Source of the DNA: a virus | Taxonomy: Duplodnaviria; Heunggongvirae; Uroviricota; Caudoviricetes | IMG/VR virus record: IMGVR_UViG_2859180793_000001 | Location: 2,529 to 66,528 of that record | Direction: 5' to 3' (one strand) | Length of the DNA stretch: 64,000 nt | Shown: positions 1 through 64,000 of the stretch, one piece after another | Numbering within the stretch: the stretch's first letter is position 1 | How the letters are laid out: each line of letters opens with the position of its first letter | The notes under the pieces: generated by a model | What the model was told of the DNA's origin: nothing | Seen by the model: only the letters and a program-made list of their open reading frames with translations | Database searches by the model: none | Program-made: the position numbers and the translations under genes

Positions 1-1
1 A

Positions 2-26
2 TAAAAAAAAGGCACCCGAAGGTGCC
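2..26 (-). terminator. rho-independent terminator (minus strand) downstream of repressor gene
   Basis: On the minus strand: GGCACC-ttcg-GGTGCC hairpin followed by an 8-T run (plus strand shows AAAAAAAAGGCACCCGAAGGTGCC). Confidence 0.7.
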
Positions 27-72
27 TAGTTTGTAATAGAGGGGAAGTTATATGTCTGATTATGGCTGCGCG

Positions 73-561
73 TTATTTGTGCTTTGGGAGCGCGTTGTCC
101 GAGCCAAAGCCTGCCATAAATTCCTGAAAGCGCTTCTTGTCGGCGTTACTGGCCAACTTTGGGTTGGGCAGCTTCGCGGCGCGCAGCGTGTCAATGATCT
201 CGACTTCGTTCGCCGTCAGCACGTGCTGATTCGCAAACACGCCCTCGATGGCCTCCCACGTCTCCGGCTGATACTCGCGCAGAACCAGTTGCAGGAAGTA
301 GACCGGATCGACGTTGAGAGCTTTGGCGAGCTGACCAACCTTCTGAATGGGCACCTTCGCACGGCCGCTCTTGATCATGGACACCATGTTGGGGGTGGAA
401 AAGCCCAGCTCGTCCGCCAACTCTTTCTGCGTCTTGCCGCTGATAGCCAGCATGTGGCCAACGTAATCAGCGACTCGGGGAATCTCGCCACGCTTGGGCG
501 CCGGAGGAAGCATGGTGCCCGCGCGCGGGCCGCGACGTTTGACGTTGTTGGTCTCGGTCAT
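73..561 (-). CDS. XRE-family helix-turn-helix transcriptional regulator (CI/Cro-like repressor candidate)
   Basis: 162-aa ORF. HTH segment ISGKTQKELADELGFSTPNMVSMIKSGRAKV. Only leftward gene at this end. Faces a divergent intergenic region (562..860) that contains palindromes. Confidence 0.7.
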   Translation of the reverse strand: MTETNNVKRRGPRAGTMLPPAPKRGEIPRVADYVGHMLAISGKTQKELADELGFSTPNMVSMIKSGRAKVPIQKVGQLAKALNVDPVYFLQLVLREYQPETWEAIEGVFANQHVLTANEVEIIDTLRAAKLPNPKLASNADKKRFQEFMAGFGSDNALPKHK

Positions 562-594
562 AGATATCCCTCCTTTCTTATATATCCTGGATTA

Positions 595-612
595 GCATCA
601 GACACCTGATGC
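595..612. promoter_or_regulatory. perfect inverted repeat GCATCAG-acac-CTGATGC (operator candidate)
   Basis: 7-bp arms with a 4-bp spacer, 34 nt upstream of the repressor start codon in the divergent switch region. Confidence 0.45.
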
Positions 613-788
613 AGCGACGGTCTCATTATAGAAACCGGCAAGTAAGAAGTGACTGTAGCAGTCGCTTGGTGTAACAGTTGGGCTCAAGTCAGCACTGATT
701 GAGCACCCCTTGGAGCCCAATTGTATTGAAAGGGCGTGGCCAGTCAATGCCTCGTCGTTGAAAACTTGCGCACAGCCTGCGTAAGATA

Positions 789-807
789 AGTTAACATTGA
801 CTATAAT
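789..807 (+). promoter_or_regulatory. AGTCA-N4-TGACT family palindromic promoter-like element (degenerate copy)
   Basis: AGTTAACATTGACT+ATAAT upstream of the gene at 861. More degenerate copies sit at about 687..700 and 742..750 in the same switch region. Confidence 0.5.
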
Positions 808-860
808 CTGTGTGCGCTGAGCGGTTCAGCGATCAATCTCAATTGGGGAGTAACGGGTTC

Positions 861-1073
861 ATGTGTTCCGGAGCAACTAACAGCAACAATGCGGCAACTC
901 AATCGTTTGCGAAACAAATCGACCTCAGCCGCTATGCGGACTTGGTGGCCGAAGGCGAGGTCATGGAGGAGCTGGACATTGGCTCTGCAATCCTGTGCCG
1001 TGTTTCGCATCCTGTCGTGGGAGTGGTGACGCTGCTCAACACGTCGGCGGGCCACGCCGCGCTGCTGTGCTGA
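861..1073 (+). CDS. hypothetical small protein (70 aa)
   Basis: ATG preceded by a GGGGAG RBS. Bracketed by a promoter-like motif and the terminator at 1093..1116. No recognisable domain. Confidence 0.4.
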   Translation: MCSGATNSNNAATQSFAKQIDLSRYADLVAEGEVMEELDIGSAILCRVSHPVVGVVTLLNTSAGHAALLC

Positions 1074-1092
1074 GACATGGCAGTCATAGAAA

Positions 1093-1116
1093 GGCGGGCA
1101 ATGCCCGCCTTTTTTT
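1093..1116 (+). terminator. rho-independent terminator
   Basis: GGCGGGC-aat-GCCCGCC hairpin followed by TTTTTTT. Confidence 0.7.
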
Positions 1117-1183
1117 GTCTTCGCTGGGAACGTGCGAGCCCCTGTTGCACGCCCTAAAAGTCTCGCGTAGTATTCGAAATGTA

Positions 1184-1204
1184 AGTCAACGTTGACTATA
1201 TAAA
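1184..1204 (+). promoter_or_regulatory. palindromic promoter-like element AGTCAACGTTGACT+ATATAA
   Basis: Perfect 14-bp palindrome, 15 nt upstream of the cobT-like ATG. Confidence 0.55.
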
Positions 1205-1218
1205 ACAAGGGACTGCAC

Positions 1219-3243
1219 ATGAACGATCGTATCCACATCCTTCGCGAAGCTGTTGTCAAAGTCACACAGATGCTGTCGGGAAAGGGCATTCAGGTCACGC
1301 AACGAGGAGTCAGTGCTTATGTTCAGCCCGGCCCCGACGGTGAGCCCGTTCTCGTGAACCTGCCCTACATGCCGGACAACGCCACCGACGAACTGATCCA
1401 CGCCATTCAGGGCTTCCTGGACCACGAAGTCGCGCACATTCTGTTCAGCGACTTCAAGGCGCTCAAGAAGGTCAAGAGCGAGCGCCTGCACGGCATCATG
1501 AACATCATCGAGGACGCGCGCATCGAAAAGCTGATGGCGCAGAAGTTCCAGGGCTCGGCCAGCAACCTGTCCAACACCGCCCACTTCTTCCTCGCCAAAT
1601 ACATCACGCCGCGCATTCAAGAGTGCGCGAAGAAGGGCGACGCGAACGGTGTGGTGGCCGCAATGATGGCCCCGCTGATCCGCTCGATGGCCGGTCAGCA
1701 AATCTTCCGCGAGTTCGTGGACAAGCATAAGCACACGGTCGACCCCATCTACAGCAAGGTCGCCCACCTGGCGCCGCAAATCGAAAACTGCGCTTCCACA
1801 GAAGAAGCGCTACGCCTCGCGGAGCAGTTCATCAAGGCGATCAGCGACGGCAAGGGCGGCGCCGGCGGCGAGTCCGAAGAGGAAGCCAAGTCGTCGAAGA
1901 GCGGCAAGAAGGGCAGCATCGAGAAGAGCGGTAAGTCCAAGAAGTCCCGCCCGAGCGCGCCGCCTGGCGAAGAGGGTGAGGACGAAGATGACGCTGGCGG
2001 CGAGGGCGGCACCGGCGGCGTGGGTGAAGGCGAAAGCAAGAGCAAGGGCGGCGAGGGCGAAGCGTCGGAAGACGAGAGCGACGGCGAGGGCGAAGGCTCT
2101 GCCAGCTCTGGTGAAGGCGACGAGTCCGAAGACGAAAGCGACGCCGAAGGTGAGGGCGAAGAGGAAGGCGAGGACGACGGCGAGGGTGAGGGCGCGGAGG
2201 AGGGCGAGGACGAAGAGAGCAGCGGCGGCGAAATGGAGACCGGCTCGGCATCGGCCCTGATGGATGCGATCGACAAGGAAACCAAGAACGGTTTCGACGA
2301 TGCCGTGTCCACGCTCATCTCCAACGCCGCGACGGACGCCGCACGCGGTTCCGACTACCTCATCTACACGAAGGACTTCGACCTGGTGGAGCCGCTGCAT
2401 GTCGGTCGCGGCTACGACTCCACCATGCTCGCGCGGCTCCAGGACAAGGTGGACCACATGGTCTCCCCGCTCCAGAAGGATCTGGAGCGCGCCATCGCTG
2501 CGCGCTCGCTCGCCACCTGGGAGAACGGTCGCCGCTCTGGCCGGCTGCACGCGGCCAACCTGTCGCGCCTGGCGGTCGGCGATGGCCGTGTGTTCCGCCG
2601 CAAGACGGAAACCACCAGCAAGGACGTGGCGGTGGAACTGGTCGTCGACGCCTCTGGCTCCATGTCGGGCGGCAAGGTCCACACCGCTGCGCAGGCGGCC
2701 TACGCTCTCGCGTCCGTGCTGGACCGCATCGGCATCAAGAACGAGGTGATCTGCTTCACCACTGGCGAGTGCCCGATCGACCATCGCAAGCTCGAAGAGG
2801 AGAAGGCGAAGATCGGCAAGGAGTTCACGCGGGTCGAATCGCTCTACATGCCGATCATCAAAGGCTTCAACGAGCGCATGACCTCCACCGAGACCAAGAG
2901 CCGGTTCGCCTGGCTGCCGAACTCCAACATCTTGCGCAACAACGTCGACGGCGAGTGCGTGGAGATTGCGGCCCGCCGCCTGTTGTCCCGCCGCGAGACC
3001 GGCAAGGTCATGATGGTGCTCTCCGATGGCGCGCCCAGCTGCTACACCAGCAGCCCGCGTGCGCTCCAGAAGCACCTCAAGGACACCGTGCGCAAGGTCG
3101 AGGGCTCGGGCGTCAAGGTCGTCGGCATCGGGATCATGTCGACCGAAGTGGAGCGCTTCTACACGCGCAGCATGGTCCTCAATGACGTGGCAGAACTTCC
3201 CCAGCGCGTCATGAAGGAGCTGCGTCACCTGTTGTTGGGCTGA
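1219..3243 (+). CDS. cobT: CobT-like protein with C-terminal von Willebrand factor A (vWA) domain
   Basis: 674 aa. Long acidic Glu/Gly/Asp/Ser-rich linker (nt about 1860-2230). vWA domain with MIDAS motif VVDASGSMSG. Paired with the downstream CobS-like AAA ATPase, as in aerobic cobaltochelatase CobS/CobT and phage CobST homologues. Confidence 0.7.
   Translation: MNDRIHILREAVVKVTQMLSGKGIQVTQRGVSAYVQPGPDGEPVLVNLPYMPDNATDELIHAIQGFLDHEVAHILFSDFKALKKVKSERLHGIMNIIEDARIEKLMAQKFQGSASNLSNTAHFFLAKYITPRIQECAKKGDANGVVAAMMAPLIRSMAGQQIFREFVDKHKHTVDPIYSKVAHLAPQIENCASTEEALRLAEQFIKAISDGKGGAGGESEEEAKSSKSGKKGSIEKSGKSKKSRPSAPPGEEGEDEDDAGGEGGTGGVGEGESKSKGGEGEASEDESDGEGEGSASSGEGDESEDESDAEGEGEEEGEDDGEGEGAEEGEDEESSGGEMETGSASALMDAIDKETKNGFDDAVSTLISNAATDAARGSDYLIYTKDFDLVEPLHVGRGYDSTMLARLQDKVDHMVSPLQKDLERAIAARSLATWENGRRSGRLHAANLSRLAVGDGRVFRRKTETTSKDVAVELVVDASGSMSGGKVHTAAQAAYALASVLDRIGIKNEVICFTTGECPIDHRKLEEEKAKIGKEFTRVESLYMPIIKGFNERMTSTETKSRFAWLPNSNILRNNVDGECVEIAARRLLSRRETGKVMMVLSDGAPSCYTSSPRALQKHLKDTVRKVEGSGVKVVGIGIMSTEVERFYTRSMVLNDVAELPQRVMKELRHLLLG
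1860..2240 (+). repeat. low-complexity acidic Gly/Glu/Asp/Ser codon repeats inside cobT-like gene
   Basis: Reiterated GGCGAGGGCGAAG/GACGAAGAG units encoding the GEGEDEDDAGGEGG.. linker. Confidence 0.6.
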
Positions 3244-3264
3244 TTCAGGCGACCTGATTGGGAT

Positions 3265-3278
3265 AGTCAAAACTTACT
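3265..3278 (+). promoter_or_regulatory. palindromic element, degenerate copy AGTCAAAACTTACT
   Basis: One mismatch to AGTCAAAACTGACT (compare 21079). Sits just 5' of the 37-bp conserved element. Confidence 0.4.
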
Positions 3279-3280
3279 CA

Positions 3281-3319
3281 CTATCCCCTGGGTCGCGTCT
3301 CTAAATTTACACATGTCGC
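3281..3319 (+). promoter_or_regulatory. 37-bp conserved element, copy 1 (CTATCCCCTGGGTCGCGTCTCTAAATTTACACATGTCG)
   Basis: Near-identical to 39817..39853 (about 31 of 37 positions). Lies upstream of the cobS-like gene. Confidence 0.5.
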
Positions 3320-3366
3320 AGCGCATTGCTGCATCAACTAGCAAACACACTCTGTTGGAGATAACC

Positions 3367-4560
3367 ATGAGCGAGAACTCGGAAAAGATCACCTGCGAAA
3401 TCTGCAACGCGCAAGTCCACTCGATCCAAATCCACCTGCGTAAGGACCACGCTGATTGGACGGTGGAGAGCTACCAAGCTGCCTACCCGGACGCGCCGCT
3501 GCTGTCGGAAACGGCCAAGCGGGCGATCGCCGAGAAGCGCAAGGAATCGACGACTGCGGCGCCGCTGGAAATGGCCGGCACCGCCGCAGTCGCCGCTGCG
3601 CCGAACGTCGCCTCGCTGATGCCAAAGGGCCAGTTGGTGAAGCAGCCGTTCCACGAAGTCTTCGGCTTGGGCAAGGTTGCCGCTGCCCTGTCGAGCAAGA
3701 AAGAGCCGATCCCCATCAGCGTGGTCGCCACGTCGGCGCACCCGAACATGGTGCCCAACAAGTCGGACGACTACGTGTATGACGTGGACGAACTGAAGAA
3801 TGTCATCCTCGCGCTGGAACTGAACATCCCCTGCTACGTCTGGGGCCACAAGGGCTCGGGCAAGTCGGAGCTGTATGAGCAAATCTGCGCCCGCACCAAT
3901 CGCGCGATGATCCGCGTCCAGCACACGGTCAACACCGAAGAGAGCCACATCGTCGGACAGTGGGTCGTCAAAAACGGCCAGACCGAGTTCGAGTTGGGAC
4001 CGCTGCCGCTGGCCATGAAGAACGGCTGGGTCTACGCCGCCGACGAATACGACTTCGCGCTGCCGAGCGTGCTGTCGGTCTACCAGGCAGTGCTCGAAGG
4101 CAAGGCGCTGGTGATCAAGGAGGCCGACGCCGCCAACCGCGTGATCGAGCCGCATCCGAACTTCCGCTTCGTCGCCACCGGCAACACGAACGGCAGCGGC
4201 GACGAAACGGGCCTGTATCAGGGCACCTCGCTCCAGAACAGCGCCAACTACGACCGCTTCGGCATGGTCGTCCACAAGCAATACATGAAGAAACAGTTCG
4301 AGAGCCTGATCCTCCAGAAGCGAGTCGGTCTGGTGAAGGAAGACGCTGACAAGATGGTGGACTTCGCGGCGCTCGTGCGCGAAGCGTATGACGGCGCCAA
4401 GATCAGCGACGTGATTTCGCCTCGCACGCTGATCTACTCGGCCAAGATCGGCGTGAAGCGCGGCTCGTTCCGCCAGGGCATCCAGCTGTCCTTCATCAAC
4501 AAGCTGTCGAAGGTGGACCGCGAAGTGGTGGACGGTCTGGCACAACGCATCTTCGGCTGA
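3367..4560 (+). CDS. cobS: CobS-like MoxR-family AAA+ ATPase
   Basis: Start ATG 3367 with a GGAG RBS (the in-frame upstream ATG at 3313 lacks one). N-terminal C-x2-C/H-x4-H segment. Walker A GHKGSGKS, Walker B-like VYAADEYD. The RFVATGNTNG core is typical of the CobS/MoxR family. Confidence 0.7.
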   Translation: MSENSEKITCEICNAQVHSIQIHLRKDHADWTVESYQAAYPDAPLLSETAKRAIAEKRKESTTAAPLEMAGTAAVAAAPNVASLMPKGQLVKQPFHEVFGLGKVAAALSSKKEPIPISVVATSAHPNMVPNKSDDYVYDVDELKNVILALELNIPCYVWGHKGSGKSELYEQICARTNRAMIRVQHTVNTEESHIVGQWVVKNGQTEFELGPLPLAMKNGWVYAADEYDFALPSVLSVYQAVLEGKALVIKEADAANRVIEPHPNFRFVATGNTNGSGDETGLYQGTSLQNSANYDRFGMVVHKQYMKKQFESLILQKRVGLVKEDADKMVDFAALVREAYDGAKISDVISPRTLIYSAKIGVKRGSFRQGIQLSFINKLSKVDREVVDGLAQRIFG

Positions 4561-4566
4561 TCGACC

Positions 4567-5223
4567 ATGTATAGCACGGACGTTCTTGAGTGCTACCAGG
4601 GGAACCTGGGGCTGGTGCATAAGGTGGCACGCAACTGCCACCGCCGGCTCCAGGCGATCGGTGCAGCGATGGAGTTCGAGGACGTGGTGGGCGAAGTCCG
4701 TCAGTCGCTGATTGTGGCGCACGCGAGCTTCGATCCCAAGCAGGGATTCGAGTTTTGCACCTACTTTGGCCGCGCCGCTTACAACCACATGAACCGGATC
4801 GCCGAGCGCGTCGAGTTGGAGCGCGTGGAGAACGCCACCTACTCGATCGAGGAGATCAACGCGGGGCGGGGTGAGAACGCGACGCCGGTCGAGGAGACCA
4901 TCAGCAGCGACGCCATGACGCCGGACGAGGTGTTGGAAGCGAAGCAGCGCCAGGCGCGCGCACTGCGCATGACCGAGCGCCTGTCACCGGTGGCGCAACT
5001 GATCGTGGAGTGGCTGGTGAACCCGCCGCCCGAGTTGTTGGCGGAGATTACCCGCCACCGTGCGCACGCGGAAGTCGCCCGCAACATGGGCCTCGCTCGC
5101 CGCTCCCATGCCGGTCTCACGATGGACTTCGTGAGCAAGATGATCGGAGCCGCGACGGGCCTTCCCGCCAAAACCATCCTCAACGCCCGCCGCGAAGTGC
5201 AGGACGTGATTGATTCGCTTTAA
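4567..5223 (+). CDS. sigma-70 family sigma factor-like protein
   Basis: GNLGLVHKVARN...FDPKQGFEFCTYFGRAAYNHMNR resembles sigma-70 regions 2.1-2.4. The C-terminus has HTH-like character. Confidence 0.55.
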   Translation: MYSTDVLECYQGNLGLVHKVARNCHRRLQAIGAAMEFEDVVGEVRQSLIVAHASFDPKQGFEFCTYFGRAAYNHMNRIAERVELERVENATYSIEEINAGRGENATPVEETISSDAMTPDEVLEAKQRQARALRMTERLSPVAQLIVEWLVNPPPELLAEITRHRAHAEVARNMGLARRSHAGLTMDFVSKMIGAATGLPAKTILNARREVQDVIDSL

Positions 5224-5233
5224 GAGAGAAGGA

Positions 5234-5950
5234 ATGCAATTGTTCGCCGATGTGACCGCCCCCGCTGGTGCTCCGGCATGCTTCGCCGCCGCGAGCGTGT
5301 TCAGCCACGATTCGATCGTGTGTCAGGCTTGCGCCAGCTTTGGAGAGTGCTCCAGCGCGTCGGTCAAGACGCTGGAAGCCATTCGGCAGACCATCAACGT
5401 GGAAGACCTGCTGCGTCGCCACGAAAACGCACGTCGACGCCTGGCCAAGCAGCCGGCGGCACCCCAGGTGCAGGCTGCCGAGCCGAAGCTGGAGCCCGCC
5501 CAGGCGGTCGAGGCCCAGGACGATGAAGTTGTGCCGGCGCGGCCCGCGAAGCCGGCGCTGCCGCCGCAGGTCGAGCGCAAGACCAAAGTGGAGAAGGTGG
5601 CGCTGGTGGTGACGGCCACCGACGAAGAGATCCTGCGCCAGCTGCCCGTCAAGGCCCGCGAGCACGCGGAGCGCTTCTGTCGTGCCGGCTTGATCGACGC
5701 GATGCGCAAAGACCTTCAGGCCGGTCGCAATACGTTCGCACAGTCGAAGCCAGAGTTCATGCGCGTGATCTGCGACCGTCTGATCGCTGGTGGCGCGAGC
5801 AAGAGCGATCTGCGCGCGTCCCTGATGCAGCAACTGAACTGGTCGGAGGGGACCGCCAGCTCGCACGTGAGCATGGCTGTGCCGATCCTCCTGCGCTTCA
5901 ACATTGCCACCGAATCCGCCGGCAACATCGTGCTCGTTCCCTGCGTCTGA
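5234..5950 (+). CDS. hypothetical protein
   Basis: First ATG with a GAGAAGGA RBS (the ORF track starts at TTG 5210). Cys cluster CQACASFGEC. Pro/Ala-rich linker. Confidence 0.5.
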   Translation: MQLFADVTAPAGAPACFAAASVFSHDSIVCQACASFGECSSASVKTLEAIRQTINVEDLLRRHENARRRLAKQPAAPQVQAAEPKLEPAQAVEAQDDEVVPARPAKPALPPQVERKTKVEKVALVVTATDEEILRQLPVKAREHAERFCRAGLIDAMRKDLQAGRNTFAQSKPEFMRVICDRLIAGGASKSDLRASLMQQLNWSEGTASSHVSMAVPILLRFNIATESAGNIVLVPCV

Positions 5951-5957
5951 AGCGCAC

Positions 5958-5976
5958 AATCAACACTGACTATTTC
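5958..5976 (+). promoter_or_regulatory. palindromic element, degenerate copy AATCAACACTGACT+ATTTCA
   Basis: 16 nt upstream of the dnaE RBS. Confidence 0.45.
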
Positions 5977-5991
5977 AGCTTAGGAGCTGTC

Positions 5992-8900
5992 ATGAATCTT
6001 GGACACGCGCTCTCGGTGCGTTCCGACTTCTCGGTAGGAGAGTCGCTGCTGCAAGTCGGCCACCTCGTCGACAAGGCGAAGGAGCTGGGCTACAGCTCCG
6101 TTGCGCTCACCGACACCATGAGCCTGCACGCGATGGTGGACTTCACCAACCGTGCGAAGAAGGCGGGCATCAAGCCCATCATCGGCTGCCGCGTGCGCGT
6201 GGTTGACGATCCCACCTACCGCAAGCCGCCCAAGTCCAGCGGCGTCGCTGAAGTGCCGAATCTCGGCTACACCCTGAAGCTCTACGCGCAGGACGAGCGC
6301 GGCATCAAGGGCCTCATCAAGCTGCTCTCGAAAGCCAATTCGCCCGAGTATTTCTACTACGTGTCCCGCGTGGGCCTGGACGATGTGTGCGAGCTGGAGG
6401 GCGTCACCGTCACGACGGGCGACATGTTCAACCTGTTCCACCATCCGCAGGCGCAGGACAAGCTGGAGATGCTGATCAACGCGATGGGCCGCGAGAACGT
6501 CTTCGTGGAGCTGGTGCCGATCAATACGCCGCTGTTCGACACGCTCAACGCGAAGGCTCTCCAGGCAGCCGACGCCTTGACCGCCGCCACGCTCGTCACA
6601 TATCCGACCTGCTACCGCGAAGAGGACGACGCATCGAGCCTGGACGTGCTCGGCGCCGTCACCTCGAACACGAAGATGGACGTGCCGTATCGGCCGATCC
6701 AGTTCGTCAAGGACTTCCACTTCCAGGCGCCGAACCATCTGGTCGACCGGATCAAGGCCGCGCACGGTCGCGTGGTGAAGTTCAACGGCGTCAACCTGCC
6801 GTCTCTGTGGCTCGCTGGCCTGAAGAACGTGGAGGAAGTGGCCAAGAAGAGCGGCTACGAGTTCTCCAAGCAGCCGGTCTGCCTGCCCAAGATGGCGGCC
6901 AACGAATTCATGGAGCTGGGCCGCAAGTGCATCGAGGGCTGGAAGCGTCGGTTCTCGCATCCGGTGCTCGGCTACAAGCCTGACCCGTCGCTGATCCCCG
7001 CCTACAAGGACCGGCTGAACTATGAGCTGGCGGTGCTCAAGAAGATGGGCTTCGCTGGCTACTTCCTGCTGGTCGAGGACTTGGTGAACTGGGCCAAAGA
7101 GAACGGCATCATCGTCGGCCCTGGCCGGGGTTCGGTGGGCGGCTCGCTGGTCGCTTACCTGATCGGCATCACTGACGTGGACCCGATCCGCTTCAACCTC
7201 CTGTTCGAGCGCTTCATCAACCCCGAACGTCTGGACTTGCCTGACGCCGACCTGGACTTCATGTCGACACGCCGGCACGAGGTCATCGAATACCTCACCA
7301 AGCGCTACGGCGCCGACCGGGTGGCAGGCATCTCCAACTACTCGACACTCGCCTCCGCTTCGGCGCTGCGCGACACAGGCCGCGTGTATGGCTTGAGCGG
7401 CCTGGAGCTGATGGCGACCAAGCTCGTGCCCAAAGAGCACGGCCAGTCCTTCACGCTCACGGATGCCGCCAAAGCCGTGCCCGAGCTGGAGAAGTTCCGC
7501 GACGAGAACACGGAAATCTGGAGCCACGCGCTCAAGCTGGAAGGGGCCATGCGCTCGTTTGGCCAGCACGCAGCCGGTGTGATCGTGGCGGGCGAGCCGT
7601 TGATTGAGCGCGCCGTCGTGGAGACGCGCGGCGAGTCGCCGGTGGTGAACTGGGACAAGCGTGTCGTCGAGGACTGGGGCCTGGTCAAGATGGATATTCT
7701 GGGCCTGTCCACCCTCGACGTGCTGGAGATCGCCAAGAGCTACATCAAGGAGCGGCACGGCAAGGAAATCAACTACCTCTCCCTGCCGCTGGAGGAGCCC
7801 GACATTATGGCGGCCTTCGCTCGGGGCGATACGACTGGCGTGTTCCAGTTCGAGTCGGGCGGCATGAAGGGCCTGCTGCGCAACCTGGCGATGGGTGGCG
7901 ACCTGACCTTCGAGGACATTACTGCCGCCACTGCACTTTATCGCCCAGGGCCGATGGACTCGGGCCTGATGGACGACTTCATCCAGATCAAGCAGGGGTG
8001 CAAGCTGCCGTTCTACGAGCACCCCGCGATGGAGCCGGCGCTCAAGGACACCTACGGCGTCATCGTCTACCAGGAACAGGTCATGCAGCTGGCCGTCGAC
8101 CTTGCCGGCTTCACCCGCGCCGAAGCAGATCACCTGCGCAAAGCGATGGGCAAGAAGGACAAGGACAAGATGGCGGAGATGCGCCAGAAGTGGGTCGACG
8201 GCTGTCTCGCGACCAACGGCATGGACGAGACGAAAGCGGGCCCGCTGTTCGACAAGATCGAAGCCTTCGCAGGCTACGGTTTCAACCGCTCCCACGCGGT
8301 CGAGTATTCGATCGTGTCCTACTGGACGATGTGGGTGCGCGTGCGCTATCCGGCCGAATACTTCGCCGCGTGCATGTCGATCGTCAAGGAGGAGAAGTTG
8401 CCAGGGCTGGTCAGCGATGCGCGGGAATATGGGATCGAGATCCTGCCGCCGTCGATCAACCAGTCCACGCACCGGTTCACCATCCCTGACGACAAGCACC
8501 TGCTGGCGCCGTTTTCGAGCGTCAAGGGCATCTCCGAGAACACCGCACGCCGGATCGTGGAGCTGCGCAACGCGCAGGGCGGGGCGTTCAGGGACATGGA
8601 CCACTTCCTCGAAGTGACGGAAGCCAAAGGCTCGAAGGTCAACAGCAAGGTCCGAGACGCGCTGGACAAGGTGGGGGCGCTGGTGGAGATCCAGCCTGGC
8701 GCGAAGCCGGCACGAGCGCTGGAGCGTCGCCGCGATCAGACCGAGCTGATGCCTGGCCTCATCATCGACAGCGTGAAGGCCGACCGGCAGACCGACCTGA
8801 CGGAGAAGTTCCTGCGGGCGAAGGTGATCAGCCTCGTGCAGGAATACAAGAAGTGCGATGCGTGCTCGCTGGCGGGCCAGAACCACCCGACCGTGCGCGC

Positions 8901-9360
8901 CAAGAACACCGTCAAGTTCATGGTCGTGACGGACTGTCCGAGCTGGCAGGAAGAAAAGGCGGACAAGATGCTGGAGGGCGACAGCGCCACCTTCATCAAG
9001 GAAGCGCTGAAGGCGGCCGGCCTGGCGCCGGCAGAGGGCTACTACACCTCGCTGGTCAAGGCGAAGAAGGACGACAAGTTCCTGTCCAACGCGCAGATCA
9101 ACGGCTGCTCTGGTTTCCTCAAGCGGGAAATCGAACTCATCAAGCCGCCGGTGATCGTGGCGCTGGGCTCTGCTGCCATCAAGCACTTCATCCCTGGCAT
9201 CAAGGGCGGCACGGCGGAGCTGACTGGCAAGGCGATCTACGACAAGACGCTGGACGCGACCATCGTCTGTGGCTTCAACCCGCAGCAGTTGGTGTTCGAC
9301 GCGTCCAAACAGCCGGTTCTCGAAGCTGTGTTTGCGAAAGTTGCCGAGTGTTTGTCCTGA
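5992..9360 (+). CDS. dnaE: DNA polymerase III alpha subunit (DnaE-type) with C-terminal UDG family-4-like domain
   Basis: 1122 aa. PHP N-terminus. Palm motif [43 protein letters not shown]. HhH segment. The last about 200 aa ([51 protein letters not shown]) align to the family-4 uracil-DNA glycosylase fold. Confidence 0.9.
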   Translation: [1122 protein letters not shown]

Positions 9361-9366
9361 GTAACA

Positions 9367-9386
9367 AGTAACTATTGACTATTAAC
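9367..9386 (+). promoter_or_regulatory. palindromic element, degenerate copy AGTAACTATTGACT+ATTAAC
   Basis: Lies between the dnaE stop and the next gene. Confidence 0.45.
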
Positions 9387-9443
9387 CCCTACGTGCAGAC
9401 CGTAATCTGTGTCTGTTGAACGACATACCGCAAGGAGATCGAC

Positions 9444-10481
9444 ATGTCGCAAAAGGAAATCCCCGTCTCTGATGACGAACTGGCCGCACTGATGGCCGAG
9501 CTGGAGGAAGCAACTGGCGTGTCGGCTGAAGCGCCGGCGCCCACGCCCGTGCCGTCTCGCGTGGCCACGCCCGACCCCGAGCCGGAAGAGGCTCCGCCTG
9601 CCGAAGCCGCAGGGCCGGACGACGAAGAGCTGGCAGCACTTGCGGCCCTGGAAGAGCCGGCAGCCGCGCCTGCACCTGAGCCGGTCGCGGAGACGCCGGT
9701 GGTCGAGTCGGTCGAAGAGGACGACACCGACGCACGGCTGGCGGCCCTCGAAGCGCAGCTGGAGCGCGCCAACCAGGCCGAAGCCGAGAAGGTGGTCGCG
9801 GAACCCGAGCCGGTGCCGGCCCCTGAACCCGAGCCCGCACCCGCGCCCGAGCCCACACCTGAACCGACCCCGCGCCGCGTCGTGGTGAATGCGGACGGCA
9901 CGAAGACGATGCCTTCGTTCGGCACTGCGAGCGCACCTGCGCCGGCCAACGAGGAAGACGACGGCATGCCGGCGCCGAAGGCCAAAGCTCCGGCTCTGGA
10001 CTTCTACGTCGACGTGGATGACTTCCGCCGCACGACTACGCCGACGGAGACAAACCTCGACGAGTGCATGATCCAGCAAAGCGGTTTGCGTGCGTTTTAC
10101 GGTGCACAGGCCGCGCGTGCTGAAGCGCAGCATGCTCGCCTCAAGGTTCGCTTTGAAGTGCTCGAAGCAAAACTGTATGACGAGCACCGCAAGCTGCTTG
10201 CGGCAGGCAGTGAGAAAGTCACGGAAAAAGCAGTCGAGAACGCCGTTCGCTTGGACCCGCGCTACCTTCAGGGCAAGACTCGCGTGATCGAGGCCGAGTC
10301 GATCGCCAACGTGAACCGTGCGATGGTGGACTCGCTGCGCGACCGCGCCAGCATGGTGATCCAGCTGTGCGCCGACCGCCGCGACGAGTTCAAGGGCCAG
10401 GCGCGGATCATGGCGCAGCAGCAGGAGCGCGATGAACTGCGCAACCGTGCGCTGGCAGCAGCAGCCCGTTCTGCCGCTTAA
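9444..10481 (+). CDS. hypothetical acidic protein
   Basis: AAGGAGA RBS. Pro/Glu/Ala-rich N-terminal half and a conserved-looking C-terminal domain. Function unknown. Confidence 0.55.
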   Translation: MSQKEIPVSDDELAALMAELEEATGVSAEAPAPTPVPSRVATPDPEPEEAPPAEAAGPDDEELAALAALEEPAAAPAPEPVAETPVVESVEEDDTDARLAALEAQLERANQAEAEKVVAEPEPVPAPEPEPAPAPEPTPEPTPRRVVVNADGTKTMPSFGTASAPAPANEEDDGMPAPKAKAPALDFYVDVDDFRRTTTPTETNLDECMIQQSGLRAFYGAQAARAEAQHARLKVRFEVLEAKLYDEHRKLLAAGSEKVTEKAVENAVRLDPRYLQGKTRVIEAESIANVNRAMVDSLRDRASMVIQLCADRRDEFKGQARIMAQQQERDELRNRALAAAARSAA

Positions 10482-10497
10482 TTCCGAGTCAGATATA

Positions 10498-10516
10498 AGT
10501 CAACGCTGACTATAAT
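10498..10516 (+). promoter_or_regulatory. palindromic promoter-like element AGTCAACGCTGACT+TATAAT (consensus copy)
   Basis: Perfect palindrome plus perfect TATAAT, about 95 nt upstream of the SSB gene. Confidence 0.6.
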
Positions 10517-10611
10517 TAATTCGCTGAAACGAGGTAAGCGGTCGCCAATTTATCGGCGACTGCCCAACTCAAAAAGGCACCTCTCAACTCGAAACGAAAC
10601 AAGGAAAAGCG

Positions 10612-11451
10612 ATGGATGCAAACAAACTGATGAGCCTGATGAAGCAGAAGAAGGCAGCGCTCAAGACGAAGGAGAAGACTCTCAAGCCGACTCCGGGTTC
10701 GAGCCGCTACGTTCTGCTGCCGGGTTGGCGCAAGGGTGAAGAACACGTGTGGTTCCACGAGTTCGGTCAGCACTACATCAAGAACGCCGCGAAGGAAATC
10801 CAAGCGGTCTACCCGTGCGCCGAGAAGACCTACGGCAAGCCCTGCTCGATCTGCGAAGGTCTGAACAAGGCGATGCGCATGTCGGCCGACGACGAGACGG
10901 TGGAGCTGCTCAAGGAAGCCAACGCTGGTCAGAGCTTCCTGTTCAACGCTCTGGCGCTCGATGGCGACTCCCCGAACGAGCCGGCGATCCTCGAAGTCCG
11001 CAAGTCGGTCTTTGGCCAGATCGTTGACCTGATCGAGGACTGGGGCGGCAAGCTGTTCGACCCGGAAGAGCCGCAGATCATCACCATCAACCGTGAAGGC
11101 AAGGGCCTGAACACCAAATACAGCGTGCAAGTCTCGCCGAAGACCTACCCGCTGCCGAAGGGTGTTCTGTCCAAGCTGCACAACCTGGACGAGTATGTGG
11201 CGCAGGAAAGCGAAGAGCAGCAACGTCGCGCTCTGGCAGCCATCAACTCGGTCGCGGGCCTGCTGCCGCCCCCGACTCCCGCCGACAAGCCCAAGACTGC
11301 TCCGGCAGCCCTGAGCTACGACGATGACGACGCGGCGCTGACGGCCCTCGAAGAGCGTGACCGTGCGCAGGCTGCCAAGCCGGCCGCCGCATCGGCCAAG
11401 CTGGACGAGGAGCTGGACGACCTCCTGGGCGAACTGGAAACCGGCACCTGA
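10612..11451 (+). CDS. single-stranded DNA-binding protein, T4 gp32-like
   Basis: H-x15-C-x8-C-x2-C (HYIKNAAKEIQAVYPCAEKTYGKPCSIC) resembles the gp32 zinc site. Acidic C-terminal tail DEELDDLLGELETGT. Confidence 0.55.
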   Translation: MDANKLMSLMKQKKAALKTKEKTLKPTPGSSRYVLLPGWRKGEEHVWFHEFGQHYIKNAAKEIQAVYPCAEKTYGKPCSICEGLNKAMRMSADDETVELLKEANAGQSFLFNALALDGDSPNEPAILEVRKSVFGQIVDLIEDWGGKLFDPEEPQIITINREGKGLNTKYSVQVSPKTYPLPKGVLSKLHNLDEYVAQESEEQQRRALAAINSVAGLLPPPTPADKPKTAPAALSYDDDDAALTALEERDRAQAAKPAAASAKLDEELDDLLGELETGT

Positions 11452-11474
11452 TCGGTTCCCGCACTGGCCCGCAA

Positions 11475-11506
11475 GGGCCGGCACTTTCGGGTGCTGGCCC
11501 TTTTTT
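11475..11506 (+). terminator. rho-independent terminator after SSB gene
   Basis: GGGCCGGCAC/GTGCTGGCCC stem (one wobble) followed by TTTTTT. Confidence 0.6.
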
Positions 11507-11526
11507 CGTCTCAGGAGAGCAGTTTC

Positions 11527-12429
11527 ATGAGCAAGACCCTTTTGATCGACGGTAACTCCATCGGTTACGCCTGTCACAGCGGCACCAAGCTCACCGCTGG
11601 CGGCATGCAGACGCAGGCGGTCTTCGGCTTTGTCCGAGTCATGCGCGAACTGCGCCGCGAATACCCGAAGCACACGCCGATGGTCCTGTGGGACGGTCGC
11701 GCAGAGTGGCGCTTCCAGCTCCACCCACTCTACAAGTCCAACCGCGACAACGACCCGAAGAAGGTCGCCATGAAGGAAGCGTATGCCCAGCAGCGCCCCT
11801 ACATCGCACGCGCCTTGAAGCATCTGGGCGTGCGGCAGGTGACAGCGCTCAAGCATGAAGCGGACGACATGGCCGGCTACTTCGTCGCGGAGCTGACCAA
11901 GAACCCCGACAACGAGATTGTCCTCATCACCGGCGACGAGGACTGGATTCAGCTGGTGCGCCGCAACGTCACCTGGCGCGACATGCGCAACGACGACAAG
12001 AAGGTCAGCCTCGCCAACCTGTTCGACAAGACCGGCTACAAGACGCCCTATGCCTTCCTCGAAGGCAAGTGCTTGCAGGGCGATACGTCTGACGTGATCA
12101 GCGGCGTGGGCAAGATCGGCGAGAAGGGCGCGCCGGAGTTTCTGGCCGAGTTCGGCAGCGTGCGCGAGTTCTGGCGCCGCGTCGACGCTGGCGAGTTCAA
12201 GCCCAAATACGTGGCGCACAAGAACCTGGCATCGCCAGAGGGCCGCAAGATTTTCGCCCGCAATCTCAAGCTGATGCAGCTCCTCAAGGTTCACAAGCCG
12301 GCCAAAGAGGACATGCGCGTCGAGATTGGCAAGGTCGACGACGACGCCTTCCAGGCGCTGTGCGAAGAGCTGGCCTTCGCCTCGATTCTCAAGAACGTGC
12401 CGCTGTTCACCTCCATCTTCAAGCAATAA
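11527..12429 (+). CDS. 5'-3' exonuclease / flap endonuclease (Pol I N-terminal-like)
   Basis: MSKTLLIDGNSIGYACHS matches the 5'-nuclease N-terminal motif. Acidic clusters (ITGDEDWIQL). RBS CAGGAGAG. Confidence 0.8.
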   Translation: MSKTLLIDGNSIGYACHSGTKLTAGGMQTQAVFGFVRVMRELRREYPKHTPMVLWDGRAEWRFQLHPLYKSNRDNDPKKVAMKEAYAQQRPYIARALKHLGVRQVTALKHEADDMAGYFVAELTKNPDNEIVLITGDEDWIQLVRRNVTWRDMRNDDKKVSLANLFDKTGYKTPYAFLEGKCLQGDTSDVISGVGKIGEKGAPEFLAEFGSVREFWRRVDAGEFKPKYVAHKNLASPEGRKIFARNLKLMQLLKVHKPAKEDMRVEIGKVDDDAFQALCEELAFASILKNVPLFTSIFKQ

Positions 12430-12443
12430 AGGAACACACCACC

Positions 12444-13481
12444 ATGAGCAAGACCCTCGCAGACCTGTGCGATGACCTGGACAAAGCCATCGGCGCGAAC
12501 GCCGACAACCAAGCTGTCACGCAGTGGATCGATACCGGCTCGCCCGAGCTGAACTACGCCATCTCCGGTCGCTACGACGGCGGCTTGCCGTTTGGTCGGA
12601 TGGTCGAAATGTTCGGCGAGTCCTCGACCGGTAAGACCGCGCTGGCGACGAAGTGGATGGCGCAGGCGCAGGGCCTGGGCGGCGTCGCTGGCTTCATCGA
12701 CTGGGAGCGCTCGTTCAGCGTCGACCTGGCCACCGCCGGCTTCGGTCTGAATGACCGTCGTCCGCACTGGATCTACGGCAAGCCGCGCACGTGGGAAGAA
12801 GGCAACGTGCTCGCAGCGAAGGCGATCCAAGCCATTCGCAAGAGCGGCGCCATCGACGACAGCGCCCCGATCCTGTTCGTGTTCGACTCCATCGCAGCGG
12901 CCCTGCCCAAGAGCCAGGCTGAGAAGGAAATCGACGAATACACCATGAACGACACGACGGCGCTGGCGCGGGTCACGTCGACGACCCTCAAGGCAATGGC
13001 GCAGCACGCGGAGGAATACAACGCAACGTTCCTCTACCTGAACCAGATTCGCCTGAAGCCGGGTGTGGTTTACGGTGATCCGCGCACCACCCCTGGCGGT
13101 AAGGCGATGGAGTATTACTCGTCGGCCCGCATCGCGCTCGGCCGTCAGAAGATCATGGAGCAGAAGGGCGGCGAGAAGGAGTTCACCGGCCAGAACATCA
13201 CGGCGCAGGTCACGAAGTCCAAGTTCACCAAGCCGTTCAAGGAGGCCAACCTGCGCATGACGTTCGACGACGCCGGCGTGGCCCACTTCGACATGACGTT
13301 CTCGCTGCTGGAGTTCCTCATCGACAAGGGCGCCGTGCCGTATTCGAAGCCCTACGCAACCTGGGACGACGGCAAGAAGTATCACGTCAAAGCGCTCGCC
13401 AAGCATATTGACGAGACGGGACAGCAAGCAGTGCTGATGGCGAAGCTGCCGCCGCTGCCTGGTGTTGCAGTAGCCGCGTAA
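12444..13481 (+). CDS. RecA/UvsX-family recombinase
   Basis: Walker A GESSTGKTALAT and FIDWERSF resemble RecA GPESSGKTT / AFIDAEHA. About 345 aa. Confidence 0.75.
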   Translation: MSKTLADLCDDLDKAIGANADNQAVTQWIDTGSPELNYAISGRYDGGLPFGRMVEMFGESSTGKTALATKWMAQAQGLGGVAGFIDWERSFSVDLATAGFGLNDRRPHWIYGKPRTWEEGNVLAAKAIQAIRKSGAIDDSAPILFVFDSIAAALPKSQAEKEIDEYTMNDTTALARVTSTTLKAMAQHAEEYNATFLYLNQIRLKPGVVYGDPRTTPGGKAMEYYSSARIALGRQKIMEQKGGEKEFTGQNITAQVTKSKFTKPFKEANLRMTFDDAGVAHFDMTFSLLEFLIDKGAVPYSKPYATWDDGKKYHVKALAKHIDETGQQAVLMAKLPPLPGVAVAA

Positions 13482-13491
13482 TGCTGTAAGC

Positions 13492-13532
13492 AGCCCCTCC
13501 CTACAATCAGAGCATCGATTCTAGGGAGGGCT
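13492..13532 (+). promoter_or_regulatory. long hairpin sequestering the RBS of gene 13535
   Basis: AGCCCCTCCCTA ... TAGGGAGGG-CT arms (11-12 bp, one bulge) with an 18-nt loop. The right arm contains the GGGAGGG Shine-Dalgarno, 3 nt before the ATG. Confidence 0.5.
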
Positions 13533-13534
13533 CT

Positions 13535-13888
13535 ATGAGCACGCGAGTAGTTGGTTTTATCCCGCCAGTGGTGGGGACAGAAGGGGAATTCAACACGTTT
13601 CGTCTTGGCGGTTTCTACGCCAAAAGCCTCTCGGTGGGCGAGGAAGTGTTCCTGCTCAACGAGAAGGAGCGTCTGGTGTTCGGCAAGGCGGTTGTGACGG
13701 GTGTCGAAACCGGAAAGCTCGGCGAAATGTGCGCCATTCACGGCGACAAGAACCACACGGAGCTGGAAGTCTCCGGCGATGGGCGAAGCGCTGAACGTCT
13801 GTTCCACCTCTTGCAAAAGATTCACGGGCCGCACATCGCGACGCCCACCAAGAAGACCACCGTGATTTACATGCGGAGATTGGAATGA
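13535..13888 (+). CDS. hypothetical protein (117 aa)
   Basis: ORF with RBS. No recognisable domain. Confidence 0.5.
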   Translation: MSTRVVGFIPPVVGTEGEFNTFRLGGFYAKSLSVGEEVFLLNEKERLVFGKAVVTGVETGKLGEMCAIHGDKNHTELEVSGDGRSAERLFHLLQKIHGPHIATPTKKTTVIYMRRLE

Positions 13889-14268
13889 GCGACGGCAACA
13901 CACTCGATGACGTTCTGCACTTTGGCAAGCACAAGGGCGCTCCGATCAGGCAAGTCCTGAAGGTAGACCCGACATATCTGGCGTGGCTGCGCGACAAGAC
14001 TGCCGACGACATGCGGCAGTCTTTCTTCGACAAGGAAACCAATGATCTGATCGACGACGCGCTGCGCAAGATGAAGCGCAGCCGTCAGCGCATCTGGTCG
14101 GACAACCCGCCGCCCCACCTTGCGGATGCCCTCAAAGCCCAGGCCGAAGCACTGGAAGCGGCGCGGGAGCGTGAGGAGGAAGAGCAACAGGCGCTCGCCG
14201 CTCAGGCCGCCATGAGAGCCGCCCAGGCGCGCGACATGGCATATGCCCAAGAGTGGGGTGCCTGGTAA
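13885..14268 (+). CDS. hypothetical protein (ends ...EWGAW)
   Basis: ATGA overlap with the upstream gene. C-terminal G-x-W. Confidence 0.5.
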   Translation: MSDGNTLDDVLHFGKHKGAPIRQVLKVDPTYLAWLRDKTADDMRQSFFDKETNDLIDDALRKMKRSRQRIWSDNPPPHLADALKAQAEALEAAREREEEEQQALAAQAAMRAAQARDMAYAQEWGAW

Positions 14269-14561
14269 TGCGCAACGACTACAGCCGCGAGCGTCGCCGC
14301 TGGGACGCCATCTCAAGTCGCCATCGCGATATTGACCAGCGGTTCGAAGATCTGTTTGGCCTCGACGGGCAGTTCATCATCATGGATGAGGAGTGGCCGG
14401 TGGAGAAGCCAGAGCCGCGCCGCGTCGAGAAGGTCGTGACGGAAGCCGCCACCGGCAAGGCCGCACGCCGCGCGCAGAAGCGACAGCGCATGCAGGAGCG
14501 GATTGCAGAGGCCCAGCGCCGCGCCCACAACGAGCAGAACCTGGGCTGGGGAGGGTGGTGA
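14268..14561 (+). CDS. hypothetical basic protein (ends ...GWGGW)
   Basis: TAATG overlap with the upstream gene. Arg/Glu-rich. Confidence 0.45.
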   Translation: MRNDYSRERRRWDAISSRHRDIDQRFEDLFGLDGQFIIMDEEWPVEKPEPRRVEKVVTEAATGKAARRAQKRQRMQERIAEAQRRAHNEQNLGWGGW

Positions 14562-14923
14562 TGCGCTACCCGCACTCGGTGAACGGCCGCTTCTATGGCA
14601 ACTGGCATTACCTGCCGTCTGGCAAGGCACTCTACCTGGCGCACCGCCGCCCGAGCGAAGTATTTCACCGCCGCACGGCCTGGTGCATCGACGTGCGCAC
14701 GTTGGAAGAGGCCAAGACGCGCGGCATCTCCTACATCGGCGTGGTCACGCGCAACGGCAAGAAGCGCAATTTCTGGATCACCCTGGTGGAGGACTTCTTC
14801 ACCGATCCGCATAGCTTCAGCCACTTTGGGGACACACGCCAGCGCGGGCTCCCACTGTCCCGTTTTCGCATCAACCCGTCGGCAACCGCGAGCGCGATTG
14901 CTTCTGCCATGTCGCTTCGATAG
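14561..14923 (+). CDS. hypothetical protein
   Basis: GTGATG overlap with the upstream gene. 120 aa. Confidence 0.45.
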   Translation: MRYPHSVNGRFYGNWHYLPSGKALYLAHRRPSEVFHRRTAWCIDVRTLEEAKTRGISYIGVVTRNGKKRNFWITLVEDFFTDPHSFSHFGDTRQRGLPLSRFRINPSATASAIASAMSLR

Positions 14924-14957
14924 TCGTTCCTGACTGATTCGATTACAATGTAAAAAC

Positions 14958-14977
14958 AGTCAATAGTGACTTACATT
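14958..14977 (+). promoter_or_regulatory. palindromic promoter-like element AGTCAATAGTGACT+TACATT nested in a 7-bp IR
   Basis: Flanked by AATGTAA (14947..14953) and TTACATT (14971..14977). Upstream of the hicA-like gene. Confidence 0.5.
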
Positions 14978-14991
14978 AAGGGGCAATAATC

Positions 14992-15216
14992 ATGGCAACT
15001 AAGCGTTACTCGAAGGACCGCGTTATCGACAATGTTTGCCGGCTACTGATCAAGCAGGGCTGGGTCACGAAATCAAGCAACCGCCACGTGCGGCTGGCCG
15101 ATCCGAGCGGCAAGAAGATCGTAACCGTGCCAGGCTCGCCATCAGACCACCGCGCCGTGCAGAACTGGCTGCACCAGCTGCGCCGCATGGCGGTCATTGA
15201 TGCCATTCCGGCCTGA
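14992..15216 (+). CDS. hicA: HicA-like (YcfA family) mRNA interferase toxin domain protein
   Basis: QGWVTKSSNRHVRLADPSGKKIVTVPGSPSDHRAVQNWLHQL matches the HicA pattern G-W...gsH...p....vTVP.H...l..gt...il.q. No HicB-like partner is adjacent. Confidence 0.45.
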   Translation: MATKRYSKDRVIDNVCRLLIKQGWVTKSSNRHVRLADPSGKKIVTVPGSPSDHRAVQNWLHQLRRMAVIDAIPA

Positions 15217-15227
15217 AGGAGGCGGAC

Positions 15228-15635
15228 ATGGTGCTGACAACCGCGCTGCTGTGCATGGCTCTGAACGTCTACCACGAGGGGCGGGGAGAACCGACCGCCG
15301 GCCAAGTGGCGATCGCTCTGACCACGATGAACCGGGCCAGGCACGACAGTGGCAAGGTCTGCGAGGTCGTGATGGCCGAGAAGCAGTTCTCCTGGACCAA
15401 CCGGCTTGTTGCGCGCCGCAAGGACGGCTGGGAGATCCAGCATGGCGCCATGCCGCGTGACCAGAAAGCATGGCGCAAGGCCCGCGTGATCGCAACGCTC
15501 GCCCTCAAGGGCATGTTGGGCGACTTCACGCGCGGCGCCACCCATTACCACGCCAAGTCGGTCAGTCCGGCCTGGAGCAAGAAAATGCCGCGCACGTTCG
15601 CCTACGGCAACCACGTTTTCTATCGGCACGTCTGA
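15228..15635 (+). CDS. cell wall hydrolase, SleB/CwlJ family (Hydrolase_2)
   Basis: ALNVYHEGRGE, TTMNRARH, CEVVMAEKQFSW match the SleB-family signature. AGGAGG RBS. Confidence 0.65.
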   Translation: MVLTTALLCMALNVYHEGRGEPTAGQVAIALTTMNRARHDSGKVCEVVMAEKQFSWTNRLVARRKDGWEIQHGAMPRDQKAWRKARVIATLALKGMLGDFTRGATHYHAKSVSPAWSKKMPRTFAYGNHVFYRHV

Positions 15636-15664
15636 TAGTCAGCATTTACCATCGGAGATAACCC

Positions 15665-16720
15665 ATGAAGCCATACGGCATCATCAGTGACACGCATCAC
15701 CACTCGTGGTCCGCTTTCTCAACCACTTTGCCTTCCGGTGTGAACAGCCGGCTCCAGCAGACCCTGGACGAGACCAAGCGCTGCGCAGAGGAAGTCCGCA
15801 AGGCAGGCGGCAACTACATCGCCCACGCCGGCGACCTGTTCCACGTGCGCGGCTCGATCGCGCCGAGCGTCCTGAACCCGACGCTGGACTGCTACGGCGA
15901 AATCATCAAGAGCGGCATCAACATCGTCATCTTGGCCGGCAACCACGACCTCGAAGGCAAGGAAGCGCTGCGCGTGTCGAGCGCTATCACCGCGCTGGAG
16001 GGCGTCGGCTGCAAGATCATCAACAGCTGGGAGGCGGGCCTTGCCGCGACCGACCACGTGGCCATGATCCCCTGGAACCCCTCGATCGAAGGCTTGAAGA
16101 AGCAGATCGAGGACATTGACCCGGCTGACCGCCCGGGCTGCGACCTGATCCTGCATGCGCCGGTCGATGGCGTGATCCCCGGTCTGCCTGACCACGGTCT
16201 GAGCGCCGAATACCTGGCCAAGCTGGGCTTTCGCCGCGTCTTCTCTGGCCACTACCACCACCACAAGGAGTTCGAGGGCGGCGTCTACAGCATCGGCAGC
16301 CTGACGCCGCAGACCTGGAGCGACGTGGACAAGAAGTCCGGCTTCCTGATCGTCTACGAGGACCGCGTGCGCTGGATGAAGTCGCACGCACCGGAGTTCG
16401 TGGAGATCGACAGCGCGACCGACCCCGCCGACATTCCCACGATCGTGGACGGCAACTACGTGAAGGCGACCATCCGCACCGCCAACGTGGCCGAAGTCGA
16501 GTCGCTGCGCGCATACCTGATCGACAGCGGCGCGAAGGGCGTCGTGCTCAACGTCCAGAAGGATGCGACCGCACCGACGCGCAGCGGCACCGTGATCCGC
16601 TCGGGCGTGACGCTGGACCAGAGCGTGCAGGACTACATCGCCGCCAGCTCCATCCCCGAAGCGGCCGCCGTTGCGAAGGCGTGCCAGGACGTTCTCACCA
16701 CCGTGCGGAGCGTGGCATGA
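15665..16720 (+). CDS. sbcD: SbcD/Mre11-like metallophosphoesterase nuclease
   Basis: GIISDTHHH, HAGDLFH, LAGNHD and SGHYHH phosphoesterase motifs. Confidence 0.8.
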   Translation: MKPYGIISDTHHHSWSAFSTTLPSGVNSRLQQTLDETKRCAEEVRKAGGNYIAHAGDLFHVRGSIAPSVLNPTLDCYGEIIKSGINIVILAGNHDLEGKEALRVSSAITALEGVGCKIINSWEAGLAATDHVAMIPWNPSIEGLKKQIEDIDPADRPGCDLILHAPVDGVIPGLPDHGLSAEYLAKLGFRRVFSGHYHHHKEFEGGVYSIGSLTPQTWSDVDKKSGFLIVYEDRVRWMKSHAPEFVEIDSATDPADIPTIVDGNYVKATIRTANVAEVESLRAYLIDSGAKGVVLNVQKDATAPTRSGTVIRSGVTLDQSVQDYIAASSIPEAAAVAKACQDVLTTVRSVA

Positions 16721-17097
16721 CCGAACAGGAAGCCAGCGAACTGACGGGTGTCCATCTGGACATGGCAGTCGCCAAAGCGATGAAGCTGGAGAACGTCAGC
16801 GTGCATGGCGGCCGGCTCTGGATCGGCGGAAAGCGCCCGTTTGATCCGTCGACTCATTGGGGTGATGGCGGTCCGATCATCGAGCGCGAGAAGATCAATC
16901 TCATTGCGGTGGACGAGAGCATCGGCAAGATCGTGTGGGCGGCGGAACAAGGCAGCACGTCTTTTTCCGCCAGCTCCTTCTCGTATGACGGCGAGCCTGT
17001 AATCAACTTCGCCAAGATCAGCGTGGTGTTTGGGCCAACCCCGCTCATCGCAGCCATGCGCTGCTTCGTCATCGCCAAACTTGGCCGGGAGGCATAA
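16717..17097 (+). CDS. hypothetical protein
   Basis: ATGA overlap with sbcD. 126 aa. Sits between sbcD and sbcC. Confidence 0.45.
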   Translation: MTEQEASELTGVHLDMAVAKAMKLENVSVHGGRLWIGGKRPFDPSTHWGDGGPIIEREKINLIAVDESIGKIVWAAEQGSTSFSASSFSYDGEPVINFAKISVVFGPTPLIAAMRCFVIAKLGREA

Positions 17098-19041
17098 ATG
17101 GACTTCAAGACACTGCACATTCGCAACTTCCTCACCATCGGGGAAGCCAAGCTGGACCTGGATAATCGTGGCCTGCTGCTGATCCAGGGTGTGAACAATG
17201 ACGACCCGTCCGCATCTAGCAACGGCGCCGGCAAGTCGTCCATCGTAGACGCGCTGTGTTGGGTGCTCTACGGTGTGACGGCGCGTGACGTGACGGGCGA
17301 CGCCGTGATCAACGAGACGGCCGGCAAGGACTGCCGTGTGACGGTCGTGATCGAAGACGGCGCTGACACCTACGAAATCACGCGCGGCCGCAAGGACAAG
17401 GCGATCAAGAACGCCCTGATCGTCAAGAACCTGACCAGCGGCGCCGACCTCTCGAAGGGCACGGACAAAGAGACGCAGGAGGTGGTGAACACCATCATGG
17501 GCTGCTCGCTGGACGTGTTCTCCGCTGCCGTCTACGCGGGCCAGGAGAAGATGCCGGACTTGCCCGGCATGACCGACAAGCAGTTGAAGCTCCTGATCGA
17601 GGAGGCCGCCGGCGTGGAGGTGCTCTCTGACGCCTACGCCGAAGCCCGAGCCCGCGCGACAGCCGCAGACAATCTGCTCAAGATCGCCAGCTCGGCGGTG
17701 AACGCCCGCAAAGCGCACCTCGCCAACTGCGAGACCGAGCTGGCGAACGCTGAAAGCTCCAAGACGACGTTCGAGAACGAGCGCAAGGACCGCGCTCGCG
17801 CGGAGCTTGAGAAGATCAAGCCGATCGAGGCGGAACTCGTGCGGTTCAAGGCGCTGCTGGACAGCCACCCGCCCCGTGCAGATGTGGAGGCGGGGATTGC
17901 GGAAGTCGACAAGAGTCTTGGCGCCCTGAAGGCCGAGCAGGATCGCGTAATCGCCCTGAATGCGGCTGCGGCTGCCGAGCAGACCGCGCTCACCCGCAAG
18001 AGCGCCGAATTCGCTGCCGTCAAGCGCCGTCTGGACCAGGCAAATGCCGCCCTGGCGGACATTGAGTCGCAGGTGGGCAAGCCATGCGGCGAGTGCGGCA
18101 AGCCGTATTGCGAGCACGACCTCGAAACCGCCAAGCAGGCGCGCGCCAAGAGCATCGAGGAAATCAAGCGCGAACTGTTGCCGATTGCGACCGACCTGCG
18201 CGCATTGCAGGAAAGCGCAAAGCAGCGCGCAGAAGAAGCCGAAACGTTCAAGCAGTCGATGACCGACCCGAGCGCACTGGCTGCAAAGCGACGTGATCTG
18301 ACGACTGTCCTGAACGCGATCGAGTCGACGACGCGGGCCATCGAGAGCAAAGAAGCGGAGCGGCAGCGCATTCGTGACGCGGCGAAAGCCCACCTGACCG
18401 CGCCGAACCCCTGGGACAAGATCGTCTCCGACCGGCGCGATGCCCGCCAGCACTACGAGAACCTCCTGAAGAAGGAAGAGGAGGAGCTGGCCCAGGCCGA
18501 GAAGGCGAAGTCGATCGCCGAATCGGTGGTGCAGGTGTTCGGGCCGGCGGGCGTGCGTGCGCACATCCTCGACACGGTGACGCCGTTCCTGAACGACCAG
18601 ACCGCCGACTACCTGGGCATCCTCTCCGACGGCGTGCTGCACGCCACCTGGAACACGCTGGCCAAGACGGCGAAGGGCGACCTGAAGGAGAAGTTCAACA
18701 TCGAAGTCACCAACGACAAGGGCGGCAAGAGCTTCGCCGGCCAGTCGGGCGGTCAGAAGCGCAAGGTCCGTCTGGCGACGGCGATGGCGCTGCAAGACAT
18801 GGTGGCCAGCCGCGCATCCAAGCCGATCAACCTGTTCGTGGCAGACGAAGTGGACCACGCGCTCGACGAGGCGGGCCTGGAGCGCCTGATGACCGTCATG
18901 GAGCGCAAGGCGCGCGAGCGGGGCACGGTGCTTGTCATCAGCCACAACTCGCTCTCGGACTGGATCGACAACGTGATTACCGCCGAACTGAATGGTGGCA
19001 TCACGACCGTGACAGGAGCAACCGAGCGTGGCGCAGTTTAA
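17098..19041 (+). CDS. sbcC: SbcC/Rad50-like SMC-family ATPase
   Basis: N-terminal Walker A NGAGKSSIVDALCWVLYG. Long coiled-coil with a central CGECGKPYC zinc hook. C-terminal signature QSGGQKRKVRLATAMAL and Walker B LFVADEVD. Confidence 0.75.
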   Translation: MDFKTLHIRNFLTIGEAKLDLDNRGLLLIQGVNNDDPSASSNGAGKSSIVDALCWVLYGVTARDVTGDAVINETAGKDCRVTVVIEDGADTYEITRGRKDKAIKNALIVKNLTSGADLSKGTDKETQEVVNTIMGCSLDVFSAAVYAGQEKMPDLPGMTDKQLKLLIEEAAGVEVLSDAYAEARARATAADNLLKIASSAVNARKAHLANCETELANAESSKTTFENERKDRARAELEKIKPIEAELVRFKALLDSHPPRADVEAGIAEVDKSLGALKAEQDRVIALNAAAAAEQTALTRKSAEFAAVKRRLDQANAALADIESQVGKPCGECGKPYCEHDLETAKQARAKSIEEIKRELLPIATDLRALQESAKQRAEEAETFKQSMTDPSALAAKRRDLTTVLNAIESTTRAIESKEAERQRIRDAAKAHLTAPNPWDKIVSDRRDARQHYENLLKKEEEELAQAEKAKSIAESVVQVFGPAGVRAHILDTVTPFLNDQTADYLGILSDGVLHATWNTLAKTAKGDLKEKFNIEVTNDKGGKSFAGQSGGQKRKVRLATAMALQDMVASRASKPINLFVADEVDHALDEAGLERLMTVMERKARERGTVLVISHNSLSDWIDNVITAELNGGITTVTGATERGAV

Positions 19042-19726
19042 GTCTGGGACGCCGCTGGACCTCATCGGCGACCTGATGAAGCAGCCTTTCGCTGCGCCGA
19101 TGGTGCCGGTCCTGAGCATCAAGCGGCCGACGCGGACCTCGTTCAACGAGGCCATGAATGATTTTCTCAACACGCCTGGCTACAACAGCGCCGACGCCAG
19201 CGCCGCAGGTGGGCACGACGCCTACATGCGGTCGCTGCGCGCCGGGAAAGTGGCCAAGCACTCCACTGAAGAGGACACCATGAAGGAAAAGAAGGAGGTT
19301 GCTGCGCTTGTCAGCGACCTTGAGAAAGAGGCAGTTCAAGGCTACGAGGAGGCGTTCCGCGAGAAGCTGGTGAACTTTGAACTGCCCGAGCCCCTGAAGC
19401 TGACCGTGCGCAATGGCAGCGACTTCAACGTTAAGCCGTTCATTGGCGGGGAGGAGTTCACCCCGGTGCGGGGCTACGTGGGCAAGCGCGGCAAGACCAT
19501 CATCGTCTTCAAGCCTGTCGGAGTGGCCGACTTCGAGGAGATGGAGATGACGGAGGCGGACGCGAAGGCGACGTTCCCCGGTTTCAACCGCTACCTCAAC
19601 GACGCGCTGGGCGAGGTGATGGACAAGATCCAGGAGGCCCGCGAGGAGGTCAAGGCACAGGAGCGGGCGGAGGAGATCCGCTCGAAGGCAGAAACCTACG
19701 CCGAACAAGGCTTTGGGAGCTGGTGA
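19028..19726 (+). CDS. hypothetical protein (ends ...GFGSW)
   Basis: GTG start overlaps the sbcC end by 14 nt. Start is uncertain. Confidence 0.45.
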   Translation: MAQFKSGTPLDLIGDLMKQPFAAPMVPVLSIKRPTRTSFNEAMNDFLNTPGYNSADASAAGGHDAYMRSLRAGKVAKHSTEEDTMKEKKEVAALVSDLEKEAVQGYEEAFREKLVNFELPEPLKLTVRNGSDFNVKPFIGGEEFTPVRGYVGKRGKTIIVFKPVGVADFEEMEMTEADAKATFPGFNRYLNDALGEVMDKIQEAREEVKAQERAEEIRSKAETYAEQGFGSW

Positions 19727-19917
19727 TGCAAGCGCTCAAGAAGTGGTGGGGCGGTGCCCCGACGTGGCAGAAGCTGCTGACAGGCTGCCTGGTCTGCGTC
19801 TGGACCGGCGGCGCGCTCATCACGCTGGACTGTAAGGGCGGCCTGCTGTTCTCGACGCTCTGCACCGCCGTTGTGCTGGGCTTTGCGGCGCTCATGAACG
19901 CAGTAAGCAACTCGTAG
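19723..19917 (+). CDS. small membrane protein
   Basis: TGATG overlap with the upstream gene. Two hydrophobic segments. Confidence 0.4.
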   Translation: MMQALKKWWGGAPTWQKLLTGCLVCVWTGGALITLDCKGGLLFSTLCTAVVLGFAALMNAVSNS

Positions 19918-19928
19918 GAACGACAACC

Positions 19929-20507
19929 ATGAAACTGAAGCTGCTGGGGCTCGACCCCTCGCTGTCCAACTTCGGCATCGCCAAGATGACGTTGGACCTG
20001 ACCGACATGTCTTTGGACCTGGACGACTTGGTGCTGGTGAAGACCGAGCCCGAGCAGGACAAAAAGAAGAAGAAGGCTGTGCGCCAGAACTCGCTGGACC
20101 TGGAGAGGGGCCGCATCCTGCACGACGCGCTCATCGTGCACGCGCAAGGCTTCCAGATCGCGGTGGCCGAAGTGCCGGTCGGATCGCAGTCGGCGCGGGC
20201 TATGGCGTCCTACGGTGTCTGCATCGGCGTGCTCGCGGCGTGTCCCATCCCGATGATTCAGGTGACGCCCTCCGAAGTGAAGATGGCCGGCTTCGGGGTA
20301 AAGACCGCCACGAAGGACGAAATGATCGAGTGGGCCTTGCAGACTTACCCGGCTGGCCCTTGGCTGACCCGCAAGACGCAGGGCCAACTGGTGCCGATCG
20401 CCGCGAACGAGCACCTGGCTGACGCGGTGGCGGCCGTCCACGCCGGCATTCTGACCGACCAGTTCCGTCAAGCCACTGCGCTCATGCGCGGGCTGAAGGC
20501 CGCGTAA
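19929..20507 (+). CDS. ruvC: RuvC-like Holliday junction resolvase
   Basis: LLGLDPSLSNFGIAKM resembles RuvC ILGIDPGSRxTGyGV. Acidic catalytic residues present. 192 aa. Confidence 0.6.
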   Translation: MKLKLLGLDPSLSNFGIAKMTLDLTDMSLDLDDLVLVKTEPEQDKKKKKAVRQNSLDLERGRILHDALIVHAQGFQIAVAEVPVGSQSARAMASYGVCIGVLAACPIPMIQVTPSEVKMAGFGVKTATKDEMIEWALQTYPAGPWLTRKTQGQLVPIAANEHLADAVAAVHAGILTDQFRQATALMRGLKAA

Positions 20508-20532
20508 GCGGTTTTCCTGACCGGTCAATATA

Positions 20533-20551
20533 AGTCAGCACTGACAATAAT
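20533..20551 (+). promoter_or_regulatory. palindromic promoter-like element AGTCAGCACTGACA+ATAAT
   Basis: Flanked by the 10-mers TGACCGGTCA (20518..20527) and TGACTGGTCA (20552..20561). Confidence 0.5.
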
Positions 20552-20587
20552 TGACTGGTCAGCAATGCAAACAAACGGGAAGCAGTT

Positions 20588-21061
20588 ATGGCGAAGTCGC
20601 GCCTCCTTGAGCGTGTCAAGGAATACACCTTCACGGATGACTTCCATTTTTTCGGGGAGCGCTCTGCGCGTGAGCATCGCGAGTTGGAAAGGGCTAGAGT
20701 CGCCATCCGTCAGGACACGGCAGATGAGTGCCTGCACTGCACGCATGCCAAGTGGAATGTTGAGAAGCACCACCGAGCGTCCGACTTGACGCTCATTACC
20801 CGCGTGAGCGCCCGCTGTGGTGTTGCGCGGTGTGTCGAGGACATTCCGGCCATGCCGCCTACGCTTTCCCCCGCCTACCCCGAAACGTTCACTTTGGCGT
20901 CGGTCGCCAAAGAGACATGCTGGAAAGAGGTGGAGCTGAAGGGCGACCACTACGAGTCATGGGCCAACCAGAAGCGCGAGGCAATGTCGCTGATGAAGGA
21001 ATACAAAGCCCACGTCGCAAGCAAGGATACGCCGAAGACCATGCAGGAGGATGCCTGGTAG
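20588..21061 (+). CDS. hypothetical protein (ends ...QEDAW)
   Basis: 157 aa. Cys/His-rich segment CLHCTHAKW..C..C. Confidence 0.45.
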   Translation: MAKSRLLERVKEYTFTDDFHFFGERSAREHRELERARVAIRQDTADECLHCTHAKWNVEKHHRASDLTLITRVSARCGVARCVEDIPAMPPTLSPAYPETFTLASVAKETCWKEVELKGDHYESWANQKREAMSLMKEYKAHVASKDTPKTMQEDAW

Positions 21062-21078
21062 CTTTCATATAGAACAAC

Positions 21079-21098
21079 AGTCAAAACTGACTTACACT
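21079..21098 (+). promoter_or_regulatory. palindromic promoter-like element AGTCAAAACTGACT+TACACT
   Basis: Upstream of nrdA. Confidence 0.55.
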
Positions 21099-21141
21099 CC
21101 GTTCCCCCTATTTCACCCCACCCAACTTTGCAAGGAATGCA

Positions 21142-23478
21142 ATGCAAGTAATCAAGCGAGACGGCACCAGTGAGCCGTTCGACGCCACCAAGATTGACCG
21201 CTTGACCGAATACGCCACGCGCGGCCTGAAGGTCGACGTTGCCGCCCTCAAGCGCGAGACGAAGCTCCTGATTTTCGACGGCATGTCCACGAAGGACATT
21301 TTCGATGCCCAGGTGAAGGCTGCCGCCGGCCGTATCTCCGTTGAAGAGCAGGACGCGACCTTTGTGGCCGCTCGCTTCCTCCTGTCGCGCCTGTATAAGG
21401 ACGTGACCGGCGGCATCCACTACCCGACGCTGCGTGACTACCTGTTGGAAGCCGTGTCGGAAGAGCGCGTCAGCCCGCTGCTGATGGGCGGGACCGCCTT
21501 CGACTTGGACGTGCTCAACTCGATGATCCGCCCCGAGCGCGACCTCCAGTTCACCTACTTGGGCCTGCAAACGGTGGTGGACCGCTACCTCATCCGTCGT
21601 CAGGAGAAGGCCGGTGTGGCGGTGGCCCCGATCATCGAGCTGCCGCAGCATTTCTTCATGCGTGTGGCGATGGGCCTGGCGCTGGCCGAGAAGCCCGAAA
21701 TGCGCACCTACTGGGCGTGCCAGTTCTACGAAGTCCTGTCGTCGTTCGACTTCATGTCCTCGACGCCCACGCTGTTCAACTCCGGCACGCTGCACTCGCA
21801 GCTGTCCTCGTGCTACCTGAACACGGTGGCCGACCAAATCGCTGCCGACCCCGACGAGCATCCGTTCGCCTCGATCTACGGCACGATCCAGGAGTGCGCG
21901 CTGCTGTCGAAGTTCGCCGGCGGCATCGGCACCGACTGGACCCGCGTGCGCAGCGAGGGCGACCCGATCAAGAGCACCAACGGCAAGTCGAGCGGCATCG
22001 TCCCCTACATCAAGGTCTGGAACGACACGGCCGTGGCGGTCAACCAGGGCGGCAAGCGCAACGGCGCCTTTGCAGCCTACTTGGAAAGCTGGCACCCCGA
22101 CCTGTATGCCTTCCTGGAGCTGAAGAAGAACTCGGGCGACGACCGCCGCCGCGCACACGACATTTTCCCCGCCAACTGGATTCCCGACCTGCTGATGGAG
22201 CGCGTGGAGCAGGGCGGCATGTGGAGCTTCTTCTCGCCGGCCGAATACCCGGAACTGCACGACCTGTATGGCGATGCCTTCAAGGTCCGCTATGAGACGC
22301 TGGAGGCGGAGGGCAAGTATCGCTTCCAGGAACCGGCCATCGAGGTTTGGAAGAAGATGCTCGGCTTCCTGTTCGAGACGGGCCACCCCTGGATCACCTT
22401 CAAGGACGAGTGCAACCGCCGCAACCCGCAGCAGCACGTCGGCGTGATCCACAACTCGAACCTCTGCACGGAAATCACCCTGAACACGTCCGACGATGAG
22501 ACGGCGGTGTGCAACCTGGGCTCTATCAACCTGGCCCGCCACGTTGACGCCTCGCACCCGAGCGGCCTGAACGTGGACAAGCTGTTCAACACGGTGACGG
22601 TGGCCATGCGCATGCTGGACAACGTGATCGACATTAACTTCTACCCGTCCGATCGGGCGCGCAATGCCAACCTGCGCCACCGTCCGGTGGGCCTGGGCAT
22701 CATGGGCTACGCAGAGTGGCTGGTGGCGCAGGGCATCGCCTGGGAGTCGACCGAGCACCTGCTCAAGGCCGACCGCATGATGGAAACGGTGTCCTACTTC
22801 GCCATCGGCGCGTCGGTGAAGCTGGCTGCCGAGCGTGGTGCCTACGAGTCGTTCAAGGGCAGCCTGTGGGATCAGGGCATTCTGCCGATCGACACGGCCC
22901 GCAAGATCGGCACGCTGCTGCACGGCGAAGCTGAGTCCACGCTGGACTGGGACAAGATGGCTGCGCTGATCGCCAAGCACGGCATGCGCAACAGCAACTG
23001 CATGGCGATCGCACCGACCGCGACCATCTCGAACATCGTGGGCACGACGCCGACCATCGAGCCGGTCTTCCAGCGCGAGTATGAGGAGGGCAACCTGTCG
23101 GGCTCCTTCAAGGTGATCGACCCGTGCCTCAAGTATGGCCGGCCGGAACTGTGCGTCGAGTCCTACGACATTGACCAGACGTGGCTCGTCAAGGCGGCCG
23201 CGCTGCGCCAGAAGTGGATCGACCAGGCGCAGTCCCTGAACCTGTTCGCGAAGGAAGGCACGAAGGGCCGCCAGCTGTCGGAGCTGTATCTGATGGCCTG
23301 GCGCCTGGGCTGCAAGACGACCTACTACCTGCGCAGCCAGTCTTCGGACCTGGCCAAGCAGCGAGCGAAGTCGGCCAAGAAGGCGGCAGCCGCAGCAGCG
23401 GCTGCACCCGTCGATGCGATGGAGTCGGAAGTGAACCTGTGCTCCATCGACAACCCGAACTGCGAAAGCTGCCAGTAA
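21142..23478 (+). CDS. nrdA: ribonucleoside-diphosphate reductase class I alpha subunit
   Basis: 778 aa. ATP-cone N-terminus. Catalytic NLCTEI segment. C-terminal redox tail CESCQ. Confidence 0.9.
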   Translation: MQVIKRDGTSEPFDATKIDRLTEYATRGLKVDVAALKRETKLLIFDGMSTKDIFDAQVKAAAGRISVEEQDATFVAARFLLSRLYKDVTGGIHYPTLRDYLLEAVSEERVSPLLMGGTAFDLDVLNSMIRPERDLQFTYLGLQTVVDRYLIRRQEKAGVAVAPIIELPQHFFMRVAMGLALAEKPEMRTYWACQFYEVLSSFDFMSSTPTLFNSGTLHSQLSSCYLNTVADQIAADPDEHPFASIYGTIQECALLSKFAGGIGTDWTRVRSEGDPIKSTNGKSSGIVPYIKVWNDTAVAVNQGGKRNGAFAAYLESWHPDLYAFLELKKNSGDDRRRAHDIFPANWIPDLLMERVEQGGMWSFFSPAEYPELHDLYGDAFKVRYETLEAEGKYRFQEPAIEVWKKMLGFLFETGHPWITFKDECNRRNPQQHVGVIHNSNLCTEITLNTSDDETAVCNLGSINLARHVDASHPSGLNVDKLFNTVTVAMRMLDNVIDINFYPSDRARNANLRHRPVGLGIMGYAEWLVAQGIAWESTEHLLKADRMMETVSYFAIGASVKLAAERGAYESFKGSLWDQGILPIDTARKIGTLLHGEAESTLDWDKMAALIAKHGMRNSNCMAIAPTATISNIVGTTPTIEPVFQREYEEGNLSGSFKVIDPCLKYGRPELCVESYDIDQTWLVKAAALRQKWIDQAQSLNLFAKEGTKGRQLSELYLMAWRLGCKTTYYLRSQSSDLAKQRAKSAKKAAAAAAAAPVDAMESEVNLCSIDNPNCESCQ

Positions 23479-23483
23479 TCAAC

Positions 23484-23497
23484 AGTCAACATTGACA
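23484..23497 (+). promoter_or_regulatory. palindromic element AGTCAACATTGACA
   Basis: Immediately after the nrdA stop, followed by a GNRA hairpin. Confidence 0.45.
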
Positions 23498-23500
23498 ATC

Positions 23501-23520
23501 GACGGGGCGAAAGCCCCGTC
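23501..23520 (+). other. 8-bp stem GAAA-tetraloop hairpin (GACGGGGC-gaaa-GCCCCGTC)
   Basis: No trailing U-tract. Lies between nrdA and the next ORF. Confidence 0.5.
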
Positions 23521-23534
23521 ACTGGAGACCTGAC

Positions 23535-23819
23535 GTGAGCAACGTCCTTGCTTTTCCCAACCGCCGCGTGGCGCCCGTCGAGTCGATCGAGGAGCCAGAA
23601 GCCACCTCTGTCGAACCGATCGAAGCCTTGCCGGTAAGGGAGCCCGACGCAGAGCAGGCGACCAGCCCTGTGCCGAAGGTCTTGCTCCCGCTGCCAGTCT
23701 TCGAGCGCATGCTCGGCGCGCTCACCTTCTATGCCCGGGCTGGATTCGATCATGGCCGCGAAGCACGCAGCGCGCTGGGCGAGTTCACCCCGCATCACCA
23801 ACCGCAGGAATCCGCATGA
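23535..23819 (+). CDS. hypothetical protein
   Basis: GTG start with a GGAGA RBS. Overlaps the nrdB start. Confidence 0.4.
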   Translation: MSNVLAFPNRRVAPVESIEEPEATSVEPIEALPVREPDAEQATSPVPKVLLPLPVFERMLGALTFYARAGFDHGREARSALGEFTPHHQPQESA

Positions 23820-24823
23820 CAACCACCGCAGAACGAGTCAACAGCCGGCGCCTCATCGAAGGGCCGTCCGACAAACTGATGGCAATCTCCCCGCTCAAGC
23901 ACGCATGGGCGCGGGACATCCTTCAGGTCATGGAGAACAACACGTGGTTCACGAAGGACGTGGATCTGTCCCGTGACGTGAAGCAATACAAGCAGGGCGT
24001 GCTGACGCCGCGCGAGAAGGAAGCCTATGACGGTGCGCTGGCCTTCCTCTCGAACCTGGACGGCTTCCAGCTGCACAACATCACGGACAACATCGCCAAG
24101 CACGTCACCTCGCCCGAAGTGAAAATGTGTCTGGTGCGCCAGGCGTGGGAAGAAGCGCTGCACGTTGAAGCCTATTCGACGCTTGCAGAAGCAATCTGCG
24201 CTGACCCGATGGAGGTCTACATGCGCTTTGAGCGCGACGGTGTGCTCGCGGCCAAGAACGAGCACGTGCTGCGCCAGAACGCGATCTTGGACCAGACCTA
24301 CAGTCCGCGCACCTTCGCGTTGTCCACCGTCACCAACGTGGCCCTGGAAGGCATTTACTTCTTCTCGGGCTTCCTGATTTTCTACACGCTCGCCAAGAAC
24401 GGGAAGATGCTCGGCTCGGCGGACATGATCGCCTACATCCAGCGAGACGAAGAGGGCACGCACCTGGAGCTGTTCAAGCACATGTTGCAGACCCTGCAAG
24501 TCGAGAACCCTGAAATCTTTGATGCTGGCTTCTACGAGGATGCGCGCGAGTTGCTGCGTGGCGCAGTGGAGCTGGAGACCACGTGGGGCAAGCACCTGAT
24601 CGGCGGCGGCATTCTGGGTCTCACCGACCCGATCATGGAAGGCTTTGTGCAGTGGCGGGCCAACGAGTGCTGCGCGCAGTTGGGCTTCGAGCCGCTCTAT
24701 CCCGGTGTGAAGAACCCGGTGCCCTGGTTCCAGGACATTTCGCGGGTGAATGGACGAAAGAAGAACTTCTTCGAAAGCAAGGTGACGGACTACTCCGTCG
24801 GTGGCGCTCTCGAATGGGAATGA
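23816..24823 (+). CDS. nrdB: ribonucleoside-diphosphate reductase class I beta subunit
   Basis: 335 aa. Ferritin-like diiron ligands (EEALHVEAYS; EGIYFFSGF; DEEGTHLE). Confidence 0.9.
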   Translation: MTTTAERVNSRRLIEGPSDKLMAISPLKHAWARDILQVMENNTWFTKDVDLSRDVKQYKQGVLTPREKEAYDGALAFLSNLDGFQLHNITDNIAKHVTSPEVKMCLVRQAWEEALHVEAYSTLAEAICADPMEVYMRFERDGVLAAKNEHVLRQNAILDQTYSPRTFALSTVTNVALEGIYFFSGFLIFYTLAKNGKMLGSADMIAYIQRDEEGTHLELFKHMLQTLQVENPEIFDAGFYEDARELLRGAVELETTWGKHLIGGGILGLTDPIMEGFVQWRANECCAQLGFEPLYPGVKNPVPWFQDISRVNGRKKNFFESKVTDYSVGGALEWE

Positions 24824-24854
24824 TTTTGTTCCCGCTCTAATATAAGTCACAACT

Positions 24855-24873
24855 GACTATAATTAGACTGTCG
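24855..24873 (+). promoter_or_regulatory. palindromic promoter-like element AGTCACAACTGACT+TATAAT
   Basis: Perfect -10-like box, about 50 nt upstream of the lipoprotein gene. Confidence 0.55.
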
Positions 24874-24924
24874 AAAGTGATGCAATCCCCGGTCGAAGTT
24901 GACCGGGGCTCAACAGGAGAATCC

Positions 24925-25500
24925 ATGAAAAAGCACAAACGAATCTTCACAGTTGGCCTGGCCATTGGCGTTGCGCTCGCGTTCGCAGGCTGCGGCCGCA
25001 CCGAGCAGGTCGCACAGATTCCGCAGCCGCAGGTCGTGCAGCAAGCCGCACCGGCAGCCGCTGGCCAACCAGTCATCGTCAACGCCGCGCCTGCGCAGAG
25101 CGGTGGCGGCATGGGCGACATGCTGATGGGTGGCGCGATCGGCTATCTGCTGGGCTCCAGCGGCAACCGCAGCGCCCCGGTCCACGAAGAGCGCCGCGTC
25201 ACCAATGTGACGAACGTGACCAAGCACTACCACGTCACCGAAGCGCCGAAGCCGGCTGCACCGGCAGCGCAAGCGGCCACGCCAGCAGCAACGCCCGCAC
25301 CGGCGCCGGCCAAGCCCGCCTACGCGCCGACCTACGCGAACAAGCCGGCAGCGCCGACCGCCAGCTACAGCCCGAGCTACGCGAGCAAGTCGAGCACCAG
25401 CTCCAGTTCGTCCAGCTCCTCTTGGAGTCGCCCGAGCAGTTCGTCCTACTCGTCGATGAGTCGCAGCAGTTCCAGCAGTTTCAGCAGCGGTCGCCGATGA
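24925..25500 (+). CDS. lipoprotein (Pro/Ala/Ser-rich)
   Basis: Start ATG with a CAGGAGA RBS. Signal peptide plus lipobox LAFAGC. Low-complexity C-terminal half. Confidence 0.55.
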   Translation: MKKHKRIFTVGLAIGVALAFAGCGRTEQVAQIPQPQVVQQAAPAAAGQPVIVNAAPAQSGGGMGDMLMGGAIGYLLGSSGNRSAPVHEERRVTNVTNVTKHYHVTEAPKPAAPAAQAATPAATPAPAPAKPAYAPTYANKPAAPTASYSPSYASKSSTSSSSSSSSWSRPSSSSYSSMSRSSSSSFSSGRR

Positions 25501-25706
25501 GCGAAGGAGGGCGCAAGCCCTTCCTGACAGAAAAGCCGGTTGGCGACAGCCGTTTTCTCTGTCAGTGCAGTGTGGAGAGGTCACATACGCTCCTGCGCAG
25601 ATAAAGCAGGGTCGGGGCAGCGCGACGGCACGGCAACAGGGTGCGCGGTCGTAGACCAGCCGGTATCGAAGCCGGCCACTGACGCTAATTCCAAAAGGGA
25701 GATCAC

Positions 25707-26543
25707 ATGATCCAAGCCAAAGTCATTGAGGACAGCATTGCCGCGCACGGCAAGCGCCTGACCACCCTCCAGCTCGTCTACCCGCGCTTCATCCATGCGG
25801 AATTCATGACGCACCGGGTGTTCAGCCGCAACGCCAGCAGCAGCCGCGCCATTCCGATCGCCAAGATGATCGAGCAGGTGCTCAACAGCCCCGCCATGCC
25901 GGTGCATTGGGGCAAGAACCAGCCAGGCATGCAGGCTAAAGAGCAGGTGAGCGACGAAACGGCCACCACCGCAGCGGCCAACTGGGTTCGAGCCGCGCAC
26001 GATGCAGCCCAACGCGCCTACGTTCTGATGGACCTGGGCATTCACAAGCAGGTCGTCAATCGCATCCTGGAACCGTTTCAGCACATCCATGTGGTCGTCA
26101 CCGCGAGCGAGTGGGACAACTTCATGGAGCTGCGCGCCCACGAGGATGCCCAGCCGGAGATCCACGAGCTGGCGGTCCAGATTCGCGCCGCGATGACCTC
26201 CTCGACCCCTGTCCTGCGCCTTCGCAACCGTCAAAGCGCCTACAACTGGCACCTGCCGTATGTGAGTGCGGAGGAGCGACATGCTCGACGGGATGAGCCG
26301 TATCTGCTGGCGAAGTTGTCGACGGCACGCTGCGCGCGCGTGTCCTACCTTACGCACGACGGCGCAGAGCCTTCGATTGTGAAGGATCTGGAACTGTTTG
26401 ACCGCCTGGTCGGCGCGCGCCCGCTCCATGCATCGCCCACCGAGCACCAAGCCTATCCGCTGCCGCTGAGCACGCAGTCCTCCAAGAACTTCTTCGGCTG
26501 GCGGCAACACCGCGAGCTGATCGAATCCACCGTGCTGGCCTGA
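25707..26543 (+). CDS. thyX: ThyX-family flavin-dependent thymidylate synthase homologue (variant motif)
   Basis: HAEFMTHRVFSRNASSSRAI fits the ThyX HxExxRHRxFSxxxxSxR motif, but the first Arg is replaced by Thr. 278 aa. Confidence 0.7.
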   Translation: MIQAKVIEDSIAAHGKRLTTLQLVYPRFIHAEFMTHRVFSRNASSSRAIPIAKMIEQVLNSPAMPVHWGKNQPGMQAKEQVSDETATTAAANWVRAAHDAAQRAYVLMDLGIHKQVVNRILEPFQHIHVVVTASEWDNFMELRAHEDAQPEIHELAVQIRAAMTSSTPVLRLRNRQSAYNWHLPYVSAEERHARRDEPYLLAKLSTARCARVSYLTHDGAEPSIVKDLELFDRLVGARPLHASPTEHQAYPLPLSTQSSKNFFGWRQHRELIESTVLA

Positions 26544-26559
26544 TATGGCCACTCAACGT

Positions 26560-26580
26560 AGTCAACCCTGACTTTTTATA
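26560..26580 (+). promoter_or_regulatory. palindromic promoter-like element AGTCAACCCTGACT+TTTTATA
   Basis: Upstream of 26591. Confidence 0.5.
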
Positions 26581-26590
26581 GGAGTAGGAA

Positions 26591-26857
26591 ATGATGAAAG
26601 CGTTTGGCAAGAAGTCCGTCGATTCAGTCCTCGCCGCCTTCAACCAGACCATCACGGACCTGGAGCTGGTCGGCCAAGAAAGCCTGGCGCAGGCCGACCG
26701 TGCTGAACAGGACCGCATCGAGGCCGAAGCGCGTCGCAACGCCGCGATGACGGAAGCCTCCCGCGCAGCTGCCGTCGCTGACCGCCTGAAGACCCTCGTT
26801 GCGTCGGACGCAATGGGCGGCGTCGGTCTGGGCTTTGGCCTGGCCGCAGCGGAGTGA
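26591..26857 (+). CDS. hypothetical protein (88 aa)
   Basis: GGAGTAGGAA RBS. Confidence 0.4.
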   Translation: MMKAFGKKSVDSVLAAFNQTITDLELVGQESLAQADRAEQDRIEAEARRNAAMTEASRAAAVADRLKTLVASDAMGGVGLGFGLAAAE

Positions 26858-26889
26858 ACCCCATCCCCACCGAAAGGAGCAATCACCAC

Positions 26890-27567
26890 ATGAACTTCAA
26901 GGAATACCAACAGCAGGCGATCCTGACGGAGAGCGTGCCGGCGACCATCAACTTCGGCACCGTCAGCCTGCATGCGGCGCTGTCGCTGGCCATCGCCAAT
27001 GCCAAGATGATGGACCTCGTGAAGCGCGCCATCTTCTACGGCAAGCCCATCGACAAAGAGGACATGCTCAAGAGCCTGTCGGCGCAGGTCGAGATCCTGG
27101 ACTTCCTGGGCACGCACAACAACGAAGGCAACCTGGCCGACACGAACGACAAGGCGCTGTTCCCGGACCTGCCGCCGGCACTGGCGGGCGCCAAGCTGTC
27201 GAACATCAACGTCCGCCTGTTGCACGCGGCGGTGGGCATCTTCACCGAAGGCGGTGAAGCGCTGGAAGTCATCCTCAAGCAGATGGAGACTGGCGAGTTC
27301 GACGCGGTGAACTGGGGCGAGGAGATTGGCGGCGACGTGTCCTGGTATCAAGCCATCGGGCACCATGAAGCCGGCACCGACGAAGATGTGGAGCGCGAGA
27401 AGAACATCGCCAAGCTGCGCAAGCGCTACCCCGACAAGTTCAACCACCACGACGCCGTGAATCGCGATCTGGCGGGTGAGCGCGCCATCCTGGAAGGCAA
27501 GGTCTTGCCAGGCGGGGGTGCAACGCCGTTCGCTCCGGTCACTTCGACGGAAGCGGTGGCGGCTTGA
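26890..27567 (+). CDS. mazG: MazG-like nucleoside triphosphate pyrophosphohydrolase
   Basis: Start ATG with an AGGAGC RBS. LLHAAVGIFTEGGEALEVI matches the MazG/HisE EExxE helix. Confidence 0.6.
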   Translation: MNFKEYQQQAILTESVPATINFGTVSLHAALSLAIANAKMMDLVKRAIFYGKPIDKEDMLKSLSAQVEILDFLGTHNNEGNLADTNDKALFPDLPPALAGAKLSNINVRLLHAAVGIFTEGGEALEVILKQMETGEFDAVNWGEEIGGDVSWYQAIGHHEAGTDEDVEREKNIAKLRKRYPDKFNHHDAVNRDLAGERAILEGKVLPGGGATPFAPVTSTEAVAA

Positions 27568-28199
27568 TGATCGGTCTGTGCGGCGCACATCGCACCGGCA
27601 AGACCTCGCTGGCGCGGGCGGTCGCGGAGAAGCACGAGGACGTGCTTTTCCTCGAAACGCCGGTCAGCGGGATTTGCAAGGAGCTTGGCTTCGATCCGGC
27701 GCGCACCCATGACTTCAAGACCCGCCTGGAAGTGCAGGGCGAAATCTTGAAGCGAGTGGACGCCATCTACGCCAAGCACGCGGGAGAGCGAGCCATTACC
27801 GACCGCACGCCGCTCGACATGATCGCCTACACGATGGCCGACGCAATCGGCGATCGCGTGGCACAGGAAGACCAGCAGCGCTTCGCCGGCTACGTCCAGC
27901 AGTGCATCGACGTGACCAACAAGCGCTTTGGTGTCCTGATCGTGGTGCAGCCAGGCATTCCACTGGTGGCGGCAGAGGGCAAGGCAGCGCTCAATGCGGC
28001 CTACATCGAGCACCTGAGCGCGATCATCCTGGGCCTGTCTGTCGACGAGCGGGTGAAGCCACTGCACTTCTACCTGCCCCGGTCGATGACCGACATGGTG
28101 GAGCGCGTTGGGGCTGTCGAGTTCGCAATGGGGCGCGCTGAGAAGCGAGCCGAAGAGCAGATCGAGCGGGAAGTGGCCGGCGGTTATCGGCTGATGTAG
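27567..28199 (+). CDS. P-loop NTPase, putative nucleotide/nucleoside kinase
   Basis: TGATG overlap with mazG. Walker A GAHRTGKTS. About 210 aa. Confidence 0.55.
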   Translation: MIGLCGAHRTGKTSLARAVAEKHEDVLFLETPVSGICKELGFDPARTHDFKTRLEVQGEILKRVDAIYAKHAGERAITDRTPLDMIAYTMADAIGDRVAQEDQQRFAGYVQQCIDVTNKRFGVLIVVQPGIPLVAAEGKAALNAAYIEHLSAIILGLSVDERVKPLHFYLPRSMTDMVERVGAVEFAMGRAEKRAEEQIEREVAGGYRLM

Positions 28200-28226
28200 C
28201 AAACCGGTAGGGAATGCGCGTTGTAT

Positions 28227-28240
28227 AGTCAGCAGTGACT
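28227..28240 (+). promoter_or_regulatory. palindromic element AGTCAGCAGTGACT nested in a 10-bp IR
   Basis: Flanked by CGGTAGGGAA (28205..28214) and TTCCCTACCG (28245..28254). Confidence 0.5.
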
Positions 28241-28316
28241 TGTGTTCCCTACCGCGCTTCTATAAGATTCTGTGTGTGCGCAGTGTTGCGCGAGTGCATG
28301 AAAGAGGGGCTTTCCA

Positions 28317-28757
28317 GTGCCAGCCGTCAAAGTCAATGCTGACTTACATATGCCGACCGTTCAGGAAGAACTAGATCGCAAGACGTTCGAGACCCTGGAG
28401 TGGCTGTTCGGGGCGGTGCGGCGCGGCAACCTCACGCAAGACCAATTTTCGACGGGCGTGGACACGTTGTTCATGGCTGTCAGCGGGCTGCTCGGCAAGG
28501 ACTTCATCGACCTGATTACGGCAGCCCAGGCGGAATGCTCGAACGAGGCGCCGGTGCTGAAGCGGGTGTTCGTGAATGGAAAAAAGATCCTCGTCATTAA
28601 GTGGACGGTGGGGTCGACGAGGGTGACGGTGGGCAAGCGGGTCAATGGCCTGGCTACCGGCGGCCATATCAAGGATTTCGACAGCGCGCTGGATGCCAAG
28701 AATACGTTCGAGCATCTGTGCCACGTTGTCACCAGCAAGGGATTTGAGGAGATTTGA
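28317..28757 (+). CDS. hypothetical protein
   Basis: GTG 28317 or ATG 28350. A second motif copy (28331..28344, AGTCAATGCTGACT+TACATA) abuts ATG 28350. Confidence 0.45.
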   Translation: MPAVKVNADLHMPTVQEELDRKTFETLEWLFGAVRRGNLTQDQFSTGVDTLFMAVSGLLGKDFIDLITAAQAECSNEAPVLKRVFVNGKKILVIKWTVGSTRVTVGKRVNGLATGGHIKDFDSALDAKNTFEHLCHVVTSKGFEEI

Positions 28758-28758
28758 C

Positions 28759-29229
28759 ATGAAGCCGAATTTTGAACTGTTGAAGGACGCCTACGCGATC
28801 ATCGACGGTATCCCTGGTCGGGTAATCGACCTGGACATGTGGACGGCGGAAACCGGTGACTCGCAATTCTGCGGGACCATTGCCTGCGCCGCCGGCTGGC
28901 TTGCGCGACACCCGAAATTCAACGCGCAGGGGTTGAAATTGGAGTTTGGTGACGATGGGCCGCCGATGCACGAACCGTCCGGCACTTACGGCTTCACGGC
29001 GCTCGCCAAAATGTTCAATCTGGACGAGAGCAAGTCGGAGCACGACCTCTTTAATGCTCGCATCGGCGGCTACCGCGATGAGGAGCTGACGGATGCCCAG
29101 TTTGTCCGCATGTCCGACAAGCAACTGTTCAAGCGTCGAGTTCTCCGCCTGTTCCAGGAATACAGCGAGCCGTTCAACGAGAAGTTGGGGCGCGGCCTGA
29201 ACCTCGATGCTCGGCAGCGGGCCATCTAA
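28759..29229 (+). CDS. hypothetical protein
   Basis: Start ATG 2 nt after the upstream stop. 156 aa. Confidence 0.45.
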   Translation: MKPNFELLKDAYAIIDGIPGRVIDLDMWTAETGDSQFCGTIACAAGWLARHPKFNAQGLKLEFGDDGPPMHEPSGTYGFTALAKMFNLDESKSEHDLFNARIGGYRDEELTDAQFVRMSDKQLFKRRVLRLFQEYSEPFNEKLGRGLNLDARQRAI

Positions 29230-29231
29230 CT

Positions 29232-29732
29232 ATGGCTTCGATCGGCGATTCGGTCGAGCTGTCCTGGTTCGTCGGCAAAGAGTTCGAGCTTTCGGGCGTT
29301 CACGAGGGGCAGGTGCGGAACCCGCGCGTTGACGACTTCGCCACGCACTTTACGTTCGTTCTGGACGGGCGCGCCTACACGGCGGCGGAAGACCCGGACG
29401 ACGGCTACCGGTCGTCTTTGGAACGAGTTTTCTGCTCGTCAGTAGAGGATGTCACCAACCGGTTCCCGCCTGTGCGAGTGCGCGGCACTTGGTCCGACGA
29501 CATGGATGGAGCGAGCGGCGAGGTCATCCAGTTCAAAGATTGCGTGACGGGGCGAGTGGTCATCACGGTCGGCACACACAACCACGACGACTATTACCCG
29601 TGCTTTGTGGGCTCCTTCATTCCGGACAACATGGTGATCAACCGCTCGGAAGAAGAGCGCCAGTTGGCGCTGCAAGAGAACATGGCCGCGATCAAGGCGA
29701 AAGACGGTCAACGTGAATGGGGGACGTGGTGA
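29232..29732 (+). CDS. hypothetical protein (ends ...EWGTW)
   Basis: 166 aa. Confidence 0.45.
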   Translation: MASIGDSVELSWFVGKEFELSGVHEGQVRNPRVDDFATHFTFVLDGRAYTAAEDPDDGYRSSLERVFCSSVEDVTNRFPPVRVRGTWSDDMDGASGEVIQFKDCVTGRVVITVGTHNHDDYYPCFVGSFIPDNMVINRSEEERQLALQENMAAIKAKDGQREWGTW

Positions 29733-30205
29733 TGGCAAACGTCGGAAAGCTCAAGGAAGGCAGCTTGTTTGGAGCCACAGATGGAGTGAGCTGGCTCTAC
29801 TGCAAGGTGGCGAAGTTCGACGGCAGCGTCATCTACGCCCGCGTGATCAACGGCGCTTGGACCGCGCGCTTCAACACCGACGGCACCGTTGACGCAATCG
29901 GCTCTTGGGACCGGATCATGAACGAGGGCATCAAGGGCCTACGCATCGCCTTCACGGACGAGCTTCCAGAGGACGTGCGCGACGACTACAACGCCTCCAT
30001 CGATTACATGGATGCTCAGATGGCCAAGAACCCGGTTTCGCGCTACATGGCCGGCCGACTTTTGGGCATGCGGTTGCGCGTTGCGCGCTTGATGCGAGCC
30101 AGCCGAGCCGCCAAGAACGCATTCGCGCAAGCGTGGAGTCCGAAGCCGGCTGCACTGCACGCGGACGCGGACGAGGAAGAAGACGAGGATTCGATTCCCT
30201 TTTAG
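29732..30205 (+). CDS. hypothetical protein with SSB-like acidic C-terminal tail (...DEEEDEDSIPF)
   Basis: TGATG overlap with the upstream gene. The C-terminus ADADEEEDEDSIPF mimics the bacterial SSB tail DDDIPF. Confidence 0.5.
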   Translation: MANVGKLKEGSLFGATDGVSWLYCKVAKFDGSVIYARVINGAWTARFNTDGTVDAIGSWDRIMNEGIKGLRIAFTDELPEDVRDDYNASIDYMDAQMAKNPVSRYMAGRLLGMRLRVARLMRASRAAKNAFAQAWSPKPAALHADADEEEDEDSIPF

Positions 30206-30214
30206 GAGAGTGAA

Positions 30215-30520
30215 GTGGCAAAGAAAGTCGGGACTTACGAGATTCCCTTCGACAAGGAAGGCAACCAGTTGGACTACGGCGGCTGGGCGCATGAAATGGT
30301 GCCCAACCATGAGTTCGAGGACACGCTGACCTACCAATCGTGCGGGCGCGGCCGCAGCTCCGTTGGCTTCACCTTCACGCGCACGGACGGCCGCACCGTC
30401 AACGTGTTCCTGACGGACATGGACAAATGGATTCCGCAGATGGCGGGCGGGAAGATCACCGGCAAGTTCACTTTCGTCAAGCACGGCCAGAACTACGGCT
30501 GCACGCAGGTGCAAGCATGA
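30215..30520 (+). CDS. hypothetical protein
   Basis: GTG start with an AGGAGAG RBS. Confidence 0.45.
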   Translation: MAKKVGTYEIPFDKEGNQLDYGGWAHEMVPNHEFEDTLTYQSCGRGRSSVGFTFTRTDGRTVNVFLTDMDKWIPQMAGGKITGKFTFVKHGQNYGCTQVQA

Positions 30521-30762
30521 AGAAGCACCCGGCGCCAAAGGTCGGCGATACGGTCGTGCTGAACGACAACGGCCTGGCGCAGGTGTTTGGGCGCAGCCTG
30601 GGCCTGTCCCACATGAAAACGCTGCGGATGAAGGTGACGCAGGTGGACAAGACCTCGCTGACGTTCCCCGAGCCGACGTTTGCGGTGGAGGTGGACGACC
30701 CCGAAATCAACCAATACCTGATCGATCACCGCTGTTTTGACATCGTGGAGAGCACGAAATGA
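30517..30762 (+). CDS. hypothetical protein (81 aa)
   Basis: ATGA overlap with the upstream gene. Confidence 0.45.
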   Translation: MKKHPAPKVGDTVVLNDNGLAQVFGRSLGLSHMKTLRMKVTQVDKTSLTFPEPTFAVEVDDPEINQYLIDHRCFDIVESTK

Positions 30763-31016
30763 AAGTCTTTAAGGTGCGCGACAAGACAACCGGCCTGTTT
30801 TCGAAAGGCGGCATCTCCAAGCGCTTCGACGAGAAGGGCAAGATTTGGCACACGGTCGGCACGGTGCGCGGCCACCTGGCGATGTTCCAGGACAAGGATT
30901 ACCGCACGCGCACGTCCGTGTATCCGCCTCGTGTCAAGAACCTGGAAGTGGTGGAGTTTGAGCTTGTCGAAGTTGCCAAGCATGAAGTCGAAGACTTCCA
31001 TCCTCCCAAGTATTAA
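30759..31016 (+). CDS. hypothetical protein (85 aa)
   Basis: ATGA overlap with the upstream gene. Confidence 0.45.
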   Translation: MKVFKVRDKTTGLFSKGGISKRFDEKGKIWHTVGTVRGHLAMFQDKDYRTRTSVYPPRVKNLEVVEFELVEVAKHEVEDFHPPKY

Positions 31017-31044
31017 CCCCTGTTTTTGTTTGTCATCATCATAC

Positions 31045-31058
31045 AGTCAATACTGACT
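31045..31058 (+). promoter_or_regulatory. palindromic promoter-like element AGTCAATACTGACT
   Basis: 21 nt upstream of ATG 31079. Confidence 0.5.
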
Positions 31059-31078
31059 TAACGCAGAGAGAAAGCACC

Positions 31079-31405
31079 ATGAAAGTGAAGCGCATCGCAT
31101 CCTACGAAACCACCGACGGTCAGCTGTTCACCGACAAGAACGCCGCCAAGAACCACCAGCGCGAACTGGACCGCCGCGCGAACTTGGCCAAGCTCGTGAC
31201 GGACACGCTGAAGGACGAAATGATCGCCGGGGAGGTGATCTTCCACCCTGAGTCGCTGGCCGACTGGCTGCTGGCCAATCAGGAAGCTATCCGCAATCTG
31301 CTGCCGCAGCGCAAGCCGAAGGGCGAGGGCAAGCAGGAGCAGGCTGCCGACGCCGGCACGGATGAGCAGCCCGCCGCGAACGACGGCGCTCTGGCTGCCG
31401 CCTGA
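31079..31405 (+). CDS. hypothetical protein
   Basis: 108 aa. Charged, predicted coiled-coil. Confidence 0.45.
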   Translation: MKVKRIASYETTDGQLFTDKNAAKNHQRELDRRANLAKLVTDTLKDEMIAGEVIFHPESLADWLLANQEAIRNLLPQRKPKGEGKQEQAADAGTDEQPAANDGALAAA

Positions 31406-31407
31406 TC

Positions 31408-31608
31408 ATGATCTTCCGTGCCGTCTTCCTCGCGCTGTTGTTGATGGCACTGATCTACGGGGTCTTGTGGCTCGCCACCTGCACCCCGTTCTTCAGCGAC
31501 AAAGCGCGCATCCGTCGAATCATTCGCCGGACCTTCCTTACCGCCGCCTCCGCGTGTCTGACCGTGCTCGCGATGGCCTTCCTCATTTCGGTCGACCACA
31601 TCTTCTAA
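31408..31608 (+). CDS. small membrane protein
   Basis: Two TM helices. Directly precedes the SPFH lipoprotein gene. Confidence 0.4.
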   Translation: MIFRAVFLALLLMALIYGVLWLATCTPFFSDKARIRRIIRRTFLTAASACLTVLAMAFLISVDHIF

Positions 31609-31618
31609 GGACAAACGC

Positions 31619-32443
31619 ATGAAGAAACTGTTCATTGGCTTGGCGCTGCTGTTCAGCCTTGCGCTCACCGGCTGCGGTGGCACCATCAACACCGGCAACG
31701 TCGGCGTGCGCACGAGCTTCGGCAAGGTGGACCCGCAGGAGGTTCACGAGGGCATCTACCTGGCGCTGTTCTCCCACGTGGACGAATACACGGCGAAGGA
31801 GACCAGCATCGAGCTGGAGAACCTCCAGCCGCGCGCCCGTGACAACCTGACGCTGAAAGACCTGGACGCCACGGTCTACTACAAGACCAACCCGTCCAAG
31901 ATCGCCGAGTTCGTCAGCACCCATTCGGGTCAGTCGGCGCAGTTGAAAGGCGAGCACTTCTATCGCGCCGGCTACTTCCTGGTCCAGAACATCGCCAAAG
32001 GCCAGCTCTCCGATGAGGTCTCCAAGCTCGACAGCCTGACGCTCCACCAGAACCGACAGAAGCTGGAAGACGCCGTGCGTGTGTCGGTGCAGGCCGAACT
32101 GGACAAAGACCCGTCCGTGCGCGGCACGTTCGAAATCACGCGGGTGGTGGTGCGCACCGTCATGACCGACCCGACGATCGAGGACGCCATCCGCCAGGCC
32201 GTGTCTGCCCAAAAGCAGCTGGAGGCGAAGGAGAAGCAGATCGAGATCGCCAAGAAGGACGCCGAGATCGAAAAGACCCGCGCCAGCGGTAAGGCCGCCG
32301 CCAACGCCGCCTTGAACCAGACCCTGACGAAGGACTACCTCCAGCACGAATACAACGAAGCCTTGCTGGCATGCGCCCAACGCGCGGGCTGCACGATGAT
32401 CGTTGGCAGTGCAGGGAACACGCTGCTGAATGTCGGGAAGTAA
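31619..32443 (+). CDS. SPFH/band-7 domain lipoprotein
   Basis: Lipobox LALTGC. GNVGVRTSFGKV is typical of band-7/prohibitin-like domains. Confidence 0.6.
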   Translation: MKKLFIGLALLFSLALTGCGGTINTGNVGVRTSFGKVDPQEVHEGIYLALFSHVDEYTAKETSIELENLQPRARDNLTLKDLDATVYYKTNPSKIAEFVSTHSGQSAQLKGEHFYRAGYFLVQNIAKGQLSDEVSKLDSLTLHQNRQKLEDAVRVSVQAELDKDPSVRGTFEITRVVVRTVMTDPTIEDAIRQAVSAQKQLEAKEKQIEIAKKDAEIEKTRASGKAAANAALNQTLTKDYLQHEYNEALLACAQRAGCTMIVGSAGNTLLNVGK

Positions 32444-32481
32444 CACGTCCCCGCTGTAAGCCCTGAGCTGACTTTTTATCA

Positions 32482-32513
32482 TTGACCGGTAGTCAGCAAT
32501 GACTATCGGTCAA
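32482..32513 (+). promoter_or_regulatory. 32-bp near-perfect palindrome centred on motif AGTCAGCAATGACT
   Basis: TTGACCGGTAGTCA-gcaa-TGACTATCGGTCAA (one mismatch). Upstream of 32544. Confidence 0.5.
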
Positions 32514-32543
32514 GAGTAAGACGTTAGGAAAGGAGAAACCGCG

Positions 32544-33128
32544 ATGTTGGATCGCAAGTTTTTCGCGCAGATGTTGCGCGAGGTATCACCGGCAGAGGCA
32601 ATGCCGCACTCTGTCATCAACCACCACGTCAATGGCATGGATTACCTGTGCCTGCACCGCTCGGACAAGCTGACCGTCAAGCTCTATCTGGTGGAGAAGC
32701 CTACGAACCCACACAGCGGCTACCTGGTGCATCCGCACAGTCACCGCTATGCGTTCGGCAGCATCGTTCTGTGCGGGTCGTTGGAGCATATCCGCTTTAA
32801 GCGCTCGAAGGATGGCGACCTTTGGCGCGAGCACTACTACAACCCCGATCGCAAGACATTGACTCCGATGGACTGGGTTGCTCTCGAAGAGCGAGCGGAG
32901 CATCACGCCACCGGCAGCTCCTACTGGGTCGAGCCGGAAGAGATTCACACGCTGCGCATGCAAAGCCTCACCACGCTGATTGGCCTCGTGCAGTTCGGCG
33001 ACGCCAAGCGCGAGTCGGAACTGTTCCTGCCGGCCGGCCAACCGATGAATCGCTCGGAGGAGCGCAGGCCGACCTGGGAGGAGACGTATGCCCTCATTCA
33101 ACGCTGCCGCGCTCTGATTGGAGTCTGA
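32544..33128 (+). CDS. cupin-like protein (His-rich putative metal site)
   Basis: YLVHPHSHRYAFGSIVLCGSLEH resembles a cupin H-x-H...E...H metal-binding motif. Confidence 0.35.
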   Translation: MLDRKFFAQMLREVSPAEAMPHSVINHHVNGMDYLCLHRSDKLTVKLYLVEKPTNPHSGYLVHPHSHRYAFGSIVLCGSLEHIRFKRSKDGDLWREHYYNPDRKTLTPMDWVALEERAEHHATGSSYWVEPEEIHTLRMQSLTTLIGLVQFGDAKRESELFLPAGQPMNRSEERRPTWEETYALIQRCRALIGV

Positions 33129-33129
33129 T

Positions 33130-33705
33130 ATGAGCCTGATCATCACCGGCCTCGATACCGAAACCACCGGTCTGGAGCAAGCAGACGGCCACCGCATCAT
33201 CGAAATTGCGCTCCTCGAATACGACTTCGACAGCCGCAAGCTCGTGGACAAGTTCGTGCAGCGCATCGACCCCGAGCGCTCCATCAGCGCCGGCAGCCAA
33301 GCGGTTCACGGCATCACCTACGAAGAGCTGGTCGGATGCCCCAAGTGGCAAGACGTGGCGGGTGAGGTGCATGCGCGCATGCAGCGCTCGGACCTCGTGA
33401 TCGCACACAACATGGGATTCGATGGGCCGTTCGTGGGTGGCGAGTTGCTGCGGGTGGGCGTCGGGCTGCCCGAGATTGAGCCGTTCTGCACGATGGAGAA
33501 CGCGCGCTGGGCCTGCCCCGATGGCAAGTTCCCCAAGCTGATGGAGCTGTGCTTCGCCCTGGGCATCGAATACGACCCCGCTGCTGCGCACGCGGCCGAA
33601 TACGACGTGGACAGGATGATGCGGTGCTTTTTCGCGGGCCTGGATCGCGGCTTTTACCAACTGCCGGCCGACGTGCAGGCGAAGCTTCTGAAGGTGGCCG
33701 CATGA
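33130..33705 (+). CDS. DnaQ-like DEDDh 3'-5' exonuclease
   Basis: Exo I GLDTETTG, Exo II LVIAHNMGFD, Exo III HAAEYDVDRM. Confidence 0.75.
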   Translation: MSLIITGLDTETTGLEQADGHRIIEIALLEYDFDSRKLVDKFVQRIDPERSISAGSQAVHGITYEELVGCPKWQDVAGEVHARMQRSDLVIAHNMGFDGPFVGGELLRVGVGLPEIEPFCTMENARWACPDGKFPKLMELCFALGIEYDPAAAHAAEYDVDRMMRCFFAGLDRGFYQLPADVQAKLLKVAA

Positions 33706-33935
33706 CAGCCAAAGCACAGCGATACAGGGCCGGCCACGATTCGGACGGGAAGCTCTTCGTGAGCGGAGGCCACTCCATCGAGTGTGGCTACTACGGCGGC
33801 ACGCTGTCGCCTGATTCGCGATTCGAGAGCGAAAAGGACTGCGAACGCGCCGCCCGCATCGCAAACATCGCATTTGAGGAAGGGCGTCGGCACGCGAAGG
33901 CGGAAATCCGCGCGGCGCTGGGCCTCAACATCTGA
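33702..33935 (+). CDS. hypothetical protein (77 aa)
   Basis: ATGA overlap with the upstream gene. Confidence 0.4.
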   Translation: MTAKAQRYRAGHDSDGKLFVSGGHSIECGYYGGTLSPDSRFESEKDCERAARIANIAFEEGRRHAKAEIRAALGLNI

Positions 33936-33947
33936 GGGGAGGCAGAC

Positions 33948-34289
33948 ATGACGATGCGCCTTGACGCCTGGCTTAGCAAGTCGCGCTATCTGCCGCCATT
34001 CATGCGCGACTTTCACGCCCAAAAGGATTTGTTTAAGGCGATCCATGAGGCCGTGAAAGTGAACGGCTACGAGACCACCAAGAATGTCGATTGGGTCGCC
34101 GGCATGTGCTACGTCATCGACGTTTTCCTCTGGTTCATGGCCCTTCACGGCTACACATTGCAGCGCACACGAACCAACGTGGACGCTGAATTTCGAGACA
34201 TCCAAACAACCGTCAGAGAAGCGGCAGACCGACGTTCCGCACTCTCGACAAAAGCGCTGATCGGCGCCTTCAAAGGGGAAAAAGCATGA
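33948..34289 (+). CDS. hypothetical membrane-associated protein
   Basis: 113 aa with a hydrophobic central helix. Confidence 0.4.
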   Translation: MTMRLDAWLSKSRYLPPFMRDFHAQKDLFKAIHEAVKVNGYETTKNVDWVAGMCYVIDVFLWFMALHGYTLQRTRTNVDAEFRDIQTTVREAADRRSALSTKALIGAFKGEKA

Positions 34290-34726
34290 CCTACCACTGT
34301 CCCCATTGTGGCTCCGAAGGCCGCATCCAGGTCCAGGCCGTCATCAGCGCGCCCGCCGCGCTGGCGCACCAGTTCTCCAAGCAGAACCTGCGGCGCGCTG
34401 ACGTGCATCTGATGGGCGTCCTGTGGGAGACGATGGACTTCATCTGCGGCAGCGAGAAGTGCGGCCGCGTGACTGATGGCTACGGCAACTACGTGACCAA
34501 CCTGGCCAAGCGCGTCAAGGAGCTGGAGGCACAGGTGGCGCAGGCGCCTTCTATGACAGACGCCATGCGCGCCTTCATCGAGGGAATGTCCGTTTCGGTG
34601 GATGTGAGCACGTGCGAGGCTGACGCCGGCCATCGCTACTTCGGCACCGTAATAGAGGTGATGGACGACGAGGCAGACAAACATGGCGTGACGCTGCTGG
34701 TGCAGGACGCCAAGCCAAATTTCTAA
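34286..34726 (+). CDS. hypothetical zinc-ribbon protein
   Basis: HCPHCGS ... CGSEKCG. Confidence 0.45.
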   Translation: MTYHCPHCGSEGRIQVQAVISAPAALAHQFSKQNLRRADVHLMGVLWETMDFICGSEKCGRVTDGYGNYVTNLAKRVKELEAQVAQAPSMTDAMRAFIEGMSVSVDVSTCEADAGHRYFGTVIEVMDDEADKHGVTLLVQDAKPNF

Positions 34727-34757
34727 CAAAGCGAACCCATTTCTGCGAGGGGGATCG

Positions 34758-35789
34758 ATGGACAACACGACAAAAAAGGAATGCCGCAGCAGCTACTGCG
34801 AATGCGAGCCAGGCAAGTGCGGCAGTGGCCGTATCGACAAGCGGGGAGAAGCTGCCGCGCAATCGCAGGCCCTGGCGATCACGAAGGGCGAGCGCGATGG
34901 CAATTGGCAAGAGTTCGACGTGAACGGGCATGGTGGCCTGATTCGCGTGGTGGCGCGCATCGAGGGCGATGACGCGGACCTTCCTCTCGGGAAGCTGGTG
35001 GAAGACCTCCTTGTCGGCGCAGGCGAGCCGCGCACCCAGCCCGCACAGCGTCCCATGCCGGAGCCGACGCTGGCAGACGCCATCGCCTTCATGCGGCGCC
35101 TGAAACAGAACTTGATGCACGCCCGCCGGTTCGGCAGCGACACGTTGCAGGCATACAGGAACGCATGCGTGCGCGCAGAGGGCGATGTGGAGGAGTGGCT
35201 CATCGAGCATCGCGAAGCAGCCCGCGCCACCAGCGCCGCGACTGTGGCCGAGCCGAGCAAGATTGAACGAGTATGCGTTGGTCAGTTTGCAAAGAAGGCG
35301 GACGAAAAGAATTGGTTTTGCATCCCACCAAATCGCGCCAGTGAGTTCCGCGAAGCCGGTTATGAAGTGCGCTCAGCTTTCCTAGAAGCCGCCCAGCAGC
35401 AAGCCGAGCCGAGCCATGCAGACTCGTTCGCAAGCAAAGCTGCGTATGCCGCAGCTATCGCTGATGCACAGCAGGCCGAGCCCGGGGCGGATGAGCGGGC
35501 GGCTAGCGATGCTTATGACAAGGTGGATCGCTTCCTGCGAAACAACCTTGACGACGTTGACTACGCCGAATATTCCGAAGCGCTGGAAAGCGTTCGTGTC
35601 GCCCAGTCCGCCCAGCACGCGGGCGACGATCACAACCCGGTCGAGGCGATCGGCGCAGAGTTCGTCAAGGCGAAGGCCAGCCGCGATCCGCGCGCCGTCG
35701 ACACGCTGGTGGACGCTCTGGGCTGCACCCTGCGCGAACAGGGCTTCGCGCTGATCCCTCTCGACGAGGAAGAGGTCAGCGAGTCCTGA
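34758..35789 (+). CDS. hypothetical protein (343 aa)
   Basis: N-terminal Cys cluster CECEPGKCGSG. Acidic C-terminus. Confidence 0.5.
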   Translation: MDNTTKKECRSSYCECEPGKCGSGRIDKRGEAAAQSQALAITKGERDGNWQEFDVNGHGGLIRVVARIEGDDADLPLGKLVEDLLVGAGEPRTQPAQRPMPEPTLADAIAFMRRLKQNLMHARRFGSDTLQAYRNACVRAEGDVEEWLIEHREAARATSAATVAEPSKIERVCVGQFAKKADEKNWFCIPPNRASEFREAGYEVRSAFLEAAQQQAEPSHADSFASKAAYAAAIADAQQAEPGADERAASDAYDKVDRFLRNNLDDVDYAEYSEALESVRVAQSAQHAGDDHNPVEAIGAEFVKAKASRDPRAVDTLVDALGCTLREQGFALIPLDEEEVSES

Positions 35790-35831
35790 TACACTCCAGC
35801 CACCTTTCATGTGTGAGAAATCACCCATGTT

Positions 35832-35868
35832 CAGCCCCTCCGCCTCACGGTCGAGGGGCTTTTTCTTT
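35832..35868 (+). terminator. rho-independent terminator
   Basis: AGCCCCTC ... GAGGGGCT stem followed by TTTTTCTTT. Confidence 0.65.
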
Positions 35869-35994
35869 GTGCGCTGCGCACGCGCAAGACGCGATCAGGA
35901 CACGGCTCAGATCGCGCTACAGCGCAGCCATTCGCGTGCGCGCATGCACAGACATGCGGTCAATGCAGAGGCAATTTTTGATGCGGTGGAGATA

Positions 35995-36013
35995 AGTCAA
36001 CGCTGACTATAAT
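35995..36013 (+). promoter_or_regulatory. palindromic promoter-like element AGTCAACGCTGACT+TATAAT
   Basis: Consensus copy, 55 nt upstream of the kinase-like gene. Confidence 0.6.
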
Positions 36014-36067
36014 TCCCAGCGTCTGCGCATCAGAATTGATGCATCGAAACACACAAGAAGGGGCCTC

Positions 36068-36691
36068 ATGGGATTCCGCATTCTGCATCTGAACGATCCG
36101 ACTGTTCGCAAACTGCGCCAAGAATCGCCGCTGCGAAACAAGCCTCTCATCGGGCGCGGCATGTTCGGCGCGGCTTTCGACAACGGCGACACCATTCTCA
36201 AGCTCACGGTGGACGAGGCCGCCTACATGCTGGCGACCGACTGGGTGGTGCGGCCTGACGGTGAGCACTTCCCCAAGACCGTCCACAACTACGGGTGGAT
36301 GGGCGAGCACGCCGGTGGTTACTCCATCTACCTCTACGAGGTCGAGAAGCTGGCCAAGCTCGAAGCCGGTAGCGAGCAGCGGAAGTTGGCTCGCCGCCTG
36401 GTGACGCAAGTCGGCGGCAGCGTGAGGAACAGCTGGCACCGCGCACGCGCCGCGCAGGAGGCGCTGGATCTGCACGGCAAGGACAAGACGCTGCCGGAGT
36501 CCATCCGCGACACGTTGCTGCGCCTCTCGGCGTTCCTCGACAACGTGGGCGAGCACTGTGGCTTGGACCTGCACCTGGGCAACTTCATGGTCAGGCCGAG
36601 CAGCGGCACGCTGATCTTCAACGATCCAGTGTGCGACTACCGCACCTGGAATCGCCGCATCCAGCTGAACAAGCGCCGATTCGGCTTCTGA
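36068..36691 (+). CDS. protein kinase-like / aminoglycoside-phosphotransferase-fold protein
   Basis: Gly-rich loop LIGRGMFGAAF followed by ILKL (Lys). Catalytic-loop-like GLDLHLGNFMV (compare HGDLHPGN of the APH/ChoK family). Confidence 0.45.
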   Translation: MGFRILHLNDPTVRKLRQESPLRNKPLIGRGMFGAAFDNGDTILKLTVDEAAYMLATDWVVRPDGEHFPKTVHNYGWMGEHAGGYSIYLYEVEKLAKLEAGSEQRKLARRLVTQVGGSVRNSWHRARAAQEALDLHGKDKTLPESIRDTLLRLSAFLDNVGEHCGLDLHLGNFMVRPSSGTLIFNDPVCDYRTWNRRIQLNKRRFGF

Positions 36692-36755
36692 GCGGTTCCC
36701 ACCCACACCCCTTCGTCGGGTTCAGACAATCAAAGCACGACAAACAATCACAGAG

Positions 36756-37166
36756 GTGACACACATGGACGAATCGACCCCGGTCTACCGATACACCCGC
36801 GCGATGGCCATCGCCGACGGCGTGCTGGTGGACGTGACACCGGACGCGAAGAATCTCGGCTTCGTGTTTCCGGTGGCCATCTCGCAGGCCGCGTATGGCG
36901 CGGTGGTGGCCTGGACAGAGGAAGACAGCAAGCGCAAGCCCAACTTGGGCCAGAGCGACGCCGGCCGCCTGCACGACGTGCTCTTCATGCTGCACGCGGC
37001 CATTGTCACCGCGCAGGTCACGGACACCCTGATGTTCTACGTCCTGGCCGTGCCGCGTGACCAGTCGCGCCAGACGGACCCGGTGCGCCACAAGCTGAAG
37101 GCGGTGGTTGGACCTGGCGACAACGGCGAGGGCGTCATCACCATCATGCTGCCGGACGAGGACTGA
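36756..37166 (+). CDS. hypothetical protein
   Basis: 136 aa. Confidence 0.45.
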   Translation: MTHMDESTPVYRYTRAMAIADGVLVDVTPDAKNLGFVFPVAISQAAYGAVVAWTEEDSKRKPNLGQSDAGRLHDVLFMLHAAIVTAQVTDTLMFYVLAVPRDQSRQTDPVRHKLKAVVGPGDNGEGVITIMLPDED

Positions 37167-37168
37167 TC

Positions 37169-37423
37169 GTGCTCACACAGGCGCAACTGGACACGGTGGC
37201 CGAGCTTCACAAGAAGCTGGAGGCCACAAAGCGATCGGCCCGGGGTCCGATCTTCGATCAACTGGACAAGATCCTCACGCCGGTTCTCAAGGCGGCGCAG
37301 ACGGCCAAGCAGGAGCAGATTGAGGGGTGGATCGCCTCGCTGCCGCTCGGCTTCTACCGCGCCGAACTGCGTGTGGTGGCCATCCACAGATTTAGCAAAA
37401 AGGAAGAGGAGCAAGCGGCATGA
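37169..37423 (+). CDS. hypothetical protein
   Basis: GTG start. 84 aa. Confidence 0.4.
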   Translation: MLTQAQLDTVAELHKKLEATKRSARGPIFDQLDKILTPVLKAAQTAKQEQIEGWIASLPLGFYRAELRVVAIHRFSKKEEEQAA

Positions 37424-37884
37424 GTCGAAGCATGTATGGCTATTTCGACAAGCAGGGCGACGGCATTTCGCACGGCGAGTGGCTCGCCCTGACCAAAGAC
37501 CCCGCGTATGTCCTGCTGCGGCAATACGACAACGGCCAGGTGCGCGCCACTGTGACCTGGGAGGGCAAGGTGCTCAACCCGCAGAACATGCTGCCGGACT
37601 ACTATCCGGTCCTGCGCCTGTCGGTGAGCAACTACGCCAGCGACGGCAGCCGCCGGCCGGACCCGGTGGAGGATGGCAAGACGTTCCCCAACGAGACGGC
37701 TGCGGTAGCCGCCTACGAGGAGTTCCTGGAGCGCTGGACAGCCAGCCACCGCGTCGAAGACGGGCAGACCGGCGAGTCCGAGTTCGTGGAGGTAGACAAC
37801 GACCTCGCGCCGCCTCCGCCGCCCGACAAGGATGCGCCCATGTCGACGGTGCCTGACGACGATGATGGCGTCGGCGCCTGGTAG
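37420..37884 (+). CDS. hypothetical protein (ends ...DDDDGVGAW)
   Basis: 154 aa. Confidence 0.45.
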   Translation: MSRSMYGYFDKQGDGISHGEWLALTKDPAYVLLRQYDNGQVRATVTWEGKVLNPQNMLPDYYPVLRLSVSNYASDGSRRPDPVEDGKTFPNETAAVAAYEEFLERWTASHRVEDGQTGESEFVEVDNDLAPPPPPDKDAPMSTVPDDDDGVGAW

Positions 37885-37902
37885 CAAAGCACGCCTTCAC
37901 AA

Positions 37903-37925
37903 AGCCGGCCAAGCTCCGGCTTTTT
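37903..37925 (+). terminator. rho-independent terminator
   Basis: AGCCGG-ccaagct-CCGGCT hairpin followed by TTTTT. Confidence 0.6.
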
Positions 37926-37993
37926 AACGGCCTGATCGCAATAATTGGATGCGTCCGCAGCGATGTGCCTGCGTTCATTTTGCGAGGCCAATC

Positions 37994-38965
37994 ATGACAG
38001 TCACAGCGGCGCTTCCGCGTCCGACAATCGCCATCGTCAACCACGACGATCTACCCACCGGCGGCACCAAACTGAGCAGCAAGCGGCTGCCGTCCGACAT
38101 TGAAATCATCCTCATGCGCCCGAGCGAATGGGCGGCCGTGCCGTGCATCGACGTGCAGCGGGACACCACCCGTCACGCGGCCAGGATCGAGCCCCACATG
38201 CGCGAGTTCCTGAGCCCACATCGGGAGGTGCAGGCCGCGCGGCTGCCTGACGGCTCGATGGTCAAGCTCAATGGCCACAGCCGCGACCTGCTGTGGCAAG
38301 AGGGGCGCATCCCCGTGCCTGACACCCTGCTGGTGACGGTTCACTCGGTCGCCGACATGGCGCACGCCCGTCGCCTTTACTGGGCCTACGACAATGCCTC
38401 GGCAGTCGAGACACCCACGGACAAGGTGTTCGGGGCGTGCCGGCGCCTGGGTATGGAGTTCACTTCGTCTTACTGCAAGGAGATGCGGTTCAGCGCCGCG
38501 CTGGCCGCCATTTCACCCAAGCACCTGAAGGAGAAGGACCAGCGCATCGAGTATTGGCAGGAGGAACTGAAGGCGCTCGACAGCCTTGGCGTGAACCGCT
38601 CCACCTTCATCAACCCGGTCACGTCGATCTTCCTGCTGACCATGCGCAAGTATGGCGACGGCGCCTTGGTGTTCTGGATGACGTTCTCGGAGCGGGGCGG
38701 GGTGAAGGACGAGGCCGGCTATGACGCCATTGAGGGCCTGGGTGCCTGGCTCGACGCCAGGAAGAAGGACGGGTGGGGCAACGGCACCAGCCAGAAGCAG
38801 ATCCGCAACGTGGTGCTCGGCGCGTTCATGGCCTGGCACAAGAACAACGGTGTGCGATTCGTCAATCCGAAGGCGCTGGAGAAGCGCGCCTTGGAGCTGA
38901 CCCGGTTCGTCAAGCTGCACGTGTTCACGCAGGCGCGGGATACGGCAGCGGAGCCAGATCAGTAA
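37994..38965 (+). CDS. hypothetical protein (323 aa)
   Basis: ORF with conserved-looking Trp/Tyr-rich core. Function unknown. Confidence 0.5.
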   Translation: MTVTAALPRPTIAIVNHDDLPTGGTKLSSKRLPSDIEIILMRPSEWAAVPCIDVQRDTTRHAARIEPHMREFLSPHREVQAARLPDGSMVKLNGHSRDLLWQEGRIPVPDTLLVTVHSVADMAHARRLYWAYDNASAVETPTDKVFGACRRLGMEFTSSYCKEMRFSAALAAISPKHLKEKDQRIEYWQEELKALDSLGVNRSTFINPVTSIFLLTMRKYGDGALVFWMTFSERGGVKDEAGYDAIEGLGAWLDARKKDGWGNGTSQKQIRNVVLGAFMAWHKNNGVRFVNPKALEKRALELTRFVKLHVFTQARDTAAEPDQ

Positions 38966-38973
38966 GTTGGAAG

Positions 38974-39000
38974 AGAGCCGCGTGGCAGTCGCGCGGCTCT
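38974..39000. terminator. bidirectional hairpin between convergent genes
   Basis: AGAGCCGCG ... CGCGGCTCT 9-bp stem with a 9-nt loop and no U-tract. Separates the plus gene (ends 38965) from the minus gene (ends 39016). Confidence 0.45.
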
Positions 39001-39015
39001 ATCAAGGCTCACGCC

Positions 39016-39294
39016 TTAGTCAAACACGTTCCGAGGCGTGCATAGGACGCGCGTAATTTGTCCCGTGAACTCCCAGGCATCGTTGAAAACAGGAATCACG
39101 CAGATGTGGGTGATTGTCCAGGTTTCCGTGATGCCGAGGGTCTTGTTTGCACGCGCCGGCAGCTTCGCGACACCGCCAATTTGCAGATGGGCCAACGGAG
39201 CATTGGTCGAGTAGGAGAAGAATGCCTCATGCTTTCCAACATCGTTCAGTCCGTAGAATTCGTAGGTGTAATTTTGACGGCTATTGTCGCTCAC
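39016..39294 (-). CDS. hypothetical protein (92 aa) in lower-GC island
   Basis: Minus-strand ORF in a region where GC drops to roughly 52-55%. Confidence 0.4.
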   Translation of the reverse strand: MSDNSRQNYTYEFYGLNDVGKHEAFFSYSTNAPLAHLQIGGVAKLPARANKTLGITETWTITHICVIPVFNDAWEFTGQITRVLCTPRNVFD

Positions 39295-39343
39295 AGATTC
39301 TCCTATTGAGGTGGGGTTGTGCTGAGTATAGGCGCGCTACCAA

Positions 39344-39658
39344 TTACGCCTTATTGCTTGGGTCGGTGAGTTGTTTGGGGTGTGACAGGAGAACGCGGGT
39401 AACTTCGCTGGCGAAGCCGCCGCTTAATCGGGCTCCCGATAGGACTTCCTGAATGCGATATTTTGTGGCCACAGTTTCTGTGCGGGCGCGCAGGGCATCT
39501 CTGTCGACTGCCCCTAGATGAATCACCTTTTCGAGGACAAAATCCTTGCCCTCTTCAATGCCCGATAGGCTGTTCTCTGCCTTGATCTCGGCGACGATCA
39601 CCGGCTCCCCATCAGGCCCGTTTTGGCCAACTTCCAAGAAGTAGTAGTAATGCGGCAC
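39344..39658 (-). CDS. hypothetical protein (104 aa) in lower-GC island
   Basis: Minus-strand ORF with a GGAGG RBS. Upstream partner of 39016..39294. Confidence 0.4.
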   Translation of the reverse strand: MPHYYYFLEVGQNGPDGEPVIVAEIKAENSLSGIEEGKDFVLEKVIHLGAVDRDALRARTETVATKYRIQEVLSGARLSGGFASEVTRVLLSHPKQLTDPSNKA

Positions 39659-39816
39659 GTTGCCTCCATAATCGAACGTGCAAGCCTAGCCGTTTGCCAG
39701 CCTATTTTCCACCCGCCTCATACCCCTTCCTAGTGGGGTGTGATATTCGCGCGCGCACGCACTCTGATCTAGTCGGTCAGCCCGCCACCCCAACCACGTC
39801 TCCAGCCTCCCACCGG

Positions 39817-39853
39817 CTATCCCCTGGGGTGCGTCTCTACTATTCACACATCG
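39817..39853 (+). promoter_or_regulatory. 37-bp conserved element, copy 2 (CTATCCCCTGGGGTGCGTCTCTACTATTCACACATCG)
   Basis: Matches 3281..3319. About 140 nt upstream of ATG 39996. Confidence 0.5.
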
Positions 39854-39995
39854 ACTGACGCAACGCAGAAACAGCGCAGCGATGCGGTGAAAAAAGGTCT
39901 CCAGCAAACGCGATTGAGACTCCATAAGCCGGTTTTTAAAGTAACAACTGTCAACGCAATAACGCAGAGACAGACACACATGAAAGGTGAAAATT

Positions 39996-40913
39996 ATGGC
40001 AAAGCGCAACAACAAGAACGCTCAACTGAACATGTCGATGGGCGAAAACCTGGGTGCAATCATCGACGGCGCCAACGTCGATGAAAGCGCGATCCTCGAC
40101 TCGCTTCTGGAGGAAGTGTCGGGCGAGTCGAGCGCACCAGTGGAAGCCGCTGACGAGATCGTGGAAGCTGCCGATGACACGCCAGTGATCCCCGAAACCG
40201 AAATCGAGCCCGCCGTCGCGGCTGCCGACGACACGCCGGCCGATGCCGAAGCTCCGGCAGTGGATGCAGCGGCAGTGCCCGAAGAGGATCTGGAAGCCGC
40301 GCTGATCGGCATCGAGATCCAGGAAGCCACGCAAGCCGCCTACGCCGAAGCGGGCGATGCGGCCGACGAGGGCAGCGACGCTGACAAGCCCAAGACCGAC
40401 GAAGCGGCCGCAGCCGACACGAGCGCAGCGCCCAAGAAGGAAAAGGTCCGTCACGGCCCGCCGCTCACCAAGTCGCAGAAGGTCGTGGCCAAGCTGGGCG
40501 AGCGTGCGTCGGAGTTCCTTCTGCTGGAAATCAACGACGCCAGCCTGGACGAGGAGGCGCTCAAGCTGCGCCAGGAAGAGGTGCTGGCCGAAGTGGACGG
40601 CCTCGCCAAGAAGGTCGCCGAGAAGGCCACGATGCTCTTCGGTTGGCTCAAGAACGGGGGCAAGCTCAACGAGGTGATGCAGCGGACCTTCAAGGTGCTG
40701 ATCGAGGAGGGCGAAATCACGTCGGGCGTGAAGGGCAACCTCCAGTCGAACCTGTTGGCCAAGCCGTATAGCGCAGGCACCGCTGCCAGCCAGGCGAACC
40801 AGATGTTCATGCTGCTGCCGGCCCTCAAGGTCACGAAGAAAGAGAAGGGCCGCATGGTCGCCAATCCCGACTCGCTGATCTTGGCGAAGGCGAAGGCCGA
40901 GCTGGGCCTGTGA
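39996..40913 (+). CDS. hypothetical acidic protein
   Basis: ATG 39996 (GTG at 39987 is also in frame). Asp/Glu/Ala-rich N-terminal half. Conserved C-terminal about 120 aa. Confidence 0.5.
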   Translation: MAKRNNKNAQLNMSMGENLGAIIDGANVDESAILDSLLEEVSGESSAPVEAADEIVEAADDTPVIPETEIEPAVAAADDTPADAEAPAVDAAAVPEEDLEAALIGIEIQEATQAAYAEAGDAADEGSDADKPKTDEAAAADTSAAPKKEKVRHGPPLTKSQKVVAKLGERASEFLLLEINDASLDEEALKLRQEEVLAEVDGLAKKVAEKATMLFGWLKNGGKLNEVMQRTFKVLIEEGEITSGVKGNLQSNLLAKPYSAGTAASQANQMFMLLPALKVTKKEKGRMVANPDSLILAKAKAELGL

Positions 40914-41326
40914 TGGGCGAGGGGAGGGGCGACCCTCCCTCGATACGCAAGCCGCTTGCTTGCCAGGCGGCTTTCGCATCGACACCGGAGAACATCGTGG
41001 ACTTTTCCAAGCTCAATTCGCTATCAACCGACACCCTGCGCGCCATGAACTCGCACATCGTTGGCCTGATTCGTCAGCGACAGGCGATGGAACAGATGCA
41101 GGCCGGCTCAAAGCTGCGCATCGGCGGCAAGGCCATGTTCACGCATAGCAGGACCGGCGCACGTCACGCCATCGTGATCGACAAGATCAACACCAAGACG
41201 GTCGTGGGTAGGGAGCTGAACCCGGACGGCACCACGCGCATGACGTGGAAGGTCAGCCCGACGCTTCTCACCCTGGTGGACGATCGGCCCAAGACAACCG
41301 GCGCAGGGGTTGGCGCCTCCTGGTAG
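40913..41326 (+). CDS. hypothetical protein (ends ...GVGASW)
   Basis: Start uncertain (GTG 40910, ATG 40913, or downstream). Confidence 0.35.
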   Translation: MGEGRGDPPSIRKPLACQAAFASTPENIVDFSKLNSLSTDTLRAMNSHIVGLIRQRQAMEQMQAGSKLRIGGKAMFTHSRTGARHAIVIDKINTKTVVGRELNPDGTTRMTWKVSPTLLTLVDDRPKTTGAGVGASW

Positions 41327-41558
41327 GGAAAACTTTCAACCTCGCAGTGTGTGTGTTTTTGAGGAGTCTGACCGTCCCGTCGGACTCCTTCTTTTTGCAG
41401 CGCTCACGCCTTGGGCTCGCAGAACGCCCGCCCACCAGAAACGTTGGTGTGACGCGAATCGAAAGCGGTTGATGCTCGACCATGTGCGAAAGCGAAACGC
41501 GCTGGCCTGTGCGTCAGAACGCGCGGCCAATCAGGGGCGCTTTTTGCTTGCAAAACAC

Positions 41559-41577
41559 AGTCAACGCTGACTATACT
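41559..41577 (+). promoter_or_regulatory. palindromic promoter-like element AGTCAACGCTGACT+TATACT
   Basis: Plus-oriented. The downstream region is antisense to the hxlR-like gene. Confidence 0.5.
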
Positions 41578-41670
41578 TCGCGCCGTTGGTGATGATGATG
41601 ATGCCGCTGACGTTCCTGGTGCGGGTTGCGATGATCTTTCTTTGAGCAGTGACGTGCGGCAGGCGTCGGT

Positions 41671-42129
41671 TTAGACCGAGCGCTCGGTAGGGCGCATCAG
41701 CATGTCGGAAGGGGCCGTGAGGTTGCCGTCCTCGTCGACGAGCGCAGCGCGCACCTTCAGGCCGGTCATGCGGCTGCGAACTTCGGCGGGACCGATTCCG
41801 GTTTCGGTAAGGTGAGCATCGCCCCACTGCATGAGCCCCACCAGCACCGGTAGAAGCTCCACTGCGGCGCGCGTGGGCCGGTATTCGAAGCGTTCGCGGT
41901 CGCCAGGGTCTCGGTAGGGAGTTCGCCGCAGCAGACCGGCGCTCACCAGTGCCTTGAGGCGATTGGAGAGAACCGCAGTCGAGCATTGAAGACGCTCCTG
42001 GAAATCATCGAAGCGACGAACGCCGGAAAACACGTCTCGGAGGACGAGCAAGGTCCACTTCTCGCCGACCAGTTTGAGGGCGGCAGCGATGGAGCAGTTT
42101 TCGAGGTCTACGGGGAGCCGATCGGACAT
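41671..42129 (-). CDS. HxlR-family winged-helix transcriptional regulator
   Basis: CSIAAALKLVGEKWTLLVLRDVFSGVRRFDDFQERL matches the HxlR/MarR-type HTH signature. Confidence 0.7.
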   Translation of the reverse strand: MSDRLPVDLENCSIAAALKLVGEKWTLLVLRDVFSGVRRFDDFQERLQCSTAVLSNRLKALVSAGLLRRTPYRDPGDRERFEYRPTRAAVELLPVLVGLMQWGDAHLTETGIGPAEVRSRMTGLKVRAALVDEDGNLTAPSDMLMRPTERSV

Positions 42130-42172
42130 GGTTTCTTAACGATAGCACCCTGACTTTAACAACGAAAGGCAT

Positions 42173-42358
42173 ATGAACAAAGCAGCACTGCGTCAATTGG
42201 CCGTCGCCATCGTGCGGATGCAGGACGACATGCGTAAGGCGGGCGGAATCAAGCCAAAGAAGCCCCGCGCGCCGATCCCGCCTGTGGTCCGCCAGCGTGA
42301 CCGAAAGAACGACTTCCAGCGCAGGCCGAAGCACAGCAGGGACTCCGAACTATTCTGA
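42173..42358 (+). CDS. hypothetical small basic protein (61 aa)
   Basis: Preceded by a half-motif CCCTGACTTTAACAA. Confidence 0.4.
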   Translation: MNKAALRQLAVAIVRMQDDMRKAGGIKPKKPRAPIPPVVRQRDRKNDFQRRPKHSRDSELF

Positions 42359-42395
42359 TTGGGGCGGCGCAGGCGGCCTTTTTCTGGAGTTAGAA

Positions 42396-42599
42396 ATGGC
42401 ACTGTCCTCCGACGACTGGAAGCAGAAAGTGGTGGAGCAAGGGCTGACGATCTGCCCGGTTTGCGAGTCCTCCAAGATCACCTATGGCGCCTGTGGTGTA
42501 GGAGCTTTCTTGGTGAGGCAGGAATACGTGTGCGAGGCGTGTGGCCATGAATTCGAGGCGCTGTTCACGCTTCTCGGATGCTACGCGGCAAGAGAGTAG
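42396..42599 (+). CDS. hypothetical zinc-ribbon protein (67 aa)
   Basis: CPVCES ... CEACGH. Confidence 0.4.
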   Translation: MALSSDDWKQKVVEQGLTICPVCESSKITYGACGVGAFLVRQEYVCEACGHEFEALFTLLGCYAARE

Positions 42600-42682
42600 G
42601 GAACCGGCTTCCCGCGCTCTATCCCCTCGCTCGCATCAGCACAATGCATCTATCGAAACAACGCGCAGACAGCGAGCCAAAA

Positions 42683-42889
42683 ATGATTACCGAACAGCGA
42701 AAGTCCGAACTGCAACAGAAGGGCTTCTTCGTCGAGGACATGGAGAAGGTCTGGGGTCCGGGTTGGTGGTCGGGAAATTTCCGCTGGATGCGCAAAGACA
42801 GCGACGAGTTCCAGGACGGTGACACCTCCGACAGCGAGGACGCGGCCTGGGTCGATGCTGACCGCTACGCAAAGGAGCTTTGCCTATGA
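42683..42889 (+). CDS. hypothetical protein (68 aa)
   Basis: Small ORF in a compact array. Confidence 0.35.
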   Translation: MITEQRKSELQQKGFFVEDMEKVWGPGWWSGNFRWMRKDSDEFQDGDTSDSEDAAWVDADRYAKELCL

Positions 42890-43302
42890 CCACTGCAACC
42901 CAACAAGTCAGCACTGTGGAAGTGCTGGATACCGTTCTCAAAGCCGCGCGCGGCGTCCTGGAAAGCTGGGAGAGCGGCGACCTGGCCGGCGCCGTGACCC
43001 AACTCGGCATCAGCATCGAGGAAGCCGACTCGCATCTGGATGCTCTGGGCGGCATGGAGTGGCACTTCCCCTACGACACGCCCATTGCGGCCGTGCTGTC
43101 AGCCGCGAAAGCCAACGGTCTGCACAAGGAAGCGCTGGAGCGGCTCGCCTTCGTGATGAGCACGCGCAGCGGCAAGGACGACATTGTGGACGAGATCCTC
43201 ACCGACTTCTTCGAGGAGTTCGACATAAAGGTCAAGCAGCGCGCCCTTGACGGCCTGTGGGGCTGGGCCCTTGAACCCACGCCGGCCGCCGTCACCAACT
43301 GA
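42886..43302 (+). CDS. hypothetical protein (138 aa)
   Basis: ATGA overlap with the upstream gene. Confidence 0.45.
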   Translation: MTTATQQVSTVEVLDTVLKAARGVLESWESGDLAGAVTQLGISIEEADSHLDALGGMEWHFPYDTPIAAVLSAAKANGLHKEALERLAFVMSTRSGKDDIVDEILTDFFEEFDIKVKQRALDGLWGWALEPTPAAVTN

Positions 43303-43330
43303 ATTCCCAACCCAACGAGGAGATCCACTC

Positions 43331-43678
43331 ATGCAACTCCAGCAAGTCGAAACCTTCATCGACAACCTCAACGTCCTGCAAGCCAACGTGCGCGAACTGC
43401 GTCGCATGGCCCAGGCCACCGGAGCGCTCGGTCTGGGCGGCATGTCCGACAAGATCGCCGCCGTCTGCGCGTCCGTCGAGTCGGTCGAGGCCAACATGCG
43501 CGCCCATGCAGCCCATCAGGCCGCTGCCGCGCTGCCCGCCATCATCGAAACGCTGACGGCCGCCACCGCAATGGCCGCACAACAGCCCCAGCCCGTCCGT
43601 CATCCGGCCAGTCTGCCGGAAGTGGCTGTGATGGCCGTCTTCTCCACTGATTTGATGGGCAACGCAAGTCAGCACTGA
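43331..43678 (+). CDS. hypothetical protein (115 aa)
   Basis: GGAG RBS. Confidence 0.45.
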   Translation: MQLQQVETFIDNLNVLQANVRELRRMAQATGALGLGGMSDKIAAVCASVESVEANMRAHAAHQAAAALPAIIETLTAATAMAAQQPQPVRHPASLPEVAVMAVFSTDLMGNASQH

Positions 43679-43685
43679 CTATAAT
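43667..43685 (+). promoter_or_regulatory. palindromic promoter-like element AGTCAGCACTGACT+TATAAT
   Basis: Overlaps the end of gene 43331..43678. Followed 37 nt later by a terminator. Confidence 0.55.
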
Positions 43686-43721
43686 AGAGTCGTAAAGCTG
43701 ATTGTCTCCAATCCTCCAAAC

Positions 43722-43749
43722 GCCAGGGCACCCTCCCTGGCTTTTTTTT
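43722..43749 (+). terminator. rho-independent terminator
   Basis: GCCAGGG-caccct-CCCTGGC hairpin followed by TTTTTTTT. Confidence 0.7.
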
Positions 43750-43910
43750 GCCCTGAGGGCCTAGACGATCACGTATCGCCAATGTTGATACTCCTGTCGT
43801 TCGTTGCTACACTGTATCAACGCTGACGAGTGGCGCTCTCCCGATCTCGCTGGCGGTCTGCGATATGAACAACAAGGCTGCTTCCATAGGCAGCATGAAT
43901 GGAGAAAGTT

Positions 43911-44180
43911 ATGGAGCAAACAGTGAAGCGTTGGGGCAATAGCCTCGCGCTTCGTATCCCCAGCACATTGGCCGACGAGATTCACATCGCCGAAAATTCG
44001 GTGGTGGAACTTAACGTCCGTGATGGGCTGCTCGTGGCAGAAGTGAAGCCTTCGTTCTCCCTCGACGCAGCCCTTAATCTCCTTGAGACCAATCAGGAAC
44101 GACTCGATCCGATGATGGAATGGGGCGCGCCGGTAGGGAGCGAGTGGGGTGGACCGGACGAGGCCGCAAATTCCAAATAA
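43911..44180 (+). CDS. mazE: MazE/AbrB-SpoVT family antitoxin
   Basis: VKRWGNSLALRIPSTLADEIHIAENSVVELNVRDGLLVAEV matches the MazE/ChpS swapped-hairpin domain. ATG 43911 has a GGAGA RBS (ATG 43899 is also in frame). Confidence 0.7.
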   Translation: MEQTVKRWGNSLALRIPSTLADEIHIAENSVVELNVRDGLLVAEVKPSFSLDAALNLLETNQERLDPMMEWGAPVGSEWGGPDEAANSK

Positions 44181-44183
44181 CCA

Positions 44184-44582
44184 ATGCGAAACCTCAAAAC
44201 TTTCAACGTAGAAGTGGATGTGAAGTGGGCCAACGTTCGCAGTCCAGCGGAAGGCGAAATTTGGTGGGTCGATCTGGACCCCACAAAGGGTCACGAACAA
44301 GCAGGCCACCGGCCCGTCGTAGTGTTGTCGCTTCAGCGATTCAATGGCGTCACCAAGCGTTTAATCGGTGTGCCTGTAACGACCAGCATTGCACCGCCAG
44401 GCTCTGGGCGCGCCGCCTTTCAGGTGCCCTTGTCCGGTTGCGAGAAACCTAGCGCAGCGCTGCCCGACCAGATCACGACTCTGGATTGGGAAGCCCGGAA
44501 AGCAACGTTCACCGGGTGGAAGGCAACCGAAGCCGAGATGGACGAAATCTGGCTTCGCATTCGCGGCATTTGTGGCCGATAA
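44184..44582 (+). CDS. mazF: MazF/PemK family endoribonuclease toxin
   Basis: GEIWWVDLDPTKGHEQAGHRPVVVLS...GVPVTTS aligns to MazF DLIWVDFDPTKGSEQAGHRPAVVLS...CVPCTTQ. The start may be GTG at about 44214-44220. Confidence 0.75.
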   Translation: MRNLKTFNVEVDVKWANVRSPAEGEIWWVDLDPTKGHEQAGHRPVVVLSLQRFNGVTKRLIGVPVTTSIAPPGSGRAAFQVPLSGCEKPSAALPDQITTLDWEARKATFTGWKATEAEMDEIWLRIRGICGR

Positions 44583-44603
44583 GCGGTCAAGATTCACCCT
44601 TCA

Positions 44604-44630
44604 AAGCGCCTGAAAAGGCGCTTTTTCTTT
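44604..44630 (+). terminator. rho-independent terminator after mazF
   Basis: AAGCGCC-tgaaaa-GGCGCTT hairpin followed by TTTTCTTT. Confidence 0.7.
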
Positions 44631-44698
44631 GTGTGCTCGCCTTGTGATGCGTAAGCCACTGATTTTAAAGGGAAAAATCGCTCTGTAAGACGTTCCGG

Positions 44699-44713
44699 CA
44701 CTCTTATAGAACC
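44699..44713 (+). promoter_or_regulatory. class-B motif CACTCTTATAGAACC
   Basis: CCTTATA(G/C)AG family. Plus-oriented and antisense to the DUF4145-like gene. Confidence 0.4.
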
Positions 44714-44869
44714 CTGCCGCAACTCGCACCCCGTGGGAGCAAAACGCAACAGCGCAGAGAGCGACCGCAGACACGCACACACCGACCGACGAGAACGCGC
44801 GCAGAAGCGATCCAAACGACCGGTTGACCGTCTGACACGTCTAGACCGCAGAAGCGATTACAGCGCGTT

Positions 44870-45559
44870 TTAACGAGTCGGTTTGAGCGAAGCAATGGCT
44901 GCGTCTACGGTCCTAGCAAGTTCCTCGGCTTGCGGGTCTGGCTTCGCAGGTTCAGAAGGCGCGGCCTTGCGCCGGCCACGAGCAACACGAGCAGGCAGCT
45001 CAAACAGAAGCTCGGCCAACGCCTCGGCGAACTTCAGGACACGCCGGGCATCCTCCAGGGTCGGCTTGGGAAGTTCATCGTCGGCATGCCGCTCATTGTT
45101 GGCCTCCAGACGAACCTCGTGCGCCCAGTCCTTCATGTCAGGAGTAATGAGGTGATCGGCAGCAGCCTGTTCGATTCGCTTGTGAAGGTTCCCGGTCTTG
45201 TAGCCCTTCTCCTTGAGCATCCAGTCCACAGCAGTCGCAGAACCAATGATGCTAAGGCGCGGCGTCGCCAAGGCAGCATGAGCATCCGCAAGGCTCTCAC
45301 GCGCACGCTCGGGAATGTCCATCGAGTAAGTCTTCGGCTTAGGCCAGGTGTTCACGACGGTCAGGAACTTGGAAGCCTGCACGACCGTAAGCAGGCCACA
45401 AGTGCCGCACTGAAGGGCAAACACCCAACCGCCGTCATCGGCCGCAACTATGTCCTTGTAGACCATCGAGAGGTTCGGCTTGGCGATCAGACAATGCGGA
45501 CACCGATGAAGTTGAAGATAGTTCGGCAGCGAGTTTTCAAAGGCCATAGCAGGGAGCAC
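44870..45559 (-). CDS. zinc-ribbon + DUF4145-like domain protein
   Basis: N-terminal C-x2-C...C-x2-C. C-terminal GNLHKRIEQAAADHLITPDMKDWAHEVRLEANNERH resembles the DUF4145 signature (K..L..RI..L.....I.......H.lR..GN.aAH). Confidence 0.5.
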   Translation of the reverse strand: MLPAMAFENSLPNYLQLHRCPHCLIAKPNLSMVYKDIVAADDGGWVFALQCGTCGLLTVVQASKFLTVVNTWPKPKTYSMDIPERARESLADAHAALATPRLSIIGSATAVDWMLKEKGYKTGNLHKRIEQAAADHLITPDMKDWAHEVRLEANNERHADDELPKPTLEDARRVLKFAEALAELLFELPARVARGRRKAAPSEPAKPDPQAEELARTVDAAIASLKPTR

Positions 45560-45743
45560 TCATGGTTCGACGCGCCAAGGATACGACACACGGAGGAGAC
45601 AACAGAAGACAGAGAGTGAGTGAGGAGTGTGCGGGCAGGTGTGGTAGGCGGCAGTTGGTGTCTGGTGGGGCGGGGGAAAGTAATACGTCGACGAAAAGCC
45701 AACGCGCTCGGGGAAACCTTACACATTGCCGATTGACAACAAC

Positions 45744-45763
45744 AGTCACCACTGACTATAGTT
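45744..45763 (+). promoter_or_regulatory. palindromic promoter-like element AGTCACCACTGACT+ATAGTT
   Basis: Preceded by TTGACA. Followed by an about 500-bp non-coding stretch. Confidence 0.5.
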
Positions 45764-46111
45764 TCGCTCAAATGGTTGCCTGCAAGCAGTAAGTCGTTTT
45801 CGGCGCTTGAGTGCAGGGAGTCGCTTCTTTTCTCGGGGGCTTGTTCTTGCCTGTCGGGTTGTCATACGCGGAGATGCCTCCGATGTGGCCCAACGGTGGA
45901 ATGGCTTCCCTACCTCTCACTACCAGGCTGCAAAGGCTGTGGGGGGGTAGGGGGGCTTATTCTTCCGCTAGGGTTCCTCATCGGAGGGGTATCAAAACAA
46001 TAACAACCCCTCACTGTGTTTGTTCATTGTAGAGATCACGGACCAAAGCTCGCCGCGCGGGATACGGGTGCGAAGCCAGACAGGCGACCCCGTGGAGAGC
46101 CCAAGTCCGGT

Positions 46112-46142
46112 CCCCTATAAGAACGTCGGAGAGTCCCTATAA
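46112..46142 (-). promoter_or_regulatory. two class-B motif copies (CCCTATAAG x2; minus orientation CTTATAGGG)
   Basis: Copies at 46112..46121 and 46134..46142, 22 nt apart. Confidence 0.4.
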
Positions 46143-46194
46143 GTTTCCAAGGCCGCGTGCCTTCTTCCTAGGAGAAAAACAGCCCCTGCCGCTC

Positions 46195-46203
46195 TTATAG
46201 GGC
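46195..46203 (+). promoter_or_regulatory. class-B motif CTTATAGGG (plus orientation)
   Basis: About 75 nt upstream of gene 46278. Confidence 0.4.
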
Positions 46204-46277
46204 GATTGCATGTTCCCACCCTCACTCCTGCGTCAGCTTGCGAAGCTGAGAGCTTCCTACTGACGCACGGAGGCGAC

Positions 46278-46472
46278 ATGCCGGTTCCCACCACACGTCC
46301 TGACTTGGCTTGTGACACTGCATCTATCGAAACAACAGTCACGGAGCAAGGGATGTTCGGTATCACGCATGAGGGGTGCAACGTTCTCTACAAGGGTCGC
46401 GTTATTGAAGAGTGCAAGAGCGAGGCCGAAGCCATCGCCCGTCGCGACGAAATCATCAACGTCTACATGTAA
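46278..46472 (+). CDS. hypothetical protein (64 aa)
   Basis: ACGGAGG RBS. Confidence 0.45.
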   Translation: MPVPTTRPDLACDTASIETTVTEQGMFGITHEGCNVLYKGRVIEECKSEAEAIARRDEIINVYM

Positions 46473-46482
46473 GGAGCTGGTG

Positions 46483-46626
46483 ATGAGCGCGCAAACCGTT
46501 CAGATGTATCGCAACAAACTTCGTCGCATGGGGCAGTGGGCCGGCGTGCGACACCTGCGCAATCAAGGCATCGCCTTCGAGGACGCTTACTTCATCGTGT
46601 TTGACCGGGCACCGCGCCTGGTGTGA
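46483..46626 (+). CDS. hypothetical protein (47 aa)
   Basis: AAGGAG RBS. Confidence 0.4.
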   Translation: MSAQTVQMYRNKLRRMGQWAGVRHLRNQGIAFEDAYFIVFDRAPRLV

Positions 46627-46639
46627 GAGGAGAGCCGCA

Positions 46640-46813
46640 ATGGCAATGGAACAACTGATCGAGCGCATGAAGGCGCATGGCTTCCGCGAGGAAGGAAACG
46701 TGATCGTGCATGACGGCGAACTGGTGCCGGTCTACGCCACATGGGTGGACGCCATCCTGGGCTGCATCGACGTGGCGGCCGAAGACATTCTGCTGCCGGA
46801 AGAGGAGAACTGA
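46640..46813 (+). CDS. hypothetical protein (57 aa)
   Basis: GAGAGGAGAG RBS. Confidence 0.4.
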   Translation: MAMEQLIERMKAHGFREEGNVIVHDGELVPVYATWVDAILGCIDVAAEDILLPEEEN

Positions 46814-46814
46814 A

Positions 46815-46982
46815 ATGGACATGGGAATCACGCTGTTGGCTTACATGCTCGCCGGCTGCGCAATCGCTGCGACGGCCTGGGGTATTGCCAAGACGGTGGA
46901 TGCCGCGCTGTGGGCGCAGGACAAGCTGACGCGGATGTGGCTGCGCCGGATGCCGGCCCGTTTGCGTGCCATCAATCGGTAG
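46815..46982 (+). CDS. small membrane protein (55 aa)
   Basis: Single TM helix, basic C-terminus. Start 2 nt after the upstream stop. Confidence 0.4.
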   Translation: MDMGITLLAYMLAGCAIAATAWGIAKTVDAALWAQDKLTRMWLRRMPARLRAINR

Positions 46983-46994
46983 TCAATGCTGACT
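46981..46994 (+). promoter_or_regulatory. palindromic element AGTCAATGCTGACT
   Basis: Begins an about 260-bp non-coding stretch. Confidence 0.45.
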
Positions 46995-47257
46995 CTACGC
47001 GGCCACACCAGGCCGCCTGGAGTCTCCCAACCAGCGGCCTAGGCCAGGCGCCTCGGCCAGGCCAGTTGGCCAACCCAACCATGTTCGCCCGATCCACGCG
47101 CCCCAGGGAACTGCCATGGGCACGCCTTGGAAGAGTGCCACGGGTGGACATTTCTAGCGCAGCACGCAGGGACAGATAGCGCTCCTGCCTGCGCCCCAAC
47201 CACGTTCCCATGTTGCCGGTGACGAACCCCAATGCGGGTAACGCATACTGCACATGT

Positions 47258-47277
47258 AGTCAGCACTGACTGATAAA
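47258..47277 (+). promoter_or_regulatory. palindromic promoter-like element AGTCAGCACTGACT+GATAAA
   Basis: 27 nt upstream of ATG 47304. Confidence 0.5.
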
Positions 47278-47303
47278 ACGCAAAACAACTTCAGAGGATC
47301 GCT

Positions 47304-47543
47304 ATGCACCGTTTCCCCAAAGCCAAAGCCATTGAATCCACTATCGAGCGCGCGGAACCGACCGACGTGCCGGACATGCAGAACGATCAGGAGCGCGAAC
47401 CGCTGCCGCAGCGTCTGTATCAAGGCATGAGCGACTATACGCTCGCTGCCTATCTGGAAGACATGCAGGAGCGGGCTGAGATCGAGCAACTGCGCCGCAC
47501 GATTCGCACCAATGGCAAGCTGACCGCCACCGACCTCTACTAA
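47304..47543 (+). CDS. hypothetical protein (79 aa)
   Basis: AGAGGA RBS. Confidence 0.45.
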   Translation: MHRFPKAKAIESTIERAEPTDVPDMQNDQEREPLPQRLYQGMSDYTLAAYLEDMQERAEIEQLRRTIRTNGKLTATDLY

Positions 47544-47907
47544 GCACGAGGGCGGTATGCCAAGACAGTGAACCGCTGCGCAGGCTGTGATGCGCAGCAG
47601 GGCTTCGCAACAGCGAAGCGGGTGGCAAGTCACCAAGGAGCGCGTCCACGGGCGTGATGTGTCAATGTGGGCCGCATGCTGCCGGTCTTTGGTGCTCACG
47701 GGATACGGCGCGCCAGCTGACTGGGCGGCCCGAGGGATACGGCGAGCAAGCCAGATTGGACAGAGCCAGGCGGTTGCCTGCCCGTCTCCTTGGCCAGACG
47801 TAGGGGCCCGCCTGCGTGACGCCTGGGTGCGCCTGAGCGCACGCGAGTATCACGCCCCGCGCCTCCCTACAAGCGAAACCCCATGATCCTCGCCGATACA
47901 ACATCGA

Positions 47908-47966
47908 TGCTTAAAAACATTTTGCTTAAAAAAGTGCTTGCTTGTCCCTGTGGTGTCTGTAGAATT
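47908..47966 (+). promoter_or_regulatory. sigma-70-like promoter with A-tract UP element for low-GC moron
   Basis: GCTTAAAAA repeats. -35 TTGCTT (47938..47943), 16-bp spacer ending in TG, then -10 TAGAAT (47960..47965). Confidence 0.45.
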
Positions 47967-48021
47967 GTCTCTGTTGCGAGTGCAACAACACACAAACAAA
48001 CACACACGAAAGGTAAACATC

Positions 48022-48624
48022 ATGACCAACGCAAAGCGCACCGTTAAGGCAGAAACGATCCAGGCAAACATCGTGAAGGCACTGCAAGCACGTATCGACG
48101 CCGCACCGAATGCGAATCAAGCCGACAACCTGACGCGCGAACGTCAATGCTTTGAAGGTTCAAGCGCGCTCGCAATGATCGAAAAATGCAAAGCGCTGGA
48201 AGTCGATTTTCAAGCGCTCGCACGCAAGTTCGAGATTGCAGACAAGTCGAATGCTGATTTTGTCGCAGTGTATGCACTGCAAAAGATTCGCAAAGCATTG
48301 TTCGCGCTTGCGCTGAACTCGCGTGCGTCTTTCGACAAATACAGCAATTCGATTATTCAGAACCTTTGCGACCTGCAAGACCTGAATACCAAGCATACGC
48401 GCATGTCCATCTGCAACGCGATCGAGTTTGACGAACTCGAACAAGTGCGCACGATCAAGCGCTATCACAATTGCAGCGAATCGACCGCTTCCACGCAATC
48501 GTCGTCCACTCGCATGATGCTTAACTATCTGAACATCTGCGCTGTTGCGAAGGGTCGCAAAAACGACGTTATGACGTTTGCTGACACGCTCGCAGCAAAG
48601 CAAGTGCAAACGATGTTTGCATAA
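48022..48624 (+). CDS. hypothetical protein (200 aa) in low-GC compositional island
   Basis: GC about 50% against a 65% backbone. Atypical codon usage (GCA, AAA, TTT and TCG are frequent). Confidence 0.55.
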   Translation: MTNAKRTVKAETIQANIVKALQARIDAAPNANQADNLTRERQCFEGSSALAMIEKCKALEVDFQALARKFEIADKSNADFVAVYALQKIRKALFALALNSRASFDKYSNSIIQNLCDLQDLNTKHTRMSICNAIEFDELEQVRTIKRYHNCSESTASTQSSSTRMMLNYLNICAVAKGRKNDVMTFADTLAAKQVQTMFA

Positions 48625-48631
48625 TAACAAC

Positions 48632-48645
48632 AGTCAGCGCTGACT
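48632..48645 (+). promoter_or_regulatory. palindromic element AGTCAGCGCTGACT (extended AACAGTCAGCGCTGACTGTT)
   Basis: Followed by TTGACA and a half copy AGTCAGCGC at 48661..48669. Confidence 0.5.
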
Positions 48646-48763
48646 GTTGACAAGCGAGACAGTCAGCGCCCTAGCGCAGGGGTTCAACGACCGGTCAGAC
48701 CGAGACCGATGTCCTAGAACTCCTGCGCGCCCGCCTATACCCAGCCTTCCTCGTTCCGGTCCC

Positions 48764-48810
48764 CAAAATGCGCTTCCTTATAGAGCCAGGGGCGGGAAAA
48801 GTGACGTTCC
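48764..48810 (+). promoter_or_regulatory. tandem class-B motifs TTCCTTATAGAGCC / TTCCTTATACAGCC
   Basis: 14-bp direct repeat at 48764..48777 and 48797..48810, upstream of gene 48911. Confidence 0.45.
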
Positions 48811-48910
48811 TTATACAGCCGTGCGCGGGTGAGACAACCGGGCGGATGGGAGCTTGCACACCACAGCGTCACAGCCTACAGTCGGCCGCTCACATTGAAC
48901 GGGGGAACCT

Positions 48911-49108
48911 ATGGCAGTCACCATTACCAAGAGCCAGCTGGAGACGCTGGCAATCGCCGTATTCAGCGAGCGCAACCGCATCGAGAGGGAGCTGGGCACC
49001 GACCGAGCCATCACCAACAAGGAGTGGTTGGAGCTGGACACGATTCGGGGGATTTTGCACTCCGCGATCGAGGAAGGAGGGAGGGACTACGAGATTCGCA
49101 AAAAGTAG
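48911..49108 (+). CDS. hypothetical protein (65 aa)
   Basis: GGGGGAA RBS. Confidence 0.45.
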   Translation: MAVTITKSQLETLAIAVFSERNRIERELGTDRAITNKEWLELDTIRGILHSAIEEGGRDYEIRKK

Positions 49109-49127
49109 GGTATGTCCGTTCGCCCGA

Positions 49128-49141
49128 TCCTTATACAATCC
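49128..49141 (+). promoter_or_regulatory. class-B motif TCCTTATACAATCC
   Basis: 43 nt upstream of the lipoprotein gene 49184. Confidence 0.4.
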
Positions 49142-49183
49142 CCCGCGCCGGCCGCTGCGCGGCCTAAAAGAACGGGGAACATA

Positions 49184-49633
49184 ATGGGCATGAGGACTTG
49201 GACGGGGGTCAACCTGGTGGTGCTGCTGGCAGGATGCGCAAGCGTCTCGCCGGCGCAAGACCCCGATTATCTGAAAGCCGAAGCGATGATGGCCCAGCAG
49301 CGTCAGGATGCCGTCGTCACGTGCGTGGGCAAGACCCAGTGCGACAAGGCATGGGCGCTGACGCGCGTCTACGTGTCGGAGCGCTCCGCCACCAAGGTGC
49401 AGCTCTCGACCGACACCCTCATCGAGACCTACGGGCCCGTGGACCGCGTGACCGTGAGCCTGCGCGCCGTGCGCACGCCAGGACCGGGTGACACGCAGAC
49501 CATCGAGATTGGAGCGAACTGCCGAGGGATGTATGCGCCTGGCGGCGGCCCGGGCTCCTTCTACATCCCCTGCATCAAGCAGGTGGTGCCGCACGTCGTG
49601 CAGTTCCGGCCGTTCGTCCAGGCGCGTCTGTAG
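49184..49633 (+). CDS. lipoprotein (149 aa)
   Basis: Signal peptide plus lipobox LLAGCAS. Confidence 0.5.
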   Translation: MGMRTWTGVNLVVLLAGCASVSPAQDPDYLKAEAMMAQQRQDAVVTCVGKTQCDKAWALTRVYVSERSATKVQLSTDTLIETYGPVDRVTVSLRAVRTPGPGDTQTIEIGANCRGMYAPGGGPGSFYIPCIKQVVPHVVQFRPFVQARL

Positions 49634-49635
49634 GT

Positions 49636-49917
49636 TCAGGCTGGCTTGGCCAGCTTCTCCAGGTAGGCGAGCTGCTCAGGGGTGAGGCTCTTGAACTGCT
49701 CAAGCAGCTTGGCCTGCTTGCCGCGACTCGATTCCTTGGCCTGGCGACGCGCTTCGAGGTGTGGACGGAAGTCTTCGACGTTGGCGTTCAACGCCAGCAC
49801 TTCCATGACCGCGCCTTGGCTGATTTTGAACTGTTTGGCGATTTCCCCGATCCGCGTCGCCGCGTCTTTGTTCACCACGACGGTGTGACGCGGGTTCTCA
49901 TTCTTTTCTTCTGCCAT
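49636..49917 (-). CDS. hypothetical protein with HTH-like segment (93 aa)
   Basis: TRIGEIAKQFKISQGAVMEVL is HTH-like. Distal gene of the SOS-box cassette. Confidence 0.4.
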   Translation of the reverse strand: MAEEKNENPRHTVVVNKDAATRIGEIAKQFKISQGAVMEVLALNANVEDFRPHLEARRQAKESSRGKQAKLLEQFKSLTPEQLAYLEKLAKPA

Positions 49918-50001
49918 CGAGCATTTTCCTCAAGTTTCATGCACACATGCGCATTTGCTTGAGAATTATAGTGCTTGAGAAGTTGTTTCTGACAGCGCCA
50001 C

Positions 50002-50397
50002 TCAAACGCCGGCTTCAACCAGCGCATTTTCGATCTGTTCTTCCGTCGGCGGGGCGGCTTCTGAGTGCTCCGGGGCAGGGCCACCAATATCGCCAGGCGC
50101 AGGAAAACGGACCAGCCACGTCTGCGCGTAGTCCGTGATGGTGTCGATGCCCGACACGCGGCGCTCGTAACCCTTGAGCAGCAGCTGGGAGCCGTTGGCC
50201 CAAACCAGTTCGGCGTCGAACAGCATCCACTCGCGCTTGTCCTCGGTCTGGATCAACTCCGCCACCCGCGTGCTCAGGCGGTCGATGGTGTCCCGTTTGG
50301 TGTTCAGGCGCAGCACGCCGCGTGTGCCTCCCATCGCCCGCATCCACTTCTGCTTCATGATGCCGCCCAACTTGAGCGGCGTGACATGCACTTTCAT
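50002..50397 (-). CDS. hypothetical protein (132 aa), LexA-box-associated
   Basis: ATG at 50397 with an AGGTG RBS. A LexA-like box lies immediately upstream. Confidence 0.45.
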   Translation of the reverse strand: MKVHVTPLKLGGIMKQKWMRAMGGTRGVLRLNTKRDTIDRLSTRVAELIQTEDKREWMLFDAELVWANGSQLLLKGYERRVSGIDTITDYAQTWLVRFPAPGDIGGPAPEHSEAAPPTEEQIENALVEAGV

Positions 50398-50409
50398 CGC
50401 TGCACCTAA

Positions 50410-50429
50410 TACTGTATGGATATACAGTA
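50410..50429 (-). promoter_or_regulatory. LexA/SOS box TACTGTATGGATATACAGTA (CTGT-N8-ACAG)
   Basis: 17 of 20 matches to the TACTGTATATATATACAGTA consensus. 13-32 nt upstream of the minus-strand start at 50397. Confidence 0.6.
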
Positions 50430-50435
50430 TAGCGC

Positions 50436-50462
50436 CCAAAAAGAAGCCCGCCGAAGCGGGCT
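50436..50462 (-). terminator. rho-independent terminator (minus strand)
   Basis: On the minus strand: AGCCCGC-uucg-GCGGGCU followed by UCUUUUU. Confidence 0.6.
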
Positions 50463-50466
50463 GAGT

Positions 50467-50646
50467 CTAGACAGTAAAGCCAATGCGCGGCGAGTCGTCC
50501 GGCTCGGGTTCGCTCGGGGCGAGCAGTCCGTAAGGCATCTCACGCAGCGTGAGGAGGCCCGCCAGGCAAAGCGGATTGTGGGTGATGACCGTCATGATGA
50601 CGATCGTGGCCAGAATCGCGAGGTTCAGCAGCAGTGCGTGGTTCAT
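50467..50646 (-). CDS. small membrane protein (about 60 aa)
   Basis: Start at 50646 with an AGAGG RBS (the longer ORF runs to 50679). Two hydrophobic helices. Confidence 0.4.
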   Translation of the reverse strand: MNHALLLNLAILATIVIMTVITHNPLCLAGLLTLREMPYGLLAPSEPEPDDSPRIGFTV

Positions 50647-50697
50647 GGGGCCTCTGATGTAAGTTGGAACTGACATCATACGCAGGCCCGCTCGGCA

Positions 50698-50710
50698 GCT
50701 CTATAAGGGC
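50698..50710 (-). promoter_or_regulatory. class-B motif (minus orientation GCCCTTATAGAGC)
   Basis: Between the helicase stop and the small membrane gene. Confidence 0.4.
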
Positions 50711-52282
50711 TCAGGCGGCCAGCTTCGTGAGGCCAAGCCCCTCGAAGTCGAAGTCCGCGCCGGCGGGCAGGATGTTCTCGGCGAACCCCGGCGTGCCCTC
50801 AATGATGGCGCGGCGCTGCTGCGCGTGCGCCTTCAGGTGGCCGTTGTAGGCGTCCTCGAAGTCGACCACGAGGCAGACGTTGGGTCCGAACTTCTTCGCA
50901 CGCAGGCCGCGACCGATGCGCTGGCGCAGCGACACTTCAGCCTTGCCGCCGCCCGCGAGAATCACCATGCCGACCGCCGGCACGTCCACGCCCACGTCGA
51001 GGATGGTGGTGCCGATGAGCACGTCGAGCTGACCCTTGGCCAGGCGGGAGAGCGCGGCCTTGCGCTCCTTCTGGTCGTTCTCACCCCGGATGAACGCGGC
51101 ACGCACGCCGGCGGCCTTGAGCATCTCGACGAGCTTCTCGCCATGCTTGGTCTGCTGGACCAGCACCATGACCGTCATGCCGAGCTTGGTGCCGCGCGTG
51201 GCCTCGTAGACGATCGCCGCATTGCGCTCAATCGCATCCACGATGCCCAGACGATAGGCAGCCTGCCACGCGGTGCCACGGTAGAGCTTGGGCGGCTGCT
51301 GTGTGAGCGGGATGATCTTGAAGTAGGGCTTGGCCAGGATGCCGCGCTCGATCAGCATCTGCTCGCTCACCTTGATGCCGATCGGACCGAACGCAGCCAT
51401 CAGCCGCATGTTCGACTCTTCGTCGTCCTTCATGAACGGCGTCGCCGTCAGCGCAAGGCGGTAGTGGGCGTTTTTGCAGTGCTGGAGGATCTCGTAGTAG
51501 CTGTTGCCGCCAGCCTCGTGCGCCTCTTCGCCGATCACCAGCTCGAACTTGGAGAGCAGGTCGATCGTCTGCTGCCGTCGGCGGGCCTGCGCATTCTGCT
51601 TCTCCACGTCATCGTCCGGGTCGGGCAGCGCGAGCCGTGCGACCAAGGTCTGCACCATCCCCACGCACACCTTCTTGACCGCTTGGCGCTCGTTACCGTG
51701 CGCGTCGACGATCGTGTGACCGAACTGACCGTCACCGAGCACCGAGACCGGGATGCCCATGTCGCGCTCGATCGCGTCCTTCATCTGATACATGAGGATC
51801 GAGCGGGTGGTCAGGAACAGGGTGGGGCGACCGATGCGGGCGATGGCCAGCTTGGCCACCTTCGACTTGCCCGCGCCCGTGGCCAGGCGCGCGATGATCT
51901 GGCCGTGCCGCAGCAGTCGCTCGATCGTGTCGGGCTGATAGTCGTAGCGCGGATCGTCCGGGAAGTCGTCGACCTTGGGGTTCTCCGGCCCCAGCGGCCC
52001 TGGCAGCGGCCGACGCACGGTGTTCACCGTGTAGCCCTTGCGGCGCAGCGCTGCGGCCACGAACTGCGTGAAGCCGGCGGGGAATGTGCTCTTGCGGAAG
52101 TCGTAAAAGGACGAGCGGCCATCCCACCCGCCGGACTTGAACGCCATCGTGTTCTCGGCGCCGTCCACGCGGTAGGAGAGCACCCGCTGCACCTCTAGCG
52201 CGACAGCTCGCGAAGGCTGATGCAGCTTGGCGATGACCGCGTTGCTGGCGATGGTTACGACTTCACTCATTGGCCTTGCCAT
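50711..52282 (-). CDS. SF2 DEAD/DEAH-box DNA helicase (UvsW/RecG-like candidate)
   Basis: Walker A ATGAGKSKVA. DEAH-like VIGEEAHEAG. Motif III LTATP. Motif VI QRIGRGLR. 523 aa. Confidence 0.75.
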   Translation of the reverse strand: MARPMSEVVTIASNAVIAKLHQPSRAVALEVQRVLSYRVDGAENTMAFKSGGWDGRSSFYDFRKSTFPAGFTQFVAAALRRKGYTVNTVRRPLPGPLGPENPKVDDFPDDPRYDYQPDTIERLLRHGQIIARLATGAGKSKVAKLAIARIGRPTLFLTTRSILMYQMKDAIERDMGIPVSVLGDGQFGHTIVDAHGNERQAVKKVCVGMVQTLVARLALPDPDDDVEKQNAQARRRQQTIDLLSKFELVIGEEAHEAGGNSYYEILQHCKNAHYRLALTATPFMKDDEESNMRLMAAFGPIGIKVSEQMLIERGILAKPYFKIIPLTQQPPKLYRGTAWQAAYRLGIVDAIERNAAIVYEATRGTKLGMTVMVLVQQTKHGEKLVEMLKAAGVRAAFIRGENDQKERKAALSRLAKGQLDVLIGTTILDVGVDVPAVGMVILAGGGKAEVSLRQRIGRGLRAKKFGPNVCLVVDFEDAYNGHLKAHAQQRRAIIEGTPGFAENILPAGADFDFEGLGLTKLAA

Positions 52283-52307
52283 CCTATAGTTGGAAGAGTA
52301 AAGTATA

Positions 52308-52321
52308 AGTCAATATTGACT
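52308..52321. promoter_or_regulatory. palindromic element AGTCAATATTGACT in divergent region
   Basis: TATACT -10-like box on the minus side (facing the helicase). ATTCCT on the plus side (facing ParB-like 52345). Confidence 0.5.
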
Positions 52322-52344
52322 ATTCCTAAACTGGGATACCCACA

Positions 52345-52986
52345 ATGTCGCAATTCCCGACGGTGGACCCGAAGCTGTTGCGCCACAACCCGTGGAACAC
52401 CAACGTCGTGTCGCCGGACAACGAGGCCAAGCTGGACGAATCGGTCGAGCGGCTGGGCATGTTCAAGCCGATCATCGTGCGCGAGCTGCCCGACGGCACG
52501 CTGGAAATCCTGGGCGGGGCACACCGCCGCGATGCTGCGATTCGCAAGAAGTTGGCCTCTGTTCCGATCATGAATCTGGGTCGCATCTCTGACCAGCGGG
52601 CCAAAGAAATCAGCCTCGTGGACAACGGCCGCTACGGCGCGGACGACACGCTGCGCCTGGCAGAGCTGCTGGATGGTTTGGGCAATCCCGACGAGCTGTC
52701 GAAGTTCATGCCCTACACCGACGCCGACTTCGCGTCGATCTTCTCGTCAGTGAGTATTGCGCTGGACGAGCTAGACATACCCGATGACGACGAGCCCGCG
52801 ACGCATTTGCCCACCGAAAAGAAGGTGCAGACGCACCAGATCATGCGGTTCAAGGTGCCGGTGGAGGACGTGGGTCGGGTGACAGACGTGATCGAACGGA
52901 TCATGAAGACCCAGCGCTTCACAGAAGAGGACAGCCTCACCAATGCCGGCAACGCGCTGGTCCACCTCTGCACCAGGGGAGCGTGA
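52345..52986 (+). CDS. ParB-like nuclease domain protein
   Basis: LEILGGAHRRDAA is a ParB/sulfiredoxin-fold motif. 213 aa. Confidence 0.6.
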   Translation: MSQFPTVDPKLLRHNPWNTNVVSPDNEAKLDESVERLGMFKPIIVRELPDGTLEILGGAHRRDAAIRKKLASVPIMNLGRISDQRAKEISLVDNGRYGADDTLRLAELLDGLGNPDELSKFMPYTDADFASIFSSVSIALDELDIPDDDEPATHLPTEKKVQTHQIMRFKVPVEDVGRVTDVIERIMKTQRFTEEDSLTNAGNALVHLCTRGA

Positions 52987-53161
52987 GTTGGCTCGCTGTG
53001 ACCACCCCTTTCCCGAGTGCCAGACCTGTGCGAACCGCGAGTTCGATCCGCAGCAGTGCGACAGCTGTGTGGACGGCTCCAATTACGAGTTCGACGACGA
53101 GGATTACCTGACCATTCAGCATTTCCTGCAACCCTTCATGAAGCTCAAGGAAGCTGCATGA
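52943..53161 (+). CDS. small Cys4 zinc-finger protein
   Basis: CDHPFPECQTC...CDSC. The true start may be TTG at about 52988, after the upstream stop. Confidence 0.35.
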   Translation: MPATRWSTSAPGERELARCDHPFPECQTCANREFDPQQCDSCVDGSNYEFDDEDYLTIQHFLQPFMKLKEAA

Positions 53162-53805
53162 CCGAGACCAAGCCCAACATCCAGTCGTGGGACATTGCGC
53201 GGCTGACCCCCTACGACAAAAACGTCAAGAAGCACGACGCCGCGCAGGTGTCGAAGATCGCCGAGTCGATCCGCCGCTTCAAGTGGACGCAACCGATCGT
53301 GGTCGACCGCAATGGCGTGATTATCAATGGCCACGGCCGGCGCCTGGCCGCCATCGAGCTGGGGCTCACGCAGGTGCCAGTGTGGGTGCGCGATGACCTG
53401 ACCGACGAGGAAGTGCGTGCCGCGCGCCTGGCGGACAACCGGGTCGCGCTGTCGGACATTGACGCCGACATGCTCCAGGAGGAGCTGGCCGCCTTGAATC
53501 TGGATCTCACCGGGATCTTCGACGACAAGGAGCTGAACTTCCTGACCGCCGATCTGGGCGAGATGAACGAAAGCGCGTTCGTGGACGACCTTGAAGCGGA
53601 GATTGCCGAGCAGGTGGCGGAGACCAAGCGCGAGATCGAGGCCACCGACGTGCGCGACGTGAAGATCGCCAAGGCGCTGGGCTTTTCCTCGATCCGAGGC
53701 AAGGACGAGCGCGTCGTCGCACGCTTCATGGCTGCCGCCGAGGCCGAGACTGGTCTCATGGGTGCGGACGCCTTCATCGCACACCTCAAAACGCTGGCCG
53801 GCTGA
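53158..53805 (+). CDS. ParB-like N-terminal domain protein
   Basis: ATGA overlap with the upstream gene. IVVDRNGVIINGHGRRLAAIELGL is a ParB-Nterm motif. Confidence 0.6.
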   Translation: MTETKPNIQSWDIARLTPYDKNVKKHDAAQVSKIAESIRRFKWTQPIVVDRNGVIINGHGRRLAAIELGLTQVPVWVRDDLTDEEVRAARLADNRVALSDIDADMLQEELAALNLDLTGIFDDKELNFLTADLGEMNESAFVDDLEAEIAEQVAETKREIEATDVRDVKIAKALGFSSIRGKDERVVARFMAAAEAETGLMGADAFIAHLKTLAG

Positions 53806-53809
53806 TACC

Positions 53810-53828
53810 AGTCAGCATTGACTATCAA
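53810..53828 (+). promoter_or_regulatory. palindromic promoter-like element AGTCAGCATTGACT+ATCAAC
   Basis: 5 nt before ATG 53833. Confidence 0.5.
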
Positions 53829-53832
53829 CGCC

Positions 53833-53943
53833 ATGACGACTTTTCTCGTGATCGCCTTCGTCGCGCTGATTGCGCTGCTGCTGGCGATTGCTGGGGTGAG
53901 CACCTGGGCCTTCTTCAACATCGACAAGTTCACGATCGGATGA
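53833..53943 (+). CDS. tiny membrane protein (36 aa)
   Basis: MTTFLVIAFVALIALLLAIAGVSTWAFFNIDKFTIG. ATGA overlap with the next gene. Below the ORF-track length cutoff. Confidence 0.3.
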   Translation: MTTFLVIAFVALIALLLAIAGVSTWAFFNIDKFTIG

Positions 53944-54590
53944 TTTATACCGTCAACAAGCGCTTTACATCGAGCGTAGAGCGCACAGAGCGCGTCCTTG
54001 AAGTCGCAGAGGGGTTCGGGCTCGGGCTCGACGACAAGGAGTTCGTCGTGTTCGACAACCAGCCCATCGAGGTCAACCAGGGTGACGTGTGCTACGTGAC
54101 CGGCCAGTCCGGCTCGGGCAAGTCCACCGTGCTGCGCGAACTGAAGGCTCAAATGGAAGCCGAGGGCCTGAAGGTCGCCGACATTGACGCCGTGCAGCTT
54201 CTGGACAGGCCGCTGATCGACCAGATCGGCACGAGCACCCAGGAGGCGCTGGGCCTGCTGTCGATCGCGGGCTTGAATGACGCCTACCTCTTCATCCGCA
54301 AGCCGTCGGAGCTATCTGACGGCCAGCGCTACCGCTTCCGCCTGGCCAAGCTCATCGAGAGCGGGGCGGGCGTGTGGGTCGCTGACGAATTTCTGGCCGT
54401 GGTCGATCGCATCACAGCCAAGGTGATCGCCTTCAACCTGCAAAAGGTGGCCCGCCAGCGCGGCGCCACGCTCATCGTTGCCACGACGCACCGTGACCTG
54501 CGGGACGACCTGGCACCCAACCTCTACATCGAAAAGCGCTACCGGGAAAAGATCGAGACCGTCCGCGCGCCTGAAGGATTCAAGGAATGA
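53940..54590 (+). CDS. ABC-type ATPase domain protein
   Basis: Walker A GQSGSGKST. Signature-like LSDGQRYRFRLA. Walker B VWVADEF. Confidence 0.6.
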   Translation: MIYTVNKRFTSSVERTERVLEVAEGFGLGLDDKEFVVFDNQPIEVNQGDVCYVTGQSGSGKSTVLRELKAQMEAEGLKVADIDAVQLLDRPLIDQIGTSTQEALGLLSIAGLNDAYLFIRKPSELSDGQRYRFRLAKLIESGAGVWVADEFLAVVDRITAKVIAFNLQKVARQRGATLIVATTHRDLRDDLAPNLYIEKRYREKIETVRAPEGFKE

Positions 54591-54931
54591 CCACCATCAA
54601 CACCTCCGCAGCAACCTTTGAGCAAGACGTGATCGAGCCGGCCAAGGACGGCCCTGTCGTGGTTGCGTTCACCGCCGACTGGTGCGGTCCCTGCAAGCTG
54701 CTCAAGCCCAAGCTGATCGAGCTGGCCACGGCCTGGGAATTCCGCCTGGCCGTCGTCAATGCTGGCGTGGACCGTGAGCTTGCCGCTGCCTATGGTGTGC
54801 GCGGCGTGCCCACGGTGCTCGTGCTTGAGAGCGGCGCCGAGCGTCTGCGCTTCAGCGGCGACCGCGCCGAAAGCGAGCTGAAGAAGTTGCTCCGCGCTGA
54901 AGGACTCGCCCAAACCGAACTGGAGTTCTGA
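54587..54931 (+). CDS. thioredoxin
   Basis: WCGPCK active site. 114 aa. Confidence 0.8.
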   Translation: MTTINTSAATFEQDVIEPAKDGPVVVAFTADWCGPCKLLKPKLIELATAWEFRLAVVNAGVDRELAAAYGVRGVPTVLVLESGAERLRFSGDRAESELKKLLRAEGLAQTELEF

Positions 54932-55049
54932 CATGCCGCTCGCGCTCTACTTGCCGATCTTCCTCACCGTCGTGCTGAGTGCCTGGGCCAATGGCCACCG
55001 CAAGCGCCGCGATGACGACGACTGGCCGAGCGGGGCAGCGAGCGCATGA
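54932..55049 (+). CDS. tiny membrane protein (38 aa)
   Basis: MPLALYLPIFLTVVLSAWANGHRKRRDDDDWPSGAASA. ATGA overlap with the next gene. Confidence 0.3.
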
Positions 55050-55423
55050 GCTGGCTGGAACTGGCGGCGCTGGCAGGCGCCACCTTCTTTTCGGTGTTCC
55101 TGATGGGCATCCAGTCCCGGAACGTCAACCAGGGCCGCTACCTCGCATCCGTGGTCACTTCCTTCGGCATCAGCGCGGGCAACTTCACGTTCGCGCGCTA
55201 CGCCTCGACTGGAAGCATGACCGCATTCCTCACGAGCGCCGCCGGCGGCATGGCCGGCATCGCGTTCGCAATCTGGTTTTACCAACGATTTATGGAGAAG
55301 CGTCATGGCCGCCAACCCAAAGACCAAGCCGCCGGTCAACCCGATCAAGACCGTCGCCGACAAGCTGAACAAGGCCAACGGCAAGCCGCTGGACATTTCG
55401 AAAACCAAGGCGCCGCTGCGTGA
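55046..55423 (+). CDS. membrane protein (3 TM helices); 3' end ambiguous
   Basis: The hydrophobic part ends near 55300. The tail overlaps the alternative-frame ORF 55306..55464 (MAANPKTKPPVNPIKTVADKLNKANGKPLDISK..., with a GGAG RBS). Confidence 0.35.
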   Translation: MSWLELAALAGATFFSVFLMGIQSRNVNQGRYLASVVTSFGISAGNFTFARYASTGSMTAFLTSAAGGMAGIAFAIWFYQRFMEKRHGRQPKDQAAGQPDQDRRRQAEQGQRQAAGHFENQGAAA

Positions 55424-55459
55424 TTCGGGCACGACGCTGCCGCCGCTCGTGAAGGGGAA

Positions 55460-55723
55460 GTGATGCTGACATTCGGAGCCGCAATTGAGGCCCTCAAGCA
55501 GGGCAAGCGCACGTGCCGCACAGGCTGGAACGGCAAGGGCATGTGGCTCGCGCTCGTGCTCGGCTACGACTACAACCCGCAGGCTGATCGCGGCACCGTG
55601 CATGCGCTCGGCTGCGAGAAGCTGCCCTGGATCGGCATGAAGACGGCCGACAACAAGTTCGTGCCGTGGCTTGCCTCGCAGACCGACGTGCTCGCCGAAG
55701 ACTGGCAAATCCTGGAGCCCTGA
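55460..55723 (+). CDS. DUF2829-like protein (Tad2-like Thoeris anti-defence candidate)
   Basis: FGAAIEALKQGKRTCRTGWNGKGMWLALV ... PWLASQTDVLAEDWQIL recalls the DUF2829 pattern (ea.kalk.GkkvrR.GWngkg ... W.psq.D.la.DW). 87 aa. Confidence 0.5.
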   Translation: MMLTFGAAIEALKQGKRTCRTGWNGKGMWLALVLGYDYNPQADRGTVHALGCEKLPWIGMKTADNKFVPWLASQTDVLAEDWQILEP

Positions 55724-55724
55724 C

Positions 55725-56636
55725 ATGGTTGTCGCTGACAGCGAGGACGTGCTCATCGAGCGGCATCCCACGCCCAAGCGGCACATGCTGTCGCTGCTGC
55801 CGGACATTTACGTCGAGGCGGGCACCAAGGCGGACTGGGATCTGCTCCATGAGCTGCACTACAAGGCCGAGAGCCTACCCATCGGACCGCGTTTCTTCCG
55901 CTGCGTCATGCATGGTCAGACGATCGGGGTGGGCGTCATGTCCATCACGACGATGCTGTCCGCCGGCCGCAACGAAGCATTCACCTACCTGCGTCCCAAC
56001 GTAGGCGGCAAGGACAGCCGCATGATCAATCAGCACCGCGCCAACTGGATGAACGAGTTCGCCTGCTGCAACTCGCGCCTGGTGCTGGACACTATGTTCC
56101 GTGGCGCTGGGATCTCCTACCGCATGCAGAACCTGATGATGCGCATGTCGGGCAAGCGGGTGATCGAATTCCAGTCGTCGATGAGCAAGTTCAACCCATT
56201 CGCGGCCAAGGCGGGCATTCGCTTCACGAAGCCGCGCAAAGCGGCCAAGTATGGGGCGGGCCTGGCGTTCTTCCGCCGTTGGTTCGAGTGTGTGCCGTCG
56301 GACTACGTGGGCGTGATGGAAGAGCTGGAGGCCATGCCGGCGGCTGTGCGCGACAAGTGCGTGACCGAGATGCGGGCCTTCTACTACGCCAATTCGAGCC
56401 GCGAGAAGTCCGGCAACCAGCGCTTTGACGCTCGTGAGCGGGTGGCCACGATGGAAGTGGGCCGCCTGCTGAAGAAGCTCCAGCAGCTCGTGTTCGCCAG
56501 CCCGCTCTACGGCACTTACGAGAACCCTGACTACGACCTCCAAAGCGGCCCACGCGAGCTGCCCCCTCGATTGCCCCTGTTGGCGTTCGACAATCAGCCC
56601 GTAGACGCGCCGCTCGACCTTTCCAAGATCAGCTGA
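55725..56636 (+). CDS. GNAT-like acetyltransferase-fold protein
   Basis: FRGAGISYRMQNLMM matches the GNAT motif-A core R-x-x-G-x-[GA]. FNPFAAKAGIRF also fits. Start 2 nt after the upstream stop. Confidence 0.4.
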   Translation: MVVADSEDVLIERHPTPKRHMLSLLPDIYVEAGTKADWDLLHELHYKAESLPIGPRFFRCVMHGQTIGVGVMSITTMLSAGRNEAFTYLRPNVGGKDSRMINQHRANWMNEFACCNSRLVLDTMFRGAGISYRMQNLMMRMSGKRVIEFQSSMSKFNPFAAKAGIRFTKPRKAAKYGAGLAFFRRWFECVPSDYVGVMEELEAMPAAVRDKCVTEMRAFYYANSSREKSGNQRFDARERVATMEVGRLLKKLQQLVFASPLYGTYENPDYDLQSGPRELPPRLPLLAFDNQPVDAPLDLSKIS

Positions 56637-56638
56637 CC

Positions 56639-57010
56639 ATGCACCTGACCGTCAAACAGATCGAACTGATGCGCGTAATCGGCGCGGGCAACCCCGACGG
56701 GTCGCCGGCGGACCTGGATCAAGTCCTGGAGCGCCTGAGCTACGAGACGACCAAGGCATCGCTCCAATTCTCGATCCGCGCGCTCATCAAGCACGGGTTG
56801 ATTGAGAAGGGCACACGCGAGAAGCGGCGGGGCCGCCAGCGGGTGCTCCTGCTCATTACGCCGGCCGGAAGCATGCACGTGCGCCCGACGGGGACTGTTG
56901 GGGCCGCCGCTGTCGTTGTCTCGGAAGAGCAGGACCGAGCCGAACAGACTCTTTCCGCGCTTGCTGGAGAAGAGTATGTCGATGCGGCCGACGAGTTTCT
57001 TGAGCCGTGA
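56639..57010 (+). CDS. winged-helix DNA-binding protein
   Basis: LSYETTKASLQFSIRALIKHGLIEKGTREKRRGRQRVLLLITPAG is PadR/MarR-like wHTH. Confidence 0.45.
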   Translation: MHLTVKQIELMRVIGAGNPDGSPADLDQVLERLSYETTKASLQFSIRALIKHGLIEKGTREKRRGRQRVLLLITPAGSMHVRPTGTVGAAAVVVSEEQDRAEQTLSALAGEEYVDAADEFLEP

Positions 57011-57079
57011 GCCCAACTTGGGCCGTCTTGGGCTTTCCGTGCGTTCCCGTCAAAGAATAAAACAACAAAGAAAGAAGTT

Positions 57080-57460
57080 ATGAGTATTGAAGATATTGAC
57101 GGGAACGCGGCTCCGACCCAAGTAGGGCCCAACTTCATTCCTGGAACCCGGGCGGATGCGGAAATCGCGCGGCGCTTGGGCTTCAAGGTGGAGATCCAGG
57201 ACGGCCTCGTGAAGATCTGGGAGCGCGGCGCTCCGTGCCTGCACGACAACTGGAGCGTCGGCCCCACCTACTGCGAGCACGACGACCTCACCACCGAGCT
57301 GCTGGAAGAGCGCGGTATCACGCCCCAGGTGCTCGCCGACGATGCGGGGTGCTGGTTCTGCGTGTTCGAGCGCAATGGCGAGCTTCTGCGCACGCCCTCG
57401 TTCGAAACCGACGCATTCGCAATCGCGTGCGCGCTCGACTTCGTTCTTTCCAGTGAATGA
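57080..57460 (+). CDS. hypothetical protein (126 aa)
   Basis: ORF only. No recognisable domain. Confidence 0.45.
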   Translation: MSIEDIDGNAAPTQVGPNFIPGTRADAEIARRLGFKVEIQDGLVKIWERGAPCLHDNWSVGPTYCEHDDLTTELLEERGITPQVLADDAGCWFCVFERNGELLRTPSFETDAFAIACALDFVLSSE

Positions 57461-57462
57461 AT

Positions 57463-57481
57463 AGTCAGCACTGACTTGACA
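57463..57481 (+). promoter_or_regulatory. palindromic element AGTCAGCACTGACT followed by TTGACA ... TACAGT
   Basis: Possible sigma-70-like -35/-10 pair (17-bp spacer) just before the terminator. Confidence 0.45.
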
Positions 57482-57531
57482 TAGGATGCCGGGGCGGATA
57501 CAGTGGCGCCACAACTCCGGTTATCTCCAAT

Positions 57532-57562
57532 AGGGCGCTCACCTTTCGCGCCCTTTTTTTTT
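57532..57562 (+). terminator. rho-independent terminator before the packaging genes
   Basis: GGGCGC-tcaccttt-CGCGCCC hairpin followed by TTTTTTTTT. Confidence 0.7.
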
Positions 57563-57591
57563 AACCGCAGAACCCAACCAGGCAAACAGCA

Positions 57592-58239
57592 GTGAGCAAG
57601 GCAACCAAGACAACCACCGCTCCGAAGAGCAAGTATGCGCGCCTCACGCCGAAGCAGTGGGCCGAGGCGGAAGCTCTGTGGGAGTCCGGCGAGGTCACGC
57701 TCGACGACCTGGCTGCCCGCTTCGGGAAAAACCGCTCCGTCTTCTCCAACCACTTCGCCAAGACCGGCATCACCAAGGGGGCCAAGAGCGAGGCGAACAA
57801 GCGCCGTGTCGCCGAAGAGGTCGCCAAGGCGGCTATCTCCGACTCGACGGTGCTGGCCGCGCGGATCAAGGAGACCAAGGAGGAGCACTACAAGATGGCC
57901 ACCGCGCTGGCCAAGCTCACCTGGAACGAGATCCTCCAGGCGAAGAACGACGCGCGGCCGTTCTCCACGGCGATGAACAACCTCAAGGCGCTGGACAACG
58001 CCATGACCGTGCTGAAGAAAGCGCGGGAGGAGCGTTATGCCGTGCTGGGCCTGGACCGCGATGACCACGTGGACGAGAACGGGTTGCCGGAGCTGGTGAT
58101 CTCCGAACTGACCGCCGAGCAGGTCGAGGCGCTGCGCTCGCGCGATGAGGACGAGATCGACACTGACGTGGAGCTGACGGACGGTCCACCGCCGGCAGAG
58201 ACCACAGGCGAGGACGACATTGTGCAGGAGGGTGACTGA
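57592..58239 (+). CDS. terminase small subunit
   Basis: GTG start. N-terminal HTH ARLTPKQWAEAEALWESGEVTLDDLAARFG. Acidic C-terminus. Directly upstream of the large terminase. Confidence 0.6.
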   Translation: MSKATKTTTAPKSKYARLTPKQWAEAEALWESGEVTLDDLAARFGKNRSVFSNHFAKTGITKGAKSEANKRRVAEEVAKAAISDSTVLAARIKETKEEHYKMATALAKLTWNEILQAKNDARPFSTAMNNLKALDNAMTVLKKAREERYAVLGLDRDDHVDENGLPELVISELTAEQVEALRSRDEDEIDTDVELTDGPPPAETTGEDDIVQEGD

Positions 58240-59507
58240 TGGCTGCGCCAGCCAAGTCGCTCTCGCTGCACAAGAAGCAGATGGAGGTCTACAGCTCGAA
58301 GCACCGCTTCCGGGTTGTGGTGGCCGGCCGCCGCTGGGGCAAGACGGCGCTCTCGCGCGTGCTCATCATCAAGATGGCACAGGTGAAGAAGCGCAAGATT
58401 TGGTATGTGGCGCCGACCTACCGGATGGCCAAGCAGATCATGTGGATCGACCTGCTCGACGCCATTCCGAAGGCATGGATTCGCAAAGTCAACGAGACCA
58501 CGCTGACCATCACCCTGGTGAACCAGACCCGCATCGAGCTGAAAGGCGCTGACAAGCCTGACTCGCTGCGCGGCGTCGGTATCCACTTCCTCGTGCTGGA
58601 CGAGTTCCAGGACATGAACGAGGAGACCTGGACCCAGGTGCTGCGCCCGACGCTGGCCGACACCGGCGGCCATGCCATCTTCATCGGCACGCCCAAGGCA
58701 TACAACTACCTGCACACGGTCTACCAGTTGGGCCAGCGCGGCGCGACCTACGTGGATGCGCGCGGGCGCACGCGGGTGAACGAGTGGATGAGCTGGCAGT
58801 TCCCCACCATCACCTCGCCGTTCATCCCCGTCAGCGAACTGGAAGCCGCGCGCCGCGACATGGACGAGAAGTCGTTCAAGCAGGAGTTCGAGGCGTCCTT
58901 CGAGACCATGAGCGGCCGGGTCTACTACCCTTTCGACCGCGCCGTGCATGTCGGCAAGTATCCGTTCAACCCGAAGCTGCCCATCTGGATCGGCATGGAC
59001 TTCAACATCGACCCCATGTCGACGGTGATTTTCCAGCCGCAGCCCAGCGGCGAGCTGTGGGCGGTCGACGAGATCGTCCAGTTCGGCTCGAATACCGAGG
59101 AGATCTGCGAGGCGATCGACGCGAAGTATTGGCGCCACCAGAACCAGATCGTCATTTACCCCGATCCGGCGGGCGGTCAGCGCCAGCACGCGCGGGGCGA
59201 GACCGACCTGGACATTCTGCGAGAGAAGGGCTTCCGGCGCATCAAATACCGCCGCAAGCACCCGCTGGTGGCCGACCGGGTGAACGCGGTCAACCGGATG
59301 CTGCGCTCGGCCGACAACACCGTGCGCCTGCGCATCGACGAGGGCTGCAAGCACTTCATCAAGAGCCTGGAGCAGACCATCTACAAGCCTGGCTCGCGCG
59401 ACGTGGACAAAGCCGCCGGCACCGAGCACTCGGCTGACGCCGCTGGCTATTGCATCGACCTGGAATTCCCGGTGCGCCGCATCGAGGTTGGTGGCCTGTC
59501 CGTTTAA
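58239..59507 (+). CDS. terminase large subunit
   Basis: Walker A AGRRWGKT. Walker B LVLDEF. C-terminal RNase-H-like nuclease region. Confidence 0.85.
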   Translation: MAAPAKSLSLHKKQMEVYSSKHRFRVVVAGRRWGKTALSRVLIIKMAQVKKRKIWYVAPTYRMAKQIMWIDLLDAIPKAWIRKVNETTLTITLVNQTRIELKGADKPDSLRGVGIHFLVLDEFQDMNEETWTQVLRPTLADTGGHAIFIGTPKAYNYLHTVYQLGQRGATYVDARGRTRVNEWMSWQFPTITSPFIPVSELEAARRDMDEKSFKQEFEASFETMSGRVYYPFDRAVHVGKYPFNPKLPIWIGMDFNIDPMSTVIFQPQPSGELWAVDEIVQFGSNTEEICEAIDAKYWRHQNQIVIYPDPAGGQRQHARGETDLDILREKGFRRIKYRRKHPLVADRVNAVNRMLRSADNTVRLRIDEGCKHFIKSLEQTIYKPGSRDVDKAAGTEHSADAAGYCIDLEFPVRRIEVGGLSV

Positions 59508-59518
59508 CTTGTCATTAA

Positions 59519-59537
59519 AGTCAATACTGACTATCAT
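59519..59537 (+). promoter_or_regulatory. palindromic promoter-like element AGTCAATACTGACT+ATCATT
   Basis: 9 nt before the portal ATG at 59546. Confidence 0.5.
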
Positions 59538-59545
59538 TGCCCGCC

Positions 59546-61168
59546 ATGAACACACTCCAGCCTGGCACCGTCGGAACCTTCGATCCGGTCGAAGCCACCA
59601 ACTCGACGCCCGTCGCCCCGCAAGGGGACGACCAGAAGCGCCTGCGCCGGCTGGTGAGCCGCCGGCACCCCGAATACGACGAAATGCTGCTCCACTGGGA
59701 ATTCCTGGAGGAGACGTATTCGGGCGGGCGTGAGTGGTTTGACTCGAACATCTTCCGCTACATCAAGGAAGGCGATAAGGAATACAACGATCGCCTGCGT
59801 CGCTGCTACCGGTTCAACCACACCCGCGAGGTGGTGGACCTGGTGGACAAATACCTGTTCAAGCAGAACATCACCCGCAACGAGGACGACGCGCCGCAGT
59901 GCGTGAAGGACTTCTGGAAGCGATCGACTCGCAACGGCCTGTCGATCGAGGAGTTCATGCGCCAGAACTCCAAGAAGGCGTCCATCGGCGGGCGCATCGG
60001 CATCGTGGTCGACACTACGGCCAGCCCGATCGTGATCAGCAAGGCAGAAGAGCGCGCCGCCGGCGTGCAGACCTATGCCTACGCGGTCGGCCCCGAGCAG
60101 TTGCTGGACTACTCCTTTGACAGCAAGGGCAACCTGAACTGGATTCTCATCAAGGAGTGCAAGCGCGACGACGAAGATCCCTTCGAGTCTTCGGGCGACG
60201 AGATCGAGCGCTTCCGCCTGTGGACCCAGAACGACTGGAAGCTCTACGAGGAGCAAGGCACCGGTCGCCGCAAGAAGATCGTGCTGGTCGACTCGGGCGC
60301 GCACAACCTTGGCGAAGTGCCGGTCATCCTGGCAGACAACATCATCAGCGACGAGCCGTATTGCTCGCCCGCGATGATCGACGACATTGCCTACCTGGAC
60401 CGCGCCGTTGCCAACTACCTGAGCAACCTGGACGCGATCATTCAGGACCAGACCTTTTCGCAGTTGGCCATGCCGGCGCAGAACATGCTGCCTGGTGAGG
60501 ACAACTACACGAAGCTGTTGGAGATGGGCACCAAGCGCGTGTTCCTCTACGACGGCGAGGGCGGCGCGCAGCCGTTCTACCTCTCCCCGGACCCCAAGCA
60601 GGCCGAGCTGATCCTCGCGGCGATCCACAAGATCATCAACGAGATCTACCACACGGTCGGCCTGGCCGGGGAGCGCACCAAGTCGGACAACTCGCTCGGG
60701 ATCGACAACTCTTCCGGCGTTGCCAAGGCTTACGACTTCGAGCGAGTGAATGCTCTGTTGGCGGCCAAGGCAGACAGCCTGGAGGTGGTCGAGAACAAGA
60801 TCGCCCGTCTGGTGGCGCTCTGGAACGGCGAAGAGAGCCGCGTGACGGACGAGCTGGTCTCCTACCCGGATGACTTCGACACGCGCGGGCTCTACGACGA
60901 GTTCGACATTGCGGCACGCTTGTCGCTCATCGGTGCGCCGGACGCGATCCAGCAGCAACAGATGCGCGCAGTGCTCGACAAGCTGTTCCCGCAGCTGGCC
61001 AAGGATCTGCGTGCCGAGATGGAGAAGCAGCTCAAGAAGTGGCCGGCGGACCCCGCCCAGACCACGGACGGCGGCAACTCCGCAGGCACGCCGCCCAAAC
61101 AGGACTCGACGCCGAAGCAGCCTGGCGACAACCGCCAGGGGCAGGTGACGAAATCCACCCCGCAGTAA
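59546..61168 (+). CDS. portal protein
   Basis: About 540 aa, directly after the terminase. ATG 59546 is used; the ORF track begins at TTG 59537. Confidence 0.7.
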   Translation: MNTLQPGTVGTFDPVEATNSTPVAPQGDDQKRLRRLVSRRHPEYDEMLLHWEFLEETYSGGREWFDSNIFRYIKEGDKEYNDRLRRCYRFNHTREVVDLVDKYLFKQNITRNEDDAPQCVKDFWKRSTRNGLSIEEFMRQNSKKASIGGRIGIVVDTTASPIVISKAEERAAGVQTYAYAVGPEQLLDYSFDSKGNLNWILIKECKRDDEDPFESSGDEIERFRLWTQNDWKLYEEQGTGRRKKIVLVDSGAHNLGEVPVILADNIISDEPYCSPAMIDDIAYLDRAVANYLSNLDAIIQDQTFSQLAMPAQNMLPGEDNYTKLLEMGTKRVFLYDGEGGAQPFYLSPDPKQAELILAAIHKIINEIYHTVGLAGERTKSDNSLGIDNSSGVAKAYDFERVNALLAAKADSLEVVENKIARLVALWNGEESRVTDELVSYPDDFDTRGLYDEFDIAARLSLIGAPDAIQQQQMRAVLDKLFPQLAKDLRAEMEKQLKKWPADPAQTTDGGNSAGTPPKQDSTPKQPGDNRQGQVTKSTPQ

Positions 61169-61177
61169 TCCCAACCC

Positions 61178-61202
61178 GCCGGCAAGAGACTGCCGGCTTT
61201 TT
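61178..61202 (+). terminator. rho-independent terminator after portal
   Basis: GCCGGCA-agagac-TGCCGGC hairpin followed by TTTTTC. Confidence 0.65.
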
Positions 61203-61239
61203 CACACGACCCAGAGACCGGTCGAAAGGCAAATAACCC

Positions 61240-62127
61240 ATGAAATACCTTTTTCTGAAACTCCAGGCACAGCGCTTCCGCGAACAGGCAGGTGAGGGCG
61301 GTGATCCGGGTGCAGGCGCAGGTGGTGCTGGCGGCGGTGCAGGTGGCGATGACGCTGCCAAGGCAGCAGCTGACGCAGCCGCGAAGGCCGCAGCTGATGC
61401 CGCAGCAGCCAAGGCAGCTGCCGAGGCCGGCAAGAAGCCCAGCGACGAAGAAGCAAAGCTCCTGAAGGAGGTCATGCAGAAGAAGGAAGCCTTGCAGAAG
61501 ACGCAGGCTGACCTGGCCGCCGCTCAAGAGCGCCTGAAGAAGTTCGACGGCATCGACCCGGAAGCCGTGCGCGCCATGCTGGCCGAGCGTGCTCAGGCAG
61601 AAGAGAAGGCTCTCGAAGCCAAGGGCGACTACGAGCGCCTGAAGCAGCGCATGGCCGAAGCGCACGCGGGCGAAACGCAGTCGTTGAAGGAGCAGATCGC
61701 CCAGCTGCAAGCCACGCTGGCCCAGCGCGAAGGCGCCATCAACGAGCTGTCGATCGGCGGCCTGTTCAGCCAGTCGCAGTTCATCGGTCAAGAGTTGGTG
61801 CTGACGCCGGCCAAGGCTCGCGTGATCTATGGCGACCACTTCGAGCTGGTGGACGGCAAGGTAGTCGGCTACGACAAGCCCAAGGGCGCACAGAACCGCA
61901 CCGCGATCGTGGACAGCATGGGCAACGCCGTGAGCTTCGACGAAGCCCTGCGCAAGATCGTCGAGGCGGACCCCGAGAAGGACGCAATGCTCAAGAGCAA
62001 GATCAAGCCTGGGGCGGGCTCCGAGTCGGGCAAGGTGGGCAAGCAAGCCGGCTCGCAGAAGGATGCGCCGGTTGACGGCGTTTCGAAGATCGCCGCCGGT
62101 CTGAAAGGGCTGAAAGTGATCGGCTGA
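61240..62127 (+). CDS. scaffolding protein
   Basis: Gly/Ala-rich N-terminus then coiled-coil Ala/Lys/Glu-rich region. Sits between the portal and the major capsid. Confidence 0.6.
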   Translation: MKYLFLKLQAQRFREQAGEGGDPGAGAGGAGGGAGGDDAAKAAADAAAKAAADAAAAKAAAEAGKKPSDEEAKLLKEVMQKKEALQKTQADLAAAQERLKKFDGIDPEAVRAMLAERAQAEEKALEAKGDYERLKQRMAEAHAGETQSLKEQIAQLQATLAQREGAINELSIGGLFSQSQFIGQELVLTPAKARVIYGDHFELVDGKVVGYDKPKGAQNRTAIVDSMGNAVSFDEALRKIVEADPEKDAMLKSKIKPGAGSESGKVGKQAGSQKDAPVDGVSKIAAGLKGLKVIG

Positions 62128-62131
62128 AGCC

Positions 62132-62235
62132 AAAACCTTCGGGGTCATTAAACAGTCAGTATTGACTGTTTAAAGGATCAGTGGTATTGTCCGGTCCTAC
62201 TCGGTGACTAGAGCGACTTAGACCCCGAAGGTTTT
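62132..62235 (+). other. 15-bp perfect inverted repeat AAAACCTTCGGGGTC / GACCCCGAAGGTTTT enclosing palindromic motif
   Basis: Arms at 62132..62146 and 62221..62235 with a 74-bp spacer. The spacer holds the 26-bp palindrome 62148..62173 (TTAAACAGTCA-gtat-TGACTGTTTAA). Confidence 0.55.
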
Positions 62236-62246
62236 CATTCAACAAT

Positions 62247-62260
62247 AGTCAACACTGACT
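62247..62260 (+). promoter_or_regulatory. palindromic promoter-like element AGTCAACACTGACT
   Basis: 27 nt upstream of the capsid ATG. Confidence 0.5.
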
Positions 62261-62286
62261 GGTAGCCTTTAAGGAAAAGAAGCAAT

Positions 62287-63198
62287 ATGCCTCTGTTGCG
62301 ACAAGAAGCCGAGACGCTGAGTAACAACCAGCTCGTCGCCGGCGTGATTGACCAGATCATCGACCGCGATGACCTGTTCGCCATCCTGCCGTTCGAGCGC
62401 GTCAACGGCAAAGCCTACGTCTACAACCGCGAAGACACGCTGGGCGGCGCCGACTGGCTCGACCCGAACGATCCGGTGAACGAGAGCGCTGCAACGTTCA
62501 CCGAGGTCGTGGCCAAGCTGCGTATCCTGGCTGGTGACGTGGACGTGGACAAGTTCCTGCAATCCACGATGGGCGACACCAACGACCAGATGGCGATCCA
62601 GATCGCGAAGAAGGCCAAGGCCGTCGCTCGCGAATTCCATCGCACGCTGGCCAAGGGCAACGCCACTGCCAACCCGAAGGAGTTCGACGGTCTGCCGCAA
62701 CTGGCTGCCGCTGCTCCGAACTCGCAGCAAGTGGTCGCCGGCGCGAACGGTGGCGCTCTGACGCTCTCGATGCTGGACGAGCTGTGCGACGCTGTGCCGA
62801 ACGGCGCCGACGTGATCGTGATGCGTCGTGGCACGATCCGCGCATTCCGTGGTCTGCTGCGCGCAACCTACGGCACCGACGCTGTGATGCAGCAGCTGGA
62901 AAACTTCGGCCGCCCGATGCTGACCCACAACGGCATCCCGGTGATCATGAACGAATTCCTGGCCGCTGACGAAGCCCAGGGTTCGGCCAACGCAACCACC
63001 TCGGTCTACGCTCTGCGCCTGAACGAGCTGGATGGCCTGCACGGCATCTACGGTGGCAGCGACGCCGGTATCGTGGTCGAGAACATCGGCACGGTGCAGA
63101 ACAAGGACGCGACCCGCATCCGTCTGAAGTGGTATACGGGCCTGGCCCTGAAGTCCACGCGGAGCATCGCGCGTCTGAAGGGTGTGACCAACATCTGA
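62287..63198 (+). CDS. major capsid protein
   Basis: 303 aa, directly after the scaffold gene with an AAGGAAAAGAAG RBS. High expression signals on both flanks (motif upstream, terminator downstream). Confidence 0.65.
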   Translation: MPLLRQEAETLSNNQLVAGVIDQIIDRDDLFAILPFERVNGKAYVYNREDTLGGADWLDPNDPVNESAATFTEVVAKLRILAGDVDVDKFLQSTMGDTNDQMAIQIAKKAKAVAREFHRTLAKGNATANPKEFDGLPQLAAAAPNSQQVVAGANGGALTLSMLDELCDAVPNGADVIVMRRGTIRAFRGLLRATYGTDAVMQQLENFGRPMLTHNGIPVIMNEFLAADEAQGSANATTSVYALRLNELDGLHGIYGGSDAGIVVENIGTVQNKDATRIRLKWYTGLALKSTRSIARLKGVTNI

Positions 63199-63210
63199 CG
63201 CACACGTAAT

Positions 63211-63229
63211 AGTCAATATTGACTATCAT
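63211..63229 (+). promoter_or_regulatory. palindromic element AGTCAATATTGACT+ATCATA
   Basis: Between the capsid stop and the terminator hairpin. Confidence 0.5.
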
Positions 63230-63230
63230 A

Positions 63231-63259
63231 GGGGCGAGCCGAGAGGCCCGCCCCTTTTT
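63231..63259 (+). terminator. rho-independent terminator after major capsid gene
   Basis: GGGGCGAGCC-gaga-GGCCCGCCCC stem (one mismatch) followed by TTTTTC. Confidence 0.65.
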
Positions 63260-63275
63260 CACATCAGGAGTATTC

Positions 63276-63731
63276 ATGAAAGTTCGACTGACTCAGCCTG
63301 GCTTCGAGACCTACACGGGCCAGATGGGTGTGATCTTCTTCCAAGACGGACTGTCCACCGAAGACGTGCTGCCGATTGACGCCATCCGTCTGTGCGCCGT
63401 GTTCGGCGCAGAGTGGGAAGACGGCACTCCGGCCAACATCGCACAGCGTCTGCTCGACGAGGCCGACACGCCCGCGCAGGACGTGAACGGTGCCGCCGAA
63501 GCAGCCGCCGCGCAGCCCGCCACTGAAGCGCCCGCAGGTGAGCCGTTGGCCACGTCCACCGAGCAGCCCGCCAAGACCTACACGGAAGAAGAGCTGGCTG
63601 CCATCGCGGACAAGGACGGCATCGCTGGGCTGCGCGCAATCTCTGACGGTCTGGGCGTCAAGGGCAACTCTATCCGTGGCCTCATCGACGCGATCCTGAA
63701 GATCGCCGGCACGCCGAAGGCAACTGCGTAA
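63276..63731 (+). CDS. hypothetical head-associated protein (151 aa)
   Basis: CAGGAG RBS. Ala/Pro/Glu-rich linker. Position suggests a decoration or head-completion protein. Confidence 0.45.
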   Translation: MKVRLTQPGFETYTGQMGVIFFQDGLSTEDVLPIDAIRLCAVFGAEWEDGTPANIAQRLLDEADTPAQDVNGAAEAAAAQPATEAPAGEPLATSTEQPAKTYTEEELAAIADKDGIAGLRAISDGLGVKGNSIRGLIDAILKIAGTPKATA

Positions 63732-64000
63732 TGGATGCCTTTCTCGCCGGAACCCCCGTCGAGGTCGTGATCCCGCTGCAAGACCGCAGCGGGAATCAGC
63801 TCGACGTGACCACGGTGGACTACCGGGTGGTCGATCATGCAGGCGTCGAACTGGTGCCGCGCACCACGCTGGATTCGTTCGTGGCGGGCACCGACGAGGC
63901 GGTCATCATCGTGCCGGCGGAGCTGAACGTGCTGCCGGCGGGTCAGACGCGCGCCGTGCGCAACGTGGAGCTGTTCTGCCGCGTGGGCAACAACACGGTG
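63731..64000 (+). CDS. hypothetical protein, 5' partial (runs off window end)
   Basis: TAATG overlap with the upstream gene. Open to 64000 (MDAFLAGTPVEVVIPLQDRSGNQLDVTTVDY...). Confidence 0.4.
   Translation, partial: MDAFLAGTPVEVVIPLQDRSGNQLDVTTVDYRVVDHAGVELVPRTTLDSFVAGTDEAVIIVPAELNVLPAGQTRAVRNVELFCRVGNNTV

Follow-up and report, generated by a model that had tools for sequence, protein, structure and literature searches.

A promoter-associated palindrome in the gene gaps of a Ralstonia prophage is a candidate genome-wide operator

A 14-base palindrome, AGTCA-N4-TGACT, recurs throughout the gene gaps of an integrated prophage of roughly 110 kb in Ralstonia pickettii (GCA_002849525.1), a temperate siphophage. 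We propose that these copies probably constitute a genome-wide set of operators that lie within promoters and are bound by a polymerase-excluding phage regulator. All positions refer to the window, the whole 64,000-nucleotide stretch of this element that was analysed, and features given without a strand are unstranded. According to this proposal, which is drawn from sequence comparison, the 14-bp dyad would be the operator for a dimeric helix-turn-helix regulator that the phage itself encodes. Its copies would be spread over essentially every transcription unit of the phage and embedded, in a small number of fixed registers, in ordinary sigma-70-type promoters, with the remaining copies in short gaps between cistrons that have no recognizable promoter. 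The bound dimer would exclude RNA polymerase or block polymerase in transit, such that a single protein could keep dozens of promoters off together, and all of them would be freed when it is lost. A CI-like XRE protein encoded at positions 73–561 would be the likeliest binder. Protein binding, the sign of the regulation and the identity of the protein are what we infer from the patterns described below.

The exact palindrome, AGTCANNNNTGACT, is present 24 times in the window versus an expectation of 0.04 from shuffled sequences, and nine further copies with one mismatch bring the window total to 33. All 33 are intergenic or merely touch a stop codon, in a window whose coding share is about 84% according to our own gene calls. 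An earlier note on this DNA had reported about 30 copies, almost all of them intergenic, and this description holds: in a motif scan tallied by location, copies are not equally frequent in coding sequence. Its list of positions needs some amendment, as the copy given at 24855 is at 24845, the supposedly near-perfect copy at 20533 has one mismatch (TGACA), and the copies at 641, 687 and 14922 had been missed. Copies span positions 641 to 63211 and are found in early, nucleotide-metabolism and structural modules alike, running through the structural genes in relatives too. The 24 exact copies are perfect dyads, and the mismatches of the other nine are divided five to four between the arms. There is no strand bias, as expected of a dyad, and the central four positions show an RYRY bias in this phage. 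Known consensus sequences for IHF, LexA, extended −10 and extracytoplasmic-function (ECF) −35/−10 elements do not fit the motif; a genuine LexA box, separate from the palindrome, is present elsewhere in the window. We found no description of the motif in the searchable literature.

The geometry of the palindrome relative to promoter hexamers is that of ordinary sigma-70 promoters. Specifically, 16 of the 33 copies overlap a pair of −35-like and −10-like hexamers spaced 16–18 bp apart, and of the 17 sigma-70-like promoters predicted in the window, about 12 touch a copy, while about half of the copies have no recognizable promoter. The palindrome had been described as fused to a TATAAT-like box in a layout that is not standard for sigma-70. 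A TAnnnT box starting on the last T of the palindrome is found at 9 of the 31 T-ending copies, compared with an intergenic background of 3.3% (P = 5e-7) and two occurrences on the opposite side. Because this is far above background, the box is genuine and has a direction, although it belongs to some copies only and not to the motif as such. Indeed, a 19-mer consensus of palindrome plus box has only ten matches in the window with up to three mismatches allowed. The second part of the description does not stand, as TTGACA-like boxes are positioned 17–18 bp upstream of the TATAAT-like box at the copies at 45744, 59519, 41559 and 43667.

Copies take three registers relative to the hexamers. In the first, the palindrome fills the spacer between −35 and −10, its last T serves as the first T of the −10 box, and its centre is at −18.5. 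Plus-strand spacers that hold an exact copy belong to TTGCAA-18-TATACT (41548–41577; copy 41559–41572), TTGACA-18-TATAGT (45733–45762; copy 45744–45757), TTGTCA-17-TATCAT (59509–59548; copy 59519–59532) and TGGGCA-18-TATAAT (copy 43667–43680), the last of which begins a unit (43656–43749) that proceeds from promoter through a leader of about 45 nt to an intrinsic terminator at 43722–43749. An exact copy followed by plus-strand TTGACA (48632–48652) also lies inside the spacer of a minus-strand TCAACA-18-TATTAT pair. In the second register, the palindrome abuts or supplies the −35 box, with its centre at −41.5 or −36.5. Three plus-strand features have a centre at −41.5: AGTAACTATTGACT past the DnaE stop codon (9367–9408; −10-like TAATCT at 9403–9408), which is kept in relatives; the exact copy between GGTAGGGAA and TTCCCTACC (28227–28268; −10-like TAAGAT at 28263–28268); and the exact copy at 57463, which abuts TTGACA-17-TACAGT (57476–57504). 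This last promoter forms a unit (57463–57563) with a leader and a strong terminator (57532–57563) ahead of the terminase genes, at a position that is orthologous in TerL loci. For the exact copy at 62154 (62154–62190, plus strand), the right arm itself provides the −35, TTGACT, for TG-TATTGT (62185–62190). In the third register, the palindrome covers +1.

The flagged copy, AGTCAACGCTGACT plus TATAAT (10498–10516, plus strand), is the promoter of the SSB gene; as written for a 30-bp duplex, the palindrome-bearing sequence is TAAGTCAACGCTGACTATAAT. Exact copies with a fused TATAAT are also found at 24845–24863 and 35995–36013 (both plus strand), the latter with a terminator upstream and a start codon 59 nt on, and AGTCAGCACTGACA followed by ATAAT (20533–20546) is contained in a larger inverted repeat, GACCGGTCAAT/ATTGACTGGTC. 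In the divergent gap between the helicase and ParB_N genes, which has an exact copy at 52308–52321, the minus-side A/T box attributed to the helicase is indeed there as TATACT, and a plus-side TTGCCA-17-TAAAGT pair ends 3 nt before the copy.

Other copies sit close to the ends of genes. Exact copies precede the start codon of a CobT-like gene by 21 nt (1184–1197, with a terminator upstream at 1088–1114), that of a HicA-like gene by 20 nt (14958–14971) and a major-capsid-like gene by 26 nt (62247–62260), and another is upstream of the gene for the ribonucleotide reductase large subunit (21079–21092). Start codons follow four more exact copies at distances of 17 nt (26560–26573, with the ribosome-binding site directly 3′ of the copy), 5 nt (28331–28344, a predicted start), 20 nt (31045–31058) and 32 nt (47258–47271). 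Degenerate AATCAACACTGACT (5958–5971) is 20 nt before the DnaE start and is not conserved in relatives, and AGTCAAAACTTACT (3265–3278) occupies the CobT/CobS gap, in which relatives have the −35-abutting register. At the other ends of genes, AGTCGTTCCTGACT with one mismatch (14922–14935) and an exact copy (46981–46994) are each at a stop codon, and an exact copy lies 4 nt past another (53810–53823).

Several copies had also been placed between a stop codon and a terminator hairpin. Strong terminators do follow the copies at 43667, 57463 and 63211, but the GC hairpin that comes after AGTCAACATTGACA (23484–23497), past the reductase stop codon, has no T-run. The exact copy at 63211, with its TATCAT, is located between the capsid-gene stop codon and a strong terminator at 63230–63260 (63211–63260, plus strand), and the same arrangement is orthologous in the Methylobacterium plasmid-prophage pAMS5a. 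Larger inverted repeats, likewise reported before, surround the copies at 20533, 24845, 28227, 32491 (exact copy 32491–32504, between TTGACCG and CGGTCAA) and 62154. These are a minority feature, as flanking stems of at least 7 bp accompany 4.5% of 574 family sites versus 0.4% of controls.

A generalized form of the site, AGT(C/A)A-N4-T(G/T)ACT, often extended to TA...TA, occupies orthologous gene gaps in hundreds of related phage contigs of roughly 110 kb with 40–66% GC, and varies very little among phages of alpha- and beta-proteobacteria. It is present at 41 of 45 DnaE loci and, in phages of 44–62% GC, in the orthologous gaps that surround TerL. Rhizobium phage RHEph10 has six copies in 43 kb and pAMS5a has 42 copies over all modules of its 117.7 kb, and relatives include plasmid-prophages that encode ParA and RepC. 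No copy is present anywhere in the genome of the syntenic Pseudomonas phage nickie. Nucleotide searches with the window gave no match in a phage collection and only a short dnaE match in a plasmid collection, no viral contig matched a 51-mer exactly, and a scan of viral contigs with TTAGTAANNNNTTACTAA for AGTAA-type genomes returned almost only unrelated AT-rich contigs. Genomes of the AGTAA type include IMGVR_UViG_2582580780_000006, 2565957133_000002 and 3300046474_000274.

Promoter hexamers across the family peak strictly on the gene strand. In the dominant family register, the palindrome abuts the −35 box and the −10 box follows 17 bp later. Among the 574 pooled sites, TAnnnT at position 37 is found 118 times on the gene strand versus 6 times on the other strand, and a −35-like box at position 14 is found 85 times forward versus 7 times in reverse; TAnnnT at position 14 gives 76 versus 27. 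Consensus TTGACA accompanies 31 of the 118 sites centred at −41.5. A TAnnnT at position 15, considered as a second −10 register, was rejected: the reverse side has more of these boxes (121 versus 69), and this excess marks the register as an artefact of the TA...TA extension of the palindrome. In pAMS5a, the palindrome either covers +1 to +14 of TGAAACGCCG-N10-GCTATAAC promoters or lies directly against the −35, and in one case a promoter has a copy on each side. In the gap between TerL and the portal gene, −35, palindrome and −10 are all kept across the family, with the ATG 6–8 nt past the −10. The portal ATG of the window (59546) is 8 nt past the −10 of the promoter at the 59519 copy, and a leaderless mRNA is therefore predicted. 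Transcription would start at 59544–59546 for this mRNA, and further starts are predicted at about 10523, 24870, 36020, 45769 and 57511. The varied position of the palindrome relative to the hexamers (−18.5, −36.5, −41.5 and +1 to +14), together with the half of copies that lack hexamers, led us to reject the idea that the palindrome is itself the promoter. The earlier choice between a promoter class and an operator set thus appears to be a mixture of the two, in which a putative protein-dimer site on duplex DNA is built into or against ordinary sigma-70-type promoters.

The leading candidate for the binder is the XRE protein (73–561, minus strand). It matches Pfam HTH_3 (E = 8e-9) and weakly resembles 434 Cro and immunity repressors, and repressors of the 434 type recognize dyads of 14 bp. 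Its gene is located at the end of the prophage, where its neighbours are HTH_23, xis-like and integrase genes. Phages with the motif have a conserved recognition helix, whereas the helix is altered in those that lack the motif, and operator clusters adjoin the XRE gene both here and in relatives. As the earlier note had observed for degenerate copies, imperfect ones are clustered in the repressor region: the divergent XRE control region has three, at 641, 687 and 789, between the XRE promoter (747–720) and a rightward promoter. AGTAAGAAGTGACT (641–654), with hybrid half-sites, lies in the XRE leader, and AGTCAGCACTGATT (687–700), with one mismatch, lies roughly 13–26 nt past the start of the predicted sigma-70-like XRE promoter, TTGACT-16-TACAAT (720–747, minus strand), whose predicted transcript reads through both copies. 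AGTTAACATTGACT (789–807, plus strand) is fused to TATAAT and also starts 2 nt past TTGAAA-18-TAAGAT (758–787). The interval from the HTH_23 gene to xis has two more palindromes, and 7 kb of flanking host DNA has none. The palindrome is placed where repressors act, that is, within the spacer, over the −35 or covering +1, and this was counted in favour of repression.

The XRE protein is the most likely binder on these patterns but is an unproven candidate, because relatives that apparently have no lysogeny module keep the motif. Motif density is normal in relatives whose DNA ligase gene is immediately followed by that for CobT and which lack an XRE, integrase or RepC module where one is usually found (for example, IMGVR_UViG_3300035180_000530 and 3300044806_000061); either the binder is a protein other than this XRE, or these genomes encode it at another location. 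A homologue search returned five XRE proteins, too few for a test of covariation between helix and operator; at loci L309 and L300, helix position 3 is aromatic (PNF/PNY). Profiling of open reading frame families against motif presence had no power because just two full-length loci lack the motif. Other proteins of the window fare less well as binders. A winged-helix-like protein (56639–57010) is unlikely, with a homologue in nickie at 37% identity. The 70-aa gene after XRE (861–1073), considered as a Cro analogue, is conserved beside XRE in relatives, has no DNA-binding domain match and is absent from XRE-less relatives. The HTH_23 protein beside XRE is not homologous to the HTH_23-like protein of locus L311, and the window proteins that were scanned include none with a Crp-type domain.

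Several observations count against the operator model. Immunity operators usually diverge quickly, but even very divergent phages have almost the same version of this site. A centre at −41.5 is where class II activators classically bind, and about half of the copies have no detectable promoter. A simple operator model also leaves unexplained the copies between stop codons and terminators (63211, and 40259 and 12915 in pAMS5a). At the SSB promoter, the block TAGTCA-N4-TGACTATAAT of palindrome plus TATAAT is nearly invariant in seven phages, one of which has an AGTCG left arm, and the conserved 5′ untranslated region begins about 7 nt past the TATAAT box, but no −35 is conserved among the aligned phages. 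A protein bound there could be needed for initiation rather than act against it.

An alternative that we consider unlikely is that the palindrome is a positive element of a phage-specific promoter class, at which a phage factor made in lytic growth recruits or re-targets host RNA polymerase, maybe with a sigma-like protein (4567–5223, plus strand). This protein, with region 2 and a C-terminal helix-turn-helix, is a rival or partner candidate. The SSB block and the family-wide −41.5 centre would fit such a factor, as would the spread of copies over all modules. The sigma-like gene co-occurs with the motif in most relatives; both are kept in relatives without a lysogeny module and both are absent from nickie, but the motif-bearing loci L311 and L319 have no sigma-like gene. 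Positions of −18.5, −36.5, −41.5 and +1 to +14 are incompatible with one activation mechanism. The 31 sites at −41.5 with consensus TTGACA should need no activator in any case. Moreover, sigma factors read asymmetric elements about 17 bp apart rather than a 5-4-5 dyad, and a start 7 nt past the fused box would remove the ribosome-binding site at many copies. In a tentative variant of comparably low probability, the site would be the mark not of a lysogeny operator but of a family-wide regulator of lytic growth, possibly with the sigma-like partner, that represses host-type promoters at spacer and +1 sites and activates them at −41.5 sites. If this were true, one promoter-embedded code would time a whole 110-kb genome, and it would be shared from the Methylobacterium and Rhizobium plasmid-prophages to Ralstonia prophages and kept after lysogeny is lost.

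It is far less probable that the palindrome acts as a hairpin, in RNA or single-stranded DNA, that serves intergenic transcripts as a signal for processing, stability, antitermination or translational control. Copies are always in transcribed gaps, often 4–26 nt from a start codon, and some cap longer inverted repeats or lie just before terminators. However, family comparison reveals arms of conserved sequence around an unconstrained centre, the reverse of a protein-recognized hairpin. At loci where the C/A position of the arm switches, the combinations are CG 156, AG 37, CT 19 and AT 10 (Fisher P = 0.085). Thus, 56 of these 222 sites (25%) have hybrid arms that place A-G or C-T at the would-be pair, uncoupled, and the single-mismatch copies are likewise uncompensated. 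The 5-bp stem alone is worth only −3.2 kcal/mol, and an Rfam search matched no family. A boxB-like or PeSL-like RNA element was rejected on the same grounds. Conserved arms, a free centre and independent half-sites fit a protein-dimer site on duplex DNA and not an RNA hairpin.

Equally doubtful is a role as dispersed centromere-like or silencing sites for two ParB_N proteins in the manner of KorB on RK2, which would suit a phage-plasmid ancestry. The two genes (52345–52986 and 53017–53805) adjoin the copies at 52308 and 53810, some plasmid-prophage relatives encode ParA and RepC, and KorB, a ParB homologue of the IncP plasmid RK2 that is able to act at a distance, has 12 dispersed palindromes. 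However, the motif-less L114 group has ParB_N homologues at 54–57% identity, nickie has an annotated ParB-like partition protein beside its helicase, as in the window, and no motif, and the palindrome is in register with promoter hexamers. These proteins were thus rejected as the binder. A role outside transcription, for example in priming, nicking or recombination where modules meet, would suit copies at gene boundaries whose positions are kept over long evolutionary distances, but is highly improbable given the directional promoter elements in register with the copies, the lack of mosaic breakpoints at copies in alignments and the lack of strand bias that a dyad predicts.

The operator set that we favour resembles several known systems in part. 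The stoperators of mycobacteriophage L5 and cluster A are reportedly sites of the gp71 repressor. They are asymmetric 13-mers whose orientation follows transcription and which differ between subclusters; through them one repressor reportedly silences the prophage, blocking elongation where it is bound, and one or more is also a true operator at an early promoter. The likeness to stoperators drawn by the earlier note extends to copy number and placement, as both are short sites in tens of copies, genome-wide, in short intergenic gaps (with at least 20 dispersed intergenic copies as the yardstick, 33 in 64 kb here and 42 in pAMS5a), but not to symmetry or evolutionary behaviour. The palindrome is a 5-4-5 dyad in which only the flanking promoter boxes are directional, and it is nearly invariant, about half promoter-embedded and kept in relatives free of the repressor module.

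Streptomyces phage phiC31 has about 18 conserved inverted repeats of 17 bp, located close to early promoters and terminators, to which its c repressor binds; they occur in the early region of one phage group only and go with a promoter class that is not sigma-70-like. These are also palindromic multi-copy sites near promoters and terminators, whereas the present site is 14 bp, is found in all modules including the structural one and is in register with sigma-70-type hexamers. The phage-plasmid P1 likewise has many dispersed operators for separate operons, and the lineage studied here has plasmid-prophages, but the P1 C1 operators are asymmetric 17-mers, C1 is not an HTH_3 protein, and the palindrome is a dyad with no homology seen. 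The lambda and 434 CI–Cro operators are 14–17-bp dyads with a non-contacted centre, arranged in two clusters, whose specificities diverge fast. The dyad format, the adjacent HTH_3 gene, the three imperfect sites between divergent promoters, the overlap with −10 and −35 boxes of putative lytic promoters and a position near −42 are all shared with them; the number of dispersed sites (at least 33), the slow divergence and the spread beyond an immunity region (OL/OR) are not. KorB and KorA of RK2 coordinate many promoters through a dozen identical palindromes dispersed over a replicon, as proposed here, but the ParB_N proteins do not track the motif. Finally, class II sites of CRP and FNR are 5-N4-5 or 5-N6-5 dyads at −41.5 that replace a weak −35; the 5-N4-5 format and the register are present here, but the adjacent −35 is often consensus.

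If the operator reading is right, one DNA word and one protein would control most promoters of the RHEph10/pLM21S1/pAMS5a group, which is large, widespread and barely studied, with hundreds of metagenomic relatives. The palindrome would then provide a ready map of promoters and transcription units in the genomes of this group, with the predicted leaderless portal mRNA and the promoter–leader–terminator units as by-products. With one oligonucleotide and a few candidate proteins, it would also offer a simple handle on how such elements stay silent or switch on, and a natural experiment in which an operator is held fixed across hosts of 40–66% GC while the genome around it diverges.

The palindrome AGTCA-N4-TGACT, carried at 10498–10516 within AGTCAACGCTGACTATAAT, is a real, strongly non-random and family-wide repeat. 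Exact matches to AGTCANNNNTGACT number 24 in the window, where dinucleotide-preserving shuffles would give 0.04, and nine further copies with one mismatch bring the total to 33. When genes were called with a codon-usage model trained on long ORFs of the window, all 33 copies proved intergenic or merely touched a stop codon, even though roughly 84% of the window is coding. The intergenic repeat described in the earlier note, and the tally of coding versus intergenic copies proposed there, are therefore borne out, with no copy inside a coding sequence. The accompanying list of copies needs correction: the copy placed at 24855 starts at 24845, the supposedly near-perfect copy at 20533 has a mismatch, and copies 641, 687 and 14922 were missing. 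The four central bases show an RYRY bias in this phage.

Loci of relatives, fetched by using DnaE, TerL and CobS, mostly contain the palindrome, in phages whose G+C content ranges from 40% to 66%. It occupies equivalent gene gaps, namely upstream of the small terminase gene, in the TerL/portal and CobT/CobS intervals, downstream of DnaE and around the capsid gene. The generalized site is AGT(C/A)A-N4-T(G/T)ACT, wherein some lineages use AGTAA/TTACT exclusively and others mix both half-sites. Rhizobium phage RHEph10 has six copies in 43 kb, and the Methylobacterium plasmid-prophage pAMS5a has 42, spread across its replication, head, tail and lysis modules. The entire 112-kb genome of Pseudomonas phage nickie contains neither the palindrome nor an alternative repeated palindrome. 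In one subclade (loci L007, L009, L021, L030, L032 and L043), the left arm TA-AGTCA is strictly conserved, whereas the two outermost bases of the right arm vary (TGACA, TGAAT, TGATT), often where a ribosome-binding site directly follows, which makes the site directional in this lineage. A distant relative (L315, 3939–4310) carries upstream of CobT an iteron-like array in which the palindrome TTTTG-TCGTACCGGTACGA-CAAA occurs five times without variation, usually at a spacing of 46 bp, in the place of the XRE control region of other relatives.

The arms of the palindrome are conserved in sequence and its centre is free. Among 222 sites from lineages using both half-site types, 56 combine a C-type with a A-type arm, and coupling between the arms is not significant (Fisher p = 0.085). 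Similarly, the one-mismatch copies in the window have no compensating change in the other arm, and the hairpin of the palindrome alone reaches only -3.2 kcal/mol. Longer flanking inverted repeats are rare (4.5% of sites versus 0.4% of controls). Uncoupled arms, uncompensated mismatches, a free centre and a weak hairpin rule against an RNA or cruciform structure; the pattern is instead the signature of two half-sites predicted to be read by a symmetric protein dimer on duplex DNA.

Many copies are coupled to promoter-like sequences. A TAnnnT hexamer beginning at the last T of the palindrome is found in nine of 31 copies, compared with an intergenic background of 3.3% (p = 5e-7), and on the opposite side in only two copies. 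Fusion to a TATAAT-like box, proposed in the earlier note, thus holds for these nine copies but not as a general part of the site, as the 19-mer including TATAAT is matched in only 10 places in the window with up to three mismatches. In copies such as 45744, 59519, 41559 and 43667, consensus scans place a TTGACA-like box 17–18 bp upstream of the fused -10 box, and the palindrome takes up the spacer. Elsewhere it abuts TTGACA-17-TACAGT (57463), supplies the -35 itself through its right arm TTGACT (62154) or lies just downstream of a -10 (789 and 52308), and of 17 sigma-70-like promoters predicted in the window, about 12 contact a copy. Two units of promoter, roughly 50-nt leader and strong terminator (43680–43749 and 57476–57563, the latter directly before the terminase genes) have TCTCCAAT in common in their leaders, and may be small RNAs or attenuators resembling lambda 6S.

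Across the family, 574 non-identical sites were pooled. TAnnnT peaks sharply at position 37 along the site, the register that centres the palindrome at -41.5, abutting the -35 (118 on the gene strand versus 6 on the other; adjacent positions 7 and 12). This peak derives from four to six orthologous gaps, and inheritance therefore explains part of it. TTGnnn peaks at position 14 (85 versus 7). TAnnnT at position 14, where the palindrome fills the -35/-10 spacer, occurs 76 versus 27 times, with exact TATAAT in 30.

Upstream of SSB, seven phages share an almost unchanged TAGTCA-N4-TGACTATAAT (left arm AGTCG in one). The centre, the upstream flank and the 6–7 nt following the box vary, and a conserved leader begins directly beyond these 6–7 nt. 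A genuine promoter with its start site would be expected to show such a pattern. The leader (10517–10611), conserved in the seven phages, comprises GCTGAAACGA..., a hairpin whose pairing is seemingly kept despite sequence changes, and AAGTCTAAAAGGCA, and may be autoregulatory. Across the family, the TerL/portal gap maintains its -35, palindrome and -10. The portal ATG (59546) follows the -10 TATCAT by 8 nt without a ribosome-binding site (59532–59548), and several relatives likewise place it 6–8 nt after the -10 without such a site; the portal mRNA is accordingly predicted to be leaderless.

A second consensus, TGAAACGCCG-N10-GCTATAAC, marks 11 predicted promoters of pAMS5a, every one on the gene strand and outside the structural module (for example, record positions 106818, 101056, 90742 and 86885 in loci L322–L324). 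The palindrome spans +1 to +14 of several, abuts the -35 of three and flanks one on both sides. Either host RpoD or the sigma-like factor encoded by the element may recognize these promoters.

The window covers most of an integrated prophage in a Ralstonia pickettii chromosome (GCA_002849525.1, contig PKQE01000001.1), since its XRE protein is identical to an R. pickettii protein on a 1.7-Mb contig and the sequence immediately leftward carries genes for HTH_23, excisionase-like HTH_17 and integrase proteins, beyond which are host pgsA, uvrC and efp (L328, 10001–13089). Gene order is common to the window, nickie, RHEph10 and pAMS5a, a group of plasmid-like prophages in published descriptions, whereas this prophage is chromosomally integrated. 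The window has 61.6% G+C and nearly all genes on the plus strand. It encodes the CI-like XRE protein (73–561, minus), CobT-like and CobS-like proteins, a sigma-like protein (4567–5223), DnaE, SSB, an exonuclease, a UvsX/RecA-like recombinase, SbcCD, RuvC, ribonucleotide reductase, ThyX, MazG, a helicase, two ParB_N proteins, large terminase, a probable portal protein and a capsid-like protein. A perfect LexA-type SOS box, TACTGTATGGATATACAGTA (CTGT-N8-ACAG, 50410–50429), upstream of the minus-strand gene 50002–50397 suggests host SOS control of that gene. Judged by codon usage, two long regions (43679–46352 and 46983–48021) contain no convincing ORFs, and both are rich in promoter-like and terminator-like sites. 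A second repeated word, CTTATAGA/CTTATACA/CTTATAGG, with about ten occurrences in total over both strands (44703, 46121, 46143, 46194, 48777, 48810, 49130, 50707 and 28266), is concentrated in the gene-poor 43.7–50.7 kb. A tRNA-Arg called by ARAGORN within a predicted coding region (25243–25329, minus strand) is probably a false positive, because Rfam finds no tRNA there.

The XRE protein is the best single candidate for binding the palindrome. Like the gene of the sigma-like protein, its gene is found in RHEph10, pAMS5a and most relatives but not in nickie. The recognition helix PN(I/V/M)(I/L)(S/T)M(I/F)K is conserved among motif-bearing phages, reads PNF or PNY in two AGTAA-type phages and differs in three motif-less phages, a suggestive correspondence that favours XRE but is confounded by phylogeny. 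Counting against XRE are several lineages that retain the palindrome and the sigma-like gene although CobT comes directly after DNA ligase and XRE, integrase and RepC are all absent from this position. The sigma-like protein is disfavoured by some palindrome-bearing loci that do not have its gene, and by the 5-4-5 dyad, a format that cannot be read by a sigma factor. The ParB_N proteins, which occur in motif-less phages, and a winged-helix-like protein with a homologue in nickie are poor candidates.

An operator set for prophage silencing is suggested by the prophage state, the adjacent HTH_3 gene and the clustering of sites, of which three imperfect copies occupy the divergent control region of XRE and another two lie between HTH_23 and xis. 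Dyads that overlap the polymerase footprint in the spacer, at the -35 and over +1 resemble repressor operators, and a dimer bound to them would be predicted to exclude RNA polymerase. Roughly half of the copies have no recognizable hexamers; these may be roadblocks, as L5 stoperators are thought to be, or may have weak promoters below detection. Unlike immunity operators, the site barely varies among very different hosts. The copy at 63211 and its ortholog in pAMS5a, placed between the stop codon of the capsid gene and a strong terminator, have no evident role under the operator reading. The -41.5 register and the SSB promoter, which has no -35, leave room for an activating role.

Functionally, the closest known systems are L5 stoperators, phiC31 conserved inverted repeats, P1 C1 operators and lambdoid operators. 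The likeness to L5 stoperators drawn in the earlier note extends to many dispersed intergenic sites of putative repressor type but not to asymmetry and orientation, which the palindrome does not share, and lambdoid operators are confined to the immunity region, unlike this set. We found no mention of the repeat in the searchable literature on this phage and plasmid-prophage group, and its predicted operator function is readily testable.

Follow-up and report, generated by a model that had tools for sequence, protein, structure and literature searches.

The locus described here raises the question of why a phage protein that is not itself an SSB should end in what appears to be the C-terminal tip of bacterial SSB, and to what use a phage might put such a tip. 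More than 12 bacterial genome-maintenance enzymes find their way to ssDNA by this one handle, the SSB tip, which is also a target for antibiotics. The tail was first picked out by a sequence-only reading of the window, the latter being the whole stretch of phage DNA that was analysed (64,000 nucleotides). That reading placed at 29732-30205 an ORF for a 157-aa protein, unrelated to SSB and ending in a long acidic linker and a mimic of the SSB tail. The bacterial tip has been defined as FDDDIPF (SSB-C7; PMC13490951) and, in another source, as DDDIPF (PMC5872125). The partners that dock on it are chi, DnaG, PriA, RecQ, RecO, RecJ, RecG, ExoI, UDG, Topo III, RNase HI and others (PMC5872125, PMC10018359, PMC10164576).

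The window comes from a phage or phage-plasmid of ~110 kb whose relatives include RHEph10, nickie and SSU5. The window is ~62% G+C with nearly all of its genes on the + strand, and Pfam searches identified CobT- and CobS-like proteins, a sigma factor, a RecA-like recombinase, Mre11/Rad50-like nuclease subunits, a class I ribonucleotide reductase, ThyX, an AAA_28 NTPase, a Band_7 protein, an epsilon-like RNase_T exonuclease (33118-33705), a UvsW-like helicase, two ParB-like proteins, a large terminase and a major capsid protein. Among cultured phages the closest are RHEph10 and RHph_N1_15, Rhizobium phages of ~115 kb, which have the same gene order and a DnaE of ~45% identity (45% between the window and RHph_N1_15); next nearest by DnaE are Pseudomonas phage nickie, Stenotrophomonas phages and Klebsiella SSU5-like phage-plasmids. 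An annotated Rhizobium relative encodes DnaB, a DnaG-type primase, DnaE, epsilon, SSB and ligases, and no sliding clamp or clamp loader is annotated among its genes. The element in the window also encodes an SSB of its own, of the gp32-like type (Pfam gp32 3.8e-18), and translation bears out the earlier statement that this protein ends in LGELETGT (LDEELDDLLGELETGT) and has no IPF tip.

Translation of the tail gene likewise returned the coordinates, the length of 157 aa and the DEEEDEDSIPF end that had been claimed for it (Table 1). The protein ends ...HADADEEEDEDSIPF (also given as ...LHADADEEEDEDSIPF), with F157 directly before the TAG at 30203-30205. The ATG at 29732 is the likely start, because the orthologues begin MANIGKL, the ATG shares one base with the stop codon that ends the preceding gene (TGATG), and GGGGA is found 7 nt 5' of the ATG. 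A longer ORF beginning at an ATG at 29717 is possible, and is disfavoured by the same three features. The TGATG overlap suggests that the upstream gene and the tail gene may be translationally coupled, and the two genes are arranged alike in L001, a related 108-kb metagenomic contig. Comparison with the orthologue in L001 gave a dN/dS of 0.22 and the tail gene is therefore considered to be a real gene under purifying selection. An identical protein is present in NCBI as 'hypothetical protein [Ralstonia pickettii]'. When all ORFs of at least 30 aa on both strands of the window were examined the SSB-like tail was found in this one only, and no other ended in an acidic stretch followed by [IVLM]PF, or in any PF. 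A scan for promoters and terminators around the gene revealed none above shuffled expectation.

Table 1. Positions in the window of the tail gene, of the segments of its product and of the other genes discussed in the text.
Feature	Position	Strand	Remarks
DNA polymerase III alpha (DnaE), bacterial type, with C-terminal UDG-superfamily domain	5992..9360	+	Pfam; replicative polymerase of the element
gp32-like SSB	10612..11451	+	Pfam gp32 3.8e-18; zinc-finger-like Cys cluster; acidic C-terminus
Upstream gene, 166 aa, no assigned function	29232..29732	+	ends ...EWGTW; no Pfam/PHROG match
SSB-tip carrier gene (tail gene), 157 aa	29732..30205	+	ORF translation; stop codon counted in
Tudor/SH3-like beta-barrel with capping helix 86-98, residues 1-99	29732..30028	+	7 strands, residues 12-74
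Long basic amphipathic helix, residues 100-135	30029..30136	+	ends in conserved A-x-x-A-F-x-x-x-W
Disordered hypervariable linker, residues 136-149	30137..30178	+	pLDDT ~56-62
Acidic tip E-D-E-D-S-I-P-F-COOH, residues 150-157	30179..30202	+	look-alike of the SSB C-terminal tip

Searches of Pfam, NCBIfam, PHROG and PDB sequences with the tail protein produced no significant match. An AlphaFold2 model built on a 66-sequence alignment was confident (mean pLDDT 90.4, pTM 0.73) and contained seven beta-strands, a short helix at residues 80-83, further helices at 86-98 and 101-135, and a low-confidence tail from 136 to 157. Fold comparison pointed to a Tudor/SH3-like barrel and not to an OB fold; the Foldseek matches to such barrels have E-values above 0.1 and 5-20% identity, a similarity at the level of the fold only, and the PWWP-ssDNA structure 6kco and Hfq-like proteins are among the fold matches. 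Relative to the five-stranded bent Tudor/SH3-like barrel, the family has extra strands and the capping helix. The domain is ~95 residues long and has two conserved motifs, V-I-N-G-x-W (residues 38-43) and D-Y-N-x-x-I-x-Y-M (85-93), both of which are present in the window protein. The OB-fold ssDNA-binding core of bacterial SSB (PF00436-type) is absent from the tail protein and there was no match in it to the gp32 OB/zinc-finger core (PF08804), the gp32-like gene of the window (10612-11451) being a separate one. The statement that the protein is unrelated to SSB therefore holds, there being no SSB or gp32 Pfam match and a confident model that is a Tudor/SH3-like barrel and not an OB fold.

The segments that follow the barrel differ in both charge and constraint. 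The 36-residue basic helix is modelled at a pLDDT of 90-97 over residues 101-135 and has conserved residues at A130, F131 and W135; its net charge is +8 in the window protein, with a family median of +5 and a positive value in 98% of members. The barrel is mildly acidic (family median charge -2) and the last ten residues have a family median charge of -4. The linker between helix and tip has an information content of 0.4-1.5 bits, and its length in the family ranges from 8 to 36 residues. The arrangement of a disordered linker and then an acidic tip ending I-P-F is that of bacterial SSB. The long acidic linker of the earlier description did not survive, since the connector is short, at 22 residues in all, and the acidic run is peculiar to this clade, the linker in the family being K/R/A-rich and variable.

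The extent to which the tail is conserved was assessed by a profile search of 1.84 billion cluster representatives (proteins), which gave 128 proteins at E <=1e-3, 53 of them at <=1e-10. One of the 128 matches, P0118, looks like a false positive. Among the long forms, which could be aligned through the helix, 72 of 94 end in [IVLM]PF, a further 15 in [IVL]xF (mostly I-A-F) and four in PF or PY, with terminal Phe in 91 of the 94. Other ends were found in three, one of which reads ...WDDDIPTVTL... and is apparently a frameshifted tip. It had been proposed that mimicry of SSB would be contradicted if homologues lacked the IPF tip; instead 91 of the 94 have [IVLM]PF or a close variant (IAF, PY). 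In a control the profile was rebuilt without the linker and tail, which removes the bias towards proteins with a tail, and the end [IVLM][PAST][FY] was still present in 86 of the 92 proteins extending as far as the helix end. A logo anchored at the C-terminus (n=92) reads D/E (58%), hydrophobic (60%), D (67%), D (88%), D/E (71%), I (88%), P (84%) and F, and corresponds to the C-terminal octapeptide of E. coli SSB, D-F-D-D-D-I-P-F, with its hydrophobic residue at -7. Residues D153, I155, P156 and F157 carry 3.6-4.3 bits, equal to V38, N40, G41, W43 and Y86 of the fold core, and the tail is kept at an overall family identity of 20-35%. Conservation of the tip is on a par with that of the fold core and the linker is unconstrained; a conserved tip beside a free linker is the signature that a selected short linear motif at a free C-terminus would be expected to leave. 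From its conservation in the family, the proposed SSB-tail mimic can be regarded as a true look-alike of the tip that is under strong selection. The window protein has the aliphatic residue at -3 and Pro at -2 (I155-P156), with S at -4, D at -5, E at -6, D at -7 and more acidic residues upstream, the Ser at -4 being a deviation from the canonical tip, where Asp is expected.

The barrel is not confined to proteins with a tip. There are 34 barrel-only relatives of ~85-125 aa that end just past the D-Y-N-x-x-I-x-Y-M helix, and EVB78_125 of Rhizobium phage RHph_N1_15 (108 aa, local HMM E 9e-5) is a short form of this kind. In gp032 of phiCbK (221 aa) the barrel is at the C-terminus and in P0096, P0119, P0131 and P0099 it is fused to unrelated N-terminal regions. 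The extra domains of the fusions (P0096, P0119, P0131, P0063, P0083 and others) had no Pfam, PHROG or PDB match and thus offered no Rosetta-stone hint. Six proteins have the barrel and the tip without the long helix (P0075, P0083, P0085 and P0106, together with P0063 and P0103, in which the middle region is different). The invariant residues of the barrel are kept at 20-30% overall identity. It is clear that the barrel is an autonomous and reusable module and that barrel plus tip is a recurring pair. PHROG 11803 and 10586, two families of unknown function, match a few members only. Against 50,697 phage records neither megablast with the region nor tblastn with the protein gave a match; tblastn with two other members was equally negative, and with the family consensus it gave only marginal matches to the barrel, in Caulobacter phiCbK-like phages. 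Nothing was found by tblastn against the PLSDB plasmids, and a search for related loci with a 5-sequence alignment found none in IMG/VR or GTDB genomes.

The distribution of the tail also bears on what it is for. The closest cultured relatives, the Rhizobium phages, have the same replisome genes and carry a tail-less barrel only, so that this type of replisome does not require the tail as a core part. Long forms have also been found in jumbo-size contigs, of 198 kb and up to 338 kb on record, in which no replisome was seen; taken with the tail-less Rhizobium forms this indicates that the tail is accessory and is not tied to the combination of DnaE and gp32. In the jumbo contigs the long forms lie between NMN-adenylyltransferase/Nudix and AAA_28 genes and a T4-type RNA ligase, and one other long form has a dCMP deaminase nearby, on a 32-kb contig made up of small ORFs. 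The tail gene of the window belongs to the half of the genome that is given over to replication and nucleotide metabolism, and tail genes sit in arrays of small accessory genes. An AAA_28 NTPase is present 1.5-7 kb upstream in the lineage of the window and L001, in L003 and in L006. The genes directly beside the tail gene are not kept throughout the deep family, the upstream gene being common to L002, L003 and L006 only, and the comparison of neighbours provided no guilt-by-association for the tail gene.

Between closely related genomes the tail gene is among the most divergent. It is 84% identical between the window and L001, as against 95-100% for most of its neighbours, and 63% identical between L003 and L006, where the upstream neighbours are 95-97% identical. 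In the comparison with L001 dS is raised (0.41) and dN/dS is ordinary (0.22). Positive selection on the tail gene was rejected on these values, and the divergence is read as mosaic exchange and not as an arms race because it is dS that is raised rather than dN/dS.

The family can thus be called a phage 'SSB-tip carrier', in which a non-OB scaffold presents the docking peptide of host-type SSB on a flexible linker, with both tip and barrel under selection. The interpretation preferred here, for which the chances are judged to be about even, is that the carrier acts as a two-ended adaptor. Phages probably use the tip to hijack or to block the enzymes that are partners of host SSB, and a bridging adaptor appears more likely than a pure decoy. 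This leaning reflects the fact that the barrel is conserved and exists both alone and in fusions, and that the tail is retained when the helix is lost; the two-ended adaptor would be the most economical model since a conserved second module is always attached. The tip would insert into the SSB-tip pockets of SSB-interacting proteins, for which the candidates in E. coli are those named at the outset, from chi to RNase HI. The barrel, perhaps together with the basic helix on DNA, would bind a second conserved target and the adaptor would in this way direct the partners of host SSB to a place of the phage's choosing. In the present element such an adaptor might serve to reconnect host partners to ssDNA that is coated by the tip-less gp32-type SSB. 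A candidate among these partners is the chi-containing clamp loader; a DnaE replisome that has no annotated clamp loader of its own would have need of one. Sequestration of the partners may be a by-product or an alternative outcome. The barrel is net acidic, and any binding of DNA would therefore fall to the basic helix alone. More generally, phages may have repeatedly grafted the SSB docking peptide onto a Tudor-like module, a suggestion that is held to be no more probable than its opposite, and no less; the result would be 'portable SSB tips' that rewire the host SSB interactome, either bringing host replication, repair and nuclease partners to the site chosen by the phage or blinding them.

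A pure decoy, or competitive inhibitor, is possible but on the whole unlikely. The cell would be flooded with SSB tips, perhaps made multivalent by oligomerisation of the barrel or helix, and the partners titrated off host SSB. The outcome might be that restart of host replication and repair are shut down, that phage ssDNA ends are shielded from ExoI and RecJ, or that a defence that depends on these partners is blunted. The conservation of the tail (86 of 92 proteins, the logo and the bit scores) is accommodated equally well by a decoy, and the patchy accessory distribution, with the tail absent from the closest cultured relatives, the position in arrays of small accessory genes and the divergence between close genomes (84% against 95-100%, 63% against 95-97%) are all features that could be expected of one. 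There is also precedent, in that competition for SbcB has been proposed for the phage protein Bas52_0087 (bioRxiv 10.64898/2026.04.29.721553), and SSB-tip mimetics are described as disrupting many partner interactions (PMC5872125, PMC10143822). A decoy would have no need of a conserved second module, however, yet the invariant residues of the barrel are kept at 20-30% overall identity, and the barrel also exists by itself and in fusions. The divergence comes with a dS of 0.41 and a dN/dS of 0.22, which points to mosaic exchange and has no arms-race signature, and a decoy would have to be made at levels comparable to those of SSB tails.

It is improbable that the tip serves wiring internal to the phage, in the manner of T7, rather than an adaptor for host proteins. 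The tip would in that case bind a phage protein such as the primase, the UDG-like domain of DnaE, the epsilon-like exonuclease or the RecA-like recombinase, and its likeness to host SSB would stem from a common origin of the pockets. The gene does lie in the replication and nucleotide-metabolism half of the genome, and the element encodes a DnaE with a UDG-superfamily domain and an RNase_T exonuclease, while its relative has a DnaG-type primase; cellular homologues of these bind the SSB tip. The host-type consensus DFDDDIPF is nevertheless found in phages that differ widely in composition and gene content, as a universally conserved host pocket would predict, and the Rhizobium relatives combine the same replisome genes with a barrel that has no tail.

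A still smaller probability is given to the protein being a novel SSB analogue for ssDNA or dsDNA on a non-OB scaffold, in which helix and barrel coat the DNA and the tip recruits partners. The layout of core, linker and acidic tip parallels that of SSB, the helix is basic in 98% of members and some small barrels bind nucleic acids, PWWP-ssDNA (6kco) and Hfq-like proteins being among the fold matches. The barrel, however, is net acidic, six members keep barrel and tip without the helix, the phage already has a gp32-like SSB, and neither the Pfam nor the family-library searches gave a signal of a DNA-binding family. That an acidic low-complexity C-terminus ends in IPF by coincidence is scarcely credible, for although the motif is short and the window version deviates from it (Ser at -4), the census, with the tail in 86 of 92 homologues at 20-35% identity, at the exact C-terminus and beside an unconstrained linker, effectively refutes it.

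The acidic C-terminal tails of T7 gp2.5 and gp4 end in Phe and both dock on the phage polymerase. They resemble the present tails in being short and acidic with a terminal aromatic residue, and in that a common replication docking peptide is found on more than one kind of protein, but they bind the polymerase of the phage itself and do not have the I-P-F signature, whereas here it is the host SSB consensus that is found. Bacterial SSB shares with the family the acidic C-terminal peptide ending I-P-F-COOH, the hydrophobic residue at -7 (in the family consensus), the unconstrained disordered linker and the logic of core, linker and tip. It differs in that its core is an OB-fold homotetramer, in place of which there is here a Tudor/SH3-like barrel and basic helix with no SSB sequence signal, and in its linker, which in E. 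coli SSB consists of 56 disordered residues (PMC7145534), compared with 8-36 here. With Tudor/SH3-like barrels such as the Sds3 capped Tudor domain (7sxi), CarD and the C-terminal RNA-polymerase-binding domains of UvrD, the similarity is at the level of the fold only.

Two groups of phage proteins have been linked to the same hub. The first is represented by Bas52_0087, the nearest published case, an SSB-like phage protein for which two OB folds are predicted and whose disordered C-terminus ends in an FDDDIPF tip. The DRT10 defence depends on this protein as its trigger, and the protein is proposed to interfere or compete with ExoI/SbcB (bioRxiv 10.64898/2026.04.29.721553). It is like the present family in being encoded by a phage and in carrying a host-type SSB tip on a disordered C-terminus, but it is SSB-like with predicted OB folds, and the members of the present family are non-OB and far smaller (140-160 aa). 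The second group consists of phage readers of the host SSB tip, namely the C-terminal domain of lambda Red-beta, Orf and RecT (PMC6393309, PMC4118853, PMC13490951). These exploit the same host hub of SSB tip and pockets, but as readers of the tip, whereas the present family carries the tip and is on the opposite side of the interaction. In full-text literature searches no account was found of a phage protein other than an SSB that bears an SSB tip. What was known is the hub interaction mediated by the SSB tip; what is new is that the tip is carried by a Tudor-like phage module. Should the tip indeed act on the host hub, phages would manipulate that hub by mimicry of its motif as well as by reading the tip in the way of Red-beta, RecT and Orf, and the family would be a clear case, from a bacterial virus, of short-linear-motif mimicry of a host hub protein. 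It could also explain how phages with a gp32-type SSB still use, or neutralise, the partners of host SSB, and its members would be candidate triggers or inhibitors of defences that monitor ssDNA, the DRT10/SbcB case being an example.

The tips of the family show variation at one position in particular. Ala, Ser or Thr replaces Pro at -2 in ~16% of members, and the substitutions are recurrent across the tree and are sometimes found in sister pairs. Position -2 is also the site of the E. coli ssb-113 (P176S) defect. Given these substitutions some tips may suit a pocket with other rules, and the recurrent switch from Pro to Ala hints at a tuning of partner selectivity. If its tips do bind the SSB-tip pockets, the family would provide a set of natural, evolved SSB-tip ligands, including the Pro/Ala variants, with which the selectivity of the partners could be probed.

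Comparison of the window with L001, a related 108-kb metagenomic contig that holds an orthologue of the tail gene, revealed that between these close genomes the tail gene is far more diverged than most of the genes flanking it. Its dS was 0.41 versus 0.04-0.16 in most neighbours, with two other genes also showing high values (0.37-0.50), and its dN/dS was ordinary. Between L003 and L006 (compared at 10001-14700), two jumbo-phage contigs with long-form relatives of the tail protein, identity fell from ~97% to 33-81% in a block that begins at the tail-family gene. This looks like an accessory block exchanged by mosaic replacement. A few kb upstream of the tail-family gene both jumbo-phage contigs carry CoaE/dNK-like, NMN-adenylyltransferase, NMNAT-Nudix and AAA_28 (NadR-like) genes, which look like an NAD salvage module, and in the window an AAA_28 NTPase gene lies 1.5 kb upstream of the tail gene.

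The tip itself varies within the family, with I-A-F, I-S-F or I-T-F replacing I-P-F in ~16% of family tails. Among the relatives with such tails are P0006, P0016, P0019-P0021, P0024, P0047, P0049, P0077, P0083, P0090 and P0120, together with others. In a neighbour-joining tree these variants were dispersed and some had an I-P-F sister (P0021/P0025 and P0019/P0009), which suggests repeated switching at the family position equivalent to P176 of E. coli SSB. The family's Tudor-like barrel also occurs without the SSB tail in cultured phages, the two examples being Rhizobium phage RHph_N1_15 (L008) and phiCbK (L009).

Coordinates of the tail gene and of the other features discussed
Feature	Location	Strand	Remark
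Tail gene	window 29732-30205	+	
Tail-gene orthologue	L001 7795-8262		
Gene ending EWGAW	window 13885-14268	+	C-terminal Trp motif
Gene ending GFGSW	window 19028-19726	+	C-terminal Trp motif
Gene ending EDAW	window 20588-21061	+	C-terminal Trp motif
Gene ending EWGTW	window 29232-29732	+	C-terminal Trp motif; translationally coupled to SSB-tail gene
Gene ending GVGAW	window 37420-37884	+	C-terminal Trp motif
Gene ending GASW	window 40910-41326	+	C-terminal Trp motif
DNA polymerase III alpha	window 5992-9360	+	
AAA_28 NTPase gene	window 27564-28199		
ParB-like genes	window 52345-53805		
tRNA-Arg(gcg) call	window 25243-25329	-	87 nt; within ORF 24877-25500
Putative NAD salvage genes	L003 150-4029		
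Putative NAD salvage genes	L006 1-3766		
EVB78_125	L008 31932-32258		108 aa, stand-alone barrel
gp032	L009 3587-4252		221 aa, barrel is C-terminal domain

A candidate for a phage-side partner of the tail is found in the DNA polymerase III alpha of the window. PHP, NTPase, finger and HhH domains are present, and residues 973-1105 form a UDG-superfamily domain where E. coli alpha has its OB and tau-binding part. The domain is put forward by analogy with E. coli UDG, itself a protein that binds the SSB tip.

Six genes of the window, out of 65 called on the plus strand, share a C-terminal [G/D/E]-[A/S/T]-W, tryptophan being a rare residue. As only two of the six overlap a downstream ATG, an RBS artefact was ruled out as the source of these endings. 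The motif was not found in the Rhizobium relative; it is retained by the L001 orthologues, and could serve this phage as a second docking motif at protein C-termini.

The tRNA-Arg(gcg) called by ARAGORN is probably false, since an Rfam scan of the window returned no tRNA and no other RNA family. As to the nature of the element, which may be integrated, a phage-plasmid or a product of co-assembly, a protein identical to the tail protein (P0001 in NCBI) comes from a Ralstonia pickettii record with a longest contig of 1.7 Mb. Yet alongside its ParB-like genes the window carries structural genes and a complete set of lytic-type replication genes, in which it resembles the SSU5/RHEph10 phage-plasmid group.

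Follow-up and report, generated by a model that had tools for sequence, protein, structure and literature searches.

A predicted LexA operator and a single-gene moron in a large Ralstonia pickettii prophage, and the SOS-box-associated protein family to which the gene belongs

The locus considered here raises the question of whether a temperate phage has placed one of its accessory genes under the SOS control of its host and, if so, which gene is controlled and what its product is likely to do. The site at issue is a predicted LexA (SOS) operator at positions 50410 to 50429 of the window (the whole 64-kb stretch of viral DNA that was analyzed), reading TACTGTATGGATATACAGTA on the window strand and TACTGTATATCCATACAGTA on the minus strand, from which the gene is read. 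On the gene strand, it consists of perfect 8-bp inverted arms, TACTGTAT and ATACAGTA, around a 4-bp center, and it has an exact CTGT-N8-ACAG core and two mismatches to the 20-mer consensus TACTGTATATATATACAGTA (18/20). The original prediction, made from the letters of this stretch, had recognized the LexA-type match correctly but had counted 17 matching positions, one fewer than our recount. It had also held this to be the only such box, which is borne out: no other CTGT-N8-ACAG occurs within the 64 kb, and in a weighted LexA-box scan of the window the runner-up (at 47246) scores far lower. The bare core is not significant alone; about 0.8 occurrences are expected by chance per window, and it was present in 53 of 100 shuffled sequences. 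The weight lies on the full 20-mer and on its position, and none of 100 dinucleotide-preserving shuffles of the window contained a site with three or fewer mismatches to the 20-mer.

The identity of the host is suggested by the protein encoded behind the box. This 131-aa protein is 100% identical to R. pickettii C0Q88_07635, which is located at about 1.567 Mb on a 1.7-Mb contig of GCA_002849525.1, and in the window its gene is surrounded by those for a UvsW-like helicase, two ParB-like proteins, a DnaE-type polymerase, and a large terminase. The window as a whole matches an R. pickettii chromosome contig. The nearest relatives of the surrounding genes are in SSU5-type phage-plasmids, ~110-kb Acinetobacter plasmids, and the phages nickie and RHEph10. 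From the R. pickettii identity and the phage-plasmid-like neighbors, we infer that the element is a large prophage of R. pickettii, a betaproteobacterial host, and that it is related to the SSU5-type phage-plasmid lineage. In the literature, we found no relevant description of LexA control in phage-plasmids of this type.

Read on the minus strand, the 20-mer agrees at every position with the box of the imuA-imuB-dnaE2 locus on the R. solanacearum megaplasmid (L015, position 1535), and the imuA box of B. glumae matches it at 19 of 20 positions. The imuABC operon preceded by CTGTN8ACAG is LexA dependent in a Ralstonia background (Remigi et al., PMC4151985). It follows from the box identity and from this dependence that the host clade uses CTGT-N8-ACAG, and the worry expressed in the original prediction, that the host clade might have a different LexA box, does not apply here. 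Alphaproteobacterial imuA loci from the same retrieval have GTTC-N7-GTTC or GAAC-N7-GAAC direct repeats instead. Like the operators of the Ralstonia and Cupriavidus imuA-imuB-dnaE2 loci, the site in the window is a palindrome with an AT-rich spacer and lies over a putative -10/start region, just 5' of the Shine-Dalgarno sequence. Unlike them, it has a poor -35 and fronts an uncharacterized prophage gene, whereas the operons behind the others are chromosomal and serve repair or mutagenesis.

The operator ends 12 nt before the ATG of the 131-aa gene. Its left arm lies over a -10-like TATACT (50426 to 50431, minus strand) that matches TATAAT at 5 of 6 positions and is a putative promoter element, and a Shine-Dalgarno AGGTG (50403 to 50407, minus strand) is found between the operator and the start codon, 5 nt before the ATG; comparable GGTG motifs are present at homologue loci. 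The best -35 candidate, TCGGCG, matches at only 3 of 6 positions and lies within the stem of a terminator, and a promoter consensus scan with a 9-of-12 threshold detected none. The poor -35 can be attributed to the fact that the module abuts this terminator. We predict that the palindrome is a site for the LexA repressor, at which LexA would bind, and that the gene would be induced by DNA damage.

The locus is arranged differently from what had been proposed. The two genes of the supposed cassette were placed correctly, at 50002 to 50397 and at 49636 to 49917, both on the minus strand, but the first encodes 131 aa followed by a stop codon, which had been counted to give 132 aa. The second encodes a 93-aa protein, probably a small DNA-binding protein. 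It had been called HTH-like, and this part of the prediction holds only to the extent of sub-threshold matches (HTH_5, E of 0.045; YlxM, E of 0.048). A tblastn search against plasmids gave no match for this protein, and its homologues are few, every one inspected sitting in phages of the same type. On the other side of the box, a terminator-like hairpin (AGCCCGCTTCGGCGGGCT followed by TCTTTTT; 50436 to 50462, minus strand) ends a unit composed of the helicase gene and a small membrane protein gene of the phage backbone (50467 to 50679, minus strand; 70 aa as the longest ORF and 59 aa in the public annotation). Its stem (50462 to 50445) has 7 pairs, 6 of them G-C, ahead of the T-run, and it is the only terminator-like site between 49300 and 50900. 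The hairpin itself had been recognized correctly.

Three related elements are informative about which of these parts belong together. In a 110-kb contig (L051), in a Paraburkholderia sequence (L053), and in L054, we find the helicase gene, the small membrane ORF, the hairpin with its T-run, and the 93-aa gene, with no box near the corresponding position and no PH-like ORF detected by hmmsearch. In L051 and L054, both without the 131-aa gene, the hairpin and T-run again come after the small membrane gene. This order implies that the hairpin is the terminator of the upstream unit, and that the 93-aa gene belongs to the backbone and has a promoter-like element to itself (49956 to 49981, minus strand). 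That element contains a perfect TATAAT (49970 to 49965) between two direct TTCTCAAGCA repeats, and an inverted CTTGAG lies close to it at 49929 to 49934. The element lies in a block that has hardly changed between the window and a sister prophage (L001), and the element is kept in L051. The original view of a two-gene cassette insulated by a dedicated terminator is therefore abandoned, as the 93-aa gene has its own TATAAT and occurs in relatives without the box and the 131-aa gene, and the hairpin that ends the upstream unit is likewise present in relatives that lack that gene. Box and 131-aa gene instead form an insertion (moron) of ~460 bp between the hairpin and the promoter of the 93-aa gene. 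The G+C content of the insertion is not distinctive, and an Rfam scan of positions 46000 to 52500 gave no match. There is no terminator between the 131-aa and 93-aa genes, so SOS-induced transcription may continue into the 93-aa gene.

The inserted gene also differs from its surroundings in its pattern of divergence. Between the window and L001, the backbone genes (helicase, ParB, and the 93-aa gene) have protein identities of 94 to 96%, dS of 0.36 to 0.41, and dN/dS of 0.06 to 0.08, compared to a protein identity of 70%, dS of 0.67, and dN/dS of 0.33 for the 131-aa gene. The dN/dS value marks the ORF as a genuine gene subject to purifying selection, one that has diverged far more than the flanking genes. 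A third near-identical phage (L228), whose 93-aa protein is 98% identical to that of the window, has another allele of the 131-aa gene (~71% identical) behind an identical box, and across phage alleles that are ~30% diverged in coding sequence the box is either invariant or changed at one base. The gene is thus constrained and has a separate, recombining history, as is typical of a moron: it is located between backbone genes and absent from the relatives L051, L053, and L054, it has its own operator, -10-like hexamer, and Shine-Dalgarno sequence, it has a terminator upstream, and its dS and identity are unlike those of its flanks. The 131-aa gene is hypervariable among near-identical phages, a pattern that also fits a function in specificity or in an arms race (e.g., that of an antirepressor).

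Similarity searches with the 131-aa protein returned no match in Pfam, NCBIfam, PHROG, PADLOC, or PDB sequence profiles (in Pfam and PHROG, none at an E value of ≤0.1), and tblastn against 50,697 phage records likewise gave none. No transmembrane segment was noticed. An AF2 model based on a 63-sequence alignment has a mean pLDDT of 90.6; this alignment replaced a shallow one of 20 sequences, with which the mean pLDDT was 52.6 and the model unusable. The core, at approximately residues 1 to 97, is modeled as an all-beta, PH-like sandwich; a variable linker follows it, and then a C-terminal helix that is conserved (APTEEQIENALVEAGV or APTEQQIEEVLAEAGV), both of them specific to the Ralstonia subfamily. 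A PH-like fold proper would be a seven-stranded beta-sandwich with a C-terminal helix cap and a significant structural match to PH, PTB, EVH1, or Ran-binding domains. A Foldseek search against BFVD and PDB gave no match at an E value of ≤0.001. The predicted fold resembles a PH-like beta-sandwich and has no obvious catalytic residues. Nearly invariant among 63 diverse members are G12, G27, L29, R41, A46, L59, D61, G76, E78, Q92, and W94, and the motifs R..RVA, GFER, and DYAQSW are recognizable across the family.

The linkage between box and gene extends far beyond this prophage. Homologues of the Ralstonia type were found in three unrelated contexts, namely, the sister prophage L001, a metagenomic mobile element (L003), and an R. 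pickettii plasmid (L006), where the gene sits beside MazEF and Tn3, and in all three the box is located 10 to 12 nt 5' of the ATG. A profile search of 1.84 billion representative proteins yielded 73 members at an E value of ≤0.001, and in a larger collection more than 429 clusters at 90% identity match the family profile. Among GTDB species genomes, which were searched with a narrower family alignment (A6), the family is present in Janthinobacterium, Massilia, Undibacterium, Herbaspirillum, Casimicrobiaceae, and uncultured Betaproteobacteria; in the species genomes of Oxalobacteraceae, 14 of 15 loci have the box, 20 to 35 nt before the ATG. IMG/VR holds 50 viral or prophage loci with the family gene, 43 of them with a strict box, and at least some of these viral loci lie well inside true prophages, next to genes for a gpP-like terminase and a portal protein.

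After de-duplication, we counted 80 distinct proteins with genomic context. The strict palindrome lies directly upstream of 70 of these, and a relaxed form of it lies directly upstream of 75. In one exception (L013), the box that is missing from directly upstream fronts the preceding gene of the same operon. In 64 distinct upstream regions of homologues, TATACT and the left arm of the box are fused, most of these regions having the composite TATACTGT, and several have a -35 (TTGACN or TTGCGN) located 16 to 18 nt upstream. The original suggestion that an accessory phage gene is under host SOS control gains support from the identity with the operator of the host genus and from the palindromes at 70 of 80 homologues. 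As judged from these sequences, the family is a large, unannotated group of SOS-box-associated proteins of ~100 to 130 aa, found chiefly in Betaproteobacteria and in prophages of these bacteria.

In the Casimicrobiaceae-like group, the corresponding site carries another palindrome in place of CTGT-N8-ACAG, namely, TACCGTA-N6-TACGGTA, at 11 of 11 loci. The CCGT-N8-ACGG form is also found 18 to 34 nt 5' of dnaE2 on three high-GC metagenomic contigs; the dnaE2 gene of one locus (L108) matches NF004225 with 1513 bits. As the variant is common to promoters of the family and of dnaE2, the site appears to follow the SOS operator of the lineage. We consider this tracking to be the strongest argument that the palindrome would be a LexA site and that the family probably belongs to the SOS regulon. 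The CCGT-N8-ACGG variant is also a clean natural case of an SOS operator that changes with lineage.

The recurrent genomic neighbor of the family is SRAP (SOS response-associated peptidase, YedK), which crosslinks to abasic sites in single-stranded DNA. An SRAP gene (PF02586) is adjacent at 32 of the 80 distinct loci (~40%), downstream on the same strand in 18 cases, divergent across a shared operator in 11, and upstream on the same strand in 3. Of the remaining 48 loci, 15 end at a contig edge. L003 and L006 are examples of loci in which the family gene is paired with SRAP. Among the 50 viral loci of IMG/VR, 28 have an adjacent SRAP gene, and one operon comprises an S24 peptidase of 131 aa (UmuD-sized), a family member, and SRAP. 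No SRAP gene was found within 3 kb in the Casimicrobiaceae-like group. In Janthinobacterium, the family gene is followed by two small paralogous ORFs. A tblastn search detected no SRAP gene in the 64-kb window, so the proposed partner would have to be the SRAP of the host.

SRAP was defined by its SOS neighborhoods (Aravind et al. 2013, PMC3765255). Our literature search turned up no partner protein of a bacterial SRAP and little in vivo work on bacterial SRAP. The loci described here resemble the SRAP/YedK/YoqW neighborhoods of Aravind, Anand, and Iyer (2013) in that a small, beta-rich, apparently noncatalytic protein under a LexA box is accompanied by an operonic or divergent SRAP gene, in that such modules also occur in prophages, and in the order S24, X, SRAP, of which we have one case. 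They differ in that the phage copy in the window lost or never had its SRAP partner and in the predicted PH-like fold. A looser resemblance is to the accessory subunits of SOS polymerases, UmuD' and YolD/YqjX, which are SOS-induced, ~100 to 140 aa long, mostly beta-strand, and adaptors rather than enzymes, as is predicted for the 131-aa protein. However, those proteins are built on SH3-like or S24 cores and work with known polymerases, whereas the fold modeled here is different and no polymerase gene is adjacent in the family loci that were listed or searched.

The reading that we favor, and regard as rather probable, is that the locus is a LexA-repressed single-gene moron encoding a noncatalytic SOS damage-tolerance adaptor, which most likely acts with the SRAP of the host. 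The operator and moron parts of this reading are much firmer than the part that concerns the SRAP partner. In the lysogen, LexA bound over the -10/start region would keep the 131-aa gene off. Upon DNA damage, RecA would be activated, LexA would cleave itself, and the gene would be transcribed at the time when the prophage would be induced. The 131-aa protein would then act on the host SRAP, or on a related host factor, during phage replication in the damaged cell. We infer both the role of the protein and its partner, which is probably SRAP.

Several other readings of the locus have to be weighed against this one. If the palindrome were a chance occurrence or a nonfunctional relic, the gene would be constitutive or silent, and both the chance expectation of ~0.8 bare cores per window and the failure to detect a consensus promoter are compatible with this. 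However, no shuffle reached the full 20-mer, which is identical to an SOS operator of the host genus, the site is conserved in position at 70 of 80 homologue loci and near-invariant across diverged alleles, and a dN/dS of 0.33 indicates a real gene. We therefore reject a chance origin of the box, given the host-genus identity of the 20-mer and its conserved position across the family, and give the reading as a whole very little credence. The original prediction had proposed a Tum-like antirepressor, a toxin, or a defense or anti-defense factor as the product of the gene, none of which is favored by the lack of Pfam, PHROG, NCBIfam, and PADLOC matches or by the recurrent SRAP context. The antirepressor deserves the closest look. 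Like those of 186 (Tum), N15 (AntC), and Gifsy, it would be made under LexA control and would bind the noncleavable repressor of the prophage after SOS induction, leading to lytic growth. The 64-kb window indeed has no second LexA box, and it also encodes an XRE-type HTH protein (73 to 561, minus strand) with no S24 peptidase part visible in its translation; many family members lie within predicted prophages; and hypervariable alleles behind a fixed operator are expected of a determinant of immunity specificity. The locus shares with 186 tum, N15 antC, the Gifsy antirepressors, and other LexA-regulated morons a LexA operator before a small accessory gene of a temperate phage, a compact self-contained module, and, by prediction, damage-timed expression. 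In contrast to a fixed part of a lysis-lysogeny switch, the gene and box are absent from close relatives, and the gene is absent from sister phages. Moreover, the family also occurs outside phages (e.g., beside MazEF and Tn3 on the R. pickettii plasmid), and ~40% of its members are paired with the DNA damage protein SRAP, the linkage being mainly to SRAP and not to immunity regions. There is also no sequence or profile similarity to Tum, AntC, the Gifsy antirepressors, Gfo/Gfh, DinI, Ant, or any PHROG family. We consider an antirepressor unlikely.

Alternatively, the protein could be an ImuB-C domain that stands alone and has diverged, in which case it would assist a translesion polymerase (DnaE2 or a Y-family enzyme) as an accessory subunit, with that polymerase, not SRAP, as its partner. 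Stand-alone ImuB-C genes have been described in operons with SRAP alone and with LexA, and the domain comprises ~80 residues, largely in beta-strands; a C-terminal Trp and two or more basic residues are conserved in it (Aravind et al., PMC3765255). The family has a beta core and conserved R41, R79, and W94, although these are generic descriptors by which homology is not established. In hhalign, the G-F-E-R...D-Y...W of the family is paired with a G-P-E-R...D-Y...W at the C terminus of ImuB, which is to be taken as a lead only. The same comparison, of alignment A2 with the C termini of six ImuB proteins from plasmid imuA-imuB-dnaE2 loci, reached a probability of just 0.7% (E of 0.084), the ImuB alignment being shallow and containing no GSU0042-like stand-alone sequence. 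An hmmsearch of the A2 profile against the six full ImuB proteins gave no match to the C-terminal domain, and no protein of ImuB length is among the 73 profile matches from the 1.84 billion representatives. ImuB-C also has ~30 extra C-terminal residues and ~40 N-terminal residues fewer than the 131-aa family, and its reported structure is a beta-barrel of novel fold (PMC12926913), in contrast to the PH-like model obtained here. An ImuB-C domain thus strikes us as improbable. Finally, the product might be some other SOS effector, such as a modulator of RecA or LexA (DinI- or PsiB-like), a cell division inhibitor analogous to SulA, or a toxin, and the adjacency to SRAP might then reflect co-regulation only. 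Small lineage-specific SOS effectors of the DinI, PsiB, SulA, and toxin kinds are common, 48 of the 80 family loci have no adjacent SRAP gene, and the Janthinobacterium gene is followed by its two paralogous ORFs instead. On the other hand, SRAP adjacency at 40% of loci, in three arrangements of which one is divergent across a common operator, greatly exceeds what chance would produce in a family that we take to have ~1 to 3 copies per genome, and the protein has no noticed transmembrane segment and no match to toxin, antitoxin, or defense profiles. An effector of this kind seems doubtful to us.

We therefore return to the SRAP-associated adaptor as the preferred reading. Control of a prophage accessory gene by host LexA is a well-known regulatory logic and in itself ordinary; the points of interest are the gene family, which looks undescribed, and the CCGT-N8-ACGG operator variant. 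For the family as a whole, we tentatively put forward, as a serious possibility that falls short of being probable, that it is a widespread SOS-regulon family acting as a dedicated SRAP/YedK cofactor, which would recruit SRAP, regulate it, or resolve its abasic-site crosslinks, and that the rapidly diversifying prophage copies manipulate this host pathway during induction. If this were true, the candidate cofactor would make the question of a bacterial SRAP partner testable in Ralstonia, Janthinobacterium, and Massilia. The hypervariable phage copies behind an invariant operator, which have no SRAP gene next to them, suggest that phages may tune or exploit the damage tolerance of their hosts upon induction.

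The 131-aa gene of the LexA module (window 50002-50397, minus strand), a member of the uncharacterised SOS-box-associated family, is far more divergent than the phages that carry it. Its alleles in the window, in the sister prophage L001 (6001-6402) and in L228, a third near-identical phage (2018-2416), are only ~70% identical, against backbones that are 94-98% identical, the L228 backbone being judged on the 93-aa protein alone. The operator ahead of the three alleles is identical or differs by one base. Between the window and L001, dS is 0.67 for the 131-aa gene and ~0.38 for its flanks. This divergence suggests either allele replacement by recombination or a function in an arms race.

The neighbouring 93-aa backbone gene has a promoter-like element of its own (window 49929-49981, minus strand), comprising a perfect TATAAT (49970..49965) flanked by two direct TTCTCAAGCA repeats, with an inverted CTTGAG downstream. 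The block that holds this element is nearly invariant in L001, and the element is also kept in L051, a related phage without the LexA module. The product of the 93-aa gene, a putative HTH protein, may regulate its own expression through this element as an operator.

Elsewhere in the window, at 47246-47265, where there are only short overlapping ORFs, is a palindrome that resembles the box more weakly, TACTGCACATGTAGTCAGCA (CTGC-N8-TCAG). L001 conserves the 16-bp core of this palindrome in reverse-complement orientation, at about 9138. The palindrome may represent either an additional weak LexA site or an operator of another kind. Close by, the GC content of an island at 47900-48650 is 0.485 versus 0.616 for the window; a Pfam search with the 228-aa ORF inside it (47938..48624) returned no match, and the island may be another foreign insertion. 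The 162-aa ORF at 73-561 (minus strand), as read from its translation only, has a helix-turn-helix stretch of the XRE type (...GKTQKELADELGFSTPNMVSMIKSGRAKVP...) and nothing that obviously corresponds to an S24 peptidase, which bears on the rival idea that the 131-aa protein is an antirepressor inactivating the prophage repressor. Also present are a tRNA-Arg with anticodon GCG (25243-25329, minus strand) and an HxlR-type HTH regulator (41671-42129, minus strand; PF01638, E = 4e-18).

Across the family, the operator is not uniform. At its usual position, immediately before position 3001 in L038-L048 (GTDB Casimicrobiaceae and uncultured betaproteobacterial MAGs), CTGT-N8-ACAG is replaced by TACCGTA-N6-TACGGTA (CCGT-N8-ACGG), a T-to-C change within the CTG core that is mirrored on both arms. 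Further loci with the variant are L108 (3640-3659), L172, L177, L113, and L174. In three high-GC metagenome contigs, the same palindrome precedes dnaE2, the gene for an error-prone polymerase (NF004225, 1513 bits in L108), at a distance of 18-34 nt. The CCGT-N8-ACGG palindrome looks like a lineage-specific variant of the LexA operator. On the Variovorax plasmid L017, a solitary dnaE2, without imuA or imuB, is preceded by TACTGGTTTTATATCCAGTA at 4238-4257, and an SOS response-associated peptidase (SRAP) gene lies on the opposite strand ~3.5 kb upstream.

The gene neighbourhoods of family members also vary. One LexA box heads a three-gene operon in L013 (3574-5023), and likewise in L014, encoding a 131-aa, UmuD-sized S24 peptidase, a family member, and SRAP. 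SRAP is absent at the Janthinobacterium loci L022, L023, and L025-L027; there, two small ORFs of ~81-84 aa, paralogous to each other (MSKFRKPLTTVELVEIRL... and MSRIRAPLSIEQLKEIQG..., about 3363-3880), come after the family gene, and the first of them begins in overlap with that gene's stop codon. This pair may represent an alternative partner module.

Many modules of box and predicted PH-like family gene, with or without SRAP, lie within ~1 kb of the end of a predicted prophage of 33-66 kb (IMG/VR loci L057-L105), and in L073 a gpP-like terminase gene and a portal gene directly adjoin the module. Modules in this position may be cargo that the prophage carries close to its end, or flanking host DNA that the prophage caller took in. 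On the metagenomic mobile element L003 (6001-10537), the pair formed by the PH-like family gene and SRAP has AcrVA2-like and DndB genes downstream of it, which suggest a neighbourhood of the anti-defence or leading-region type.
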